NCBI GenBank assembly: GCA_002269645.1
Contig: NIVC01001462.1
Span: forward strand, 222,036-286,035
DNA: 64,000 bases
Source: Macrostomum lignano
Lineage: Eukaryota
Reading direction: 5' to 3'
The notes under the pieces: generated by a model
Database searches by the model: none
The model's input: the letters and a program-made list of their open reading frames with translations, nothing else
What the model was told of the DNA's origin: nothing
Shown here: positions 1 to 64,000 of the stretch, piece by piece
How positions within the stretch are numbered: position 1 is the stretch's first letter
Layout: each line of letters opens with the position of its first letter
Made by a program: the position numbers and the translations under genes

Positions 1-45
1 GTAAATGCTAAACACTGATGCCATAAACCTTTGCAACCCAATTAG

Positions 46-3000
46 CTAATCGAATCGGAAATTAGCAACGGAAAATTACACAACCTGACGCGCGCAATCG
101 AGGCTGGCGAGGGTCTCAAGCAGAAATCGAACTGTCCTCCCTATGTCGCTGCACATGTCAAAGAGGTCGATGGTCTGTGGTGCTCGCTGGACTACAAGTT
201 AGCCGGAGTGCAGAAGGAGGTTAAGGATTCGATTAGAAAGCGGCTCGAAGTGCGACAGCAACTGCAGGAAGCCGACACCAGGCTGAAAGGTTTGGAGACG
301 CTTTTAAATGATCCGTCTCGGCAGAAAAAAAGTTCTTCTAAATGAGCAAGTTCAACAGGTTAATGAGCTTAGCCTTAAGGTAAGCTGAATCAGAGAGAAT
401 CAGATAAAATAATTTATTTTCAAGAATTAGAAAGCCTTGTTCTTCTAGCTTTTGTTCTAACTTTCGTGCTGTAACCATCAAGCATTCCTCCAAAATCGAA
501 TTTTGCACATTTTTCAAGGCATTCAGCTTCTAATTGTTATATTTTTAGACAATAAAAGAAGATGGTCATAAATTGAAGACAACACTAGAGCAACTAAACC
601 GAAGCGCGTCAATGCAGAGGTATGGCATCAGAGAACAACATGACTCATTATTAAATCGTTGTCAAACGCTTCAGAAAACGGTTCAGGTAAGTTTAAACAA
701 TTTTAATCTGTGAGGGGTGTCCCAGAAGTAGTGTCACTTTTGCTTGTAAAGCTTATTCTAATGGAACACTTAACTGGGAAACACATGATAAAGCGGCACA
801 GTCTAGCTAAATTTTGACGTTGAAATTTGGAAAAAATTACACACTTTCTAGTTGTGACAGAAAGTAAAAATGAATCTACTTCTGGGAAACCTAGTGGCGT
901 TGCAGCTAGGACGACAGGGGGGGGGGGGGGTACGATCCCTCCAAGAAAAATCTATGGGGGGCTACCAATGCTTTGCCTTCCACCCTATCTAGTGACCAAG
1001 AGGACCAAAAAGATGGAAATAAAAAAATTTGCTACAAGGCGTCATAATGAGTGCCTGCGGTGGCTAAATGACAACAATGGTGCAACACTGATTCCCAAAA
1101 TAATACAGGAATTTAGTCATGCAAAAATCTTGGCTTTGTCCCCCCACCATATAATCCATAACGACGCCCCAGGGGAAACCCCGTAGTTGCAGAAGCAACA
1201 ATAGTGATTCCAATCAATTGCAGACATTGCTTGACGAGCTCTCCACCTCGGTGAAAGAGCAGCAGACTTGGACTGCTTCCGTTGAAAAGTTCAAACGGGA
1301 TGTCCAAGAATGGATGAAGCTTTGCAGTGACTGCACGGTTCAAGAGAACGACGCAACTGAACATTCGGGAAACTGGCAGAGCCTAGCAGAACAGCTGGCC
1401 AAAACGGGCGAAGAGATGCAAGTAAACTTTGATGCAATGCAACAGAAGTACCTAAGACTTGCAGACAGTCACCACAGCAGTCTTGATCTTCATGAACAAA
1501 TGCACGAAATAAATCGTTCTTTTTGTAAAGCTAAGGACGGTGCAGCTGCATCTCTGGTAAGTGATTAGAGTAATCAAGAGAACTACAGAGAGAATTTTGC
1601 AGCTAAATTATTTGTTTTAATTTCAGGATGCGCTGCAAAATCGAATTCAGTTGGCCGAGTTTGTTAACCAGTTCGACCATCTGGTGTCGGCTGCCTCAGA
1701 CTGGGCAAATTCCATTGACGCTTTGTTGGCTGAAATCGAAAATAAAATGCTGGTAGAGCCAGTAGCCCAAGAGGAGATGCAGGTATGTAAAATCTAAACA
1801 ACATTTGCATACGAAGTTTTTAAATTCAATAATTTAAAAATGTCACTTTTTAGTTAATTGACGACAGCTTTCCGGAGGGTGACAGCAAGTTTTACCAAGC
1901 AGTAGAAGCTGGTACCGCTCTGATGAACAAGCAGTTCTGTCCTGCTAGGGTTGGACATCAGCTTGCAGATTTGGAGGTGCAATTTCTCCAGTTAGAACAA
2001 CACAAGCAGCAAGTTAAGATCAGCGTTTACAATTTACAAAAGGCAGAAGTTCTGAAAGATGAAATTAATAGATTGGATCGGGAGTTGATGACTGCTGAGG
2101 CCAAGCTCAAGCGCTGCTGTGATCGACAAGACGCTGAGCTCGCTTGTAGAAAGCAGCAGAGAGCAGAGCTGGAAGTATGAGCTGTTTTATTAATTGCTTT
2201 TAATATACAGTGCAAAGAGTTTTGTTTAAATAATCACACTAAAGCGAGTTGTTTTCAATTTGCTAGACAATACTGAGCGAGATCCAAGTCATGAAGAATA
2301 GATTCACAATTCTCTGCTTGGATTCTGACATTGCGTGCGCCAAGCATGACGAGTATCGCATCAATTCCTGCAGAGAATGGTATTATGAATTGGAAGACAC
2401 AGCTCAGGTAATTATAACTTCTCTGCAAATATTTTTGTTTAACTACGTTTTTTAATTGTCTGGGTTTCTACTTTCAGAAACATTTAGAGAAACTGAGCCA
2501 ATCGATTGAGCATCATGAAAAGTTTGAGAAGAAACTGAGAGAGATGCGCAAAAAAGTTTGCGATATAAATAGAAAATTTGAGCAAACGAATGCTGCCAGA
2601 AACTTACTCCAGTCACTTTCCTATGTGGATCTTCAAAAACAATTGGAGCTTTTGAGATCCTACCACTCTGATGTCGACAGTTGTTCATCAGAAAGTTCTC
2701 TGGGCAGTTTACTGAGGAATGTAATTGACACCATGATTGACAAAAGACACTCTGAGCCACGCAGAACTGTTGAGGCTCAGTATGAGTCATTCAAGAATGA
2801 GATTGACAGTCTGAAGTCTTCGATAACAGTGGCAGAGGTTAGTTTTTGCATCTTTATATTGCTATACTTCGTACTTTTCTATCACGCGAATACGAGCTAA
2901 ACTCTCACAAGTTGTTTTTCAATAATGTTTTGAATTACGCTTGTAGAAAACTGTCACAGAAAAGCTGATACTTTCTGTTCAAGCGAAAAAGCAACAGTTT

Positions 3001-4807
3001 GATAAAGAATTTTTGCATTGCTCAAACTGGATTTCCGGAAAGTCCGAATCCTTGCCTCGAATTCAATCAGCAATCTCGGACTCCGAAGACCTGAGCCTCA
3101 TTGATCAGCAGGTGAAATGCCTGGCTGACCTGTGCTGCGAAATCGATCAGTGGCAGAGCACTGTAGAAAATGTAAAGCAACTGGGCAGGGATCTCACGGA
3201 GCAGTCGGGCCAGCTAGATGCCAGGCCAGTGAGCCAACAGAATGTCCAGGAATTGGTGACGTCGTTAGCCATCCGGTACGACTATTTGAAAGCAGACGCG
3301 GCTCAAAATCTGGTGAGACACTTTTTAGTTCTTTTAAAGCTGTGACACTTTCGGGAATGTAATAAGCACCAGTAAAAACAGGTTGCGTTATTATTTAAAC
3401 AAACAAAAAGATGCATAAAAGCAGTTCGAAAGTTGCAATGATAGGCGGTAGAAAGCATAGTTGTTGCATCTACACGTGTAAGTGCACTTGGAAAGTAAAA
3501 GTGCATTTTTGGTGCTTTTGTTTAGTTGTGCTGTATTTAAACTGAAATTTAACTTATGTATTTTTACATAGGCGTCACTCGCTATACTTGTTTAAATCCT
3601 TTTTCATTTATCAGGCAGACGGGAAGCAACATTTCAGCCAGAAATATGCCACTGCCTGCAGAGATTTTGAAAGACGAAGGCGGCACATCTGTGAATGGAT
3701 AGAAGGCACGCTATCGAAAATCGGCGATCTCAGTTATCAGTTTGAGGACAGGCGCCTCGATGTGAGTATTGGATTGAGTAGCTGTAATGACCCCAAAAAA
3801 CTTTAACAACCATTTGGCAACTCAGTTTAATGTAAATGTATTAAATCCGCGTAAATTCAAGGCAATCGAGAACAGCATGGCAGAAGATGGAGAGCGGTGG
3901 TTGAACTCAGCCCTGAAAGCTGGCACCAGAATTCCCGCCAGGCTGCAATCCACTTCGGGAGTCGAACCTCACCCGGAAATCCAAAGACAGTTAGAAGAGC
4001 TCATGGACCATTGGGACGTGCTTAACTCTGCTGTTAACCAGGTGTGATTGACTTTACTACAGTACTTGTGTTTGTATAACTGAGCTGGCTATAGCCATAG
4101 GCCTACAATTACATACAGTAATATAGGCTTAATCTTCCGCATGATCACAACCTTTTCGCTTCCACTGATGCAATCCCTTTGCTAAACCATTCTGTGTACA
4201 GGTCAGAGCAAATGCTCAGGCTGAGCAGCCTAGTCAACAAAGCGACACTGCGATGAGTCGAAAATTTCTACAATGCGCACATGTGCCCGACCGGGAACTT
4301 CGTAAAAAGTTACAATCTGGATTAAGCATGCACATTTTAAGCATCGAAGAAATAAGGAATCCTGTTTTAGACCGACGCTTTAATGATGTTCGAAGCCAAT
4401 TATTTGATAGCAACTGCCAGCCAAAGCTGCTCTTTCATGGAACAAAAGAAGAAAATGCAGAATGCATTATCAGAGAGGGTTTCAGATTTGGACATCGGGG
4501 CAAGTTTGGGGTGGGAATCTACTTTGCCACCAATTTGGCGAGCTCAGCCCGGCACTCTGAGGACGCGATAAAGTGCCTGCTAGTATGCGAAGTCCTGGTG
4601 GGCTTGAAGTGGACTTGCAACGATATTAATGACGAAATTGATTTGAGCATGGTTCAGGGCCGGGGCTTCGATTCTGTTTACTCGCGGTTGGAATTCCTCA
4701 ACACCGCTGGAGGCGGCGCTGATGACGAAGACAAGGATGAGTACGTGATCTACAGGACTGAGCAGGCTACACCCCGGTATCTGGTAAAACTACTGCTTGA
4801 TACTTAA
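46..4807 (+). CDS. Spectrin-repeat rod protein with C-terminal PARP (ADP-ribosyltransferase) catalytic domain; 5'-partial
   Basis: Exons 46-358, 549-686, 1224-1556, 1627-1782, 1854-2174, 2267-2407, 2478-2837, 2947-3312, 3615-3761, 3862-4041 and 4202-4807, all joined at GT/AG in phase 0. The first exon needs one base removed from an A7 run at 325-331. Helical repeats show the spectrin-like W and G-x-x-L pattern (CSNWI...KQLGRDL). The last exon has LLFHGT, GIYFAT and DEYVIY (H-Y-E triad). Confidence 0.8.
892..1172 (-). mobile_element. hAT-type MITE in intron
   Basis: Termini TAGTGGCG...CGCCCCAG with a perfect 8-bp TSD GGGAAACC (884-891 and 1173-1180). One end matches the element at 56576. Confidence 0.8.
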
Positions 4808-5147
4808 ATGTAAAGTCTGAATTTACTTATTCAATTATTTTAGTTGATTTTCAATTGTAACTGATTAAGATCATTTGACACTGTCTAAGACTAAAACAAA
4901 CTGTTATTAAAACAAATATTTCCTTCAACGTTAAAAAGTTTGAATAACTTGTTGCACACCTGTAGTAAGGAGAAACTCCAAAACATTTTTGCATGCTTTA
5001 CAACTTAAAATATTCTAATTAAGAACTCTTCAAGGCAATGATTTGATTTTTATTCAATTCTTTTCTGTCTTTCATACGCTCGTAAGCTGATTGTATCGTC
5101 CTAGGAGACAAGGGGGTATAGGAGCGTCCAAACCAAGAGACAGGGAA

Positions 5148-5474
5148 ACAGGGGCGCTCACCCACAGAGAGGGGCGCCTGTATCAAGACACAGGGGCGCT
5201 CACCCACAGAGAGGGGCGCCTGTACCAAGACACAGGGGCGCTCACCCACAGAGAGGGGCGCCTGTATCAAGACACAGGGGCGCTCACCCACAGAGAGGGG
5301 CGCCTGTATCAAGACACAGGGGCGCTCACCCACAGAGAGGGGCGCCTGTATCAAGACACACGGACGCTTAGCAAGAGAAAGGGCGCCCACTGCGAAAACA
5401 AATATCGGTGCCTTTTTTGGAGGGTTAGTGAGGTAAGTGGCCCCCTCCAATTAATATTCCTGCGTACGCCACTG
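5148..5474 (-). repeat. 42-bp tandem array (~5 copies) ending in a hAT-like terminus
   Basis: Unit ACAGGGGCGCTCACCCACAGAGAGGGGCGCCTGTATCAAGAC; CGTACGCCACTG terminus at 5463-5474. The second TIR and TSD were not found. Confidence 0.7.
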
Positions 5475-6109
5475 CTTTCTTGACAAAGGTATTCTATATA
5501 CTGCGGTGCGTAAAATAAAGTCTAAAAAAATCTGTCAATAATTTTTGCAAGCAAATGCTTTATAAATATATATTTGTTTTTTTTAAGTACTTTCACTTAC
5601 AATTACATTGTATATAGTCGAAGACCCGTCATAATAATAGTATAGTAATGGTTTTAGTAGGTCACATTAAAGAGCACAGCGCCACAGGACGTTCCTTAAT
5701 TACGTCATTCGTGTAGAGATTGCTAGCTAATAGAAGTTAGGTACATTTACACGATGTAGTGCACTTACAGTAGTAAGAGAAAGTTTTATGCAGCATAAGC
5801 ACGAAGCAAAATTAACTTACACTCAGTATCAAATGACAACAAGTGCAATTTGGTAGACCAGTTTTCTGACCAATAATTGTTACATTTAAATAGTTGCTAA
5901 GAAGTAAAGAGATGGAAATCGCGGATTTTTTCTCGGCAGTTAAAAATCTTTTTGTGACGGTGTGGGCTAGGGATATAGTTTGTTCATCAACCTCAAAAGC
6001 CGAAGGTTGTTATGGATAGTAAGCTCCCTGGTTGGTAGTACTTCATCATGTGACCCAATGCGTTAGCGCATTATTAATAAACCAACTTAGCGCGAACGTC
6101 TAAGTGGAG

Positions 6110-6335
6110 CAGGGGTCTACAAACTCCGGCCAGAGGGCCCTATGCGGCCTGCAACCCTCAACTCTATCCGGCCTCGGGTCCTTTGAAATTTCACAATAGC
6201 AGTTCGGCCTGCTCACGGTTTGCGTCTCTTCTCAGCTCTCTAGTCGAGTCTGAAGTCTCTTTTCTCTCCTCTCCTCTGACCCGCAGTCATGAGCTAGGTT
6301 CTCTATCTAGCCTTTCAGGTGTTTGCCAACCCCTG
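6110..6335. mobile_element. hAT/Charlie-like MITE
   Basis: TIRs CAGGGGTCTACAAAC / GTTTGCCAACCCCTG. The right flank GTCTAGAG is a typical Charlie target; the left TSD is degenerate. Confidence 0.55.
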
Positions 6336-6510
6336 GTCTAGAGCATACAAAGTGCAATAGTTTTTTAACTTGGAATGAGCTGATAGCTACACTGTTTGTA
6401 TTAAAGAGATGGAACTCGCTAAAACAGTAGCTGTAGCCGTTATAGCTGAATTGTTGAAGACAAATGCTTTTTAGAATTTGCTCTGGTTACATCTAGCAGA
6501 TGTTCTTAGC

Positions 6511-6890
6511 CAGGGGTGGATTTAGGAGAAGGGGCGGGGGCGAAACAGCTTGATAGAACATAATGCGCCCCCTCAAAACATAAGTTTGCGCCATTTAAAC
6601 TTGATTTTTCGCCCCCTTCACGCATTTTTTGCGCCCCTAAGCTTGATTCCCCCCCTACACGCATTTTTTTCGACCCTAAGCTTGATTCCCCCCCTACACG
6701 CATTTTTTGCGCCCCTAAGCTTGATTCCCCCCCCCCCTACACGCATTTTTTGCGACTCTAAGCTTGATTCCCCCCCCCTACACGCATTTTTTGCGACCCT
6801 AAGCTTGATCCCCCCCCCCTACACGCATTTTTTGCGCCCCAAGCTTAAAATTGGCGCCCCTCATGTTGCAATACTTATGTTGGCGCCCCA
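6511..6890 (+). repeat. ~39-bp tandem array inside a truncated CAGGGG-terminated element
   Basis: CAGGGGTGGATTTAGG start, then repeats of CACGCATTTTTTGCGCCCCTAAGCTTGATTCCCCCCTA at ~6620-6845. Confidence 0.65.
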
Positions 6891-7313
6891 ATAAATTGAT
6901 AACATGCAACTCGCAAAGCGCTCACAATTAAACAAGCAAATGAATAAAGAACAGAAAAACGTGATAACACTCTGGATCTGAAAAAAACGCATTAATGCAC
7001 CTTTTTCAAGCTATAGATTTTGTGTACTGGGAAACGGCATTAAAACATTAAACCATAGACAGAACCCTAATTCCTAAACCCTAACGTCGATCATCGGCAG
7101 TCAATTTGTGACAGTCGAATTGCGGCAGTCAATTTGTCACTCTCACTGTGCAGAAATAGTATGCCCTGGTTTAGAAAGATAACTTGCATTTCTGACTTTT
7201 GGAATTTAGATTAAAAAGTGCCAAAAAACCTCGACAAGAAAGCGGTAAAAACGCAAACTGAAAAAAACATCTGTCACATGGAAATGTGGACGCGAAAAAT
7301 TTCAGTGCAAATT

Positions 7314-10300
7314 TCACGTGAACTTAACCAGGTACCTCGGTGTGGCCTGCTCTGGCCGGTACACTATGTACTCATCATTGACGACTCCTCCAGTGTTCTT
7401 GGTATTTCTTTTAGCAAACACAGAATCGTAGCCGGCAGCTCGAATCGAATCCAAGGTCAGGTCATGCCTGGGTGCTTTGCACAGCATTGTCTTGCCAAGA
7501 ACAACCTCGCACAATAGCAGAGTCTTCACTCCGCTCTCCCTACAGTACTGGGCGCTCTTTGTAGTGTCGGTGGCAAAATAGATACCAGCACCAAACATGC
7601 CTTTAGATCCGATGCGAAATCCATCCTTGATAATGCTCTCAGCGCTACTGCCGGAAGTTCCGTGAATGAGCAGTTCTGGGGAGCAATTTTTTTTAAATAG
7701 TTCATTATACACATTGTACAGACGCCCATCCAGAGTTGGATTAACAATCCTTTCAATGCTTTTCACTTGGACACTGATTTTGTGCTCCGGTTTTATGTAG
7801 CGCATTACTCTATCGTGGATTTTAACGTATTCCAAAGCGGTCTCTTCGCTGTCTTCGTTTAGTATCGTACGCTCGGTGCCGCCTCTGCCGTCCCGACTGC
7901 CGTCAGCCAGCCGCTCCGTGTGAATCTGGGACGCCAGTGACCAGCACTTGGAGCAAAATCGATTGTTCATTCGCCGACAGGAAGTTCGCCAGTCAAGCTC
8001 TTCAGTGTGGCCGCAGTCAAAACGTCTTTTGCACTTCTCCTGCAAGAAATGGAAGGAAAAGTTAGCAAATTTTCTTAAAGAATAAAAGATGAAAAACGTA
8101 AATGAGCATACCCGAATCTGCTTCGCGATCTCTTTGAGCACACCGTAGCTGTGCTTAAGCTGATCCACCTGCTGTTTGATCTCGTAACGGTTTCTGGGAT
8201 TTAGCTTCATAATTTGTTGAGCCAATCGACCGACTTCGTCAACTCTAGTTTTGAGTCTATCAGTCTCGGAGCATAAATCGTTTAGTCGTTTATCTTGTTG
8301 CTCCAGCAACTGACTTTGCTGCTGTTGCATCCGCTGCTCCTGTTGTTGCATGGATGGAGACGGTGCAAACATCTGAAACAGGCCTGCTCTTTTTGGATTA
8401 AAAGGCTGACTCGATTTTTCCGCATCCTGCGCTGAAGCTTCGTTCAAGATAGCAGTCATGGTCTGTTCTATCTGAGTTGTACACTGCCGCAGTCGTGTGG
8501 AAAACTGTTCGCGCATTTGGGCGGCCTCGCCGAAATCCGGTGGGGTGGCCGCTTCCTCTTCGTAAAGAGTTGGCGGCTGTCGTTGCTGCTGCCTATCCGC
8601 ATGTTGCTTTCTACGAAAATTTTGATGGCGTCGATCGCGAAATGAGCCGGATCGGTGAAACTGTTGATGGAAATCTGTGTCTTCTTTAACTATAGCCTCG
8701 GCACCTTGAGAGCCAACGCGTCCATCTGAAAGTTGCTGAGGCCCTTGCCGGTTCATTACAGCCTCAGCTTGAGCCGGCAGAGACTGCATGAAACTTGTCT
8801 GAAATAAACAGTACAAAAGGAATTCTCGATGTATAATTTAGGACACAAATATTACTGAATAGAACTCATTGAAGACTCATTTTTATCCTTACCTGTGCCG
8901 GTGTGACAGCTTCTGAGGTTGTCTTCCAGTTGTCCGAACGATGGCTGGAGTCGCCGGTATGCGACAGCTGGAAGGGCGATAGTTTTCTCAAAATGTAGCA
9001 TCTACATTGATCATTATAAGATATTTTTAAGCATCAATCATCAACTTGTTGATAAACTTTGAACGTGTGTCAGAGCACTTGTAAAGTAATTTTAAAGCGA
9101 TTAAAGCAGCTTTACTAGTACTTTGATTGATCGATCGAAAAGCCCTCACCTGCAGATGCAGATGCTCAATCGCTTCTTTCAGTCCGGCATAGCTCTCTTT
9201 TAGGTGTCGCACCTGCTGATCTATCTCACCGCACAGCTCAACGTTACCAGAATTGCCCTTGACAAGTTGCCGTCCAAGCCAAGAAACGGTGCTCACGTTG
9301 CTCCACCGTTCTTCCACTTCGCGGCTCACGCTTGGCAGACGGACACTCGAGTCGCCACTGAGATCGGCTGCATCGGAAATGCTTAGCACTGTCTTCATGG
9401 TGGCCTCGATCCAGGCGCGACACTCTTCCAGACTCTCGTGGTAGGAAGGTTGAGGACGCCTGCATGGGGTTTTTGAGCAGGTTTTTAAAGTTCTTTGCTT
9501 GATGTCATTAAAGTTACAGGTATTCCATTTTGTTAAGGCAGTCGTTATTTTTCCGGTGACCGGACGAATGGCCTTTTTACTATTTGTCCGGTCAAATTGC
9601 TAACTGATGAATATTCTAGATTTTTAAGACTTTTTCACGTATACTGATTAATATTTTGTTGTATACTAGTAGACACTAGTGTACATGTATAAGAAAAGCA
9701 GTGTATTCAATTCGGCATAATTTGGTGTATAAGACAAACATTAGTATAACAACATAATAATCAAGATACGAGTAAGAAGTCTTTGAAGTCTAGGATCACC
9801 CTTGTAGTTTCTATAAAATAGATATTTTAGCATTATCAATTTAACCGGTCAAATAATAAAAAGCCTATTTGTCCGGTATTAACCAGATGAACGGGAAAGC
9901 AATGGCCATTATCCAGTAACCGGACAAATAACCACATCGCTATTCGTCCGGTCACCGGACATATAACAACTGCCTTTTGTTAAATTTACGCCTACACTTT
10001 TTAGCTTTAGCTTGGTCAACGTAGTTACCAAAAAATTGTTTACCATCGCAATAATGTCAGTTTCACGAGTGACTACAATCTAAACTGATTTTAGAAAGGA
10101 ATTTTCCTACATCTATAAATGGCAACTGTTGATGACAATTGACAGCTGGATTTCTGACGCAAAAAAACAGCAACAGAGGCACTCACTAGCTACTGATTAG
10201 TAACAAATATGAATGCAAGCCAAGCGACAGCATCACAATGCAACAATATCTTACCTTTGAGCACCATAACCCCTGCTGCGACTGCCGCGCATTGATTGGC

Positions 10301-12683
10301 TACGAACAAAGTTTCCCATGGAGGAAGTCGGCCCTGCCGTCTTGACAGGGTAATTCTGCTAGAATGAATGAAATCACATGAATATAATAATACAAATAAT
10401 ATTGGATTACACCCACCTTAATGGACCGCAGCTATTGCGCGTTGCATCTGAAGGCTCATACGGCTGTTCAGTCCAAGGACTGGCGGGTCGCCACACACAC
10501 CCTCAATTACCCCAGCTAATGCTGGCACCCATTTTACAGCTGGGTGAACTGAAGCAATGAAGATTTAGTGTCTTGCTCAAGGGCACAAATTGTTCCAGTG
10601 GGACCAGAATCGAACTGCCGACCTTCCAAGTCGTGAGTCCGACGCTCTAACCACTAGGCTACAACCCCAATGTCATAAAGGTTTAATGATAGTTGTGAGC
10701 ACACTGAGCACGATTGATCTGCACCTTGGACTAGACTTTGAAACTACTTTGAAACATGAAACAGCTCTCATACTCGTAAGTGTACATGTACTCGTAGCTC
10801 GTAGTGTGATCAAAAGACATCACCCAGAATCACTTTAAATGTGCAGTACAATTGAAAAAGGTTCAATCACCAAAGCAATTTGCTGGAGTCTTGACAGGTC
10901 CAACTGCTACTGGATGCATTTGAGACAAGCACTTAATTGTTAAGGTTGCAGCAAATGCAGCAGAAGTTGAGCGAATAGTTTCAGTTAGTTGTAAGCTTTC
11001 GATTATCAGTAGAGCTCTGAAAAGCGACCGATAAACATTGAAAATTGTTGGTAGAGACGCTGAATTCCAGCGGTACGCAACAGCCTGCAGATGGTTGAGA
11101 GAAGGCAAGAGTTTTCCGAATGGCCTACCATTCTTGATCCAGTGGTTCATCGAATTTATCTGGATGAGACTGGACTCAAGATTCGGACTCGAAGAAAACG
11201 ATCAATAACTGCTTTAATGGTGCAGTCTACTCGACGTTAATGGACTGAATTTCCAACAACAGGCGCCCATCATTATATGGATGGTACGCGGTTACAAAAT
11301 GGAGCTCGGATTCCGGAATTACATCAAGGCGGATTCAGCTCATCCAAATACTATCATATTCTACGATTATGAATTTATGAGAGGTAATTACCCGGTGTTG
11401 GTACAGTGACAATAGCTCAAATTAATTGCATTACACAGCTGTAACTCGTGGTTGGGTTACATAGCCGCTATGGACAAATTAAGTGCTACTGTGCCACCAT
11501 ATCTTGCTACCATAGACAAAAACTCCATCACTTTAGCAAACAGACCTTGGATTAAATTCAATGTGTGCTACCCATTGGGCTGCAAAAAGCTATACCTGCG
11601 CCACTTGGTATATATTTCATAAAGGTGTTAAAGTTGCCTGCAGATTTCTAATCAAAAGTAAAAACATTAAGAAAAAGCACTTACATCTAAATGCAGCTGC
11701 TGAGCTTGACTTTGAGACTGACCCGTTCGAGTTACAGGTGCAGCTCGAACAGTTGTAGGGGCTGGCTGAGATGTGGCAAGCTGAACTACAGGTGCAGCTT
11801 CAGCAGTTGTAGGAGCTGGCTGAGGTGTGGCAAGCTGAACTACAGGTGCAGCTTGAACAGTTGTAGGGGCTGGCTGAGTTGTGGCAAGCTGAACTACAGG
11901 TGCAGCTTGAACAGTTGTAGGGGCTGGCTGAGTTGTGGCAAGCTGAACTACAGGTGCAGCTTGAACAGTTGTAGGGGCTGGCTGAGGTGTGGCAAGCTGA
12001 ACTACAGGTGCAGCTTGAACAGTTGTAGGGGCTGGCTGAGATGTGGCAAGCTGAACTACAGGTGCAGCTTGAACAGTTGTAGGGGCTGGCTGAGATGTGG
12101 CAAGCTGAACTACAGGTGCAGCTTGAACAGTTGTAGGGGCTGGCTGAGATGTGGCAAGCTGAACTACAGGTGCAGCTTGAACAGTTGTAGGGGCTGGCTG
12201 AGATGTGGCAAGTTGAACTACAGGTGCAGCTTCAGCAGTTGGAGCTGGCTGAGGTGTGGCAAGCTGAACTACAGGTGCAGCTCCAGAAGTTTGATTCGCA
12301 GGTGCCGACTGATATTGAGCATCTAACGGAGCAGCCTGGACAACACATTTCGCACTTTCTGAGGATTCTTGCTTGGGTAAAGTCGTGGTTTCTGCAGAGC
12401 AGTCAGCAGAAAATAGTTGAAAGCCACTCGATTCACCGCATTCGGAGCAAAACTTGCTGTCCAGTTCATCGGCTTCCTCTTCACATGAGATACAGCTCTT
12501 CTTCCACAAATCAATTTGGTGTAGGCATGGCGACGCAGAAAGCAAACATTTCGAGCAATAGTATTTAAAAAACTCTTTTTGTCCGCATCGTGCACAAAAC
12601 TTAGCGTGCAACTTCTTAAGTATTGTATTGCACTTCAAACATTTTTTATACAAATTAGTTGACAGATTATTACAACTGTTCAT
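7314..12683 (-). CDS. Zinc-ribbon / PTQ-repeat / spectrin-like / PARP catalytic domain protein (~965 aa)
   Basis: Exons 12683-11685, 10355-10255, 9459-9150, 8967-8893, 8798-8112 and 8039-7314, with GT/AG sites and compatible phases (0,2,0,0,0). N-terminal CxxC...KFCxxCG motifs. C-terminal LIHGT, GMFGAGIYFATDTTKSAQY and NDEYIVY...QATPRYL (tankyrase-like H-Y-E catalytic domain). The link from the first exon is inferred from phase only; the PARP part is firm. Confidence 0.75.
9537..9974. mobile_element. MULE (Mutator-like) MITE in intron
   Basis: ~35-bp TIRs GGCAGTCGTTATTTTTCCGGTGACCGGACGAAT; perfect 9-bp TSD TTTTGTTAA (9528-9536 and 9975-9983). Confidence 0.85.
10425..10670 (-). mobile_element. 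tRNA-derived SINE
   Basis: A/B-box head (TAGCCTAGTGGTTAGAGC...GTTCGATTC), central CCTTGAGCAAGACAC...CTGTAAAATGGG domain; second copy at 25490-25725. Confidence 0.8.
11735..12290 (-). repeat. Coding 54-bp minisatellite (~10 copies, AAPVVQLATSQPAPTTVQ)
   Basis: Seen directly in the DNA and in ORF 11667-12758. Confidence 0.9.
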
Positions 12684-14829
12684 GGCTGATAACTTTTGGT
12701 CTTTATTTTCTTGTTCAGCAGAACATAAATTGTACATAAGAAAATTTAGAAGTAACAAATTCTTACATAGACTTAGAACTGCGATTCGTGGTGTTACGCC
12801 TTACGCCGTTACGGTGAAAACAGTCAAAGCAGAGCTAGAGACGATCAATCAAAACTTACAAGCGTGAAGTTCGTATATTATTTAGAATACGAACATATAT
12901 ATCGAATATATATCCAAGACATGGAATCTGCAAATAGTTTACAAATGAACTGTCTTTTAAAGACTGCAGAAATACGGCTGACGAAGAGCACTGCACACAG
13001 CTATAAGTTCCTTATTTCCGCGCCTAGCTATTCAGCCGCGAAATCGAAAATCGCCGTTCTAGGAATAAGTGTTATTTAAAAACGCGCGCTTAATTTAGTA
13101 TAACAAATTAAAAGCACGCAAGCAAGCAATCAAGTAAAAGTCTTGATTATTTAGGACAAGATATTTAAAAGTTTCTTAATGTGAAACTTAATGACTTTAA
13201 AGCGCATTTTATCGTGCTAAAACAAGCACCCACTGCACTGGCATATAACCTTAATACTGAAACCACTGAAAACTGAACTGAAATCGATTTTTAAAGAATA
13301 CAATATAATGGAGCTAGGCAATAGTATAGCCTGATTTGGCTTTTTTATAATGTATAATACGTACTGTAATTGCTTTAAATGGGCATTAGTACCTATTCGA
13401 CCATTTCCTTAAAGGAATTTTGACCATGCATAAAATTACCATGCATAGGCCTAAAATATGGCTGACACTGACATATAAGACAATAAAAAAAGTGCTAGGC
13501 CTAACACAACAGACTTAGCAGTCTTAGCTCAGGGTATGGCCTATCTGGGTTTGGCCTGTGTTTGCATCAAAAAAATTTAAATAGGCCTAAAATTCTGCAA
13601 ACTTGAACATATCATTGTATGTAGTGCTCAATGCTGTGCTAGTAGAGTTAAGGTTGAAGTAAGGTCTATATAATATAGACTAAAAACTAAAATATAAAAA
13701 TCTTACCTTAGTAAGCCTTGGCTGCTTTGCTGTTTGCTTGGTTTTCTGCCTGAATTATATTCTGGGCTTATCAGGTTAGGTTGTATATTCTATATTAGTA
13801 TGTATTTTAATTAGACCTAGGGCCTAGCTAATTTAATTAGGCCTAAGCTAAGCTAAGAAATTGAGTTGATTGATATATTTACTAGGCCTACTAGGCCTAC
13901 TAGGCCTAGCCTATAATATAAGCATTAGACTTGGTTGTAAAATCTAGATTCTAGATTTTTATACCTAGCTTACCTAACCAATTCCTATTTACTAAGACAA
14001 TTTTTCTTGATTTAATTTGTTCCATTAGGGCCTAGGACTAGGTTGGTTTCATCTTTTCATTTACTGATTTGGTATAGCCCCTAATTACCCAAATATGACA
14101 ATGCCACTTTTGTATTCTTTTATACCAATCAAGTTTTTAAGCTAAAATATTTTTTTATCTTTAGTTTTGACTTATAACATAGCTAATACATAGGGCTACC
14201 TATCAAAAATAAAACCAACTGAATCTGAATTTCAACATAGCTATAGTCTAGATCATGCTAGTGCATACTTAGTTGCCTACATAGCCACACTCTCAAGTCT
14301 AAACTAGTCATAATATTGCAATAATAAATGACTTTTTTGCATTATGACAATAAATGACCTTTTTGTGCTATATCAAAGACCCTTTTAGCTGATATTATTT
14401 ATCTTTCTTGCTTATCCTAATTATAACAAAAAACTAGCAATCTTTGCCCCCCCCATAAAGGATATCTAGATAGAATCTTTGTTCTTTACAAGTAAAAAAT
14501 AGACAACAAAAAATCCCAAGACAGCAAACATCCCAGACAACAGCATGTAAATATCTCCTAAATAGCAAGCATCCCCCAAATAGCAAGCTCCTCCCTAAAT
14601 ACAATAGGCCCTAGCAAAAAGCATCTTCTAGATAGCAAACCCCCTCTCAGATAAAAAGTACCCTCTATCCCAAGAGCAAGCATCCTCTAATATTAAGTTA
14701 TCTCATATAGCAAGCATCTTTCCAATAGCAAACATCCCCCTAATAGCAATAATCTATCCTTAAATATCAAGCATCTACCAAGACAACAAGTAGCTAGTGC
14801 AATAATATCATTAGCTTTATAGTGGCTCC

Positions 14830-15500
14830 TTTATGTCAGGCATGAAGCTTCTTTTTACATTTGAAATGGTGTTTCTTTATGTTTGACATGATGGCTCTTT
14901 TATGCTTGACATGGTGGCTCTTTAATTTTTGACATGGAGTCACATATATGTTTGACATGGAGTCACATATATGTTTGACATGGAGTCACATATATGTTTG
15001 GCATAGAGTCACATATATGTTTGACATTGAGTCACGTATATGTTTGACATGGAATCATGTATATATTTTACATGGTGGCTCTTTTATGTTTGACATGGCT
15101 CTTTAGTGTTCAACATGGTGGCTCTTTAATGTTTGACATGGTGGCTCTTTAATGTTTGACACAGTGGCTCTTTTATGCTTGACATGGTGGCTCTTTAATT
15201 TTTGACATGGAGTCACATATATGTTATGTTTGACATGGAGTCACATATATGTTTTACATGGTGGCTCTTTTATGGTTGACATGGTGGCTCTTTATGTTTG
15301 ACATGGTTGCTCTTTAATGTTCAGCATGGTGTCACTTCAATGTTTACATGGAGTCATGTATATGTTTGACAAGGTTACTCTTTAATGTCTGACAAGGAGT
15401 CACAAATATGTTTGACATGAAGTCATATATATGTCTGACATGGTAGCTCTTTAATGTTTGACATGGAGTCACATAAATGTTTTACATGGTGGCTTTTTAT
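14830..15500. repeat. ~23-bp degenerate minisatellite
   Basis: Unit GTTTGACATGGTGGCTCTTTAAT and variants. Confidence 0.85.
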
Positions 15501-17051
15501 GTTTGTAATTGTAATTGTAAAATCAATTGGCAATTAGTGACTAACAATAAAAGTGTTGTAGAACTTGCAGCATGATAATTGATAAATAAATAATATAATT
15601 TTAATGATAATTAGTAATTACCAACTCATTATAAAGTATATATATATATGGTGAAGGCTATTTTTTATCTAAAAACTTGTTTTAAGAAAGAAAATATGTT
15701 TTTTCACCCTTGTTGACCAAAAAATGAAGTATTTATCATTTCTTTCTATAAAAATTACATCACTATTTCATTCATTTTAAAGAAATTTTGATTGTTTGCA
15801 TGTTCAAAATTTCAAAAGTATTGGACTATTGATAAAATTTGAAAATTTTATCAAAAGTTACCAAAGTCTAATATTGTCAAAAAAGTATTGGCTTCTAATA
15901 CTCCGATACCCAAAATGTATTGCCAATAGTATTGGAGTATCAGAGTATCGGAATTATGCCCAAAACTGACAATAATCCATGTCTCAGCTAGTGCAATAAT
16001 ATTAGTACTAATGAATATATAGCTTTCCATTTTTGAGATTTGGGTTCCTTGAATTAAAGATTAACAATTGGAACTCTATGAGTATAAGTTCTAGTTCTAA
16101 GGATCTTGGTTTAGGATAACAAAGTTTAAGGTATTTTTTATTCATTTTATTTAATTTTTATTTGAGTCACTATGGTAATTATCCTATATAATTTTAGCTA
16201 CTTGGTTATTAACAAGTTAACTATTTTTAAGTATGGTCTTTTGTTAAAAAGGTGAATTGATTATTAAAATTGCCTTGGAATTTTGAGTTTAATTTATCTC
16301 AAAATTGTGTAGACTAATTAAGAAGCCCAATAAACTAATGATATATAAAGTCTTTTGTGATTTTTCAACATAGCTACAACCACACCAGACATTCTTTATT
16401 ATTGCTTTTGTTGTGCTATGTGGAACAGTGGGCATGCAAAAAGGAATGGCCCATTAGAGTTCTATGGTCAAGTGTTTAAATTAACTTGAGAAAACAAGCC
16501 ATAGACATCTCAATTGGTCATGCTATATGGAACAATGAGCCAGAATAAAAGGAATGGTTTGAGTTTTTCTACAATGACAACAAGACGCTTTCATTTTCTA
16601 TTGGTTAGTCAAGTTAAGCTATATGTAGCTTGTATAATAGGTCCACAAATATCTATACGCAATGGATGACATATCGCTGCCACCTTGCCCTTCAAGGAAA
16701 TTCAAAAAAGGCATATGAGTTTTTTTATTAAGAGTATAAAATTCTTTTGTTCACCGCATTTGGTCAACATTTGTACAGGCCAGCAGGTTAGAAGCTGTCA
16801 CTTAGCTGATTACTGCCATCAACTGGACCCTAATGGAAACTGAGCAATTTTGATGGATGGCTTGAGTTTTCACTGTAGCATATGGCGATCCCAGATCAGA
16901 ACATCAGAACAGAATTTCAACATGAATCCTGATGGAGTGACACTTGAGCAGTGGAGATTCATGTTATTTGAGTGAGAGGCGGCTGAAGCTGTTGGCCAAG
17001 CAATCACTGCTGACAGTGTGCTGGCTAGGAGCTGCACTGCAACCAATATTG

Positions 17052-18021
17052 TGTTGTATCCCCCTTCCTCGCTGGCACGGCCGGGTTGGGCGACGGGTAG
17101 CGGTGTCGGGGTTCGGGTACTAGACTGCCCAGGGCTTACGAGCTCGATCGGCGACCCCGAGGCGTACGGACACTTCGGGGGGAGGTCAAGGTTGAGAAGT
17201 CGAGAGAGAGGGGAGGGGCGGCTGTGGGCGGGCGGCCACTCGACAGCCTGGTGAGTCAAGGAAGAGAGAGAGGGCTGCGGGCGGTCGGCCACTCGACAGC
17301 CTGGTGAATCAAGGAAAAGAGAGAGGGCTGTGGGCGGGCGGCCACTCGACAGCCTGGTGAGTCAAGGAAGAGAGAGAGGGCTGCGGGCGGTCGGCCACTT
17401 GACAGCCTGGTGAGTCAGACTGAGGAGAGAGTGAGAGAGAGAGAGATCAGGAGAGTGACCCCAAGGAACACAGGCAATTGTCTCGACAGCTTACCGGGCC
17501 GGGTCGATTATAGCACTCATACACGGGAAGGCCGATCAATTGCAATAAATTGAGTCTTCGCAGTAAGAGACCATCTTTATGGTTGATCGCTGGTCACGTT
17601 CGTTTATTTATCGCAGTGGGCGCAAATGGGCGCAGGCATGGTGAGAAAAGGGGCGGGGTCTGAGCGTCGCCTTAAATAACGAGTAAAAAGGGGCAGGGGC
17701 GCAAACAAGGGGGGGGGGAGAAAGGGCTTAAACAATGGAGCTGATTGACAGCTGATTGGCTGCGGCGAGGGGAGGGTGGAAGCGCGCACGGCCAGGGAGA
17801 GGGAGAGAGAGCAGAGGCCCAGCCAATCAGCACGGCTAGCCAAAGGGCTAAACAGCCAAGGCGAGAGAGAGAGAGAGAGAAAGAGAGCAGAGGCTCAGCC
17901 AAAGGGCTCATAGCTCCAGACTGGCTTGAGCCGGGGGGGGGGTAACAATAATCAACTACCAAAGTCAACAACTATCAAAGTGCACTTGCACCAAGGGAGC
18001 ACTGTGACACAGGTCACAACA
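17052..18021 (-). mobile_element. Solo LTR (970 bp) containing an SL-like sequence
   Basis: TGTTGT...ACAACA termini, 4-bp TSD ATTG (17048-17051 and 18022-18025), GC-rich against AT-rich flanks, internal ~55-bp repeats at 17225-17420. Confidence 0.8.
17541..17582 (-). other. Spliced-leader-like sequence (42 nt)
   Basis: CCATAAAGATGGTCTCTTACTGCGAAGACTCAATTTATTGCA, compared with the M. lignano SL as I recall it (CCGTAAAGACGGTCTCTTACTGCGAAGACTCAATTTATTGCATG): two CpG-type transitions and a broken terminal ATG. Confidence 0.75.
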
Positions 18022-18700
18022 ATTGCTTGAACCGTGTTTGTAGCAACATCTGTTTTACTTGTAAGAGTTGACTTTTTAAAGTTTTGATGATTTTAATTTG
18101 TGACAAAATAGGTTTTATTTATATTAGTTTTTATTCTTTTTATAAATAAAACTCAAATTGTTCTTTCTATTCTGGCTCATTATTCCATATAGCATGACAA
18201 ATTGAGTTGTCTGTGGCTTGCTTTCTCAAGTTAATTCAATTGCTTAACCATAGAATTCTATAGGCCGTTCCATTTTGCATGTCCCCTGTTCCACATAGCA
18301 CGACAAAAGCAATATTACTTCTGTTAAGTAGTATAAAATGTATGTGCATGTAGTATGCATAGGCAAAGTACACTATTTTATTGCCTATTTTGACAAGTTG
18401 TCTTTTTAAAAACTTTCGAAGCTTTTATTCAGTCACCATAAACTGGCCCAGTGGCTCCCGAAAGTCAATTAGACCATACTAGCCTTGTTTTAAGACAGAA
18501 CTGACTCAATAAAACTCAACAGTATTAAAATCTTGTCTGGTAGAAATCGCGTGCAGAAATACTTTTGAAACAAAAATATCTGTAGAAGAGAGACACATGA
18601 ACTTCAGTCAATACACCAAACTGTATATAGTATATTTGATAACAATTTTCGATTTTTTCCTGCAGTTAGTATAGCAGACAGTTCAGTAACAATAGACTGT

Positions 18701-19039
18701 CTAAAGGCTTGTGTTGCCACGTTTCAATAGCAGTCCTTGACGAGCCAGCTTGTCGCGAGTTGAAGCTGTCATGGCAAGCCAGTCGTCTGCTGTAGGACTG
18801 ACGCAGCGTATCTGACGGTATTCTAGTCGAAGATAGATTATTTCTGTGTCGATTCTTCGTCTAGCTTCGAGCTTGCGCCGATTAATCAAGTCCAGTTGGT
18901 GCTGAAACGAATGCTGAATCACTTCGCGAACTTTACCGGCCGCTGTTAGTTCGCGCCTGCTCCATCCGTTAAAGCTGTTACTGCCGCCGCCTCGTTTAGC
19001 AGCCATTGCTTCCCAATGCTTCACTGGAATGCTTGACAT
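18701..19039 (-). CDS. Small hypothetical protein (112 aa, helical/basic)
   Basis: ATG at 19039 preceded by an AG acceptor, non-repetitive ORF, divergent from NEK1. No family recognised. Confidence 0.45.
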   Translation of the reverse strand: MSSIPVKHWEAMAAKRGGGSNSFNGWSRRELTAAGKVREVIQHSFQHQLDLINRRKLEARRRIDTEIIYLRLEYRQIRCVSPTADDWLAMTASTRDKLARQGLLLKRGNTSL

Positions 19040-19537
19040 GCTTAACCTGTTTCCTTGACAATAGCCGGCGTTTTGGGTGATAGAGCAGAAGTATAGAGAT
19101 TCGGGTTTGAGTCTAAGCTGCATACTAATAAGCCGTATAAATATGGAATGCTCAATGCAGCCCGTTCCCATGCCAAACCGGGATGAGTGGTAAATTTTGA
19201 ATTGAACCGTTAGTCATTGGCTGCTGCTGAGCTGTACTTTCTCTTACAGAGAGTAGAAACGAAGGGTATCTTGAGAGACAGATACAATGACAATGTCACT
19301 GGAATAGGAACTGCATCAAGTCAGAATTTGCATTCGTCAGGAATTTAGTATCGTGAATAAATACTCCAATCCAATAGCTGGGGACGAAATCAAAGGTGTG
19401 CAAAACCAATAGGCAAATTTGGAATACGGAAAGTGAGTTGCAGGTACGGAGTGACAAACAGACTCTAGCTGCAAGATAATGGCAGATTGGAAATCGACTA
19501 GAATATGCCTAGCTCACAGATGAAACTGAGGCTACAT

Positions 19538-19693
19538 GCGCAACCTTGGGATTCACCCGGCCGTTTCTATTGGCAACACACACATGTAAGTCGCTATTGG
19601 CTGAGAGCAGTCACGTGACTACTATTCCGTCCAATAGCGACTTACATGTGTGTGTTGCCAATAGAAACGGCCGGGTGAATCCCTAGGTTGCGC
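19538..19693. promoter_or_regulatory. Near-perfect foldback with CCAAT boxes and central E-box
   Basis: 63-bp arms (19538-19600 and 19631-19693) with one mismatch; the loop holds AGTCACGTGACT; each arm has two ATTGG/CCAAT motifs. Confidence 0.6.
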
Positions 19694-20127
19694 CCAAGCA
19701 TGGGACTCGATGCGATCTAATCTGACAATAGTGTACAAGTGCCCATTTAAAAGATAAGAAAGATTGGCAGGTATCGTCGTTTAATCTTCGAACTTTGAGT
19801 TTAAACCAAGAACAGGTCACAGAGGAAAAGCTTTATGCTTCTTGGGGTCCATGACATTTCGTCCAACGGATACCTTTGACCGAAAGGTTGAGGTGCAAGA
19901 AAGTAAACTTTCTCCAAATAAAGTTTTACTCAAAGCTTGACTCGTTTTAAACTAGATTGTCAAACAATGGAATTATTTTTGCAGAAAGTAGACAATTTTT
20001 AATTGTTTGAAGCGTTTGAATTAAGAAAAAAACGTCCAAATCTTGTTCATGCTAAGCAACAGGTATATTCGAAGGTAGCCCTCGTCATCTAGAATAAAGT
20101 AATTTTTGTGGAGTCAGTCATCAGAAG

Positions 20128-23100
20128 ATGTCCTGTCCATCAGCCTACGAATTTATTCGACGCATAGGCAAAGGCGCTTTCGGCAATGCCACACTAATTC
20201 GACGAAAATCAGATGGCTGTCAATGTGTTTTAAAAGAGATTTTGCTTAGCACTCTCAAAGACAAGCGCGAACAGAACTGGGCCCGCCAGGAGGTGCAATT
20301 GTTGCGCTCGTTTGAGCATCCCGGTATCGTTCGCTATTTTGATTCGTTTGTTCTGCCCACCTCACTGTGCATCGTTATGGAGTTTTGCGACGGCGGAGAC
20401 TTGTGCGATCGAATTGACAATCAAAAAATGCCTTTTGCCGAAGAGTTAATAATGGATTGGTTTGCTCAGCTCTGTCTGGCCTTGAAGTATATTCACGATA
20501 GGAGAATTATTCATAGGTATGCGATGCTAATGAATATAAGCGCTCTGTATTTAATGCATAGATACTATCTCTGAAGATATGTATATGCGACACAAAGGAG
20601 AGATTACGTTATTCCATCAGTCCATCGAAGGACCAGAGGGATTGTCAGCAGCCTATCGAAGGACCAGAGGGGGTTGTCAGTGGCCTATCGAAGGACCTGA
20701 GGGGTTGTCAGCAGCCTATCGAAGGACCTGAGGGGGTTGTCAGTGGCCTATCGAAGGACCAGAGGGGGTTGTCAGCAGCCTATCGAAGGACCTGAGGGGT
20801 TGTCAGTGGCCTATCGAAGGACCAGAGGGGGTTGTCAGCAGCCTATCGAAGGACCAGAGGGGGTTGTCAGAAGCCAATCGAAGGACCAGAAGGGGTTGTC
20901 AGAAGCCTATCGAAGGACCTGAGGGTTTGTCAGTGGCCTATCGAAGGACCAGAAGGGGTTGTCAGAAGCCTATCGAAGGACCTGAGGGTTTGTCAGTGGC
21001 CTATCGAAGGACCAGAAGGGGTTGTCAGAAGCCTATCGAAGGACCTGAGGGTTTGTCAGTGGCCTATCGAAGGACCTGAGGGGTTGTCAGTGGCCTGTCG
21101 AAGGACCTGAGGGGTTGTCAGCAGCCTATTGAAGGACCAGAGGGGTTGTCAGAAGCCTATCGAAGGACCAGAAGGGGTTGTCAGAAGCCTATCGAAGGAC
21201 CTGAGGGTTTGTCAGTGGCCTATCGAAGGACCTGAGGGGTTGTCAGTGGCCTATCGAAGGACCAAAAGGGGTTGTCAGTGGCCTATCGAAGGACCTGAGG
21301 GTTTGTCAGTGGCCTATCGAAGGACCTGAGGGGTTGTAAGTGGCCTATCGAAGGACCTGAGGGGTTGTCAGCAGCCTATCAAAGGACCAGAGGGGGTTCC
21401 CAGCGGCCTATCGAAGGACCAGAAGGGGTTGTCAGAAGCCTATCGAAGGACCAGAGGGGGCTGTTAGCAGCCTATCGAAGGACCTGAGGGGTTGTCAGCA
21501 GCCTATCGAAGGACCAGAGGGGGTCGTCATCGGATTTTTTAAGAGTTAGAGACATAAACTTATAGTGTATAACTATTTTACGAGTAAAATGACTATTAAA
21601 GTCAATGATAAACTTAACACTAATCTATCAACAGGGACATCAAACCGAAGAACATATTCCTAATGCGCAATGGAAAAGTTATTAAGCTTGGCGATTTTGG
21701 CGTTGCAAAAACTCTGGATTTTACTCAGCAACTTGCCGTAACAGGCATTGGCACGGCTAATTATTTGAGTCCTGAGATTGTGAAGGGAGAGGCCTACAAT
21801 AACAAGACTGATATCTGGTCCATGGGCTGCGTCCTGTACGAGTTGCTGGCTCTGAGAATTGCATTCTGTGCCAGAAATGTCAAGACGCTCTACATGAATA
21901 TTAAATTGGGAGCATTGTCGCCTTTGCCAACAAGATACAGTGCGGAATTGCGCGCGATCTGCACCGCTATGCTGAGGAAGAATCCCAAGTGAGTGAAATA
22001 CGTTTAAGTTCATTTTTTGCTACTGACAGTAGCATAATTTATTGCTGTCCTTAACTTGTCTCCATTTGTGATGACATACACGCATTTTATATGTAGACTG
22101 TGTGTACAGTTTCTGTACTGCAGGAAAGTCCACGGAAATTCCATGGAGCTCAAAAGACCAACTTAAGCGCCTCTGTGTGTACATGTACATGTACACAGTA
22201 ATTAAACTTGCTCTAAATAACTTTCACTTGTTTTTTCTAATTGCAGAGATCGTCCAGGAGTTGGAGCTCTGCTAAAGAGAGACTGCTTGCGCCCGGCACT
22301 GCTCAAGACAGTGTCCATAGATGTGAGATGGTTATTGGGATTAGTATGAATTTGGGATGTGATTTTTGTGATCAGTATAGATTTGGATTATTGGGATCAA
22401 TATAGGTTTTGGGATTTTTGGGATCAGTACATATTTGGGATTATTGGGGTCAGTATAGATTTGGGATTATTGGGATCATTAGGGTCAGTATTTATTTGGA
22501 ATTATTACGGTCAGTATAAATTTGGGATTATTGGGATCAGTACAGATTTGGGATTTTTGGGATCAGTATAGATTTGGGATTATTGGGATCAGTACAGATT
22601 TGGATTATTGGGATCAGTATGGATTTGGATTATTGGGATCAGTACAGATTTGGATTATTGGGATCAGTATGGATTTGGATTATTGGGATCAGTACGGATT
22701 TGGATTTTTAGGATCAGTACGGATTTGGATTTTTAGGATCAGTACGGATTTGGATTATTGGGATCAGTACAGATTTGGATTATTGGGATCAGTATGGATT
22801 TGGATTATTGGGATCAGTACAGATTTGGATTATTGGGATCAGTATGGATTTGGATTATTGGGATCAGTACAGATTTGGATTATTGGGATCAGTATGGATT
22901 TGGATTATTGGGATCAGTACAGATTTGGATTATTGGGATCAGTATGGATTTGGATTATTGGGATCAGTACGGATTTGGATTTTTAGGATCAGTACGGATT
23001 TGGATTATTGGGATCAGTACGGATTTGGATTTTTAGGATCAGTACGGATTTGGATTATTGGGATCAGTACAGATTTGGACTATTGGGATCAGTATGGATT

Positions 23101-26100
23101 TGGATTATTGGGATCAGTATAAGATCAGGGATTAGTAAAGATTTAGGATCATTGGAAATATTGCATTCGTCATTGCTTCTCCAGGAGCTCGCCCAGCTTC
23201 AGCTGAAACCGGCGCCTCAAGCTTCGCCTTCGCCGTCGCCGTCGCCTTCGCCGTCGCCTTCGCCGTCGCCTTCGCCGTCTCCTTCGCCGAGACCAAAGAC
23301 TCCAATAGCCGCCGGTGGTGCCGCCCAGAAGCGAGTGCTGCCAATCAATGTTGGCAACAACAATCGCAAATCTTCGGCGGCTTCCCGAGCTGTCAATAAT
23401 AGCCGAGTTGCCGGTGCCGCCTCGCCCAGGCCGGGCACACCTGGCCGGGTGCAAACCCCAGGTCGCGTCGGTGTCGGCGGCGCCAGAGGTCCAACGGCGC
23501 AGTCCCGACAAAACGACGCCCGTCGCCGAGAAGCGGAACGCGCCGCCGCCATTCGCAAAGCCTACGAGGTGAAGAAGCGACCGTCCCCGGCGGCCAGCCC
23601 ATTGTTGAAGCAGCAGCGCAGCAAGGCCGTGCAGAACAAAGACATGGAGCGTCTGTCTAAAAAGCGCCAAGAATTGGAGGAGAAGCGGCAGCACACTTAT
23701 CGGCAAGAGGGCTGGGTTAATGTGCTGTCGCCTCGGTCGCCGGCCGAGCCGACGCCCCAGCAACGGTTGCAGCAGAAGCAGCAAAAACCTGCTGCAGCAG
23801 CGGCCGCCGTTTCTGCCGCTGGAGAGGCCGCCGTGGCTGGTCGCAACGCCGCAGCCGCTGGTCGCCAGGCGGCTAATCAAGCCCAGAAACTGCTGGACAA
23901 TTTCTGGGAGAGAAAAAAGCAGCAGAAGGCTGGCGGCGGCGCGGCTGCTGGTAATGTTGCCGCGGCCGCTGCTGAGGTGGCGGAGGCTACTCGTGAGTCA
24001 GCGTTCTGCTGTTTCTACTGTTAGAACTTTAGGTACTTTAAGGTACTCTAGGGTGCTCAGTGCCAAGCATTCTGGGGGGGGAGATGGTTGGCGGTGCCAG
24101 TATTCTAGTGGTGGGGTAAGCGGTGCCAGTATTCTAGTGGTAGGGTAAGCGGTGCCAGTATTCTAGTGGTAGGGTAAGCGGTGCCAGTATTCTAGGGGTG
24201 GGTAAGCGGTGCCAGTATTCTAGGGGTGGGTAAGCGGTGCCATATTCTAGGGGTGGGTAAGCGGTGCCATATTCTAGGTGTGGGTAAGCGGTGCCAGTAT
24301 TCTAGTGGTAGGGTAAGCGGTGCCAGTATTCTAGGGGTGGGTAAGCGGTGCCAGTATTCTAGGGGTGGGTAAGCGGTGCCATATTCTAGGGGTGGGTAAG
24401 CGGTGCCATATTCTAGGGGTGGGTAAGCGGTGCCATATTCTAGGGGTGGGTAAGCGGTGCCATATTCTAGGGGTGGGTAAGCGGTGCCATATTCTAGGGG
24501 TGGGTAAGCGGTGCCATATTCTAGGGGTGGGTAAGCGGTGCCAGTATTCTAGGGGTGGGTAAGCGGTGCCATATTCTAGGGGTGGGTAAGCGGTGCCATA
24601 TTCTAGGGGTGGGTAAGCGGTGCCATATTCTAGGGGTGGGTAAGCGGTGCCATATTCTAGGGGTGGGTAAGCGGTGCCATATTCTAGGGGTGGGTAAGCG
24701 GTGCCAGTATTCTAGGGAGGGGTAAAACGGTGCCAGTATTCTAGGGGTGGATAAGCGGTGCCAGTATTCTAGGGGTGGATAAGCGGTGCCAGTATTATAT
24801 ATCATTTTGATAATAACCCAATATTTTCAATCGATCGAATCAATTTAGCTCGCAAGCCAGCAGCAGCCAATAAGCCACCGCCGCCGCCGCCTCCGCCGCC
24901 GCTGTCGCAGGTGCTGCAGGAGGTGCAAGGCCCCATACAGAAAGTGAAGCTTCAGCCGCAATCGAACGATAGTAGTACCAATAGTAATGATGAAGCTAAA
25001 TCTGCAGCTTCAACTACGAATTGTTCGGCAGACGAGAGGCGTCTGCGTAAGGAGCTCATAGCTGGCAAGCGAGCAGCCGCCGCCGCTAACGCTTGGGAAG
25101 GCCGGGTAATGAACGCGAAGCACCTGGAACAGTTGCCGTTGCAGCCGGACTCGGCAACTCTGCCGCCTAGCGACACGTTGATTGTGGCCGAGGAACTGCC
25201 GTCTCCCACTGGGAATAATGGTGACGATAAGCCGTTAACTGTGGCCGCTCGTCGCGAGGCCTGGGAGAATAAGAAACCGGGATCTACTCTGCTGCGCCGC
25301 CTGGGCAATGCTCCTCTGTTGGCTGGAACTGCCGAGTTCGATGGTGAGTTTTCGCCAGCAATACCGACATTAATTGTCGACATAATTTGATTACTGTCGG
25401 TAATGCGCGGCACATCTGAAGGCTGCGTACGGCTGTTCAGTCCATGGACTGGGGGGTCGCCACAATGCAAAGTTTAGTGCAGTGCAATGCAGGTTAGAGC
25501 GTCGGACTCACGACTAAAAGGTCGGGGTTCGATTCTCAACCTACTAAAACAATTTGTGTCCTTGAGCAAGACACTTAACTCTGCATTGCTTCAGTTCACC
25601 CAGCTGTAAAATGGGTGCCAGCATTATCTGGGGTAATTGAGGGCGTACGTGGTGATCCCACCCCCCAGTCCTTGGACTGAACAGCCGCACGCAGCCTTCA
25701 GATGCGCCGCGCAATAGCTGCGACTTAGCTGTCGGTTGCACATCTGGTCATGTATGGATGTACACAGCCTCCGATTTTTAAATCCGGCTTTTCAAGCTTC
25801 CAGATGCTTCCAAATCCCCCATGCTGTTGATGATTTTATTTGGCTCACGATACCCACCCTACATTCCCGTACACAGCCGCCGATCAGCAGGAGCGGGAGG
25901 TGCGCCAGAGCATGTTTGAGACGCTGAAGCAGCTTGAGCTGGAGGATGATGACGCCAATGAGCTGCTGGGCTCTCTGGTTGCCGAAGGCCCAGCCGCTCT
26001 GGACAATGCAGCAGACGCCGCGGCTAATAGGCGCAAGCCCACCCCGGAGGAGCTGTGGGAAGTGATTCACGGTTTCCGGGCTATGCTAGAAGAAAAGAAG

Positions 26101-26772
26101 CAGCAACAGCAGCAGCAGCAGCAGCAGCCGAAGCGGCAGCAGGCCAGCGCTCTGGTGCGAGCCAGCTCGATTCCTGAGGGCCTCTGCAGCTTGCAGCAAT
26201 TTAAGCAGCCACAGCAGCAGCAACAAAAATCTGCTGACAACGCCAAAAAAGAGGACGACGACGTATTCGATCAGGCCAACGAATATTTGAGCGTCAGGTT
26301 GTGCAAACGCGGCAAATCAGTCGGCGAAGGTCTGGACGAACTCGACGAAAATGACAACGACGAAGATAGCGAGATGGACGAAATTCACCGTTCAATAGGC
26401 GACGCGCTCGGCAAGGCGGCGGCTTTGTCGCCGTCGCCGTCGCCCTCGCCGTCGCCTTCGCCCTCGCCGTCGATTGCCACCACGGAATGGGACGACGACG
26501 ACGGCTTGCCGATGGATAACGACGACGAAAACGAGACGTCGGTTGGCGATCCCGTAGTGCTGGCCGAACGACTTCGAGCGGAACTGGAATCGGAGATCGG
26601 GTTCACCAAACTGCTGCCGGCCTACGACTTGGCTGGACAGTTGGAACGCGACGACAATGTGACCGTCGACGAGACTGAACGGCGAGTTCGCGAGGCACTT
26701 GGGCCGCAGCATGCGGGCGTGTACGATAAACTGATGCGGCTGGTGCTGTACGACAATCAGGCTGATCAGTGA
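20128..26772 (+). CDS. nek1: NIMA-related Ser/Thr kinase, NEK1-like (~1005 aa)
   Basis: Exons 20128-20516, 21635-21988, 22247-22322, 23185-23992, 24849-25343 and 25877-26772 (3018 nt, in frame). Motifs GKGAFG, VLKE, HRDIKPKN, DFG, YLSPE. The C-terminal LRAELESEIGF...LG.QH...Y..L..LV segment resembles the NEK1 C-terminus. Confidence 0.88.
20600..21530. repeat. ~31-bp intronic minisatellite (NEK intron 1)
   Basis: Unit CCTATCGAAGGACCTGAGGGGTTGTCAGTGG. Confidence 0.95.
22325..23150. repeat. 25-bp intronic minisatellite (NEK intron 3)
   Basis: Unit GGATTTGGATTATTGGGATCAGTAC. Confidence 0.95.
24070..24795. repeat. 27-bp intronic minisatellite (NEK intron 4)
   Basis: Unit GCGGTGCCATATTCTAGGGGTGGGTAA. 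Confidence 0.95.
25403..25725 (+). mobile_element. tRNA-SINE plus an inverted SINE tail fragment (NEK intron 5)
   Basis: 25490-25725 matches the SINE at 10425-10670; 25403-25456 is the reverse complement of 25661-25712. Confidence 0.8.
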
Positions 26773-26934
26773 CGGCCTTACTGGCTATTCATGACCTTCT
26801 CATTCAGAATTTCCTGTTTACTTGTTTCTTTAGCTTGGAGGCGTTTCTTTTATTGTGTTTAATGGGTTAAATTTTCACGTATTTATCTGAATGAAAAGGA
26901 CGGAAAATTCTGTGCATACATATGTCACATTCCC

Positions 26935-27210
26935 ATGTATACATATCTCTAGGGGTAAGCTTTCTATGCATACATATCTCTAGGGGTAAGATTTATATGC
27001 ATACATATCTCTAGGGGTAAGCTTTCTATGCATACATATCTCAAGGGGTGAGATTTCTATGCATACATATCTACAGGGGTGAGATTTCTCTGTATACATA
27101 TCTCTAGGGGTGAGATTTCTTTGTATACATATCTCTAGGGGTAAGATTTCTATGCATACATATCTCTAGGGGTGAGATTTCTATGCATACATATCTCTAG
27201 GGGTGAGATT
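26935..27210. repeat. 31-bp minisatellite downstream of NEK1
   Basis: Unit ATACATATCTCTAGGGGTAAGCTTTCTATGC. Confidence 0.9.
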
Positions 27211-28051
27211 TGTTGTTTTAGAATTGAGATTTTATAGCATAGTGTGAAATTCCGGGCCCTAAATTTATTGATAAGAAATCTTTTCATTCATGAATTCTAC
27301 ACAATTTCTGTGAATGAAAAAAGGTGGAAAACTTGATGTCGTTCGATCAACTTGTCAGTCATAGGTGAGAAGGCAAATCGTTGCAAAAGCAAAAAATGGC
27401 TGTTTTTCTACAGCTGTTTCATTAACAGAATGTTGCGCCATAACTTCTCGTGTTGTAAATGCGACTTGCCATTAGCCATCCACATTTGGGAATTGCAACG
27501 TCTGCTTTAATCAGATTCGAATATTTTATGATTTCTATGTGATTTTTTTATCAACTATTCGTCTTTGAAAATTAATACTAGATGGCTATGGTACGAAGCC
27601 TCTACAACTTAGACCTTGTACTTTTTATTCTTCTCTTTGGTCTAATTATGAATTCGCTAATCTGCTTGGCTACGTTTCTACGTTTATTTAGTTCTTGAGA
27701 AACATTCCGTCCTGTTTATTTTGCTGTGATAACTTTTACTTTTCTTATTGACAAGATCGCACTCTATTTAAATAGATGTCTGTTTTATGTGTGCAAAAAA
27801 CTTCACTTGTTTTATATAGGTTTGCGTGTTCGAATTGCACTACTTACCATTGCTGCTGTAGCGCTTGTTTTCATCTTATACAGAAATAAACTTTGCTATC
27901 AGCTAGCATGTCTTATTTATATTTTTACGGTGAAGTTGCCGTCGGTCTTGAAGTTAATTTCACTAGATTAAATTCACACATAGTTCACTGTAGGTTAGTT
28001 TGAATATAATGTAGAAAATAGCCTGAAAAGTTTATCACAGATCTCTATCTG

Positions 28052-28580
28052 CGAGAGGTGTCCGGAGAGTTCTGGCACTTTTAATCACAGAGCAAGAACA
28101 GTAGCAGCCGCAAGCACAACTTTGATATCATTTTAAAGCGCACATCGCTTCTTACCTATGAATTTAGTCGCATTTATTTTAGTCATTTCATTCAAAAGTA
28201 ATGTACCATGCACCATTATGAGTGTGCAATCGAAAAAAGGGCCAAAGGCACGGAATGCTTAAGCGATGAGAAGTGGGTTGCTACAGGTGAAGACTATGTT
28301 GAGAAGGCTGCCTTGAAGGTTGATGATGAATGACTACAATTCGTTTCTTTGAGGACAAAATATCGCCTTTTATATTTTTAAAACTTTTACTGTAAGACTG
28401 TCGGTGGCATTGGGATGGTTTTTCACACACAACTTTTGAATGAAATGATTAAAATGCACGCGGCTGAATTCATTGGAAAGAAGAGATGTGCTGATTTAAA
28501 ATGACACCAACGTTGTGACTGCAGCTGCTACTGTTTTTGCTCTGGGATTAAAAGTGTCAGAACTTTCCGGACACCCCTCG
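28052..28580. mobile_element. Tc1/mariner-like MITE
   Basis: ~145-bp inverted arms starting CGAG(A/G)GGTGTCCGGA; TA at the right end, left TA mutated to TG. Confidence 0.7.
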
Positions 28581-29409
28581 TAGTCTACCAGTACATGCCG
28601 TAAAAAACCATCTGTAAATTTTATGTGTCGAAAACTGCATTCGATTCGGGCACTGGGTACAGGAGCCATCATAACCCTTAAAAATATCTGATAAGCAGAA
28701 ATATGCTTTGCTCACAGGCAAATAAAGCATCTTCTGGATCATATTACGCTAGTAAAAGCAACCTAGCTGTCTATTCCCAATAGCTATATTTCCTGTGCTC
28801 AGTGCTTGAATATCGAATGTAGTTACTTAACAGAAAAAAATAACCAGTGTTTTCTTTCGGTATGCAGCGTTGACTAGAAGATCGGCGCTATAACTGTAGC
28901 TGAGTAAACTTGCTCAATAGTTTATTATAGTTGCTCTCCTGTACAGCTGTGTGTACGATGCTGTAATTTGATCATGCATGCATACTGTCTTCTTGTGTCT
29001 GCTCTGCTCAGACAATCTAGTTAGCTAGTTTTATTGATCCACTAGAATCCCGTGTTTGAATCTCTTTTAATCCTGTTTGTCGTATTACCGTAGTTTGCCT
29101 TCTGTCCCGAAGCAGCTCTCATCCAACTTGGCTTACCGGGTCTGTCTTTAAACATCTGTCATGCTTCAGTGAAACCATGACAGCGAACACCCGTCAGCCT
29201 TTGATTGTAATAGGGCTTTGTACTTTTTCGGGGAAGGACAGGAAGGAAACAGTCAGATGGAGCGGGTTCTAAAAACTCATCTTCGTCTCTCTTATTGGTC
29301 TGCATTTCATTCCGTGCTTCACTAATCCCACTGTCTTTCCTATATAGTAAGTGCAGGAAAATGTACCCGCATAAGTTACACGGAATTCAATCTGTTTTGC
29401 TGCATTGAA

Positions 29410-30771
29410 ATGAATACAGCTAGAGGCGTTGCCAACAACGAAGAAGAGTCTGATACAGCTTCCTTAGCTTCGTCGGGCTCTTTGACGGATATTACTGGAT
29501 TGACAAATCGACTGCTCGGTCCTTCGGCAACCTATCCTCCTGACGCTGGCATCTACGCTGAATGTCATTTGCTTGCTCCTTCGGTTGCCTGTTTGGCCAC
29601 TGCTAATCAGAAAGCTTGTAGTGACCTTAGGAATGACAGCAATGATGCTAGTAACGATTCCGAAGACGGTAGTGGCTGGTTAGCACCACCTTCATCAGAT
29701 TCTTTGCTATCGTCATCGGAAGCTGTAGCATCGAATTCGGCTTCATCATCAATGCCACCATCGCGACTTGATGGCAAAGCCGCTCGCGAGGCTCTTCAAC
29801 GCTACGTAGCAGATCGGCACGGTGTGCGGGGCCCCGACTGTCTGTGCGGCGCTGGCCGAGCCGCTGCGGCCATGGAATTGCGCGGCCTGCACCACGGCTG
29901 CTCAGTGGCCTATCGTTGCGAACTGCTAGTAGAACGTCGTCGACTTCAATGGCGCTGTTTGCCGTATACTGATGAAGATGGTTCAAAACGTCAAGTAGTG
30001 TTAGACGCGGATGGTGGTGCAGCACGACCGGAATCGCCATGGGATATTGTTGTACCAGGCGGCGAACTTGACGACGAACGGTTGAAGCACTGGCTAGAAG
30101 GCAAAGCTACTGTTGCCGTGCCGGGCACGGAATCGATTCGTTCTTGCGGCTACTGTCGCGGTCGAGGTCGCATTCAATGCAGCGATTGTCGCTCGGGCGG
30201 TAAACCGCCTCAACCTTGTCCAGCTTGCGGTAGCGACAGTAAAAAGAAACCATCGACTGATGACAGCGCTTTCTGTAGTTTCTGCGGCGGTACTACCGGA
30301 TTTTTACGCTGCAGTCGATGCAGCTCGAATGGAACCTACGTCTGTCCATTGTGCGAGGGTCGGCGTCGCTTAGTTTGGCACCTAGAGTTGTACGTCGTTT
30401 GGCAGCGTCGAGGTGAGACTCGCTTAGCCGAAGCTTCAATAGTGATTGACGATCCGCAGTTTCTTGGCTTGCGTTTGAGCCAATTCGGCTCGGAGATTTA
30501 TCGCGACGAGGCGCGTAGGCTGGCTCCGTTGACGCCGGATCGATGCGCCGACGATAGGGCGCGCAGATTCTCGCGCGAATTGCTCCCGGCACTATTGCAG
30601 CATCAATCGGCGCTAGGGCGCGTCTTAGCTATGCGGCATAGTGTGTCAGCGTCTTCGGTTACAGCCGTGGACTGGGAGCTGTCTGGTAGGCGTGGTCGGT
30701 TTTATGTTTATGGCACCGATCGTCGGGTGCACTTTCCCGATTATCCTGGGCGAGTGTGCCAGATTCTCTGA
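29410..30771 (+). CDS. ssuh2: SSUH2 homolog (DnaJ-type CxxCxGxG zinc-finger repeats), intronless, 453 aa
   Basis: Repeated CxxCxGxG motifs, LELYVVW, C-terminal FYVYGTDRRVHFPDYP...CQIL. Confidence 0.8.
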   Translation: MNTARGVANNEEESDTASLASSGSLTDITGLTNRLLGPSATYPPDAGIYAECHLLAPSVACLATANQKACSDLRNDSNDASNDSEDGSGWLAPPSSDSLLSSSEAVASNSASSSMPPSRLDGKAAREALQRYVADRHGVRGPDCLCGAGRAAAAMELRGLHHGCSVAYRCELLVERRRLQWRCLPYTDEDGSKRQVVLDADGGAARPESPWDIVVPGGELDDERLKHWLEGKATVAVPGTESIRSCGYCRGRGRIQCSDCRSGGKPPQPCPACGSDSKKKPSTDDSAFCSFCGGTTGFLRCSRCSSNGTYVCPLCEGRRRLVWHLELYVVWQRRGETRLAEASIVIDDPQFLGLRLSQFGSEIYRDEARRLAPLTPDRCADDRARRFSRELLPALLQHQSALGRVLAMRHSVSASSVTAVDWELSGRRGRFYVYGTDRRVHFPDYPGRVCQIL

Positions 30772-32013
30772 GGCTGTGTCGTTGGCGGAATCTGTTGTCA
30801 AATGTGGAAGATTCAACGCGTTCTACTTTTAAATCCTTTATGCGCGAGCTTCGAATAGCTTCTATAATCTTATAGAATTCGACCTGCCGCTAAATTTCTT
30901 TTGGTCTACGGCCAACAGTCAAAAATATTTATTTAACAGCTCATTAAGAACCGCCACCTCCCATAAGCTGTTGCTACTTCTGGCAATTCCGTCATAAAAT
31001 CCTTAACAAAGACAGACAGACCTTTTAGGCATATTGTACTAACCTGCATTGTGCCAGTCTAATCATAATTTTGTTTGTTTGTTTTAACGTTGTGTTATCT
31101 ACTCTCCTGCTTATGATTTCATCAGTTTTATTAAGGTTAACTGCCTCCTTTGGCAGTATTGGCTTGTCCTTTCTACCTGCTTGATATCATATTTCTAGGT
31201 TTATGTTTCAGTCACATGTTGAGTAAATATATATACTGAAATCGTTATCGAGCTACACTGTCTATTGGGTACATTATCTGCCTATTTGTTTCTTTTTTGG
31301 CTTCCTTTTGAGCTCGATTTTATGTCAAATACTTTGACGTTTTATATGGCTACTAGAGTACGATTTAGCAGCCTTAAATTTGTCCCGATTACTAAATATA
31401 CTCTGGAGGATTGTGTTGTTAGCTCTGTCTCCCAGGTGGAGTGAATGGAATTGGCAGATATTTCTGTCTTTTACGAGCTAGCTCCATTTTCCAGTGTGGG
31501 TAAAAGCTTTTTTTGTACTTTAACGAACGATTGACACCAGTATCTTCTAGACAAAATTTCTTGCTGCTTTCGCAGACAATTTCTGCTTCTTGCAAAATCG
31601 ATTCGTTCATTCGTTGGTAACAGTTTTTCTAGCAGCACATTCTTTTATCTTTTCTATTGCTGATTTAGTAATTGCTCGTAAATAATTATGTTATTGAAAT
31701 GGTTGACCCCATTATGGGAAATTTGCTTCTTCTATTTAGGAAGCCAAAAATCCAAAATGTGACGGAATCTAATTGAATCGTAATAAAGATCTATCCTATG
31801 TGTGCTATCCTCCTGTAGAATTGGGGAAATTTAGTAAACACAGTATGTTTCTCGTCAGTTTCTACAACTGCTTAATCTCAACCTATCTGATGCCTTTTTA
31901 TCTCGGTCTGTCCATTTTAAACTAACTGACGGTTATCCATCCACATCAATTTATAAACACCTCATTTCAATTTCCAACACCTTAAAAACCCAGCCCTACA
32001 CCAAAACTTGCAG

Positions 32014-32682
32014 CCGTCACCAAACCTTACAAAGTTCACCTTAGAAGAAGCGCTCCAGCTTCTCCCAATTCACTCTTCGCAACAAGCCGCGGTGTGCGGG
32101 TTCACCGGTACAGTGGTCTATTATCACTACGGATGCGATGGCTTGAACGACGCGGGCTGGGGCTGCGGCTATCGGGCCTGTCAAACTCAGCTGCACTGGC
32201 TGTTGAGCAATTCGAAACTTCAGCATCCCGATCCGGAAGTGCCGGCCATACCCGCAATGCAATCGGCTTTAGTTGCTATGGGCGATAAGCCGCCTAGTTT
32301 TACTGGATCTCGCGAATGGATCGGCTGTCTGGAAGCCGCCTACCTTGCAGATAAATTCGCTAATCGAAGGTGTCGGATATTGCATCAGAATAGTCAATCG
32401 AGCGAAGTCAATGTCGATGTGAAATCGTTGAAGAAACACTTTGAGGATGTCGGCTGTCCAGTGATGATGGGCGGTCATACTGACGCGTCTGCTAAGACTG
32501 TTCTGGCTGTGTCAGGTTCCGATACGGATCTGTTGCTGTTGGATCCTCACTATGGCCGAGTGGTCAATAGTCCTCCGTTAAGTCTTAGTGGCTTAGTTCA
32601 CGAAGGCTGGCTCTCGTGGCGTAGTGTTGATTCTTTAACTGAGACCGCGTTTTACAATATGTGTCTGCCTTTAACTGATTGA
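32014..32682 (+). CDS. ufsp1: Ufm1-specific protease 1 (peptidase C78); start codon not in this exon
   Basis: YYHY...DAGWGCGYR (catalytic Cys), MGDKPPSFTGSREWIG, LLDPHY (Asp-His), FYNMCLP. An AG acceptor ends at 32013; no in-frame ATG between the stop at 31954 and the catalytic Cys. Confidence 0.85.
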   Translation, partial: PSPNLTKFTLEEALQLLPIHSSQQAAVCGFTGTVVYYHYGCDGLNDAGWGCGYRACQTQLHWLLSNSKLQHPDPEVPAIPAMQSALVAMGDKPPSFTGSREWIGCLEAAYLADKFANRRCRILHQNSQSSEVNVDVKSLKKHFEDVGCPVMMGGHTDASAKTVLAVSGSDTDLLLLDPHYGRVVNSPPLSLSGLVHEGWLSWRSVDSLTETAFYNMCLPLTD

Positions 32683-32789
32683 TTTGCTGTCAGGTTTGAA
32701 GTCTAGTGAAATGTTTAAATCTGGAGCAAGGTTATAATAAGGGTTGCTTAAGCCAGTAGTTTGTGAACTGCGAAGTCCTGTGTGGAAAG

Positions 32790-33300
32790 CTTGTCAAAAT
32801 ACTTAGTGAACTTTGTCAGAAGACTTGTGAAGATTGACAGAAGACTTTGTGAAGATTGGCAGAAGATTTTGTGAAGATTGCCAGAAGACTTTGTGAAGCT
32901 TGGCTAAAGACTTTGTGAAGATTGCCAGAAGATTTTGTGAAGATTGCCAGAAGACTTTGTGAAGATTGATAGAAGACTTTGGGAAGATTGCCAGAAACCT
33001 TTGTGAAGATTGCTAGAAGACTTTGTGAATCTTGGCAGAACACTTTGTGAAGATTGACACAAGACTTTGTGAAGATTGGCAGAAAACTTTGTGAAGATTG
33101 CCAGAAGATTTTGTGAAGATGGACAGAAGACTTTGTGAAGATTGACAGAAGACTTTGTGAAGATTGCCAGAAGATTTTGTGAAGACTGGCAAAAGACTTT
33201 GTGAAGATTGCCAGAAGATTTTGTGAAGATTGACAGAAGACTTTGTGAAGATTGCCAGAAGATTTTGTGAAGATTGCCAGAAAACTTTGTGAAGCTTGAA
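32790..33300. repeat. 22-bp minisatellite
   Basis: Unit CTTTGTGAAGATTGCCAGAAGA. Confidence 0.95.
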
Positions 33301-34099
33301 ACTTGTGTGATCTTGAAACTTATCTGCTTGAATATAGTTCGGAATTCCCTTCTAGACTGTTCCGTGATTAACTTGCATTCCAGAATTTTAAAGCAACAAA
33401 GCTTTAGAAATCGTAGATTATAGGCTAATTCTAATCTGCAGATAAGTCGTAGAGAACGCTAGCATTGATAAGCACCCCGTGTTTAACTTGCTGCCTTATT
33501 GAGTGTAGCTACTGTTGTCTCTTTAATTCTTGTCAGTTGGATTTTGAGTTGTACGGCTTTCAGATTTGCGGTGCTTTTAAAAATTTCTGCTATACCCTTT
33601 TATTGGTGAAGGATTATTGAGATTTTGCGGATTATTAATTTTAATATAACTCAAAATCTGAAAACCGTCATTGAATTAATAAATATAGCTTTCTGACTGA
33701 CATTTTACTTTTATCTAATATAAAATCAACTATCTATAAGACTAAAGCGATGTAATACAATGTGAATATCCTTTATTTTCGTGTGTAAACACGTGTGTAA
33801 CTAAGTGTACATATTTGCTCTGCAGCTGTGGCAAGATAGGCTGAAAAATAGATAGGCCATTCTTTCCTGTGTAGAGATCGATGTTTGCTCTTCTTTTGTA
33901 TTCTCTGTATCCCTTTGTAAATCTTTCTCCCATAGTATACCTTTTCTTGCATTAATCGATTATAGCCATCAGTTAATCTATACTCTCTTCTCTCCATAAT
34001 TTACCTTCATCTTACCTGGGCTACCAGTTTCTTTGCCTAGTTTATCCTATTTTCACTTGCATTCCCTTCATTTAACTTAATCAGAGAGAAGTTAAACCC

Positions 34100-34360
34100 C
34101 GGTTCTACCCATCTTTACCTCTGCTCTACCCATCTTTACCTCTGCTCTACCCATCCTTTACCCCTGCTCTACCCATCCTTTACCCCTGCTCTACCCATCC
34201 TTACCCCTGCTCTACCCATCCTTTACCTCTGTTCTACCCATTCTTACCTCTGCTCTACCCATCCTTACCCCTGCTCTACCCATTCTTACCCCTGCTCTAC
34301 CCATTCTTACCCCTGTTCTTCCCTCCTTTACCCCTGCTCTACCCTCCTGCGCCCTTAACC
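34100..34360. repeat. 21-22-bp minisatellite
   Basis: Unit TCTACCCATCCTTACCCCTGC. Confidence 0.9.
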
Positions 34361-34644
34361 ACTATCTTTACTCTCTACACATCTTTACACCTAATTATAG
34401 GCCTCATTACACTTGTTCCCTAATCTACCCCATCTTACTTGAAATAGTTTCTTTTTGCGTATATATACCCATCTTTACTTCTAAGCTACCCTTTATCTAC
34501 CCTCAGCTTTCCATAATTTACCAATCCTAATTAACTATAACTCACCACATTCCTGATCAGATCAGTGTACTCCATATCTGCTACGCTAATTAACAATAGA
34601 TCTCGAGAACAAGCCTCGTCCTCTTAAAAGTCCGCCAGTCCGCA

Positions 34645-37436
34645 ATGACGTCATCAGCAGTGGAAGCCCCAACGGACATCACCGCTCAGGAGGCGGAGCT
34701 GTACGATCGCCAGATTCGTCTGTGGGGTCTGGACGCTCAGAAGCGGCTTCGGGCCTCTCGCATCCTCATGGTTGGGGCGCCTCCGTTGACTGGCGAGATT
34801 GCTAAAAATCTGGTTCTAGCCGGTATCCGATCACTCACTCTGATGGACGATAGTCCACTATCAGCTGACGACATTGATAGCAGCTTTATTTACGATCCCT
34901 CCTTGGCAACTGCTGCCACCACTAGAGCCGAGGCCGCGCTCTCCGCTCTCCACTCCTTGAATCCGATGGTTGAGGTGTCGGCTAAGTCTGGCCAACCCGA
35001 ACAGCTCACCGCTGACCTCTTGGCCAACGAAGATTACGATGCTGTGTTGGCTATCAGCCAACCTGTTGAAGTGCTGCAATCGCTTGGCAGACTGTGTCGC
35101 AGTGTTACTTACGATGGGGAGGTTAATAGTAACGGAGCTGGTAATAATAGTAATAGCGACAGTAGTGCGAAACAACGGCGACAGGTGCAATTCTTTGCGG
35201 CCGATTGTTTCGGTTGTCATGGTTACGTGTTTTTAGATTTGCAACGCCACGAATTTGCTACGGAACTGGCTGAGGTGAGCTGGGCTGTGTTATGCTTTGA
35301 TTTCAATCTTTTTTCAAAGTCTACCTGTGAGATTCTTACGTCTCCAAATCTCATGTGTGATTCTCTGACATTCCTGTGTCTCACATGAGATTCTCTGGCA
35401 TACCCAAGTTTCATGGGAGATTCTCTGACATTCTTGTGTCTCGTATGAGATTCTCTGGCATTCCCGAGTCTCATGTGAGATTCTCTGACATTCTTGTGTC
35501 TCATATGAGATTCTCTGACGTTCCTGTGTCTCATATGAGATTCTCTGGCATACCCAAGTCTCATGGGAGATTCTCTGACATTCCGGTGTCTCATATGAGA
35601 TTCTCTGGCATACCCAAGTCTCATGGAAGATTCTCTGACATCCCGGTGTCTCATATGAGATTCTCTGGCATTCTCCAGTCTCATGTGAGATTCTCTGGCA
35701 TTCCCCAGTCTCATGTGAGATTCTCTGACATTCCCGTGTCTCATATGAAATTCTCTGGCATTCTCCAGTCTCATGTGAGATTATCTGGCATCCTCAAGTC
35801 TCCTGTGAGATTCTCTGGCATTCCCGAGTCTCCTGTGAGATTCCGACACCTTCAAATCTCTCCTGCGATATCCATGACACGAGTCCTCCATCTTCCCACT
35901 AATCCTATTTGCCTTATTCAACTCGCAGGTGCCCCCAAAGGCCGGTCAGGACAGCTCAGTGGACCCCAAGACGGCCGCCGTCCCCGCCGCAGGTTCACAG
36001 CCAGTCGAGACCCACCTGATCAAGCGCTCAGCTGATTACGCCGATTTTGAATCGGTGCTGCGCACTCGCTGGGACCCCGCCAAGCTGGGCAGCCTGCGGC
36101 GCCTGTCACCCGCTCTCTACCTGGCCTTCCTGCTGTTCGAATTTCAGCGCGCCAACAATGGCGCTCGCGCCGGGCCTAACGATGTGGACGCTTTGAAAAC
36201 ATTGTGGCGCGCCTTTGCCGAGAGTCAGCAGCTGCCAGCCAACCTGCTGGATGAAGCGGTTCTGTCCTCCGGGCTGCAGCCGCCCAGCTGCCCCGTGCTG
36301 GCCATTGTTGGCGGGGTGGCCGCTCAGGAGGTTATCAAGGTGAGGTTGACGGATAGCTGGTGGGATCTTAGCTAGCAAGTTTAGCTAAATGAGATTGTAA
36401 CTTGAGTTTAGGGTGGGATTTCCAAGAGTTAAAAGTGAGATTTCCAAGAGTTTAAAGTGAGTTTATACGAAAGTTCAGGGTGAAGTTCAGGGTTAAATTT
36501 CCAAGAAAGTTCAAACTTCAAAGTGAGATTTTCAAGAAAGATTGGGGTTAGATTTTTAGGAAATTTCAGGGTGAGATTTCCGAGAAAGTTCAGGGTGAGA
36601 TTTCCAATTAAGTTCAGGGTGAGATTTTTAGGAAATTTCAGGGTGAGATTTCCGAGAAAGTTCAGGGTGATATTTCCAATTAAGTTCAGGGTGAGATTTT
36701 TAGGAAATTTCAGGGTGAGATTTCCGAGAAAGTTCAGGGTGAGATTTTCGAGAAAGTTCAGGGTGAGATTTTTAGGAAATTTCAAGGTAAGATTTCTAGG
36801 AAATTTCAAGGTGAGATTTCTAGGAAAGTTCAAGGTGAGATTTCTAGGAAAGTTCAAGGTGAGATTTCCAAGAAAGTTCAGGGTGAGATTTCCAAGAAAG
36901 TTCAGGGTGAGATTTCCAAGAAAGTTCAGGGTGAGATTTCCGAGAAAGTTCAGGGTGAGATTTTTGAGAAAGTTCAGGGTACGATTTTCAGGAAAGTTAA
37001 GGGGTTGAGAGTTCAGAAAGATCAGGGTGAGATTTCAGAAAGATCGGGTTAGATTTCTAAGAAAGTTCGAGAGGTTGTAAAGAACGTTCAGGGTTTTTCA
37101 AGACAGTTAATGGTAGATTTCTAAGAAAGTTCAGTGTGCGAATTTCTAAGAAAGTTGAGGGTAGATTTCTAAGAAAATTCATCGGGAGATTTCAAAGAAA
37201 ACTCAGGACTGCTTTGTAGTTTCGCAATGTTTAGAAAAGTATAATAAATTAGGTAGAATTAGTTTTAATCTTAACTAATAGTAGTAGTCACGCGCAAATA
37301 CTACTACTCGCTACTACTTACTCCTGTTTCCCCGTTTGTTGTTGTTCAGGCCGTATCGCACAAGGACGATCCGTTTAACAATTTTTTCGTATTCGACGGC
37401 ATCCAATCGTGCGGCTCTGTGCAGACTCTCGGATGA
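34645..37436 (+). CDS. sae1: SUMO-activating enzyme subunit 1 (Aos1), 375 aa
   Basis: Exons 34645-35274, 35929-36339 and 37350-37436, all phase 0. Motifs EAELYDRQIRLWGLDAQKRL, AIVGGVAAQEVIKAVS, PFNNFFVFDG. Confidence 0.92.
35325..35860. repeat. 30-bp intronic minisatellite (SAE1 intron 1)
   Basis: Unit TCTCATATGAGATTCTCTGGCATACCCAAG. Confidence 0.95.
36400..37200. repeat. 24-bp intronic minisatellite (SAE1 intron 2)
   Basis: Unit GTGAGATTTCCAAGAAAGTTCAGG. Confidence 0.95.
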
Positions 37437-37724
37437 CGAGCGAGCTGATTAATTATTTAATTGGCTATTCTATGAAACACTGCGTGTACTGATCCTTGCA
37501 CAACCGGTTTTATTCTATGCTAGTAATTTGCGGCAGTGCATTTTTGTTTGTACCGTATTTGTGCTTTGCAATTATTTCTCGGCTGGCTTTTTTCATTCTA
37601 GAGATTGCATAAGGTGTGACTTTGATAGTCCTGTTCTTAATTGCCTAGCTATAGTTAAATTTAATTCCTTTCAAGTCCTGCTTCAATTTACCAAATTAAT
37701 TTGCCGTACTAATCCCCTGCGATA

Positions 37725-38030
37725 ATCCCATTTCTAATCCCCTTCGATAATCTCCTCACTAATTCCCCTCGATAATCTCCTCACTAATTCCCCTCGATAA
37801 TCTCCTGTCTCACTAATCCCCTTCGATAATCTCCTGTCTCACTAATCCCCTTCGATAATCTCCTCACTAATTCCCCTCGATAATCTCCTGTCTCACTAAT
37901 CCCCTTCGATAATCTCCTCACTAATTCCCCTCGATAATCTCCTGTCTCACTAATCCCCCTCGAAAATCTCCTCACTAATTCCCCTCGATAATCTCCTGTC
38001 TCACTAATCCCCCTCGAAAATCTCCTCCTT
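37725..38030. repeat. 25/29-bp minisatellite
   Basis: Unit CACTAATTCCCCTCGATAATCTCCT(GTCT). Confidence 0.9.
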
Positions 38031-38659
38031 AATTCTCTTTGGTAATCTCCTGTTCCATCTCCTTGGATGATTTCCCACCAAACCTAATCTCTTTTTGGCT
38101 TTTATAAGCTTTATGTGTTTGGTATTTAGTAATAATTATCTGTATTAATGCAATCCTTGCGTTTTAAGAGCGTAAATGCCTGTTTTTAATCTGAAATACA
38201 CTGCAGCGCATTTGCTTTGCCTCTCGTATATAATAACTAAATTATTTGTTGAACCTGACACTACGCGGGTTGGGCTCAACATTCTGTCAAATGAAATCAG
38301 ACTTGCTCAATGCTAATTAAACATTCTTTCTATTGTGCGTGTATTCAGTGTGTTACGAGCGTATTTATCTAATTAGTCCAGCAACTCTTAGTTATGTCCA
38401 ATTATGCCATATTTGCGTCTATCTCTGCTCCCTACTCATCCTCATCTTCCCTGTCTATTCCTTTCAGAGCAGAGCGGCTGAGTCAGATAGCGTGGCCGAC
38501 TATTGCGTCCATAAGTCCCCTGAGCACCCAACTTTACATTTGAACCATCTCAGAGTCTATCTCCTCTATCTTACATCTAATCTCTTTTTCCACCCCGACT
38601 TCACAACTATAAAAAAGTACTCAAAGAAAAAGGCATACATTTTTCAGCGTACATGAAAT

Positions 38660-38995
38660 TAGACTTGGCATGGTCTGATGGCCTAACGCGGCGCTCTGAT
38701 GTGACAGCGGCCCAGGCTCGATTCCAAGTGCAGTCACATTAATTTTGGGGCTGAATTGGAATCTCGGCTGCAGCTCTGCTCGTGAAATTAACGGCCTTGA
38801 GGGCTAACCCCCAAGGCACAGTGAAGTGTGCATGCCTAACGATAATTTAAGTCAGGGCCACTGTGCACTCCTGTGTGAGTGTGTGCCTTCGGGCATGACT
38901 GCTCAGGGGAGTCGTCGGTGGAATGGGCAGTAGCGAAAAGTGTCGCTTAAACTACACCAGGGCCTGACTAATACAGGAATTAAAATAATAAAAAA
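38660..38995 (+). mobile_element. Putative second tRNA-derived SINE
   Basis: A-box-like TGGTCTGATGG, B-box-like GGCTCGATTCC and an A-rich tail just before the PSTK ATG. Single copy in this window. Confidence 0.4.
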
Positions 38996-39003
38996 TTTCA
39001 GCC

Positions 39004-41536
<2,533 letters not shown>

Positions 41537-42189
41537 TTGGCTTTTTGGCGCTTTTTTGCAATTTTTACAAAAAATGCTTAGCTTTCTACTGCAAGTAGAG
41601 AAAAAACTACGTGTAATTTCGATTTATCTGTATTTATAAATACATATTTTACTGGATATATATTCAACTAAAACAGAAAAAAAGCTTTTTATCAATTTTT
41701 TCTTGACTATCTTATAATTTGTTTCGATTTAGCTCGCTTGTTTTGCGTCTAGTTAGCCAAGATGAGGCATGTTAGGGACTTAAGAGCAGTTGTACCAAAT
41801 ATGCTTGGATTAATTAAGTTCGCGCTCCCACTAAAAAAGTCAAAAACGTTAACATCAGAATGCCCATTTCAAATATTGTTTTTCTTTTCTCTCACTGTTA
41901 TAAAGCTTATATTTAGATCAGTTAGCCAAATTCATTGAAAATTATAGACATCAAAGATATGCAGCAGTACTGAAGATAGAGACATCCGATATGTATCGAA
42001 AATAGTAGTAATGCAGTTGTTAAAGTAAATGCATAATAGTTTTCATAAAATTAAAAGGTAACGCTTTCCTTAAGTTCTTTTATATCCTTAGAGTATAAGG
42101 ATAACTTCCTTTAAAATTGGCTTTTTAGGTTAGATAAAAGAGCTGTCCGTTGTTTGCAATTAAGCGGTCTAAACAGGGGCAAAATTATA

Positions 42190-42261
42190 TTCCCTGACCG
42201 GGAGTCGAACCCGGGCCGCCTGGGTGAGAGCCAGGAATCCTAACCGCTAGACCATCAGGGA
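42190..42261 (-). tRNA. tRNA-Glu (anticodon CTC)
   Basis: TCCCTGATGGTCTAGCGGTTAGGATTCCTGGCT-CTC-ACCCAGGCGGCCCGGGTTCGACTCCCGGTCAGGGAA: canonical cloverleaf followed by a TTTT terminator. Confidence 0.95.
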
Positions 42262-42361
42262 CTTGTTGACATGTGGCATTTCTTGTGAATTTATTCACCA
42301 TGCAACCGAAAACGCTATTGCATGACTCGAGCTTTGGCCACACTCCGCAGACCACACAGAA

Positions 42362-44772
42362 ATGTATAACTGTATCAGAGTCAGCCAATTTGGTCCGTCT
42401 TCGGTGCTGCAAATGGCCTCAGCAGATGTTAGTAGCCTGTCACCCGGCCCTGGTCAGGTGTTAATCAAAGCTCTCGCAGCTGGTGTTAATCCAGTTGAAA
42501 CATACATTCGATCTGGTCAATATGCTACACTGCCAAAGCTGCCTTACACTCCTGGTTCCGACTGTGCTGGAGAGGTAAAGTCAATTTCAAAACAGGGGCA
42601 TTGCCGATACGTATCGAAAATAACTATATTCAATCGTAACTTATCAATAGGTTGTAGCAGTCGGCAAAGACGTACCCAAACGACTAAAAACTGGAGAACG
42701 CGTGTACACAATGGGCACAGTGAGCGGCTCTTACGCTCAGCTGGTGCTAGCTAGCCAATCCAATACGTTTCGACTGCCTGACAATGTCTCTTGGCTGGAG
42801 GGTGCTTGTCTAGGCGTGCCAGCTTTTACTGCTCTGCGCGCTCTGCGCACCTGCGGCGGCGCTCGCGCCGGTCAGACAGTTTTGATACACGGCGCCAGCG
42901 GCGCTGTTGGCCTGCTGTGCTGCCAACTGGCCGCTAATCTGGGCATGCGAGTGCTGGCGACTGCTGGTTGGCTTGCTAGTTACTATTTTAATTTCTTAGC
43001 TTAAATGTACACCAGCCCTTCTCCTGCCTAGCTTTCCTACCCCCCTCTAAATGTACACCAGCCCTTCCCCTGCTTAGCTTTCCTACCCCTCTAAATGTAC
43101 ACCAGCCCTTCCCCTGTCTAGCTTTCCTACCCCTCTAAATGTACAGCAGCCCTTCCCCCGCCTAGCTTTCCTACCCCCCTCTAAATGTACACCAGCCCTT
43201 CCCCTGCCTAGCTTTCCTACCCCCCTCTAAATGTACACCAGACCTTCCCCTGCCTAGCTTTCCTACCCCCTCTAAATGTACACCAGCCCTTCCCCTGTCT
43301 AGCTTTCCTACCCCCTCTAAATGTACACCAGCCCTTCCCCTGCCTAGCTTTCCTACCCCTCTAAATGTACACCAGCCCTTCCCCTGCCTAGCTTTCCTAC
43401 CCCCCCTCTAAATGTACACCAGCCCTTCCCCTGCCTAGCTTTCTTACCCCTCCAAATGTACACCAGCTCTTCCCTGTCTAACTTTCCCACTCCTCTAAAT
43501 GTACACTAGCGCTCCCCCTGCTTAGCTTTGCCACCCCCTCTAAGTGTACACCAGCACTACCCCTTGCCCAGTCTTTTTACTCGCCAACGTCACGTGACGC
43601 CACAAAACGCCCACCCGCCCCAGGCAGTCCGGAAGGCCGTCAGCTCGCTCTTGACTGCGGCGCTAACATGGCATTCGATCACCACGACCCAGACTACGCC
43701 GACGCCATCGCTGTTGAAACCGCCGACACTGACGGTGTCCATCTGACTGTGGAGATGCTGGCCAACGTTAATTTGGCCACCGACTGTCGACTGGCTTCAC
43801 CTAGTGGCCGCATTGTGATTGTCGGCAATCGGGGCTCGCTGAACTTCAATCCGCGCCTGACCATGTCCAATGAGGTCAGCGTGACCGGCGTGTTCCTGCG
43901 CCGGTCGACAGATGTTGAACTGGCCGAGTACGCCAAGTTGATCAGCGAGATGTTGAAGGTGAGCAGTCTGTCTTGGGTTATTTCGGAATCTATTTATCGG
44001 ACCACATGCATCTGCTCATTCCCTTTTATGTGTACTTGCCCATTTGTGTGTACACTTATCTGACTACCTATCTACCTTCGTATCTACCTGACACCCTAAA
44101 AACCTACTGTCGTATCAACCTACCTACCAACCAACCAACCTACCTTCGTTTCTACCTTCCAACCTACTTTTGTATCTACTTACCTACCTACTCTCTTATC
44201 AACCTACCTAACCTACCAGTCTACTTTTGTATTTACCTACCCACCTTACCAATCCACTTTCGTATCTACATGTACCTGTCTAACGACCAATCTACTTTTG
44301 TATCTACCTGACTGGCTACCAACCTACCTTCGTGTCTATCTACCTACCGACTAACCTACTTTCGTATCTACCTACCTACCTACTTTTGTATCTACTTACC
44401 TACCTACTAACCAACCTACTTTCGATTTTACTTTACCAATCACTTATTACCTACCTTTTAAACTACCTTACTTAACATGGACCTGCTCTACGTACCTCTA
44501 GTCCACTTTTACCTTTTTAATCTGCTTGTAACCAACTGTGCTGTCTAAGTTATTGATTTTCTCTAAGCACATTACCCTCTGTTTCAAAAGTGCAGAGTTA
44601 TACCGCCCCATCCCTTCTTCCCCCCCCCCAGGCCGGGCAGCTCCGGCCCACAGTGGACCGCCAGTTCCACCTGGCCGAGGCGGGCGCCGCTCACGATTTC
44701 GTCATCAACAGGTCGGCCAGTCTCGGCCGGGTTGTGCTTAAAATCGACGAATGGGTCGGCCAGATTGACTAA
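42362..44772 (+). CDS. cryz: NADPH:quinone oxidoreductase (zeta-crystallin), 334 aa
   Basis: Exons 42362-42574, 42651-42966, 43624-43958 and 44632-44772. Motifs AAGVNPVETYIRSG, PYTPGSDCAG, LIHGASGAVG, IVIVGNRG, GRVVL. Confidence 0.9.
43003..43560. repeat. ~45-bp intronic minisatellite (CRYZ intron 2)
   Basis: Unit TAAATGTACACCAGCCCTTCCCCTGCCTAGCTTTCCTACCCCCCTC. Confidence 0.95.
44050..44470. repeat. Degenerate (CTAC)n low-complexity tract (CRYZ intron 3)
   Basis: Seen directly in the sequence. Confidence 0.8.
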
Positions 44773-45578
44773 TAACAGATTTATAATGCGTTAATATTAC
44801 TTTCGATACATATCGGCTGATAAAAATCCAAAAACATTTTCCAAGTCTTACTTTAAAATGTTTGATTTTTCATTCTGATTTTCTGGTCTTCTTTATTTTG
44901 TTTCAAACTGATTTATTTGTTTTGCAGCAATATAAATAATACACTTGATTTTATTTTCGTCAAGATGTTTAAGCTTCATCTGAATTTCTTTTTGTACAAT
45001 TAATTCAAAGACTCTTATTTATGTCTTGATTTTAACGTATTTTTCGAGAAAAAAATTTACGCAACCTATTTGATATTTACTACACAAAATTAATATACTA
45101 TAGGTACTGATTTTGAAAAAAACTCAAGCTTCGTTGCCATGGTAACCGAAATTGTCCTCATCTAAATAAAATTTTATAGGGTTTTTAGCGCAAAGCCGGA
45201 AATTTTAACTGCTCTAACGTAGCGCTCCCGATGCTGCCAATTAGCAATGAAAGTGTTATTTATAACAAATCGCCACACAAAGTTTCTCCAAAGTCTCAGC
45301 AAGCAGCTTCGATTATGAAACAGTCCATTCATAAATGAGCTCTGTATCCAACCCACACGGAATCATTTCTGCCTCCCAACACAGGCCCGAGGACTGCGCA
45401 ACCAATGAAACCCGATATGCAGATCCCACACTGGCATCTAGGAGCCAGTAAGAGTCCCTCACTATAAGCAGGGTACGCTCTTCCATCATTGGCAAAAGAT
45501 TTAAAATAAATGCAGTCCTGTTACTTTGCTGTTTCTAACTCGCACCTGCATAGAGGCTAGAAAACAAATTTCGGAATA

Positions 45579-46268
45579 ATGATTCAGCCGGCTCTGGTCG
45601 CAGTGCTGATGGCTACCGCCTCCGGTCACTGCGTCGCTCCCTTTATCGACAGGCTGGGCAGCTGCGTCTTCATCGGCAACAACCCCAGCGTTTCCAGCTG
45701 GTGCGACGCAGCCAGACTGTGCCTGGGCATCGGCGGAGAGCTGCTGATGGACCTGACTGCCATCCGAGCTGTCAATCACTGGAATGATACTTATTTGATC
45801 GGAGTGACGGACCTCCTGGCTGAGGCGGGCAGGTCTCGCAGCGGCTGGAGATTCGCCAACGGCTCGCTGTTTCCGACTTTGGATGACAGCGACTGGCTGT
45901 CCGGCTTACCGAACAGCCACACGAAAGACGATGACTTTGTAGCTGTCAGTAAGGCGGGCTTGCGAGACAGAGAAGCGAATTTGGACAAAAAATTCATCTG
46001 CCAGCCGATCGCGACGCCGAACAGCAAGTACCTGGAGCGAGCGGAGTTCCTGAGGCTGGGCAACATCAGTCCTGTCTACTGCTACACTGACGCCTCGGTG
46101 AGCTCGGAGCTTCACTGCCTGTGGCTCTGCGTGCAGCGCTGGGAGTGCCGGGCCGTCCTGTTCAACCGGGCCAGCGGCGCCTGCCACATGCTGGACTTCG
46201 CTGACTCGAGCGTCGGCGACGCCATCGAGACCGACCCGAGCTGGGCCAAGTTCGTCAAGAAGTACTGA
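45579..46268 (+). CDS. Secreted C-type lectin-like + PAN/Apple domain protein, copy 1 (229 aa)
   Basis: Hydrophobic signal peptide; W..A..LC...GG.L, IG.TD, W...LPN and FIC motifs; then CxxxC-CxxV.F-C PAN pattern. Intronless. Confidence 0.75.
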   Translation: MIQPALVAVLMATASGHCVAPFIDRLGSCVFIGNNPSVSSWCDAARLCLGIGGELLMDLTAIRAVNHWNDTYLIGVTDLLAEAGRSRSGWRFANGSLFPTLDDSDWLSGLPNSHTKDDDFVAVSKAGLRDREANLDKKFICQPIATPNSKYLERAEFLRLGNISPVYCYTDASVSSELHCLWLCVQRWECRAVLFNRASGACHMLDFADSSVGDAIETDPSWAKFVKKY

Positions 46269-47489
46269 GAACTTTCAAGATAAAAGTATGACCCTCTGTG
46301 GATCAAATAGTTTATCTTTTTTAGCGTACATACATGCGTTGGAGAATTCTTTCAGCTGCTGATAAGCAATTGTATAATCAGCTTTGTTGATGGGATCAGG
46401 CGGCCGACAAGGCTGATTGGTCGCTGGACAGTGCGGTCTCGGTCACATGCTGTTACGGCTTATACAACACCAATTCAATTTTAATCTCCTTTAACATCGT
46501 CACAGCTTGTATCGGTCGTTTTTTTAAAAGATCTTCTTGAACAGTTTTAATACACTTTCAGACGCAGACAGTTGAATAAAACTTCATTACTAAAGCTAGT
46601 GTTTCCTCAGTAATTTTTATGCATTTTTATTTGCGTATTAAGCAAGCCATCCAATAGGCAATATTAAATTTGAGTCTGTTGTCACAGGCCTTTACAGAAA
46701 TTGGAGCGTGAGCTAATGAAGGCGTTAATGGATTAAATGCATATTGGCACGCTTTTAGACAAGCCTTAAAAGTAGGCCGTTTTTCGGGATGGCCATTTTT
46801 TCGGGGCTAAATTCCGATCCCGAACATCTTTTGAGAACCCCCAACCCCGCCCAGAACGGCCAAACCGGAACTTAGAAGCGTAGCATAAGTCTTAAAAGCT
46901 TGGCGAACACTTTACACTTTTCTCGTACAACCATTGGCTTGCTTCAGTTAAATTTATTATTAATGTCAAATTAGTCTAAGCACGTAAAAACGCTAAAAAC
47001 GCTAAAAACGAAAAACGAAGATTATCTTGAGTTGTGAGAGCGGTAACAGGCTGGATGCGATCAGTTAATCAAAAATTCGCATTCCGGCAGATCATAAATG
47101 GCTTTTAACTCTAAAAATTTTAGTTGTGAAAGTTCTCAAGCTCAATTCCTATCTGCCTTCTACAGGAGTCGGTAAACAGTGAATTCTAGTTTCTTAGCTA
47201 GCTACTCTGGCGAAAAGTTACGGAAAGCTTTTACTATTGGCTTTTAAAATTTCATAGATCTATAGTCAATGTCTCCGTTGAAATTTCTGCCTTGCAATTT
47301 ATATCCATCTCCCACGGCTAGCGGTTTAATGGGAGAAATGTCGTGGAAGTCAGAGACTTACCGAAAGCCAGTATTTACAATAAGACAGATAATGGACGAA
47401 ACTGCATCCAAAAAATCGTCAATAAGCGAGCGAAAGCCAAGCAAATATGGAAGAAACGGATATTTTCGGCTACTCTGGCTCAGATCACA

Positions 47490-49610
47490 CTGATGGATTG
47501 GAATGTTTGAGTTGTCAAAACGTTTGAACTGGATAGACAATGGAGAGGCTAAGAAGAGCAGCGAAGGACAGGCAGTGGTGGAGGAAGCTGGTGCATGAAT
47601 GGGTGCGCGCCCACGGCCATGACGGCTACGGTAAAGAAGAAATAAGAAGCCCCCGGCACCCATAGTAGCTCCCTCAGCATATATGCCAATTACAAACGTT
47701 TTTCGGCATGATGAGTTTCAATATTACTCAGCTAGACAACTCAAGCATTCCAATCCATCAGTTCTTTCAAGTCATCTTCCCACTGCCTTTTCTGTCTTAC
47801 TCTTCTTCTGCCATGGCCTTCCTTCCTCGTCTGATGACAGTAAAATTTGAGCATTCTCCGCTTGATGATCTCCTCCACAGATTCTGGTTCCTTTCCCAAT
47901 ACTTCCTTAACTTTTCTCCAAACCCAGGCATTTGTCTTTTTCTCTTTCGATGAAATCCTTAGCATTCTTCTGTAATTCAAATGCTTTGAGTGTCCCCATA
48001 TACTTTTCTTCCCCTAGTCCAGCTGTCGCACCCATAGAGCAGTGTCGCACATGTGACCGCCTTTGCGATCTTGAGGCGATTCTTCAAACCAACTCCTTTG
48101 AGTCTGCCAAAGATCATCAAGCCTTATTATTGAGCTGGTTGCGACGCAGTTTCTGATTCTGATCTCTTCCTCCGATGTCCCATTATCCATGATGGTTGCC
48201 CCCAGGTATTTAAACTGATTCACCTGTTCCAGCTCAATTTTCTTTGCCGACTTCGATGCCAAACTTTCTAGAGATTCTGTCCAGCTTCGTTTGTCAGTTC
48301 TTGCAATTCTTCCTCATCAATTTTTTTCCAATCAAGTTGCTGATGTTGATTCCTCCGCAACTGGTTCCGATCGCCTCATCCAGTTCCTCTAGGATTTCTG
48401 TCATTATCCGTTCCAGGAAACAATTGAAGAGAATGGGTAACAGGATACATCCTTGTCTCACTCCCACCGCTACCCTAAACCAGTCACTGCACTGGTAGCC
48501 TGCCATAACCTTGGTCTTAGTTTCTTCATACAGTCGCTTAATTACTCTTGTGATGTCTTCTCTAATGTTGATTTTTTTCGTTGTGCCAAAGTGCTTCGAA
48601 GTCTATGAAATTGTGACATGATCTTTTGGTGAATTCTAGCCTTTTCACACAATAGTCGCAATTATTGTTGGTTGTAGTTGGCTCTGTAGTGCTCCCCAGT
48701 CCTTTCTGAAACCTGCCTGCATCTCGCTGAACACCTGCTCTGCTCTTGGTGTTATTCCTTTTAGGATCATTTTTAGCAGGACTTTTGACGCATGGCTGAT
48801 TGTCCATGAGGATGGATTCGGTCCACTGTGATGGCCATTCTTCGCTATTGAGGATTTTATTGCAGAGCCTGTGCAGTAAAGTCACCTTCATTTTGTATCA
48901 ATTCTGCGTTGATGTTGTCCGCTCCTACACTCTTGTTTTTCTTCAGACTTTTTATTGCAGCCTCTACCTCTGATCTCAGAAACGTGCAATCCGGATTTTC
49001 TTCCTCGCCATCTCTCTCAATGTCTCCCCCAGCATGCTTCTGTCCACATTGTCTTGTGATTATATACAAGTTAGCTGCAGTATTTTTTCATCTTTGCGCC
49101 TGCACCTCTTGGCTTCCAGCCAGGGTTTTCCTTTCCGGTCTTCTGCAGAATTCATTTGTTTTTTGCGTCTTTCCGTCAGGTTCTTGATTATTTCTAGGCC
49201 TCTCTCGTGTTGTTCCTCTCAAAGTTGCTTTCCACCAGCTTGGCTTGTTCCTCTGCCCATTCTTTTTTAGCTTTTCTTAGTAACCTTCGCACTTCCTTGT
49301 TTTTCTTTTCTGTACTCGTCCATCTGTTTCTCTCCCTCATGCCTTCTGCTTTGTATCTCACATCGCCTGTCGCAGCCATCGAGGACCTCTTTGGTGATCC
49401 ACTGCTTTCTGATTTTTCGGCGCTTCCCCAGAACTTTATTTGCTGCTTCCGTTATCCTATTTGTGAATTCGTCACACATACTTTGCTATAGCTGTTGTCT
49501 TCTGTGAGTAGTACTCGTAGCAGAGGCGCAAATCTCGATGCAGGTTCGCTCTGGACTTAATTGTCCCGGATGTCACTGTCAATCAGCTTCCCCAGGTCAA
49601 AATATATTCT
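47490..49610 (-). mobile_element. Decayed RTE-clade LINE (RT remnants), 3' end inverted
   Basis: Fragments FRVAVGVRQGCIL.PILFN, VNQFKYLG and YRRMLRIS..EKKTN, with many stops and frameshifts. A plus-strand 3' tail ending in AAG repeats lies at 47490-47649. Confidence 0.85.
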
Positions 49611-50258
49611 TCCATTGGGGGGGCTACTTAGCTTGTAAATGGCTACTACGTTATGTTAACGCAGTTGAATAAATTAGGAAAGACCGCAGCAGATGAAGGA
49701 AAAGGAAGTCCCTCACCTACAGTCGCCATGATTAGCACTATTTGCTAGTGGAACCAGCAAACACAATGCAAACAGCCCTGGTGTATCTGATGAAGATCTC
49801 AAACCTGATCCTTCAGCATCTCAAATATTCTCATTGGAACAAAATCGCGAGTAAATATTGTGGTAGCAGGAGTTGCTCAGTTAGGCACCTGGGTCATGCA
49901 CTGCCATGCAATTCAACACTATGAAGGCCAGTCCCCAGAGGTACAGAGTGAATCCATTCCTGATGATGAGATATACGCCGCCGAACACCATGCGACTGTG
50001 TCTATGGAACAGGTATATTAGTATTAAATGAATGAGTACACAGTCGGAAGTATCCGAGAAGAAGACTTGAGTAAGCATATAGAGGGAGTTTTGTTCGAGT
50101 ATTCATCGTATTAACTACTCACAGAGGGTGGTAATTCCAGAATAGATAAGATCGTTGTGTTACGAGCTATCTCGTAGCTCGAGATTTGCAAGCCACTACG
50201 TGACAAAAACTACGCAAACTTGTTTCAGCTTCTTAAGTTTTCATTCCGTAATTTTCTG

Positions 50259-50370
50259 TCAGCACTTCTTGACGAACTTGGCCCAGCAGCTCGGGTCCGT
50301 CTCGATGGCGTCGCCGACGCTCGAGTCAGCGAAGTCCAGCATGCGGCAGGCGCCGCTGGCCCGGTTGAAC
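50259..50370 (-). pseudogene. Lectin/PAN 3' fragment
   Basis: Reverse complement of the last ~110 nt of the lectin CDS, with copy-2-type CRMLDF. Confidence 0.85.
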
Positions 50371-53300
50371 TTGCAGTTGATTGGCGCACTTGGGCACTGC
50401 ACTTTCCCTCCTCAGCTGTTTATCACCACCCACCCCAGTCTGTCTGAGCCAGCCGGCTTTGGCTGGCTGCGCCACCCCTCTCAGCGCGTCCCCCCCAAGT
50501 TTTCCGTCTCTTGCGCAGCTGCTGATTGGTACGGGTCGCCTCTCTCACGCGCCGGCCAATCAGCAGCTTTCTCGCTGTAATGTGCTAAGCTGGTTGTGTG
50601 GCTGGTCGGGTGGGCGCGGGGGGGGGGCGATACCCCGCGGCCTAGCCGGCCAACCCAAGTATGTATTTAGCGCGGTGTAGCGGCGGTGAGGGACCAACTG
50701 TGGCTGCTACCTTCCAACTCAACTCAGCTCTGAGATTCCACTGCCCATATCGATTAGAACCGAGACGCCCCTACGGGTACGCAACGTCTGAGAATCCGCG
50801 CTACCGGCTAGTCCTTCGCCGCCGCTCCCGCCGTGTTCATTCCTCAGTAAGAACTTGAGTCTCGTTGTGTTTGTTGTTCATTGTTCGGTACGGGACATAC
50901 TGTATCGGGTACTGCCGTAGGGACGAGCTGCTGGCTAGGAACGAGAAGCCATAGTACGCACCGCCCGACACTGGCAGCTCGGTCAGAGTGTCGGACGCCA
51001 TCACTGGCTCGCCCGTAGCTGCTCGAGGATCACGAGCCGCCCCCGGAGATTTCGCATTACACAACAGAACTGTGCATAGTTTGAGCGGGGCAGGGTTATG
51101 GCTCAATCAGTTTTTTTATGTGCCGTTGTTGGGCAGCCATATCACCATCCCCCAAGCATTTGCTGCGAGTCAACTGTACCACGCGTTCCCAAGCTGCTGG
51201 CTTGGTCCTCAAACCTCAGCTTTGTTAATTGTGCTTTAGTGTAGAGCTGGTCTGGCTAGATAGCCCCGGTCAAGACTTTTCCAGTGCTTACAATACCTAC
51301 AGTCTACATGTACCTGCATGGTTTTTACTGTTGTGCCCTCAGATCCCTAACTTTTATCTGACAGTTGCAGTTGGATCAACTACAGCTGCACCAGGCAATT
51401 AATCGCCTACATTTTGCAGGCCTACGCTCTGACGCCGAGAGACGACTTCGGCTGGCAGGAGTTCCGCATTGACTCAACCTATTGATGGGTTTCGACCTTC
51501 GGGCCCCCTTGTGGGGAAGCCTTCGGGCCTCAGGTCTCAGAAATAAATCAATTAGAGTCCTGGCCCCCCACTCCTGTCAGATGGTCAGCCCCATGGTAGC
51601 TTGATCGTGTGGCGAGCAGTCTAGGTCCTATAGCTAAGAGAGGGACAGCGAGAGACGAGCAGGGAGAATTTCGAAGGTAGAAATTAGCTAATCCGCAGAT
51701 CAACTAACTCGCTGCCACCAGCCCGTGCGCCCTGGCTCACCACACCGGGACTCTCGAAATCGGGCTTCCGACTAGTAGAAGGAGCTTTGCACTTACCTGC
51801 CAACTAGTGTCTTTTTGCTGTCAATCTCGAAGTCATAGCCGATGTTAAGGGACACTGCTGGGACTAGATCGCATTGGCCATGCAGGTACAGAGGGGACTT
51901 GTGCAGGGGATTCTTGCAGTGGCGAGACTATGGGGTAGCTACATGTACTATTACATTGCTAAATACGAAGAATTGTACTTTTGGCCTTCGACGCGCCAAC
52001 TAGCCTCTCATAGCGCTGATGATAGACTAACTCGAACTTCAGAGACCGCATGATTCATTACCCGAGCCGCTTGGCGAACCTAGAGTGCACAAAGTACATC
52101 TCTGGCGCCGATTCTGCACTTCTGGCAGTTTTGCTCACTGATTTGATTGATTGATCGACTAAGAACCGCCTTGCCATTGGTCCACTGTGACCGGCGCCTA
52201 CTAGCTTAGCTACTCATCTGAGCCATCGGCGAACAAAGAAATAAAACCGATAAAAATAACTGTTAGATTTAACCTTCTCCTTAGTTCACTTCACACTTCA
52301 GATTGAATTGGAGTCTTAGACTACTAGCAGTATTATTGAATGATTTCTGCCTCAGCAACAGCACTACTGAACAAAATGAGCAAAAGTGTGCGCCTAATTC
52401 AGCTACTGAAACAGGGGACAGATAAGGGATCACCCAATCGAGCAAGTCTAGGTAGCCTCTCACCCAACCAATCAGAAACTCAACAGCCGGAGACCAGGAA
52501 ATCCACAGTGACCGAATCGGCTTGATGCTTCGCAGTTGTAGACTCGGGATGATGCTGTCACAGTCTTCGCAGATAGCTAGCAGGTGATGATCTTAACTTT
52601 GATGCTCGCTGCTGATGACCGGGGGACTCGTCCTTGATGATGAGGGGGGAAGTCGCAATCAGGGGATCAAGAAACGACGGTCGGGCTCCGGGAACCAGAA
52701 ATGTCGGGAAGGTTCCTCCGCGGGAGAGCCGGTTGGGGTCCGTGCGGGCCAAAAACACCGGTTTAAATAGCCGCCAACTGGACCACAGTTTGTTATAATG
52801 GAACACGTCGATTCTGATTGGCTGAGCCGTTTTGTTAAAATAAGCGCCGAATTTTCTGATTGGCTAAGCTTGCTGCTACCCAGAATCACGTGACCGGGAG
52901 ATCCTATCAGTTCCCGCAGGGTCGTAAAAAGATGACAGGTGCGGTCATAAATCAATCAAAATAGCAACAAAATGATTTATGACTTTTCGCGTAGGATTGA
53001 CAGAAATTAATGAAAAAATATACATTAGAAAGCTCTTATTAAATAGAAAGTGAAGATAATGAAGAGAAATCACTAATCGCTAATCCCAAGGTACTTTTAG
53101 GGGTAAAACGCATAGCTGTCAAAGCTGTCACACGCTTGAGTGAACACGAACAATAGGCTCTGACCTCATAAATCTTGATGGCCTGTCAAAATGATGAGAA
53201 AAAAGCTACCGCCCGCATCCTCTCAGACCATCTGGCGCCCGCCTCAACACTGAGTGAGGCGCAGGTGGCTGTCAGACCAGCTTCGAAAGCGATGATTTAT

Positions 53301-54872
53301 GACCCAAAAAGCTGCGCCTATGTTATTATGACTACTAGTATGACCAAACATTATATCTAGTATAGATTCTATGACAATTCGCAGAAAAAGAATAAAAATG
53401 CCCTTAGCCTGCTGTCAGTAGGCTAGTAAGTTTAGAGCCCATGTGCTAGCGCGGGATTTGGGAAAAAGTGCGTCCTCATCACTATTATAAACAGAGTGGA
53501 AATCCGGTTGAATAAAGCTAGTCCAGGGGTCTACTGGCTGTCCGATGCCATCATACAGCTGATTTAGCTGACCGAGGTTGAGCAGTCGCCACCAGAAAAG
53601 TACGCCGAGTAGCTGAGATTACTGTAGACAACTTTTTACTGACTATTCGCTAGCTCTTACCATCCGCACTGTAAAATACTGGCCATACTATTATTTCGTT
53701 TGTTTGTCTAGCATCCCCAGAGCAACCCAACTCTTGGTTCGAATGCAATTTTTAAAAAGCTACATGATCTTCCATCTATGTTGATTACGTCACGGATGTG
53801 TTAGCGGACGTCCGGAGTGTTGAACGAGCTTACCATCGGACTGGCTCAAAATTTGTACTCTTTCATATCTATACCCCTTGTACTGGTAGAACAACTACAA
53901 CTCTGAGTAACTTTTCAAAATCAACCTGCATTAAAGGACTTAGTTGAAGCATCGATTACATCCTCAAAACAAACTTTTCCACCCTATAAAACATAACGTG
54001 TGGAGTTGACAATGAGACTATTCAAAACTACGGCACTTGATAGGGGCAATTCGTTTTCTACTCTTAGTTTTTCTTTCTCAGCCGATCTCAACTGAGCAGG
54101 CTGAAAGAATCTTCAAGGATAATCCTAATTCTCTGGCTGACTCAATCAGACGAAAAATATCCGCTGCAAGTGTTACGAGTAAACGAGGCTTTGTTTCCGA
54201 ACGATATAGACCGATGAGTCATAAACCGATGACACTTTCTAGGCAAGCAACATGCGACATTGCTGTCGCCAGCTTAGTTCCTTTGTGTTCTTTATTGGAC
54301 CGAGATCAAAACTCCTATTGCTCTACTTTAATTAGTATTCCTGGATAATAAATATGATCAAAATAATCACGTCATTTTATTAGTCCCGCTTTTTAAAATA
54401 TTTTATCATCTAGTCTTACATTGTATCATCATCAGCACTACTGCCATGAATTGATTGCCAACCCTAACCTAAAAGAAAATTACCCTGATCGCTAAATCCT
54501 ATAGGATGCTATACGGAGTTGTCATCTACAGTCTCCATGGCTACAGAAAACACAGGAGCTAAGTAGCTATGGATAATAGCAGAAGATGGGTACTTGAATT
54601 GTACAGTTGACTATTTGATAATTTTAAACATGGGTTAGAGTAGGCACTGAGGCCTCTTTGCTGAGTTTTCCCGTAATATTCACCTGTTTTTTTGATAACC
54701 AAAAGGGTTCATGGCCAATAAAGACAGCTGCTCGCATTAGCAGCAGCCTAACTGGCTGATCGGATCAAAATGCATTAAGACATCTAGACGACTGTAATTA
54801 GGCTTCTCAGACACCCTTGAGCTGCATAAAGCCGAAGAGCCAAGCCAGGCTGAGTCAATGGTAGCTGCAGCA

Positions 54873-55562
54873 ATGATTCAGCCGGCTCTGATCGCAGTGC
54901 TGATTGCCACCGCCTCCGGTCACTGCATCGCTCCGTTCATCGACAGGCTGGGCAGCTGCGTCTACATCGGCAACAACACCAGCGTTTCCAGCTGGTGCGA
55001 CGCAGCCAGACTGTGCCTGGGCATCGGCGGAGAGCTGCTGATGGACCTGACTGCCATCCGAGCTGTCAATCACTGGATTGATTATTATTTGATCGGAGTG
55101 ACGGACCTCCTGGCTGAGGCGGGCAGGTCTCGCAGCGGCTGGAGATTCGCCAACGGCTCGCTGTTTCCTGAACTGGATGACAGCGACTGGCTGTCCGGCT
55201 TGCCGAACAACGAATTTGAAGATGATGACTTTGTAGGGGTCAGCAAAGCTGGCTTGCGGGACAGACGACCGAATTGGGACAACACATTCGTCTGCCAGCC
55301 GATCGCGACGCCGAACAGCAAGTACCTGGAGCGAGTGGAGTTCCTGAGGCTGGGCAACATCAGTCCTGTCTACTGCTACACTGACGCCTCGGTGAGCTCG
55401 GAGTTTCGCTGCCTGTGGCTCTGCGTGCAGCGCTGGGAGTGCCGGGCCGTCCTGTTCAACCGGGCCAGCGGCGCCTGCCGCATGCTGGACTTCGCTGACT
55501 CGAGCGTCGGCGACGCCATCGAGACCGACCCGAGCTGGGCCAAGTTCGTTAAGAAGTACTGA
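54873..55562 (+). CDS. Secreted C-type lectin-like + PAN/Apple domain protein, copy 2 (229 aa)
   Basis: Collinear paralog of 45579-46268 (206/229 aa identical by hand count). Confidence 0.75.
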   Translation: MIQPALIAVLIATASGHCIAPFIDRLGSCVYIGNNTSVSSWCDAARLCLGIGGELLMDLTAIRAVNHWIDYYLIGVTDLLAEAGRSRSGWRFANGSLFPELDDSDWLSGLPNNEFEDDDFVGVSKAGLRDRRPNWDNTFVCQPIATPNSKYLERVEFLRLGNISPVYCYTDASVSSEFRCLWLCVQRWECRAVLFNRASGACRMLDFADSSVGDAIETDPSWAKFVKKY

Positions 55563-56499
55563 AGAAAGAAGCTGGAGTTTAGTGGGAGTAAAAATTACAG
55601 AATGAATTTATCCCTAGCCACCCTAATTCAGTTCAGCTATAAAGCCTTTTATTCTTAAAGCCTGATGCAGTCCAATTCATTCTTGCTTGAGAATGTAATC
55701 TTGGCTTTTGTTTATCAAGGCTCTGACCCAATTTAATATTTAAATACAGAAAATTGAAGGCATTGCAACACCGGATTTGATCTTTTCTCTTTGATATTAT
55801 TTGGCACAACAGAAATTTGGGACGCTTTCGTAAGTAGGAGCGGATTGCGTGTGAACACAACAGAAGTGTTCGATTGGTGTCTCAATTCGTCCAAAAATGT
55901 TTTTTTTAACTTAGCAAAATTGAAAAGTCGCCACTCTATGCGACTTTCTCTGTGAGAAATTTCTCTTGGACTATTCTGAAGTAAAAGATACGAGAAAACT
56001 GAATCGGGGTAGCTTTAATCCGTCCAACCCTCGCAAAAACTCAAGTCTGCTGTGGCGTAGCTGCAGAGTTGAGTCACTCGCTTAGATTAAGAGACTTTAC
56101 GCTCGTACCTGCACTCTCAAAAGTGGCGACCACAGACGGAATCATCTGTGATGGCGACTTTTCGATGTTGCTGAGCATATTTAATCAAATATAGAAAATC
56201 TATCGCTACATGCAGTCATGACAACGGTAGCTGTTTATTCTAAATTTATTGACACAGGAGAAAATTAGCAAATCCCGTGAAGTTTGTCTTGCTTGCTGTT
56301 TGCCTTTGTTCAACAGAACTCGCTTCATGCTTATATCCATCAAGTCTGATAAATGCGCATTTCCGGATCTGCTACCAGCCTTCCACGGGCTTTTATTGTA
56401 GGAGCAACCCCTTTTTTAGCAAATAGAAGAGCGTTGTGACTGAGAATTGCCAGCAGTGGCAAAATGAATGCATCTCAGGCCCCAACAGCTAACCGGATA

Positions 56500-57342
56500 C
56501 ACTGTGTGTGCCTGGACATCGGCGGAGAGCTGCTGATGGATCGGACTGTCATTCGAGCTGTCAATCACTGGCTTGCAGTGTCGTCGCCATGGATTTTATG
56601 GTTGGGGGGCGGACAAAGCCAAGAATTCCACATGTACTCGTACATTGTCTTCAAAATCTGTGTTTTCAGCGATCACTTTAGCGCCAAAGGCACTCATTTT
56701 AGCACCGCAGGCACTCATTTTAGCGCCGCAGGCACTCGTTTTAGCGCCGCAGGCACTCATTTTAGCACCGCAGGCACTCATTTTAGCACCGCAGGCACTC
56801 ATTTTAGCGCCGCAGGCACTCATTTTAGCACCGCAGGCACTCATTTTAGCGCCGCAGGCACTCATTTTAGCGCCGCAGGCACTCATTTTAGCGCCAAAGG
56901 CACTCATTTTAGCACCCACAGGCACTCATTTTAGCACCCACAGGCACTCATTTTAGCACCCACAGGCACTCATTTTAGCACCCACAGGCACTCATTTTAG
57001 CGCCGCAGGCACTCATTTTAGCGCCGCAGGCACTCATTTTAGTACCGCATGTCCCCGCATACTTTACTGGGAGGGGGACATGTTCCCCCTGTCCCCTCCG
57101 TTGGCGACGCCCCTGCTGGCTGATTATTGCTTGAGCAGATCAGTGACTTTTGAAGGCGCCGCTGGCCCGGTTGAACAGGACGGCCCGGCACTCCCAGCGC
57201 TGCACGCAGAGCCACAGGCAGTGAAGCTCCGAGCTCACCGAGGCGTCAGTGTAGCAGTAGACAGGACTGATGTTGCCCAGCCTCAGGAACTCCGCTCGCT
57301 CCAGGAACTCGCTGTTCGGCGTCGCGATCGGCTGGCAGACGA
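56500..57342. pseudogene. Rearranged lectin pseudogene: plus-strand N-terminal piece split by a MITE, then an inverted PAN piece
   Basis: 56500-56575 and 57116-57147 match the CTLD N-half (+); 57154-57342 matches the PAN region (-) with copy-1-type residues. Confidence 0.85.
56576..57115 (+). mobile_element. hAT-type MITE carrying a 21-bp tandem array
   Basis: Termini CAGTGTCG...CGCCCCTG; TSD CTGGCTTG / CTGGCT-G; internal unit GGCACTCATTTTAGCACCGCA at ~56690-57045; same family as 892-1172. Confidence 0.8.
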
Positions 57343-57594
57343 TTTTTCTTTTGTCAACTGTTGTTCAGCCCCGTAATTACCCTTGTCGTGCCCTCTGTGT
57401 AATAGTTATATAGCTTGTATGCATTACAATGACCACTAGGAACCCTAGGCTAGTCTACTAGTCCTTGATACATTCATGTACATCGTTTAATAGATCAATG
57501 AATACGGCTGCGCACGAAATCTAACCGTGGAATGTGACGCAACAGTCAGGCGTGTCTACCGCTAAGCTCCCGAAACTACTCAACACCTTAGAAC

Positions 57595-58432
57595 AAATAC
57601 CCCACAACCTAGAAGACACCCCCACACCCTAGAAGATACCCCCACACCCTAGAAGACACCCCCACACCCTAAAAGACACCCCCATACCCTAAAAGACACT
57701 CCACACCCTAGAAGCTACCCTTACACCCTAGAAGATACTCTCACACTCTAGAAGATACTCTCACACTCTAGAAGATGCTCTCACACTCTAGAAGATACTC
57801 TCATACCCTAGAAGATACCCTCATACCCTAGAAGATACTCTCACACTCTAGAAGATACTCTCACACTCTAGAAGATACTCTCACACTCTAGAAGATACTC
57901 TCATACCCTAGAAGATACCCTCATACCCTAGAAGATACCCTCATACACTAGAAGATACCCTCATACCCTAGAAGATACTCTCACACCCTAGAAGATACCC
58001 CCACAACCTAGAAGACACCCCCACACCCTAGAAGATACCCCCACACCCTAGAAGACACCCCCATACCCTAGAAGACACCCCCACACCCTAGAAGATACCC
58101 CCACACCCTAGAAGATACCCTCACACCCTAGAAGATACCCCCCCACCCTAGAAGATACCCCCACACCCTAGAAGATACCCCCACACTCTAGAAGATACCC
58201 CCACACTCTAGAAGATACCCCCACACCCTAGAAGATACCCCCACACTCTAGAAGATACCCCCACACCCTAGAAGATACCCCCACACTCTAGAAGATACCC
58301 CCACACCCTAGAAGATACCCCACACTCTAGAAGATACCCCCACACTCTAGAAGATACCCCCACACCCTAGAAGATACCCCCACAACCTAGAAGATACCCC
58401 CACACCCTAGAAGACACCCCACACCCTAGAAG
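57595..58432. repeat. 20-bp minisatellite
   Basis: Unit CCCACACCCTAGAAGATACC. Confidence 0.95.
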
Positions 58433-58895
58433 TTTCAAATCTGTGAAACAGTTTGCCAATAGCTTACTCATAGCAATTTAATCATGCCAATTAATTTATT
58501 TGTCATTATCTCTAGATCCATTTATAGGTAAAGGCGTGTGCACGCAGAGTACAGTGTGCAGAAAAGCACTCTGTTATGTATTCTCAGCGACAATGTACTG
58601 CAGTTAGTACAGGCTCGTGTTGCTGTAGCCTGTACACAATGAATCCTTATAGCTAAAAATAGCTCAACTGAAAGTGCAAACCTCTAACCTCCCCCTGATG
58701 CCTCGCAAGTCCCGTGTCCACGTACTCCGTACGTTTTAGGGTCTGGTCTGGTCAGGTGAGTCTGACTCAGAATGGCGCAATTGAGGCTAGGCTACACAGT
58801 AAATTTTCGTGTATAAAACCCCTCCGGCTGGAGATGAGCTTCAAACACAAAAGCAAAATCAAATTCTCAACTGAACTCAGTGTTTTACCAACATC

Positions 58896-61747
58896 ATGGC
58901 ATTCAGCGCGCACAAAGATCCCGAACAGTTGAAGGAGCAGAGTTCTACAGACGAGGTGCTCAATGCTCAGGCGGATCAGTTGGCCGAATTAATCCGATCG
59001 GCTAAGCACTTTGTGGCTTTCCTGGCACTCTGCTGGTGAGCGCGATGTCCATGTCTCAGATTCTGTAGTTTGTGTTTTTACGTTTACTGTACTCTCAATC
59101 AGATTTAGCGCCACTCTGCACTAGCATCAGAATTGGCGCCACTCACTAGCATCATAGTTGGCGCCACTCACTGGCATCAGAATTGGCGCCACTCACTAGC
59201 ATCATAGTTGGCGCCACTCACTAGCATCAGAATTGGCGCCACTCACTAGCATCATAGTTGGCGCCACTCACTAGCATCAGAATTGGCGCCACTCACTATA
59301 GCATCAGAATTGGCGCCACTCACTAATTATCATCAGAATTGGTGCCACTCACTAGCATCAGAATTGGCGCCACTCACTAACTATCATCAGAATTGGCGCC
59401 ACTCACTAGCATCAGAATTGGCGCCACTCACTAACTATCATCAGAATTGGCGCCACTCACTAGCATCAGAATTGGTGCCACTCACTAGCATCAGAATTGG
59501 TGCCACTCACTAGCATCAGAATTGGCGCCACTCACTAACTATCATCAGAATTGGCGCCACTCACTAGCATCAGAATTGGCGCCACTCAATAGCATCAGAA
59601 TTGGCGCCACTCACTAGCATCATAGTTGGCGCCACTCACTAGCATCAGAATTGGCGCCACTCACTATAGCATCAGAATTGGCGCCACTCACTAATTATCA
59701 TCAGAATTGGTGCCACTCACTAGCATCAGAATTGGCGCCACTCACTAACTATCATCAGAATTGGCGCCACTCACTAGCATCAGAATTGGCGCCACTCACT
59801 AACTATCATCAGAATTGGCGCCACTCACTATAGCATCAGAATTGGCGCCACTCACTAGCATCAGAGTTGGCGCCATTCACTAGCATCAGAGTTGGCGCCA
59901 CTCACTAGCATCAGAATTGGCGCCAAGAATCATTTTTTCACATTGTGAGCATAAAAAGTTTTATTTTGCCGAAATGTATCGATAGCAATCTTTATAAAAC
60001 GCAATTTTGTTTATTCGTTAATCCAGGCATCCCAGACTTTCGCGGCCCTGACGGCGTCTGGACCAGGCGCGCTCAGGGGCGCGAGGCCCCGCGCGGAGTC
60101 AGCACCACCAGCGCAATGCCGACCCCAACCCACATGGCTCTGGTGGCCCTGGCCAACTCTGGCCACCTCAAACTGCTCATCAGTCAGAACTGCGACGGCC
60201 TGCACCGCAGGTCGGGATTCCCGCCGGACCGCCTTGCCGAGCTGCACGGCAACTCCAACCTGGAGCTGTGCTCCGGCTGCGGTCTCCAGTACCTGCGCGA
60301 CTTTCACGTGCGCACCAGCGGTAAAGTGCACGAGCACCAGACGGGCCGAGCCTGCCCAGTCTGCTCTGGCGCGCTGCTCGACAGCGTCGTGAACTTCGGC
60401 GAATCCCTGCCCGAGAAGCCGATGCGAATGGGATTCGAGCACTGCCACGCCGCCGATCTGGTCCTCTGCCTCGGCTCCTCCCTGACTGTCACGCCTGCGG
60501 CCAACATGCCGGAGGAGGCGGCCGAGAGAGGCGCCAAGCTGGTCATCTGCAACCTGCAGGTGAGGGTGCGCCAGGTTGCACATGAGACACCCCAGACCCT
60601 AGCACATACCACAGACACCCCAGACCCTACTAGCACATACCACAGACACCCCAGACCCTACTAGCACATACCACAGACACCCCAGACCCTACTAGCACAT
60701 ACCACAGACACCCCAGACCCTACTAGCACATACCACAGACACCCCAGACCCTACTAGCACATACCACAGACACCCCAGACCCTACTAGCACATACCACAG
60801 ACACCCAGACCCTACTAGCACATACCACAGACACCCCAGACCCTACTAGCACATACCACAGACACCCCAGACCCTACTAGCACATACCACAGACACCCCA
60901 GACCCTAGCACATACCACAGACACCCCAGACCCTACTAGCACATACCTCAGACACCCCAGACCCTAGCACATACCACAGACACCCCAGACCCTAGCACAT
61001 ACTACAGCCACAGATACACGTACATAGACATGTACCTCCTCAGACTCTAAAAGATACCCTAGTGACATCTCAGACCATAGACGATTCCCTTAGAGGTACA
61101 TGTACATTAATGTAGATCCTATTTTTCATGTACTACGCGTCTACATCTACCTCTAGATTATAAACCTCAGGCCTTAGAAGATAAGCCTCAGGGCCTTAGA
61201 TGCAGTTCCCCCAGTTTCCCCAACTCCGTCCTGCCAGAATACGCCGTTGGACTCCCTGAGCAGCCTGCGCATTTACGGCCGCACAGACGAGCTCATGACT
61301 CGCGTCTGCAGCCGCCTCGGCATCCAACTGCCCGCCTGGCAGCTACGTCGTCGACTTCGCGTCGATGTTCACCAACCGACAGGCGACGAGAAGGGCGACA
61401 AATCGGCACTGGTGGCCACATTCGGCTGCGTCGAAGCCGACAACACACCGGCCACGGTGTTCCAGAAGCTGTCGGTTCACCTTGTCCAAGACGGCAATAG
61501 AGAAGCCAAAGAGATTCTGCTCGGAGACTTCGACAGGCGGACCTGCGCTCGATCGACTGAGTTTCAGGTGCGCCTGCCGCAATCGCTGCCCTGCAAGGTC
61601 ACCCTGGCCATGACTTTCATGGGCCACTACGGCGAGCCGGGACTGAAGCTGACGCTCTGCCTGACGCAGCCGTGTCGCTATGCTAAACAGCCAATTCTGA
61701 TGCTATTTGATCCTCGTCTGCAGCGATGGAGCTGCGAGGGAGTTTGA
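58896..61747 (+). CDS. Class IV (SIRT6/7-like) NAD-dependent deacylase; exon 1 apparently frameshifted
   Basis: Exons 58896-59035, 60027-60559 and 61238-61747. Motifs GIPDFRGPDGVWT, SQNCDGLH, ELHGN, CxxC...CxxC, VNFGESLP, GSSL, NLQ.TPLD. The GAGIS motif is missing and exon 1 ends in the wrong phase. Confidence 0.8.
59105..59927. repeat. ~25-bp intronic minisatellite (sirtuin intron 1)
   Basis: Unit AATTGGCGCCACTCACTAGCATCAG with longer variants. Confidence 0.95.
60585..61010. repeat. 31-bp intronic minisatellite (sirtuin intron 2)
   Basis: Unit CTAGCACATACCACAGACACCCCAGACCCTA. Confidence 0.95.
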
Positions 61748-62418
61748 TAACGGAACTAATAACTCCGGTTTTTTCCTCTGGACCTAAAACTTCTTAAAAT
61801 CATGCAGCTATTCAGATCAAATAAACTTTTTTTGTTATATGCCGAGAAAATAAAGCATTTTACGCTATTCTCTACTGAAAACTGTTGGTAAGTAGGTGAG
61901 TGCGCATTTTGAAGTATTTTTTTTAATTTAAACCCAAAAAAGGATAGTAAGTAGTAAATTTTTCTTAGTTTTAATGCTTTAACTGAAGCTTGTTAAGAAG
62001 GCTCTAATGTGTAAATCATTTGATAGACAGGCATCAAAGCGCTTATTATTTCATGCAGTAATGAAAAACAGAAATATAGATATTATTGCTGAGAAGAGCA
62101 GCCAGAAAATTATAAAGTGAAAACTAAAATCAATTTCAATTAACCGGTCAATGGGCTTTAAGCAGCTGGTCAGCATGTGTGGCATAATTAATTATGGAAT
62201 CATAATAAGGACCATATTATAGGAACTGGTTTGACAAATTTAAGAAATCAAACTACTTTTCAACTACTACAAGCAGTATGTTATTGACATGGTTAAGTTA
62301 TTAAAGTAATAAACAAATCACCAAAAAACCAGGCTAAGCAAACTACGACAAAGAGTCTCCCGATATGTATCGAAAACTGATCCTGTCACCATTTGATGCG
62401 TCAGATTCACCTGAATTG

Positions 62419-64000
62419 TCACACAAACTTGGCCAGGCACTGGCGAATGCCCTCCTCAAAGCTTCGCCGTTGAACAGCCTCGGGTCCCAGCGTGGCCTCC
62501 AGTCGCTGGCAGCTCAACCTGGCATCAACTGGGCGCAGCGTGGCGCTCGAGTCCGGCTCCACTGCGGAGCCACGTGGTCAGTGCTCAGCCCAAACACACG
62601 GCCCATGGCCAGACACATCTCGTACTTGGTCAAGCACTCGTTGCCAGAGAAATGATAAACTCCGCCGTCGATGCGACCGGCCCTGAGCGACAGGTGGCGA
62701 ACTACGTTGGCCACATCGGCGCAATGGGTCGGATAGCGCTTGGCGATGTGGTCGATGGTGCATGGCACACCGGCCTTCACCAGGGCGAACAGGCACGTGA
62801 CAGCAGATTCGTTCACATCGGCGGTATCCCCGTACAGCACTGGCACCCGCAGCACCAGATTCCGGCGCCGGCGGAGCACCTCCTGTTCGCATCTGATTGA
62901 TTTTCAAAGCAATGCATTGGATGATATTGGAGCCGATAAGTATCGAAATCTTTATAACTAGTGGATGGGGTAGCTAAATATGTTTTCAAACTCGCGCCAA
63001 AATGTAAAACATTCTAAACTGCATTGCAAGAGTTCGAAAGGTATTTTGAAAAAATTTGGCTTAAGAATGTTTGAATGCATTTTTATGGTGCTGAAAGGCC
63101 GTTAAACGCTTTTGTTGAAAAATTGGAATAAACAATTTTTTTATTTTTGTGGGTTTGCTTTGGGACGTGACGGACTGGATCTTATGCGATTTAAGCTTAC
63201 GAAGGTCAATCCCACAAGGCGAAGGGTGAGCAGTGGCAGAATGGGTTGTTTGTGTGATTTCGACTAGAAAAATTAAGGGATTAAATTTTTTAAAATCTAG
63301 TCTAAATTTTCAAAATAGGTTTGGGAATGAGACGGAGGGGAAATGGAAAGCAAAAAACGATTAGCGATGGGTTGACACAAAAGAAAATAGTGGATTAAGA
63401 GAACGAGAACACCTGTCAATCAAGCTATCAACTGATATATCAATTCATCAGTGCATCTATCAAGTTATCAATACATCTATCAACCTATCAACACATCTAT
63501 CAACCTATCAATACATCTATCAACCAATCAATACATCTATCAACCTATCAATACATCTATCAACCCTATCAATACATCTATCAAGCTATCAATACATCTA
63601 TCAACCCTATCAATACATCTATCAACCCTATCAATAAATCTATCAAGCTATCAATAAATCTATCAACCTTATCAATACACCTATCAATCTATAACCAGCC
63701 AGAAGTTACCTGACTTTACTTTCGCCGTAGGCATTGAGAGGCGACGGCTTGCTTTTCTCGTCGTACGGCGGGTTCTTGCCGTCGAAGACATAATCGGTGC
63801 TGATGAACAGCATGGTAGCCCCGCATTCCTCAGCCAGCTGGCACAGCCTCTCTGTAGCTCCATCATTGAGCTGCTTAGCCCTATCCGGCTGTTTCTCAAC
63901 AATATCCGGGCGCCGCTCGGCTGCACAAGAACAACCAGATGCGCTTGCTCTGCGTGACAATGCGCAGAGTGTCCTCAATTGAGGTCAGATCGCACTGGGT
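62419..64000 (-). CDS. mat2b: Methionine adenosyltransferase 2 beta subunit (RmlD-like SDR), 5'-partial, with three 1-nt deletions
   Basis: Exons >64000-63710 and 62892-62419. Motifs CAAERRPD, ISTDYVFDG, P.PLNAYGESK, LRVPVLYG, RYPTH, YHFSG.E..TKYEM. Indels at ~63942, ~63928 and ~62560. Confidence 0.85.
63410..63695. repeat. 20-21-bp intronic minisatellite (MAT2B)
   Basis: Unit CTATCAATACATCTATCAAC. Confidence 0.9.

What the first reader, a model, noticed from the sequence alone, without database searches (positions are those of the whole stretch)
17052..18021. Solo LTR whose predicted transcript begins with a hard-coded spliced leader (possible SL mimicry by a retrotransposon)
Seen: a 970-bp element with TGTTGT/ACAACA termini and an ATTG TSD. 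On its minus strand, a 42-nt SL-like sequence starts at 17582. Upstream of it are GATAAATAAA at about -30 to -21 (TATA-like, also containing AATAAA), a GC box near -70 and CCAAT motifs further up, which is the geometry of a Pol II U3 promoter with the SL at the U3/R boundary. Recalled knowledge: the M. lignano SL is CCGTAAAGACGGTCTCTTACTGCGAAGACTCAATTTATTGCATG. Both differences here are CpG transitions, and the terminal ATG and a following GT donor are absent, so this is not a working SL-RNA donor. Inference: an LTR family captured the host SL so its RNAs look like trans-spliced mRNAs. I know of SL-targeting non-LTR elements (NeSL, SLACS) but not of LTRs carrying the SL at their start site. 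Such elements could also inflate counts of SL loci or SL-positive reads.
Basis: partly seen in the sequence, partly recalled or inferred. Interest (0 to 1): 0.9.

Follow-up and report, generated by a model that had tools for sequence, protein, structure and literature searches.

The report
Spliced-leader copy inside a solo LTR
A transposon remnant in the flatworm Macrostomum lignano really does carry a slightly mutated copy of the short leader that this animal splices onto many of its mRNAs, but one copy cannot show that the transposon uses it to disguise its own RNA.

Summary
Window 17052-18021 is a GC-rich 970-bp insertion with TGTTGT...ACAACA ends and an ATTG duplication. Its minus strand (17582->17541) matches the published Macrostomum spliced leader (SL) at 40 of 42 bases. 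Both differences are CpG transitions. The window is M. lignano.

New findings:
- Homology to genuine SL RNA genes, recovered from environmental contigs, covers exon positions 2-43 of 45 only. There is no ATG, GTAAG donor, Sm site or promoter, so the source was RNA or cDNA, not the gene.
- The 43-nt insert splits a perfect 14-bp palindrome (CGATCAA|TTGATCG), so it is a simple insertion.
- The proposed TATA box at -30 is also the only poly(A) hexamer on that strand. None follows the SL for 531 nt.
- The opposite strand gives an equally good LTR layout: AP-1/GC-box repeats, TATA core, AATAAA inside the SL complement, GU-rich tail.

So the element's orientation, and whether the SL sits at the U3/R boundary, are unresolved.

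No other copy of the LTR could be reached, because M. lignano DNA is not in the searchable collections. Family-wide presence and the transcription start are therefore untested.

Best reading: a passively carried, RNA-derived SL relic in the LTR core. SL mimicry remains possible (about 0.2).

The parts
17052..18021 (.). 970-bp LTR-like insertion (presumed solo LTR). Which strand is the sense strand is unresolved.
   Evidence: TGTTGT...ACAACA termini and ATTG on both sides. GC is 59% against 38% in the flanks. The purine skew is confined to the element. There is no second copy in the window.
17048..17051 (.). Left copy of the 4-bp target-site duplication, ATTG.
   Evidence: the joined flanks are shown.
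18022..18025 (.). Right copy of the 4-bp target-site duplication, ATTG.
17541..17582 (-). Copy of the spliced-leader exon, positions 2-43 of the 45-nt SL. It is 40/42 identical and lacks the terminal TG of the ATG.
17540..17582 (-). The 43-nt insertion as delimited by the palindrome arms. There is A/AA microhomology at both junctions, so the exact boundaries are ambiguous by 1-2 nt.
   Evidence: CGATCAA[43 nt]TTGATCG.
17583..17589 (-). Upstream palindrome arm, CGATCAA on the minus strand.
   Evidence: Only 7 of 64000 window positions have such perfect 7-nt inverted flanks at an insert length of 43.
17533..17539 (-). Downstream palindrome arm, TTGATCG on the minus strand. Joined to the other arm it gives the perfect 14-bp palindrome CGATCAATTGATCG.
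   Evidence: The restored palindrome folds as a small hairpin.
17603..17612 (-). GATAAATAAA at -30 to -21 from the SL start. It is TATA-like, and it also contains the only AATAAA on the minus strand of the element.
17672..17679 (-). Second TATA-like run, TATTTAA, 96 nt upstream of the SL start. It is the alternative TATA box if the AATAAA at 17608 acts as the poly(A) signal.
17650..17658 (.). GC box, GGGGCGGGG, at -68 to -76 from the SL start.
17755..17759 (-). CCAAT box on the minus strand. A second CCAAT lies on the plus strand at 17823-17827.
17220..17417 (.). 3.7 tandem copies of a 53-bp unit. Three of the four unit slots carry an AP-1 consensus TGAGTCA (17252, 17358, 17411); the second has TGAATCA instead. 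The array holds four exact GGGCGG boxes, in units 1-3, and the fourth slot has none. It looks like an enhancer array.
17509..17549 (+). The plus-strand alternative core: TATA core at 17509-17512, an initiator-like TCA(+1)ATTG with the A at 17538, and AATAAA at 17544-17549 inside the SL complement. A T/GT-rich stretch follows at 17575-17611.
17536..17574 (-). A 12-codon uORF (ATG at 17574-17572 in the context AAAGATGG). The C>T change in the SL copy created it. It ends at the TGA in AATTGATC.
   Evidence: Read.
17490..17495 (-). GGTAAG, which resembles a 5' splice site, 88 nt after the SL start. It is not adjacent to the SL and no Sm site follows.
16397..16575 (.). Left arm of a roughly 175-bp inverted-repeat pair (86% identical) that brackets the LTR. 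The LTR is nested inside an older foldback or MITE-like repeat.
18140..18317 (.). Right arm of the same inverted-repeat pair.

Best explanation
The 970-bp element is a solo LTR of an M. lignano LTR retrotransposon. It sits inside an older foldback repeat, 2.1 kb upstream of a NEK-like kinase gene.

At some point an RNA-derived copy of the 5'-terminal 42-43 nt of the host spliced leader was inserted into its central core. Only the exon was copied. The insertion landed at the exact centre of a 14-bp palindrome that lies about 30 bp from A/T-rich TATA or poly(A)-type motifs on both sides.

The most likely route (inferred, not shown) is a detour by reverse transcriptase. The enzyme pauses at the palindrome hairpin and switches, through A/AA microhomology, onto an SL-bearing RNA: a trans-spliced mRNA, the SL RNA or the free SL exon. 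It runs off that RNA's capped 5' end and returns to its own template. Capture of an SL cDNA by end-joining or by the element's integrase would give the same product.

The copy is now a passenger. It cannot donate in trans-splicing because it has no GT donor and no Sm site. It has lost the terminal AUG and carries CpG transitions and a new uORF.

Its practical effects depend on the strand transcribed. Minus-strand transcripts through or from the LTR contain a 32-nt exact SL core and would be scored as trans-spliced. Plus-strand transcripts carry 42 nt of antisense SL with an AAUAAA.

Whether transcription starts at the copy, and on which strand the LTR is read, is unresolved.
For: Shown directly:
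- The SL identity and its statistics.
- Homology to two genuine macrostomid SL RNA genes (L003 615-723, L004 1589-1698) stops at the exon. The window sequences downstream and upstream of the SL copy show no similarity to the SL RNA introns or upstream regions (shuffle p = 0.38-0.89). The two introns align strongly with each other (score 80, p = 0), although their upstream regions do not (p = 0.22).
- The genuine genes fold into the three-hairpin SL RNA shape (z = -3.3 and -4.3). The LTR segment does not (z = -1.0 and +0.3).
- Perfect 7-nt inverted flanks restore a 14-bp palindrome when the 43 nt are removed. Such flanks are rare in the window (7 of 64000 positions).
- The insertion signature of the element: termini, target duplication and compositional jump.
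- Signs of decay or non-function: no ATG or GT, a uORF, no Rfam hit.

Precedents from the literature:
- LTR-element RNAs can be SL trans-spliced, as shown for Cer1 (PMC3315495).
- SL relics are carried into DNA by reverse transcription in dinoflagellates (PMC5585692; PMC12014239).
Against: - There is only one copy, so 'passenger' is not demonstrated.
- The position is not random-looking. The SL start lies 21-29 nt downstream of one of only two non-SL A/T runs in the element. That would fit a capture at a replication junction (U3/R) or selection for that position.
- The two substitutions keep the small 5' hairpin (CCGU/ACGG becomes CCAU/AUGG). This could mean selection, or a variant SL as the source. 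By my estimate it is a 1-in-2 outcome once both CpGs have decayed.
- The inverted flanks could be a selected RNA stem rather than a split palindrome.
- The LTR identity itself rests on the termini and target duplication alone.
Confidence: 0.55

Rival explanations
1. The minus strand is the LTR sense strand, the A/T run at -30 is the TATA box, and transcription starts at 17582. Element RNAs of a whole family therefore begin with a hard-coded SL, and R is roughly the SL. They imitate trans-spliced host mRNAs, or, in a stronger form, the host SL serves as the R repeat.
For: - The minus-strand motif order is GATAAATAAA at -30 to -21, a GC box at -68 to -76 and CCAAT at -177.
- The 5' end of the SL copy coincides with the 5' end of the real SL to within 1 nt. 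That is expected if it marks an RNA 5' end.
- U3/R is a true replication junction where 5'-terminal extras can be fixed (established retroviral knowledge).
- An initiator-like TCA lies at the junction.
- CATAAA at +2 and a GU-rich stretch after the SL could end a roughly 30-40-nt R.
Against: - No canonical poly(A) hexamer lies downstream of the proposed start for 531 nt. The only AATAAA is inside the proposed TATA box.
- The AP-1/GC-box tandem array would sit in U5, which is unusual.
- The terminal AUG is lost and a uORF has been gained.
- The junction sequences do not fit a trans-splice junction: there is no AG before the joined sequence, and the SL is 2 nt short.
- A genome-encoded leader would receive an m7G cap, not a TMG cap.
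- There is no evidence from any second copy.
Confidence: 0.2
2. The plus strand is the LTR sense strand. The SL was captured in antisense, and its complement now forms most of a short R region and supplies the AATAAA poly(A) signal.
For: - The plus strand has the canonical order: 3.7 x 53-bp repeats with AP-1 and GC boxes upstream (17220-17417), a TATA core at 17509, TCA(+1) at 17538 (29 nt later), AATAAA at 17544, CA dinucleotides at 17561 and 17572, and a T/GT-rich stretch at 17575-17611.
- The plus strand of the element is 62-64% purine, the usual bias of retroelement sense strands (the trend itself is from my own knowledge).
Against: - The TATA core is weak (TATAGC).
- U5 would be about 450 nt long.
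- There is no replication-based reason for an antisense SL to sit at the RNA 5' end, so the capture would have to be at the DNA level, with the fit to R a coincidence.
- CCAAT and GC boxes would then lie downstream of the start.
Confidence: 0.2
3. Same minus-strand orientation but a different layout. TATTTAA (17678) is the TATA box, R runs from about 17650 to about 17584 and contains AATAAA (17608), and the SL copy begins exactly at the poly(A) cleavage site (the R/U5 boundary). It would be a scar of an aberrant first strand transfer from an SL-capped 5' end to the polyadenylated 3' end, or just a coincidence.
For: - The SL starts 21 nt after the hexamer, directly after a CA followed by an A (GATCA-A|CC). 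That is the textbook cleavage distance.
- TATTTAA differs from the TATA consensus (TATAWAW) at one position.
Against: - The intact palindrome formed by the two flanks argues that nothing was lost or replaced at the junction. That does not fit a non-homologous transfer, which would truncate U5.
- The GC box would overlap the start site.
- U5 would be 531 nt long.
Confidence: 0.12
4. The insertion happened in place, after the element had integrated, as filler DNA at a break in the palindrome of this one solo LTR. It is then unique to this locus.
For: - It is a simple insertion at a palindrome centre with 1-2 nt of microhomology.
- Capture of cDNA at chromosomal breaks is documented in yeast (my own knowledge).
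- No other SL-bearing LTR was found in 241 million metagenome contigs or in the viral contigs. This is weak, because those collections do not hold the M. lignano genome.
Against: The position next to the TATA or poly(A) motif would be pure coincidence (about 2-3%). The 2-3 substitutions mean the insertion is not very recent.
Confidence: 0.25
5. It is a degenerate SL RNA gene or pseudogene, or a chance resemblance.
For: None beyond the SL match itself.
Against: - There is no GTAAG donor, no Sm site, no stem-loops and no upstream similarity to the genuine genes.
- A 32-nt exact match was absent from 100 of 100 shuffles.
Confidence: 0.02

Closest known systems
Relict spliced leaders in dinoflagellate retrogenes (PMC5585692, PMC12014239, PMC3229502)
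   Same: A genome-encoded copy of the SL exon that can only have come through an RNA intermediate. The copy decays afterwards and can confuse SL-based annotation.
   Different: In dinoflagellates the relic sits at the 5' end of a retroposed protein-coding gene. Here it is inside the non-coding core of an LTR, with no mRNA body or poly(A) tail attached, and the host is a flatworm.
SL-gene-targeting non-LTR retrotransposons (NeSL-1 in C. elegans; SLACS and CZAR in trypanosomatids). From my own knowledge.
   Same: A retroelement physically associated with SL sequence. SLACS transcripts start with the first SL nucleotides.
   Different: Those elements insert into SL RNA genes and borrow the host gene's promoter. 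Here the SL exon has been moved into the element. The locus is not an SL gene, and the element is an LTR type with a target duplication at an unrelated site.
Capture of host RNA fragments by retroviruses and LTR elements through non-homologous template switching. From my own knowledge: oncogene transduction, and tRNA or 7SL-derived inserts.
   Same: A short host-RNA-derived insert with microhomology at the junctions and a run-off at the donor RNA's 5' end.
   Different: The captured sequence here is the universal 5' tag of the host's trans-spliced mRNAs, and it lies in the LTR core. That gives it a possible, but unproven, regulatory meaning.
SL trans-splicing of LTR-element RNA (Cer1 in C. elegans, PMC3315495) and competition between an LTR and the SL for an acceptor site in Echinococcus ta-TRIM solo LTRs (PMC4558846)
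   Same: These show that LTR-element transcripts meet the trans-splicing machinery and can carry an SL at the RNA level.
   Different: In those cases the SL is added to the RNA and is not encoded in the element.
Genuine macrostomid SL RNA genes (L003 615-723, L004 1589-1698; described for M. lignano in PMC8629364)
   Same: Exon positions 2-43 are shared (40/42 identical).
   Different: The genes have the ATG|GTAAG donor, two further stem-loops, an AUUUUUAG Sm-type site and, in L004, a U1 gene next door. The LTR copy has none of these.

Membership tests
Solo LTR of an LTR retrotransposon | 5'-TG...CA-3' termini forming a short inverted repeat | tested here: met
   TGTTGT...ACAACA, a 6-bp perfect inverted repeat.
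Solo LTR of an LTR retrotransposon | A 4-6 bp target-site duplication directly flanking the termini, and a continuous host sequence once the element is removed | tested here: met
   ATTG on both sides. Joining the flanks gives continuous AT-rich sequence inside a foldback repeat. An empty paralogous site could not be fetched.
Solo LTR of an LTR retrotransposon | The same sequence occurs as paired direct repeats around gag-pol, next to a PBS and PPT, elsewhere in the genome | not testable with these tools
   There is a single copy in the window. M. lignano contigs are not in the contig collection. LTR ORFs gave no protein hits, and LTR pieces gave no hits in viral contigs.
Solo LTR of an LTR retrotransposon | Promoter, start site and poly(A) signal in that order on one strand (U3-R-U5) | tested here: inconclusive
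   Three layouts fit at the sequence level: two on the minus strand and one on the plus strand. No expression data are available.
SL RNA gene | An SL exon ending in ATG, followed at once by a GT(AAG) donor | tested here: not met
   The window has GCA|ATTGATCGG. L003 and L004 have GCATG|GTAAGACACCG.
SL RNA gene | An Sm-binding site between two 3' stem-loops, and the three-hairpin fold | tested here: not met
   There is no similarity to the introns (p = 0.68-0.89). The fold z-score is -1.0 and +0.3, against -3.3 and -4.3 for the genuine genes.
Retroposed, SL-tagged mRNA (retrogene with a relict SL) | An SL followed by an intronless mRNA body and a poly(A) tract, the whole flanked by a target duplication | tested here: not met
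   No coding body or poly(A) follows the SL. The duplication flanks the whole 970-bp element, which includes 439 bp upstream of the SL.
SL-targeting non-LTR retrotransposon (NeSL, SLACS, CZAR) | Insertion at a fixed site inside SL RNA gene repeats, with a non-LTR RT/endonuclease ORF | tested here: not met
   The locus is not an SL RNA gene. None of the ten largest window ORFs scanned against Pfam hit a reverse transcriptase or integrase domain.
   Only motif geometry is available: a TATA-like run at -30 to -21. There is no CAGE or 5'-RACE data.
   No further copies could be reached.
   There is no AATAAA or ATTAAA on the minus strand from 17582 to 17052. The only hexamer is the weak variant CATAAA at +2. 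The sole AATAAA is at -26.

The most novel reading that the evidence does not exclude
An active or recently active M. lignano LTR-retrotransposon lineage uses the host spliced leader as the start of its R region, or as all of it. Its genomic RNA would then begin, and just before the poly(A) tail end, with the SL. Such an element would look like a trans-spliced mRNA at its 5' end. More interestingly, read-through or upstream-initiated transcripts that get genuinely trans-spliced could still complete first-strand transfer, because the host-added SL would match the SL encoded in the 3' LTR. The evidence here does not exclude this: the TATA-like run at -30, the match between the SL 5' end and an RNA 5' end, and CAUAAA plus a GU-rich tract that could close a roughly 30-40-nt R.
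Probability: 0.15. Interest if true: 0.85.

Novelty: new variant of a known kind. Interest (0 to 1): 0.5.

Why it matters
Practical side. A genome-encoded 32-nt exact SL core inside a repeat family would create false trans-splice sites and false SL-gene hits in k-mer or adapter-trimming pipelines of the kind used to annotate Macrostomum genomes. How much this matters depends on the copy number, which is unknown.

Biological side. Reverse-transcribed SL relics are well known in dinoflagellates. Four full-text literature searches found no report of an SL exon captured inside an LTR, nor of such relics in flatworms. If the SL proves to be family-wide and to mark the transcript start, it would be a new way for a retroelement to exploit trans-splicing. 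If it is a one-off, it is a neat natural record of reverse-transcriptase template switching onto the most abundant capped 5' end in the cell.

Tried and rejected
1. Fetching other LTR copies through proteins. A concatenated six-frame query of all LTR ORFs gave no hit; the search reached 8000 candidates, which may be a cap. A window ORF and the UniRef kinase P0001 are not on record in the contig collection.

2. Pattern scans.
- The SL core in metagenome contigs gave only two trans-spliced transcripts and one genuine SL RNA gene.
- In genome contigs it gave one contaminating macrostomid contig with U1 and SL RNA genes.
- In viral contigs it gave nothing, and three LTR-specific patterns also gave nothing.

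3. Rfam has no family for the SL region or the LTR.

4. The supplements of the M. lignano LTR paper are not held. Wasik et al. 2015 is not held.

5. Rejected: SL RNA gene or pseudogene, and chance match.

6. Rejected: retrogene. There is no mRNA body and no poly(A).

7. Rejected as evidence: the 'compensatory' pair of substitutions. It is a 50% outcome once both CpGs have decayed, and in the genuine SL RNA fold the ACGG pairs with the intron, not with the 5' CCGU.

8. Rejected as significant: a 9/10 inverted match between GCGATAAAT and the SL 3' end. By my estimate it is expected by chance about 1 time in 10.

9. ATG depletion in the putative leaders did not discriminate between the two orientations.

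10. Considered but left as an idea. The SL copy ends 2 nt short, right after a CA, and that CA is joined to ATTG, the same 4 nt as the LTR's own target duplication. This looks like the product of integrase 3' processing, but the 5' junction does not fit a concerted integration.
Full report
**What is there.** Window 17052-18021 is a 970-bp block that begins TGTTGT and ends ACAACA, with ATTG on both sides. It is 59% GC against 38% in the 3 kb on either side. Its plus strand is 62-64% purine, a skew that starts and stops at the same boundaries. Joining the flanks gives continuous AT-rich sequence. The block lies between the two arms of a roughly 175-bp inverted repeat (16397-16575 and 18140-18317, 86% identical). 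It is therefore a younger insertion nested in an older foldback or MITE-like repeat. The first exon of a NEK-like kinase gene (20128-24021, plus strand) is identical to a UniRef Macrostomum lignano protein. The organism is therefore M. lignano, and the element lies 2.1 kb upstream of that gene's ATG. The window holds no second copy of the element. None of its ten largest ORFs scanned against Pfam hit a reverse transcriptase or integrase domain.

**The spliced-leader match.** The minus strand 17582->17541 reads CCATAAAGATGGTCTCTTACTGCGAAGACTCAATTTATTGCA. The 35-nt form appears in PMC8629364. [quoted passage not shown] Identity is 40 of 42. The 32-nt core is exact, occurs once in the window and in none of 100 shuffles, and BLAST gives E = 2e-15.

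**Comparison with genuine SL RNA genes.** Scanning public contigs with the SL core returned four contigs:
- Two environmental transcripts with the SL at the contig end (L001, L002).
- Two genomic contigs from unidentified macrostomids with complete SL RNA genes: L003 615-723, and L004 1589-1698. L004 sits in a contig filed under a Flavobacteriaceae MAG that also carries a U1 snRNA gene.

Both genes read GCCGTAAAG...TTGCATG|GTAAGACACCG, then a stem-loop, an AUUUUUAG-type Sm site and a second stem-loop. They fold far better than shuffles (z = -3.3 and -4.3). The window aligns to them over exon positions 2-43 of 45 and nowhere else. Its downstream and upstream flanks are no more similar to the genes' introns and upstream regions than shuffled sequence (p = 0.38-0.89). 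The two introns, by contrast, are strongly conserved with each other (alignment). The source was therefore SL RNA sequence, not the SL gene.

**New finding: the insert splits a palindrome.** On the minus strand the SL copy is bracketed by CGATCAA and TTGATCG. Removing 43 nt (17540-17582) restores a perfect 14-bp palindrome, CGATCAATTGATCG. An A or AA is shared at both junctions. Perfect 7-nt inverted flanks around a 43-nt segment occur at 7 of 64000 window positions, and in the element only at the SL for that insert length; the single other case, over lengths 41-45, is a 41-nt segment at 17153. The simplest reading is a clean insertion, without loss of host sequence, at the centre of a hairpin-prone site. 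This fits a two-step template switch by reverse transcriptase: pause at the hairpin, jump to an SL-bearing RNA, run off its capped 5' end, and return. It also fits capture of an SL cDNA at a break. It does not fit a trans-splice junction, because no AG precedes the joined sequence and the SL is 2 nt short of its ATG. A selected RNA stem is the alternative explanation for the inverted flanks. The predicted fold contains that stem but is not better than shuffles (z = -1.0).

The element has only three A/T runs of 7 nt or more:
- one inside the SL;
- one at 17603-17611;
- one at 17672-17679.

The first of the two outside the SL is the proposed TATA box. It also contains the only AATAAA on the minus strand, and no AATAAA or ATTAAA follows the SL in the remaining 531 nt. 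The only hexamer there is a weak CATAAA at +2, created by one of the SL mutations. Three layouts are therefore possible.
The TATA-like run is at -30, the start is at the SL, and R is roughly the SL, closed by CAUAAA or by the upstream AAUAAA. U3/R is a real replication junction, which would explain why the SL 5' end sits there. However, the poly(A) arrangement is poor and the 53-bp repeat array falls in U5.
- **(B) Minus strand, different layout.** TATTTAA at -96 is the TATA box, R contains AATAAA, and the SL begins 21 nt later, directly after CA, at the predicted cleavage site.
- **(C) Plus strand.** The order is 3.7 x 53-bp repeats with AP-1 TGAGTCA sites and GC boxes (17220-17417), a TATA core at 17509, an initiator-like TCA with the A at 17538, AATAAA at 17544 inside the SL complement, CA dinucleotides, and a T/GT-rich tract. 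This is the textbook order, with the enhancer repeats in U3 and the purine-rich strand as sense. The TATA core is weak, though, and nothing in replication explains an antisense SL at that spot.

In both orientations the SL segment ends up as roughly the R region. Which orientation is real needs the PBS and PPT of a full-length copy or end-mapped RNA, and neither was available. ATG depletion did not help.

**State of the copy.** It has lost the terminal AUG that all flatworm SLs carry. The C>T change creates an AUG in a strong context (AAAGAUGG) that opens a 12-codon uORF. The two substitutions keep a small 5' hairpin. Given two decayed CpGs, that is a 1-in-2 outcome, and in the genuine SL RNA the ACGG pairs with the intron instead. 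A GGTAAG lies 88 nt after the SL start but no Sm site follows it. None of this suggests a leader maintained for translation or for trans-splicing.

**What could not be done.** The decisive test is whether other copies of the LTR, especially both LTRs of intact elements, carry the SL. It was out of reach. LTR ORFs find no proteins. M. lignano genes are not on record in the contig collection. The collection scans returned only genuine SL contexts. The M. lignano LTR-retrotransposon literature (PMC12801592) and the SL literature (PMC8629364) do not mention SL sequence in LTRs, and the sequence supplements of the LTR paper (PMC12801592) are not held. Four full-text searches found no report of an SL inside an LTR in any organism.

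**Verdict.** That its transcripts start with the SL, that the capture is family-wide, or that it serves as mimicry is untested, and part of the internal evidence argues against it. My best reading is a passively carried SL relic inserted into a palindrome in the LTR core (confidence 0.55).

**Closest known cases:**
- Dinoflagellate relict SLs in retrogenes (PMC5585692, PMC12014239).
- Capture of host RNA by retroviral template switching.
- RNA-level trans-splicing of Cer1 (PMC3315495).

This case differs from all of them in that the SL exon alone sits inside an LTR. I rate it a new variant of a known kind, with moderate interest. One BLAST against the M. lignano assembly would move that rating sharply up or down.

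Noticed in passing
window 16397-16575 and 18140-18317: A roughly 175-bp inverted-repeat pair, 86% identical, brackets the LTR. The LTR is nested in an older foldback or MITE-like element about 945 bp long without the LTR.
   Followed up: partly
window 17540-17537 and 18022-18025: The SL copy stops exactly 2 nt short of the SL 3' end, right after a CA. That CA is joined to ATTG, the same four bases as the LTR's own target duplication. This resembles an integrase-processed end. It is a post hoc observation, and the 5' junction does not fit a concerted integration.
   Followed up: no
window 17220-17417: The 53-bp tandem units in the LTR carry AP-1 consensus TGAGTCA sites (three of the four unit slots) and GGGCGG boxes, giving an enhancer-like array. 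No heat-shock element of the kind reported for other M. lignano LTR families was found.
   Followed up: partly
window 20128-24021 (+): A NEK-like serine/threonine kinase gene matches a UniRef M. lignano protein (exon 1 identical). A 31-32-bp tandem array (20606-21584) lies between exons 1 and 2, and the C-terminal exon overlaps a 25-bp repeat array (22449-23220).
   Followed up: partly
window 42190-42261 (-): A tRNA-Glu (CTC) gene, found by both Rfam and ARAGORN.
   Followed up: no
window 45578-46268 and 54872-55562: A 691-bp direct duplication, 94% identical, each copy holding a PAN-domain ORF. A further 190-bp inverted copy lies at 57154-57347.
   Followed up: no
window, many sites (for example 11625-12352, 14822-15550, 22449-23220, 32737-33390, 35254-35961, 36417-37131, 39406-40900, 56631-57109, 57561-58440, 59072-59975, 60557-60997): Short-period tandem arrays (8-54 bp units) are very dense, in line with the 15% simple and tandem repeat content reported for M. 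lignano. Several of them create long spurious ORFs.
   Followed up: no
window 7314-8816 (-), 32008-32682 (+), 34645-35388 (+): Host gene exons: a PARP catalytic domain, a peptidase C78 (UFSP-like) domain and a ThiF-family (E1-like) domain.
   Followed up: no
L004 (JAGQZA010000190.1) 1121-1283 and 1589-1698: A contig filed under a Flavobacteriaceae MAG is macrostomid flatworm DNA. It has a U1 snRNA gene about 300 bp upstream of a complete SL RNA gene, plus TTAGGG-like repeats at about 270-330. The MAG is contaminated with eukaryotic DNA.
   Followed up: partly
L003 (Ga0302322_100095745) 615-723 and 1775-2923: An environmental macrostomid contig with a complete SL RNA gene about 1 kb upstream of an intronless ORF that looks like a Na/K-ATPase beta subunit. 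This is by eye and was not scanned.
   Followed up: no

What the first reader, a model, noticed from the sequence alone, without database searches (positions are those of the whole stretch)
31954..32682. UFSP1 has no genomic start codon; the spliced leader's terminal AUG would supply it in frame
Seen: no ATG between the in-frame TAA at 31954 and the catalytic Cys, and a TTGCAG acceptor ending at 32013 in phase 0. Established: flatworm SLs end in AUG, which can serve as the initiator Met (shown in Schistosoma). SL-AUG + CCG TCA CCA gives MPSPNL..., a 223-aa full-length protease. Human UFSP1 also lacks an AUG upstream of its catalytic Cys and starts at a CUG; the downstream MGDKP Met that was once annotated as its start is present here too. 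This would be a convergent non-standard initiation of the same gene.
Basis: partly seen in the sequence, partly recalled or inferred. Interest (0 to 1): 0.7.

Follow-up and report, generated by a model that had tools for sequence, protein, structure and literature searches.

The report
Flatworm UFSP1 borrows spliced-leader start codon
A Macrostomum lignano UFM1 protease gene has no start codon of its own and almost certainly gets its AUG from the trans-spliced leader, which is a well-known flatworm mechanism and so an ordinary case.

Summary
The window is Macrostomum lignano (assembly Mlig_3_7). Bases 32014-32682 (+) form a single-exon UFSP1 gene (peptidase C78) with its catalytic Cys, Asp and His intact. 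There is no in-frame ATG between the TAA at 31954 and codon 82 (32257), which lies 31 codons past the catalytic Cys.

A TTGCAG acceptor ends at 32013 in phase 0. It fits the published M. lignano trans-splice motif [T/C]TNCAG. The published 35-nt spliced leader (SL) ends in ATG. SL-ATG plus 32014 onward gives a 223-aa protein whose N-terminus lines up with the Met of vertebrate UFSP1s.

The GenBank coding sequence is 5'-partial and begins exactly at 32014. That annotation pipeline cuts transcripts at peaks of SL-containing reads and trims off the SL. This is strong but indirect evidence. I could not reach SL-joined reads or transcripts.

The mechanism has been established in flatworms since 2006. 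A second gene 7 kb away (KTI12-like, 39037) shows the same pattern. The parallel with human UFSP1's CUG start is real but looks coincidental. My verdict is an ordinary new instance of a known mechanism, of low to moderate interest.

The parts
31954..31956 (+). In-frame TAA that closes the UFSP1 reading frame upstream
   Evidence: Translation of 31954-32682; bases checked.
31699..32013 (+). Proximal part of the presumed outron, removed by trans-splicing. It carries six ATGs (31699, 31714, 31757, 31798, 31845, 31890). Searches show that the ORFs from 31699 and 31714 run at least 20 codons and those from the other four run 1-26 codons. None reaches the UFSP1 frame.
   Evidence: ATG scans. Upstream extent unknown; the previous annotated CDS ends at 30771.
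31819..31842 (+). It has no ATG and is open in phase 0. It is not part of the deposited gene model.
   Evidence: SL-ATG + this exon + 32014 onward would also read in frame (MNWGNLVNTPSPNL), but nothing supports its use.
32008..32013 (+). TTGCAG trans-splice acceptor. It fits the M. lignano motif [T/C]TNCAG and also contains the only in-frame near-cognate codon (TTG) upstream of 32014.
   Evidence: motif from PMC8629364; identical in the paralogous locus L002.
32014..32682 (+). Single-exon UFSP1 coding sequence (222 codons plus TGA). With the SL's AUG it gives a 223-aa protein, MPSPNL...LPLTD.
   Evidence: The deposited CDS (P0015) spans exactly these bases. Pfam C78, PDB 2z84, orthologue alignment.
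32164..32166 (+). Catalytic Cys codon (Cys52 in SL-Met numbering) in GWGCGYR
   Evidence: invariant column C52.
32133..32140 (+). Two out-of-frame ATGs (32133, 32138) that a scanning ribosome would meet before any in-frame genomic ATG. The ORF from 32133 is 51 codons and runs past both in-frame ATGs.
32257..32280 (+). First in-frame genomic ATG (32257, MQSALVA) and the conserved MGDKP Met (32278). Starting at either gives a protein without the catalytic Cys. An older 141-aa database entry (P0016) starts at the equivalent of the first one.
32542..32550 (+). Asp-Pro-His catalytic box (Asp178, His180)
   Evidence: Invariant columns D178, P179, H180; codons read.

Best explanation
The UFSP1 pre-mRNA of Macrostomum lignano is trans-spliced at the TTGCAG acceptor ending at 32013. 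The 35-nt spliced leader (SL), CGGTCTCTTACTGCGAAGACTCAATTTATTGCATG, is joined directly to base 32014. The leader's last three bases, AUG, become codon 1 of a 223-aa active UFM1-specific protease 1 (MPSPNLTKF...).

The gene therefore depends on trans-splicing for its initiator codon. Trans-splicing also removes an upstream region loaded with ATGs and an in-frame stop.

Shown here:
- The gene's identity and intact catalytic residues.
- The lack of any genomic in-frame ATG upstream of the catalytic Cys.
- The phase-0 acceptor that fits the species' motif.
- An annotated CDS that begins at exactly 32014.

Inferred:
- That SL-containing reads actually join at 32014.
- That ribosomes start at the SL AUG.
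For: - **Organism.** The window is M. lignano Mlig_3_7 contig NIVC01001462.1.
- **SL sequence.** The SL ends in ATG (PMC8629364). Wiberg et al. call it a 'translation start codon' (PMC10468722).
- **Acceptor motif.** The top motif at 21,754 M. lignano trans-splice sites is [T/C]TNCAG placed at the junction. TTGCAG|CCG fits it.
- **Annotated CDS start.** The deposited 5'-partial CDS (P0015, 222 aa, starting PSPNL) begins at 32014, the first base after the AG.
- **How that start arises.** The annotation pipeline (TBONE plus TransDecoder) cuts transcripts at peaks of SL-containing reads after trimming the SL (PMC5730564). With the in-frame TAA at 31954, an ATG-less CDS starting at 32014 is possible only if the transcript model begins there.
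- **Frame.** SL-AUG is in frame, with no stop, and gives 223 aa.
- **Length match.** The N-terminus aligns within 2-10 residues of the Met of fish and reptile UFSP1s of 207-227 aa. Mouse UfSP1 aligns from its residue 14.
- **Downstream ATGs are poor alternatives.** Two out-of-frame ATGs precede the first in-frame ATG, and that ATG would delete the catalytic Cys.
- **No cis-exon candidate.** No ATG-bearing in-phase exon with the GT[G/A]AG donor exists between 30772 and 32013.
- **Precedent.** The SL AUG is a proven initiator in Schistosoma. It is in frame in 28% of trans-spliced mRNAs and required by more than 40 cDNAs (Cheng et al. 2006, as summarised in PMC9851317 and PMC12582326).
- **Second case nearby.** A KTI12-like gene in the same window has an annotated CDS starting right after a CAG at 39037 without an ATG.
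- **Transcriptional unit.** The paralogue's locus tag ends in g2, which I read as the second gene cut from a transcriptional unit. This is an inference from the naming.
Against: - I saw no SL-joined read, EST or transcript. Exact look-ups of M+protein and of SL-readthrough variants in the 15-billion-protein collection found nothing. No paper or supplement mentions this gene.
- In the nearly identical paralogous locus, the annotated CDS starts 18 nt downstream of the same acceptor and not after an AG. The paralogous KTI12 CDS starts 3 nt after its CAG. Annotated 5' ends are therefore not always exact trans-splice sites.
- The stretch before the acceptor is only 55% pyrimidine.
- The SL AUG has a poor Kozak context (U at -3), read from the SL sequence itself.
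- Two other AGs in phase 0 (exon starts 32035 and 32059) could serve as alternative acceptors.
Confidence: 0.8

Rival explanations
1. The SL AUG is still the initiator, but the 5' structure differs. Either the SL is spliced at another phase-0 AG (exon start 32035 or 32059), or it is spliced at 31819 and the 24-nt mini-exon 31819-31842 is then cis-spliced to 32014. The N-termini would be slightly shorter or longer (MFTLEE..., MLLPIH..., or MNWGNLVNTPSPNL...).
For: All three alternatives read in frame without a stop. CTCCAG|CTT at 32059 also fits YTNCAG. The mini-exon has a good pyrimidine-rich acceptor and a GTATGT donor. The paralogue's CDS is annotated from a point 18 nt downstream.
Against: The deposited model for this copy is a single exon starting at 32014. 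ACAAAG at 32035 does not fit the motif. A start at 32059 would remove 15 residues, although those residues lie upstream of where homology to mouse UfSP1 begins. The paralogue's start (equivalent to 32032) does not coincide with any AG.
Confidence: 0.07
2. The mRNA is not trans-spliced, or a fraction of it is not. Translation then starts at the near-cognate TTG at 32008 (MQPSPNL...), analogous to the CUG start of human UFSP1.
For: TTG at 32008 is the only in-frame near-cognate codon between the TAA and 32014, and it has an A at -3. Human UFSP1 shows that near-cognate initiation can produce this enzyme.
Against: UUG is a weak initiator (general knowledge). An unspliced leader would carry six upstream ATGs within about 315 nt. 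The TTG sits inside a consensus acceptor that trans-splicing removes. The annotated transcript starts downstream of it, at 32014.
Confidence: 0.05
3. An upstream exon carrying an ATG is cis-spliced to the acceptor at 32013, giving a conventional start and an N-terminal extension.
For: A few in-phase ATG...|GT segments exist. The best is 31322 or 31346 to 31435, with the junction CAG|GTGGAG.
Against: None has the species' consensus donor GT[G/A]AG. The 30-38 added residues have no counterpart in orthologues, which already match the SL-Met length. The RNA-seq-based model has no such exon. The mini-exon 31819-31842 has no ATG.
Confidence: 0.05
4. Translation starts at the first genomic in-frame ATG (32257 or 32278). 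The product is a truncated protein without the catalytic Cys, or the gene is decaying.
For: A 141-aa database entry (P0016) starts at the equivalent of 32257. Human UFSP1 was long annotated this way.
Against: The 81 codons upstream are open and strongly conserved, including the YYHYGCDG and GWGCGYR boxes. Both genomic copies are intact. Two out-of-frame ATGs precede 32257. The equivalent human annotation proved wrong.
Confidence: 0.03

Closest known systems
Schistosoma mansoni mRNAs that take their initiator Met from the spliced leader's 3'-terminal AUG (Cheng, Cohen, Ndegwa & Davis 2006, J Biol Chem 281:733)
   Same: It is a flatworm SL ending in ...UUGCAUG. The AUG is joined in frame to an ORF that lacks its own upstream AUG, so trans-splicing is required for correct initiation. 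More than 40 cDNAs were reported as dependent on it.
   Different: The species differs (a free-living macrostomid) and so does the gene. Here translation from the SL AUG is inferred, not shown experimentally.
Human UFSP1 initiated at the near-cognate 217CUG (Liang et al. 2022, PMC9168615; Millrine et al. 2022, PMC9638016)
   Same: It is the same enzyme. No AUG lies upstream of the catalytic Cys. The conserved MGDKP Met downstream was mistaken for the start, which led to the label 'inactive'.
   Different: The mechanism is unrelated. The human case uses eIF2A-dependent CUG initiation on a conventional mRNA. The flatworm case uses a normal AUG delivered by trans-splicing. Mouse, fish and reptile UFSP1s have ordinary ATG starts, so the two cases are independent and probably coincidental.
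slORFs: ORFs created by SL addition in nematodes, Oikopleura and trypanosomes (slORFfinder, PMC9851317)
   Same: The SL supplies the start codon, and annotation pipelines that trim the SL miss the true start.
   Different: Those SLs mostly supply near-cognate NUG codons and often create alternative ORFs. Here a canonical AUG starts the main conserved ORF.
KTI12-like gene in the same window (CDS from 39037)
   Same: The annotated 5'-partial CDS starts directly after a CAG, and the SL AUG would be in frame. It would give [17 protein letters not shown], with the P-loop strand beginning at residue 5.
   Different: It has an in-frame genomic ATG 11 codons upstream in the presumed outron. It is therefore not strictly dependent on the SL AUG, whereas UFSP1 is.

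Membership tests
UFM1-specific protease 1 (peptidase family C78, UFSP1 type) | Significant match to the Peptidase_C78 profile, above the curated threshold | tested here: met
   PF07910 at 151.5 bits against a cut-off of 29.1, E = 2.9e-44, covering profile positions 6-200 of 200.
UFM1-specific protease 1 (peptidase family C78, UFSP1 type) | Catalytic Cys box (GWGCGYR), Asp-Pro-His box and the conserved Tyr of YHY are present | tested here: met
   Invariant columns Y37/H39/Y40, C52 and D178-P179-H180 in the alignment with nine UFSP1s. Aligned to the mouse UfSP1 structure 2z84.
UFM1-specific protease 1 (peptidase family C78, UFSP1 type) | A short, single-domain protein of about 210-230 aa without the N-terminal domain of UFSP2 | tested here: met
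   The length is 223 aa with the SL Met. The best PDB hit is UfSP1 (218 aa), ahead of UFSP2 (481 aa, matched only in its C-terminal half). Orthologues are 207-227 aa.
UFM1-specific protease 1 (peptidase family C78, UFSP1 type) | Cleaves pro-UFM1 or UFM1 conjugates | not testable with these tools
   This needs an enzyme assay.
Flatworm mRNAs initiated at the spliced-leader AUG (Cheng et al. 2006 class) | The organism's SL ends in AUG | tested here: met
   The M. lignano SL, CGGTCTCTTACTGCGAAGACTCAATTTATTGCATG, is quoted in PMC8629364. Its only ATG is at positions 33-35.
Flatworm mRNAs initiated at the spliced-leader AUG (Cheng et al. 2006 class) | The mRNA is SL trans-spliced at the proposed acceptor | tested here: inconclusive
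   The acceptor fits [T/C]TNCAG. The RNA-seq-based deposited CDS starts at the first base after the AG. No SL-joined read or transcript could be retrieved, and the paralogue's annotated start is offset by 18 nt.
Flatworm mRNAs initiated at the spliced-leader AUG (Cheng et al. 2006 class) | The SL AUG is in frame with the main ORF with no intervening stop | tested here: met
   SL + 32014 onward translates to MPSPNL..., 223 aa, ending at the TGA.
Flatworm mRNAs initiated at the spliced-leader AUG (Cheng et al. 2006 class) | No genomic in-frame AUG can give the full conserved protein, so the gene depends on the SL AUG | tested here: met
   No in-frame ATG lies between the TAA at 31954 and 32257, which is 31 codons past the catalytic Cys. 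No consensus-donor ATG exon lies upstream.
Flatworm mRNAs initiated at the spliced-leader AUG (Cheng et al. 2006 class) | Ribosomes actually initiate at the SL AUG | not testable with these tools
   This needs ribosome profiling, N-terminal proteomics or a reporter assay.

The most novel reading that the evidence does not exclude
UFSP1 may be a gene whose expression is repeatedly placed under non-standard initiation control: a CUG start in humans, and obligate dependence on the SL AUG in Macrostomum. In that reading, the loss of the genomic ATG is selected, for example to tie UFM1 maturation to trans-splicing or TMG-cap-dependent translation, or to keep protease levels low. It would not be a neutral by-product of having an AUG-ending leader.
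Probability: 0.07. Interest if true: 0.5.

Novelty: new member of a known kind. Interest (0 to 1): 0.25.

Why it matters
For biology this is a clean, gene-level example of obligate dependence on spliced-leader trans-splicing for a start codon. It comes from a free-living model flatworm and adds to the cases from Schistosoma.

For annotation it is a reminder of two errors. M. lignano CDSs deposited as '5'-partial' that begin right after a CAG are probably complete once the trimmed SL ATG is restored. Pipelines that pick the first genomic ATG, as in the 141-aa entry, produce a falsely 'inactive' UFSP1, which is the same mistake made for the human gene.

It does not open a new mechanism or a new question.

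Tried and rejected
- **Direct transcript evidence.** I ran exact look-ups of M+UFSP1, of SL-readthrough forms (SYCEDSIYCM...) for both genomic copies, and of the 141-aa form in the 15-billion-protein collection. All were absent. The 90% cluster holds only the two genomic models and one older entry.
- **Literature and supplements.** I found no mention of Mlig009352 or UFSP1 in Macrostomum papers or in the supplements held. No paper links UFSP1 with a spliced leader. Cheng et al. 2006 is not held in the library, so its numbers are cited second-hand.
- **Extending the annotation survey.** I tried to cover the rest of the window by looking up two single-exon ORFs. Neither is on record.
- **Using the paralogue for constraint.** The paralogous locus is 97-99% identical both upstream and in the CDS. 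It has seven substitutions, of which five are non-synonymous, affecting four codons. This is too similar to say anything about selection.
- **UFM1-pathway clustering.** I checked whether the downstream ThiF-family gene is UBA5. Its N-terminus (EAELYDRQIRLWGL...) looks to me like the SUMO E1 subunit SAE1, judged from memory of that family, so I rejected the idea.
- **An SL RNA gene in the window.** Only a 3-mismatch SL-like copy without the donor site is present, and Rfam finds only a tRNA.
- **Wider protein searches.** I did not run the exhaustive protein-representative search or a structure prediction. Neither would bear on where translation starts.

Full report
**What is there.** The window is from the flatworm Macrostomum lignano, assembly Mlig_3_7 (GCA_002269645.1), contig NIVC01001462.1. 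Window base 32014 is contig base 254049.

The + strand frame from 31957 to 32682 is open. Its product is a UFM1-specific protease 1:
- Pfam Peptidase_C78 scores 151.5 bits, E = 2.9e-44, covering nearly the whole profile.
- The best solved structure is mouse UfSP1 (2z84, E = 4.9e-44), ahead of UFSP2.
- In an alignment with eight vertebrate and invertebrate UFSP1s, the Tyr/His box, the catalytic Cys (GWGCGYR) and the Asp-Pro-His box are invariant.

**The observation.**
- The in-frame TAA is at 31954-31956.
- The first in-frame ATG is at 32257. The conserved MGDKP Met is at 32278.
- The catalytic Cys codon is at 32164, so both Mets lie downstream of the active-site Cys.
- TTGCAG occupies 32008-32013, and base 32014 begins a codon.
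- Only 35 codons separate the stop from the point where homology to mouse UfSP1 begins. They contain no ATG and only two in-frame near-cognate codons, TTG at 32008 and AAG at 32032.
- A ribosome scanning from 32014 would meet two out-of-frame ATGs (32133, 32138) before any in-frame one.

**What the species is known to do.** M. lignano adds one 35-nt spliced leader (SL), CGGTCTCTTACTGCGAAGACTCAATTTATTGCATG, to 21-39% of its genes.
- The top motif at 21,754 trans-splice acceptors is [T/C]TNCAG, located at the junction (PMC8629364; PMC5730564).
- The terminal ATG is recognised as a potential translation start in Macrostomum (PMC10468722).
- It is a general feature of flatworm SLs (PMC12582326).
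- Cheng et al. 2006 showed in Schistosoma mansoni that this AUG can serve as the initiator Met. [quoted passage not shown] I could not read the 2006 paper itself.

**Evidence that this locus uses it.**

(a) TTGCAG|CCG fits the motif. The motif's density on this strand is 0.0025 per nt, so about 0.09 in-phase sites are expected by chance in the 35 available codon boundaries.

(b) SL-AUG joined to 32014 reads MPSPNLTKF... through to the TGA, 223 aa. This N-terminus aligns within 2-10 residues of the initiator Met of UFSP1s that are 207-227 aa long.

(c) The strongest point is the deposited protein for this gene (P0015). It is 222 aa, starts with PSPNL, and spans exactly 32014-32682. It is a 5'-partial CDS whose first base is the first base after the AG.
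- The annotation was built from RNA-seq. SL sequences were trimmed from reads and transcripts, and transcriptional units were cut at peaks of SL-containing reads by the TBONE pipeline. ORFs were then called by TransDecoder.
- Because an in-frame TAA lies 57 nt upstream, an ATG-less ORF starting at 32014 can be called only if the transcript model itself begins there.
- A transcript end falling by accident on the base after a consensus acceptor is unlikely.

(d) No ATG-bearing, in-phase exon with the species' consensus donor GT[G/A]AG exists in the 1.24 kb back to the previous gene's stop. The best alternative (31322 or 31346 to 31435, CAG|GTGGAG) would add 30-38 residues with no counterpart in orthologues.

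It has no ATG, so it cannot by itself rescue a cis-splicing model.

(f) The 315 nt upstream of the acceptor hold six ATGs, none reaching the UFSP1 frame, plus the in-frame stop. This is the kind of leader that trans-splicing discards.

**How ordinary it is.** Within the same 20 kb, all six annotated genes are on the + strand. A second gene, KTI12-like, has an annotated CDS that starts directly after a CAG at 39037 with ACG ACG GCC.
- The SL AUG would give [17 protein letters not shown], with the P-loop strand beginning at residue 5.
- Unlike UFSP1, that gene also has an in-frame genomic ATG 11 codons upstream.
- The paralogous UFSP1 is tagged Mlig009352g2. I read this as the second gene of a transcriptional unit, an inference from the naming scheme.

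The phenomenon is thus routine for this genome. The 'partial' flags are an artefact of trimming the SL together with its ATG.

**Weak points.**
- I could not obtain a single SL-joined read or transcript. Exact look-ups of the predicted full-length protein and of SL-readthrough versions found nothing. No paper or held supplement names this gene.
- The paralogous locus (L002) is 97-99% identical and has the same TTGCAG. Its CDS is annotated from 18 nt further downstream, not after an AG. Its KTI12 CDS starts 3 nt after the CAG. Annotated 5' ends are therefore not uniformly exact, and I have no explanation for these offsets.
- Two further phase-0 AGs (exon starts 32035 and 32059) could be alternative acceptors.
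- The two copies are too similar to measure constraint.

**Comparison with human UFSP1.** Human UFSP1 initiates at 217CUG, and the annotated 445AUG lies 32 codons after the Cys codon. That matches the MGDKP Met here once a 6-residue insertion is allowed for.

An older 141-aa database entry for the flatworm gene starts at the first genomic ATG and so repeats the human mis-annotation. But the mechanisms are unrelated, and mouse, fish and reptile UFSP1s have normal ATG starts. Use of the SL AUG is also generic in flatworms. I read the parallel as coincidence, not as meaningful convergence.

**Verdict.** My confidence is about 0.8 for the exact model, and about 0.87 that the SL AUG is the initiator in some 5' configuration. 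It is a new instance of a mechanism known since 2006. It is useful mainly as an annotation lesson and is of low to moderate interest.

Noticed in passing
window 17539-17573 (- strand): A 35-nt copy of the M. lignano spliced leader with 3 mismatches (TGGTCTCTTACTGCGAAGACTCAATTTATTGCAAT), where none is expected by chance. It ends in AAT rather than ATG. It is followed by TGATCGG..., not by the GTAAG donor of the genuine SL RNA gene. A GGTAAG lies about 50 nt further on. It could be a retro-copied 5' end of a trans-spliced mRNA or a degenerate SL RNA gene. PMC8629364 describes another genomic SL copy at the 5' end of a protein-coding gene.
   Followed up: partly
window 39037 onward (+), KTI12-like gene: The annotated 5'-partial CDS starts directly after gccagCAG with no ATG. 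The SL AUG would be in frame, giving [17 protein letters not shown]. An in-frame genomic ATG lies 11 codons upstream, at 39004, in the presumed outron. This is a second case in the same window where the SL AUG would be in frame.
   Followed up: partly
L002:10001 and L002:17387 (paralogous contig NIVC01000621.1): In the 94-99% identical duplicate locus, the UFSP1 CDS is annotated from 18 nt downstream of the same TTGCAG, and the KTI12 CDS from 3 nt downstream of its CAG. Neither start is at an AG boundary. The cause is unknown; multi-mapping of reads between the copies is one possibility.
   Followed up: partly
window 32787-33298 and 34096-34348: There are two tandem arrays between UFSP1 and the next gene. 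One has a 22-nt unit repeated 23 times (AAGATTGCCAGAAGACTTTGTG, 85% matches), beginning about 105 nt after the UFSP1 stop. The other has a 21-nt unit repeated 12 times. The copy number differs in the paralogous locus.
   Followed up: partly
window 42190-42261 (-) and 42316-42324 (+): A tRNA gene (Rfam, 60.5 bits) sits about 80 nt upstream of the annotated 5'-partial CDS of a zinc-type alcohol dehydrogenase/quinone oxidoreductase-like gene (42341). Between them lies TATTGCATG, a 9-nt match to the 3' end of the SL. About 0.5 such matches are expected per window, so it is probably chance.
   Followed up: no
window 22014-42682 (+): All six annotated genes in this 20-kb stretch are on the + strand: a 1005-aa repeat-rich protein, a 453-aa ORF with no Pfam hit, UFSP1, an SAE1-like ThiF protein, a KTI12-like protein and the dehydrogenase-like gene. 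This fits the polycistronic transcriptional units described for this species. The 453-aa ORF (29410-30771) is disrupted by a 443-nt indel in the paralogous locus and is not annotated there.
   Followed up: partly
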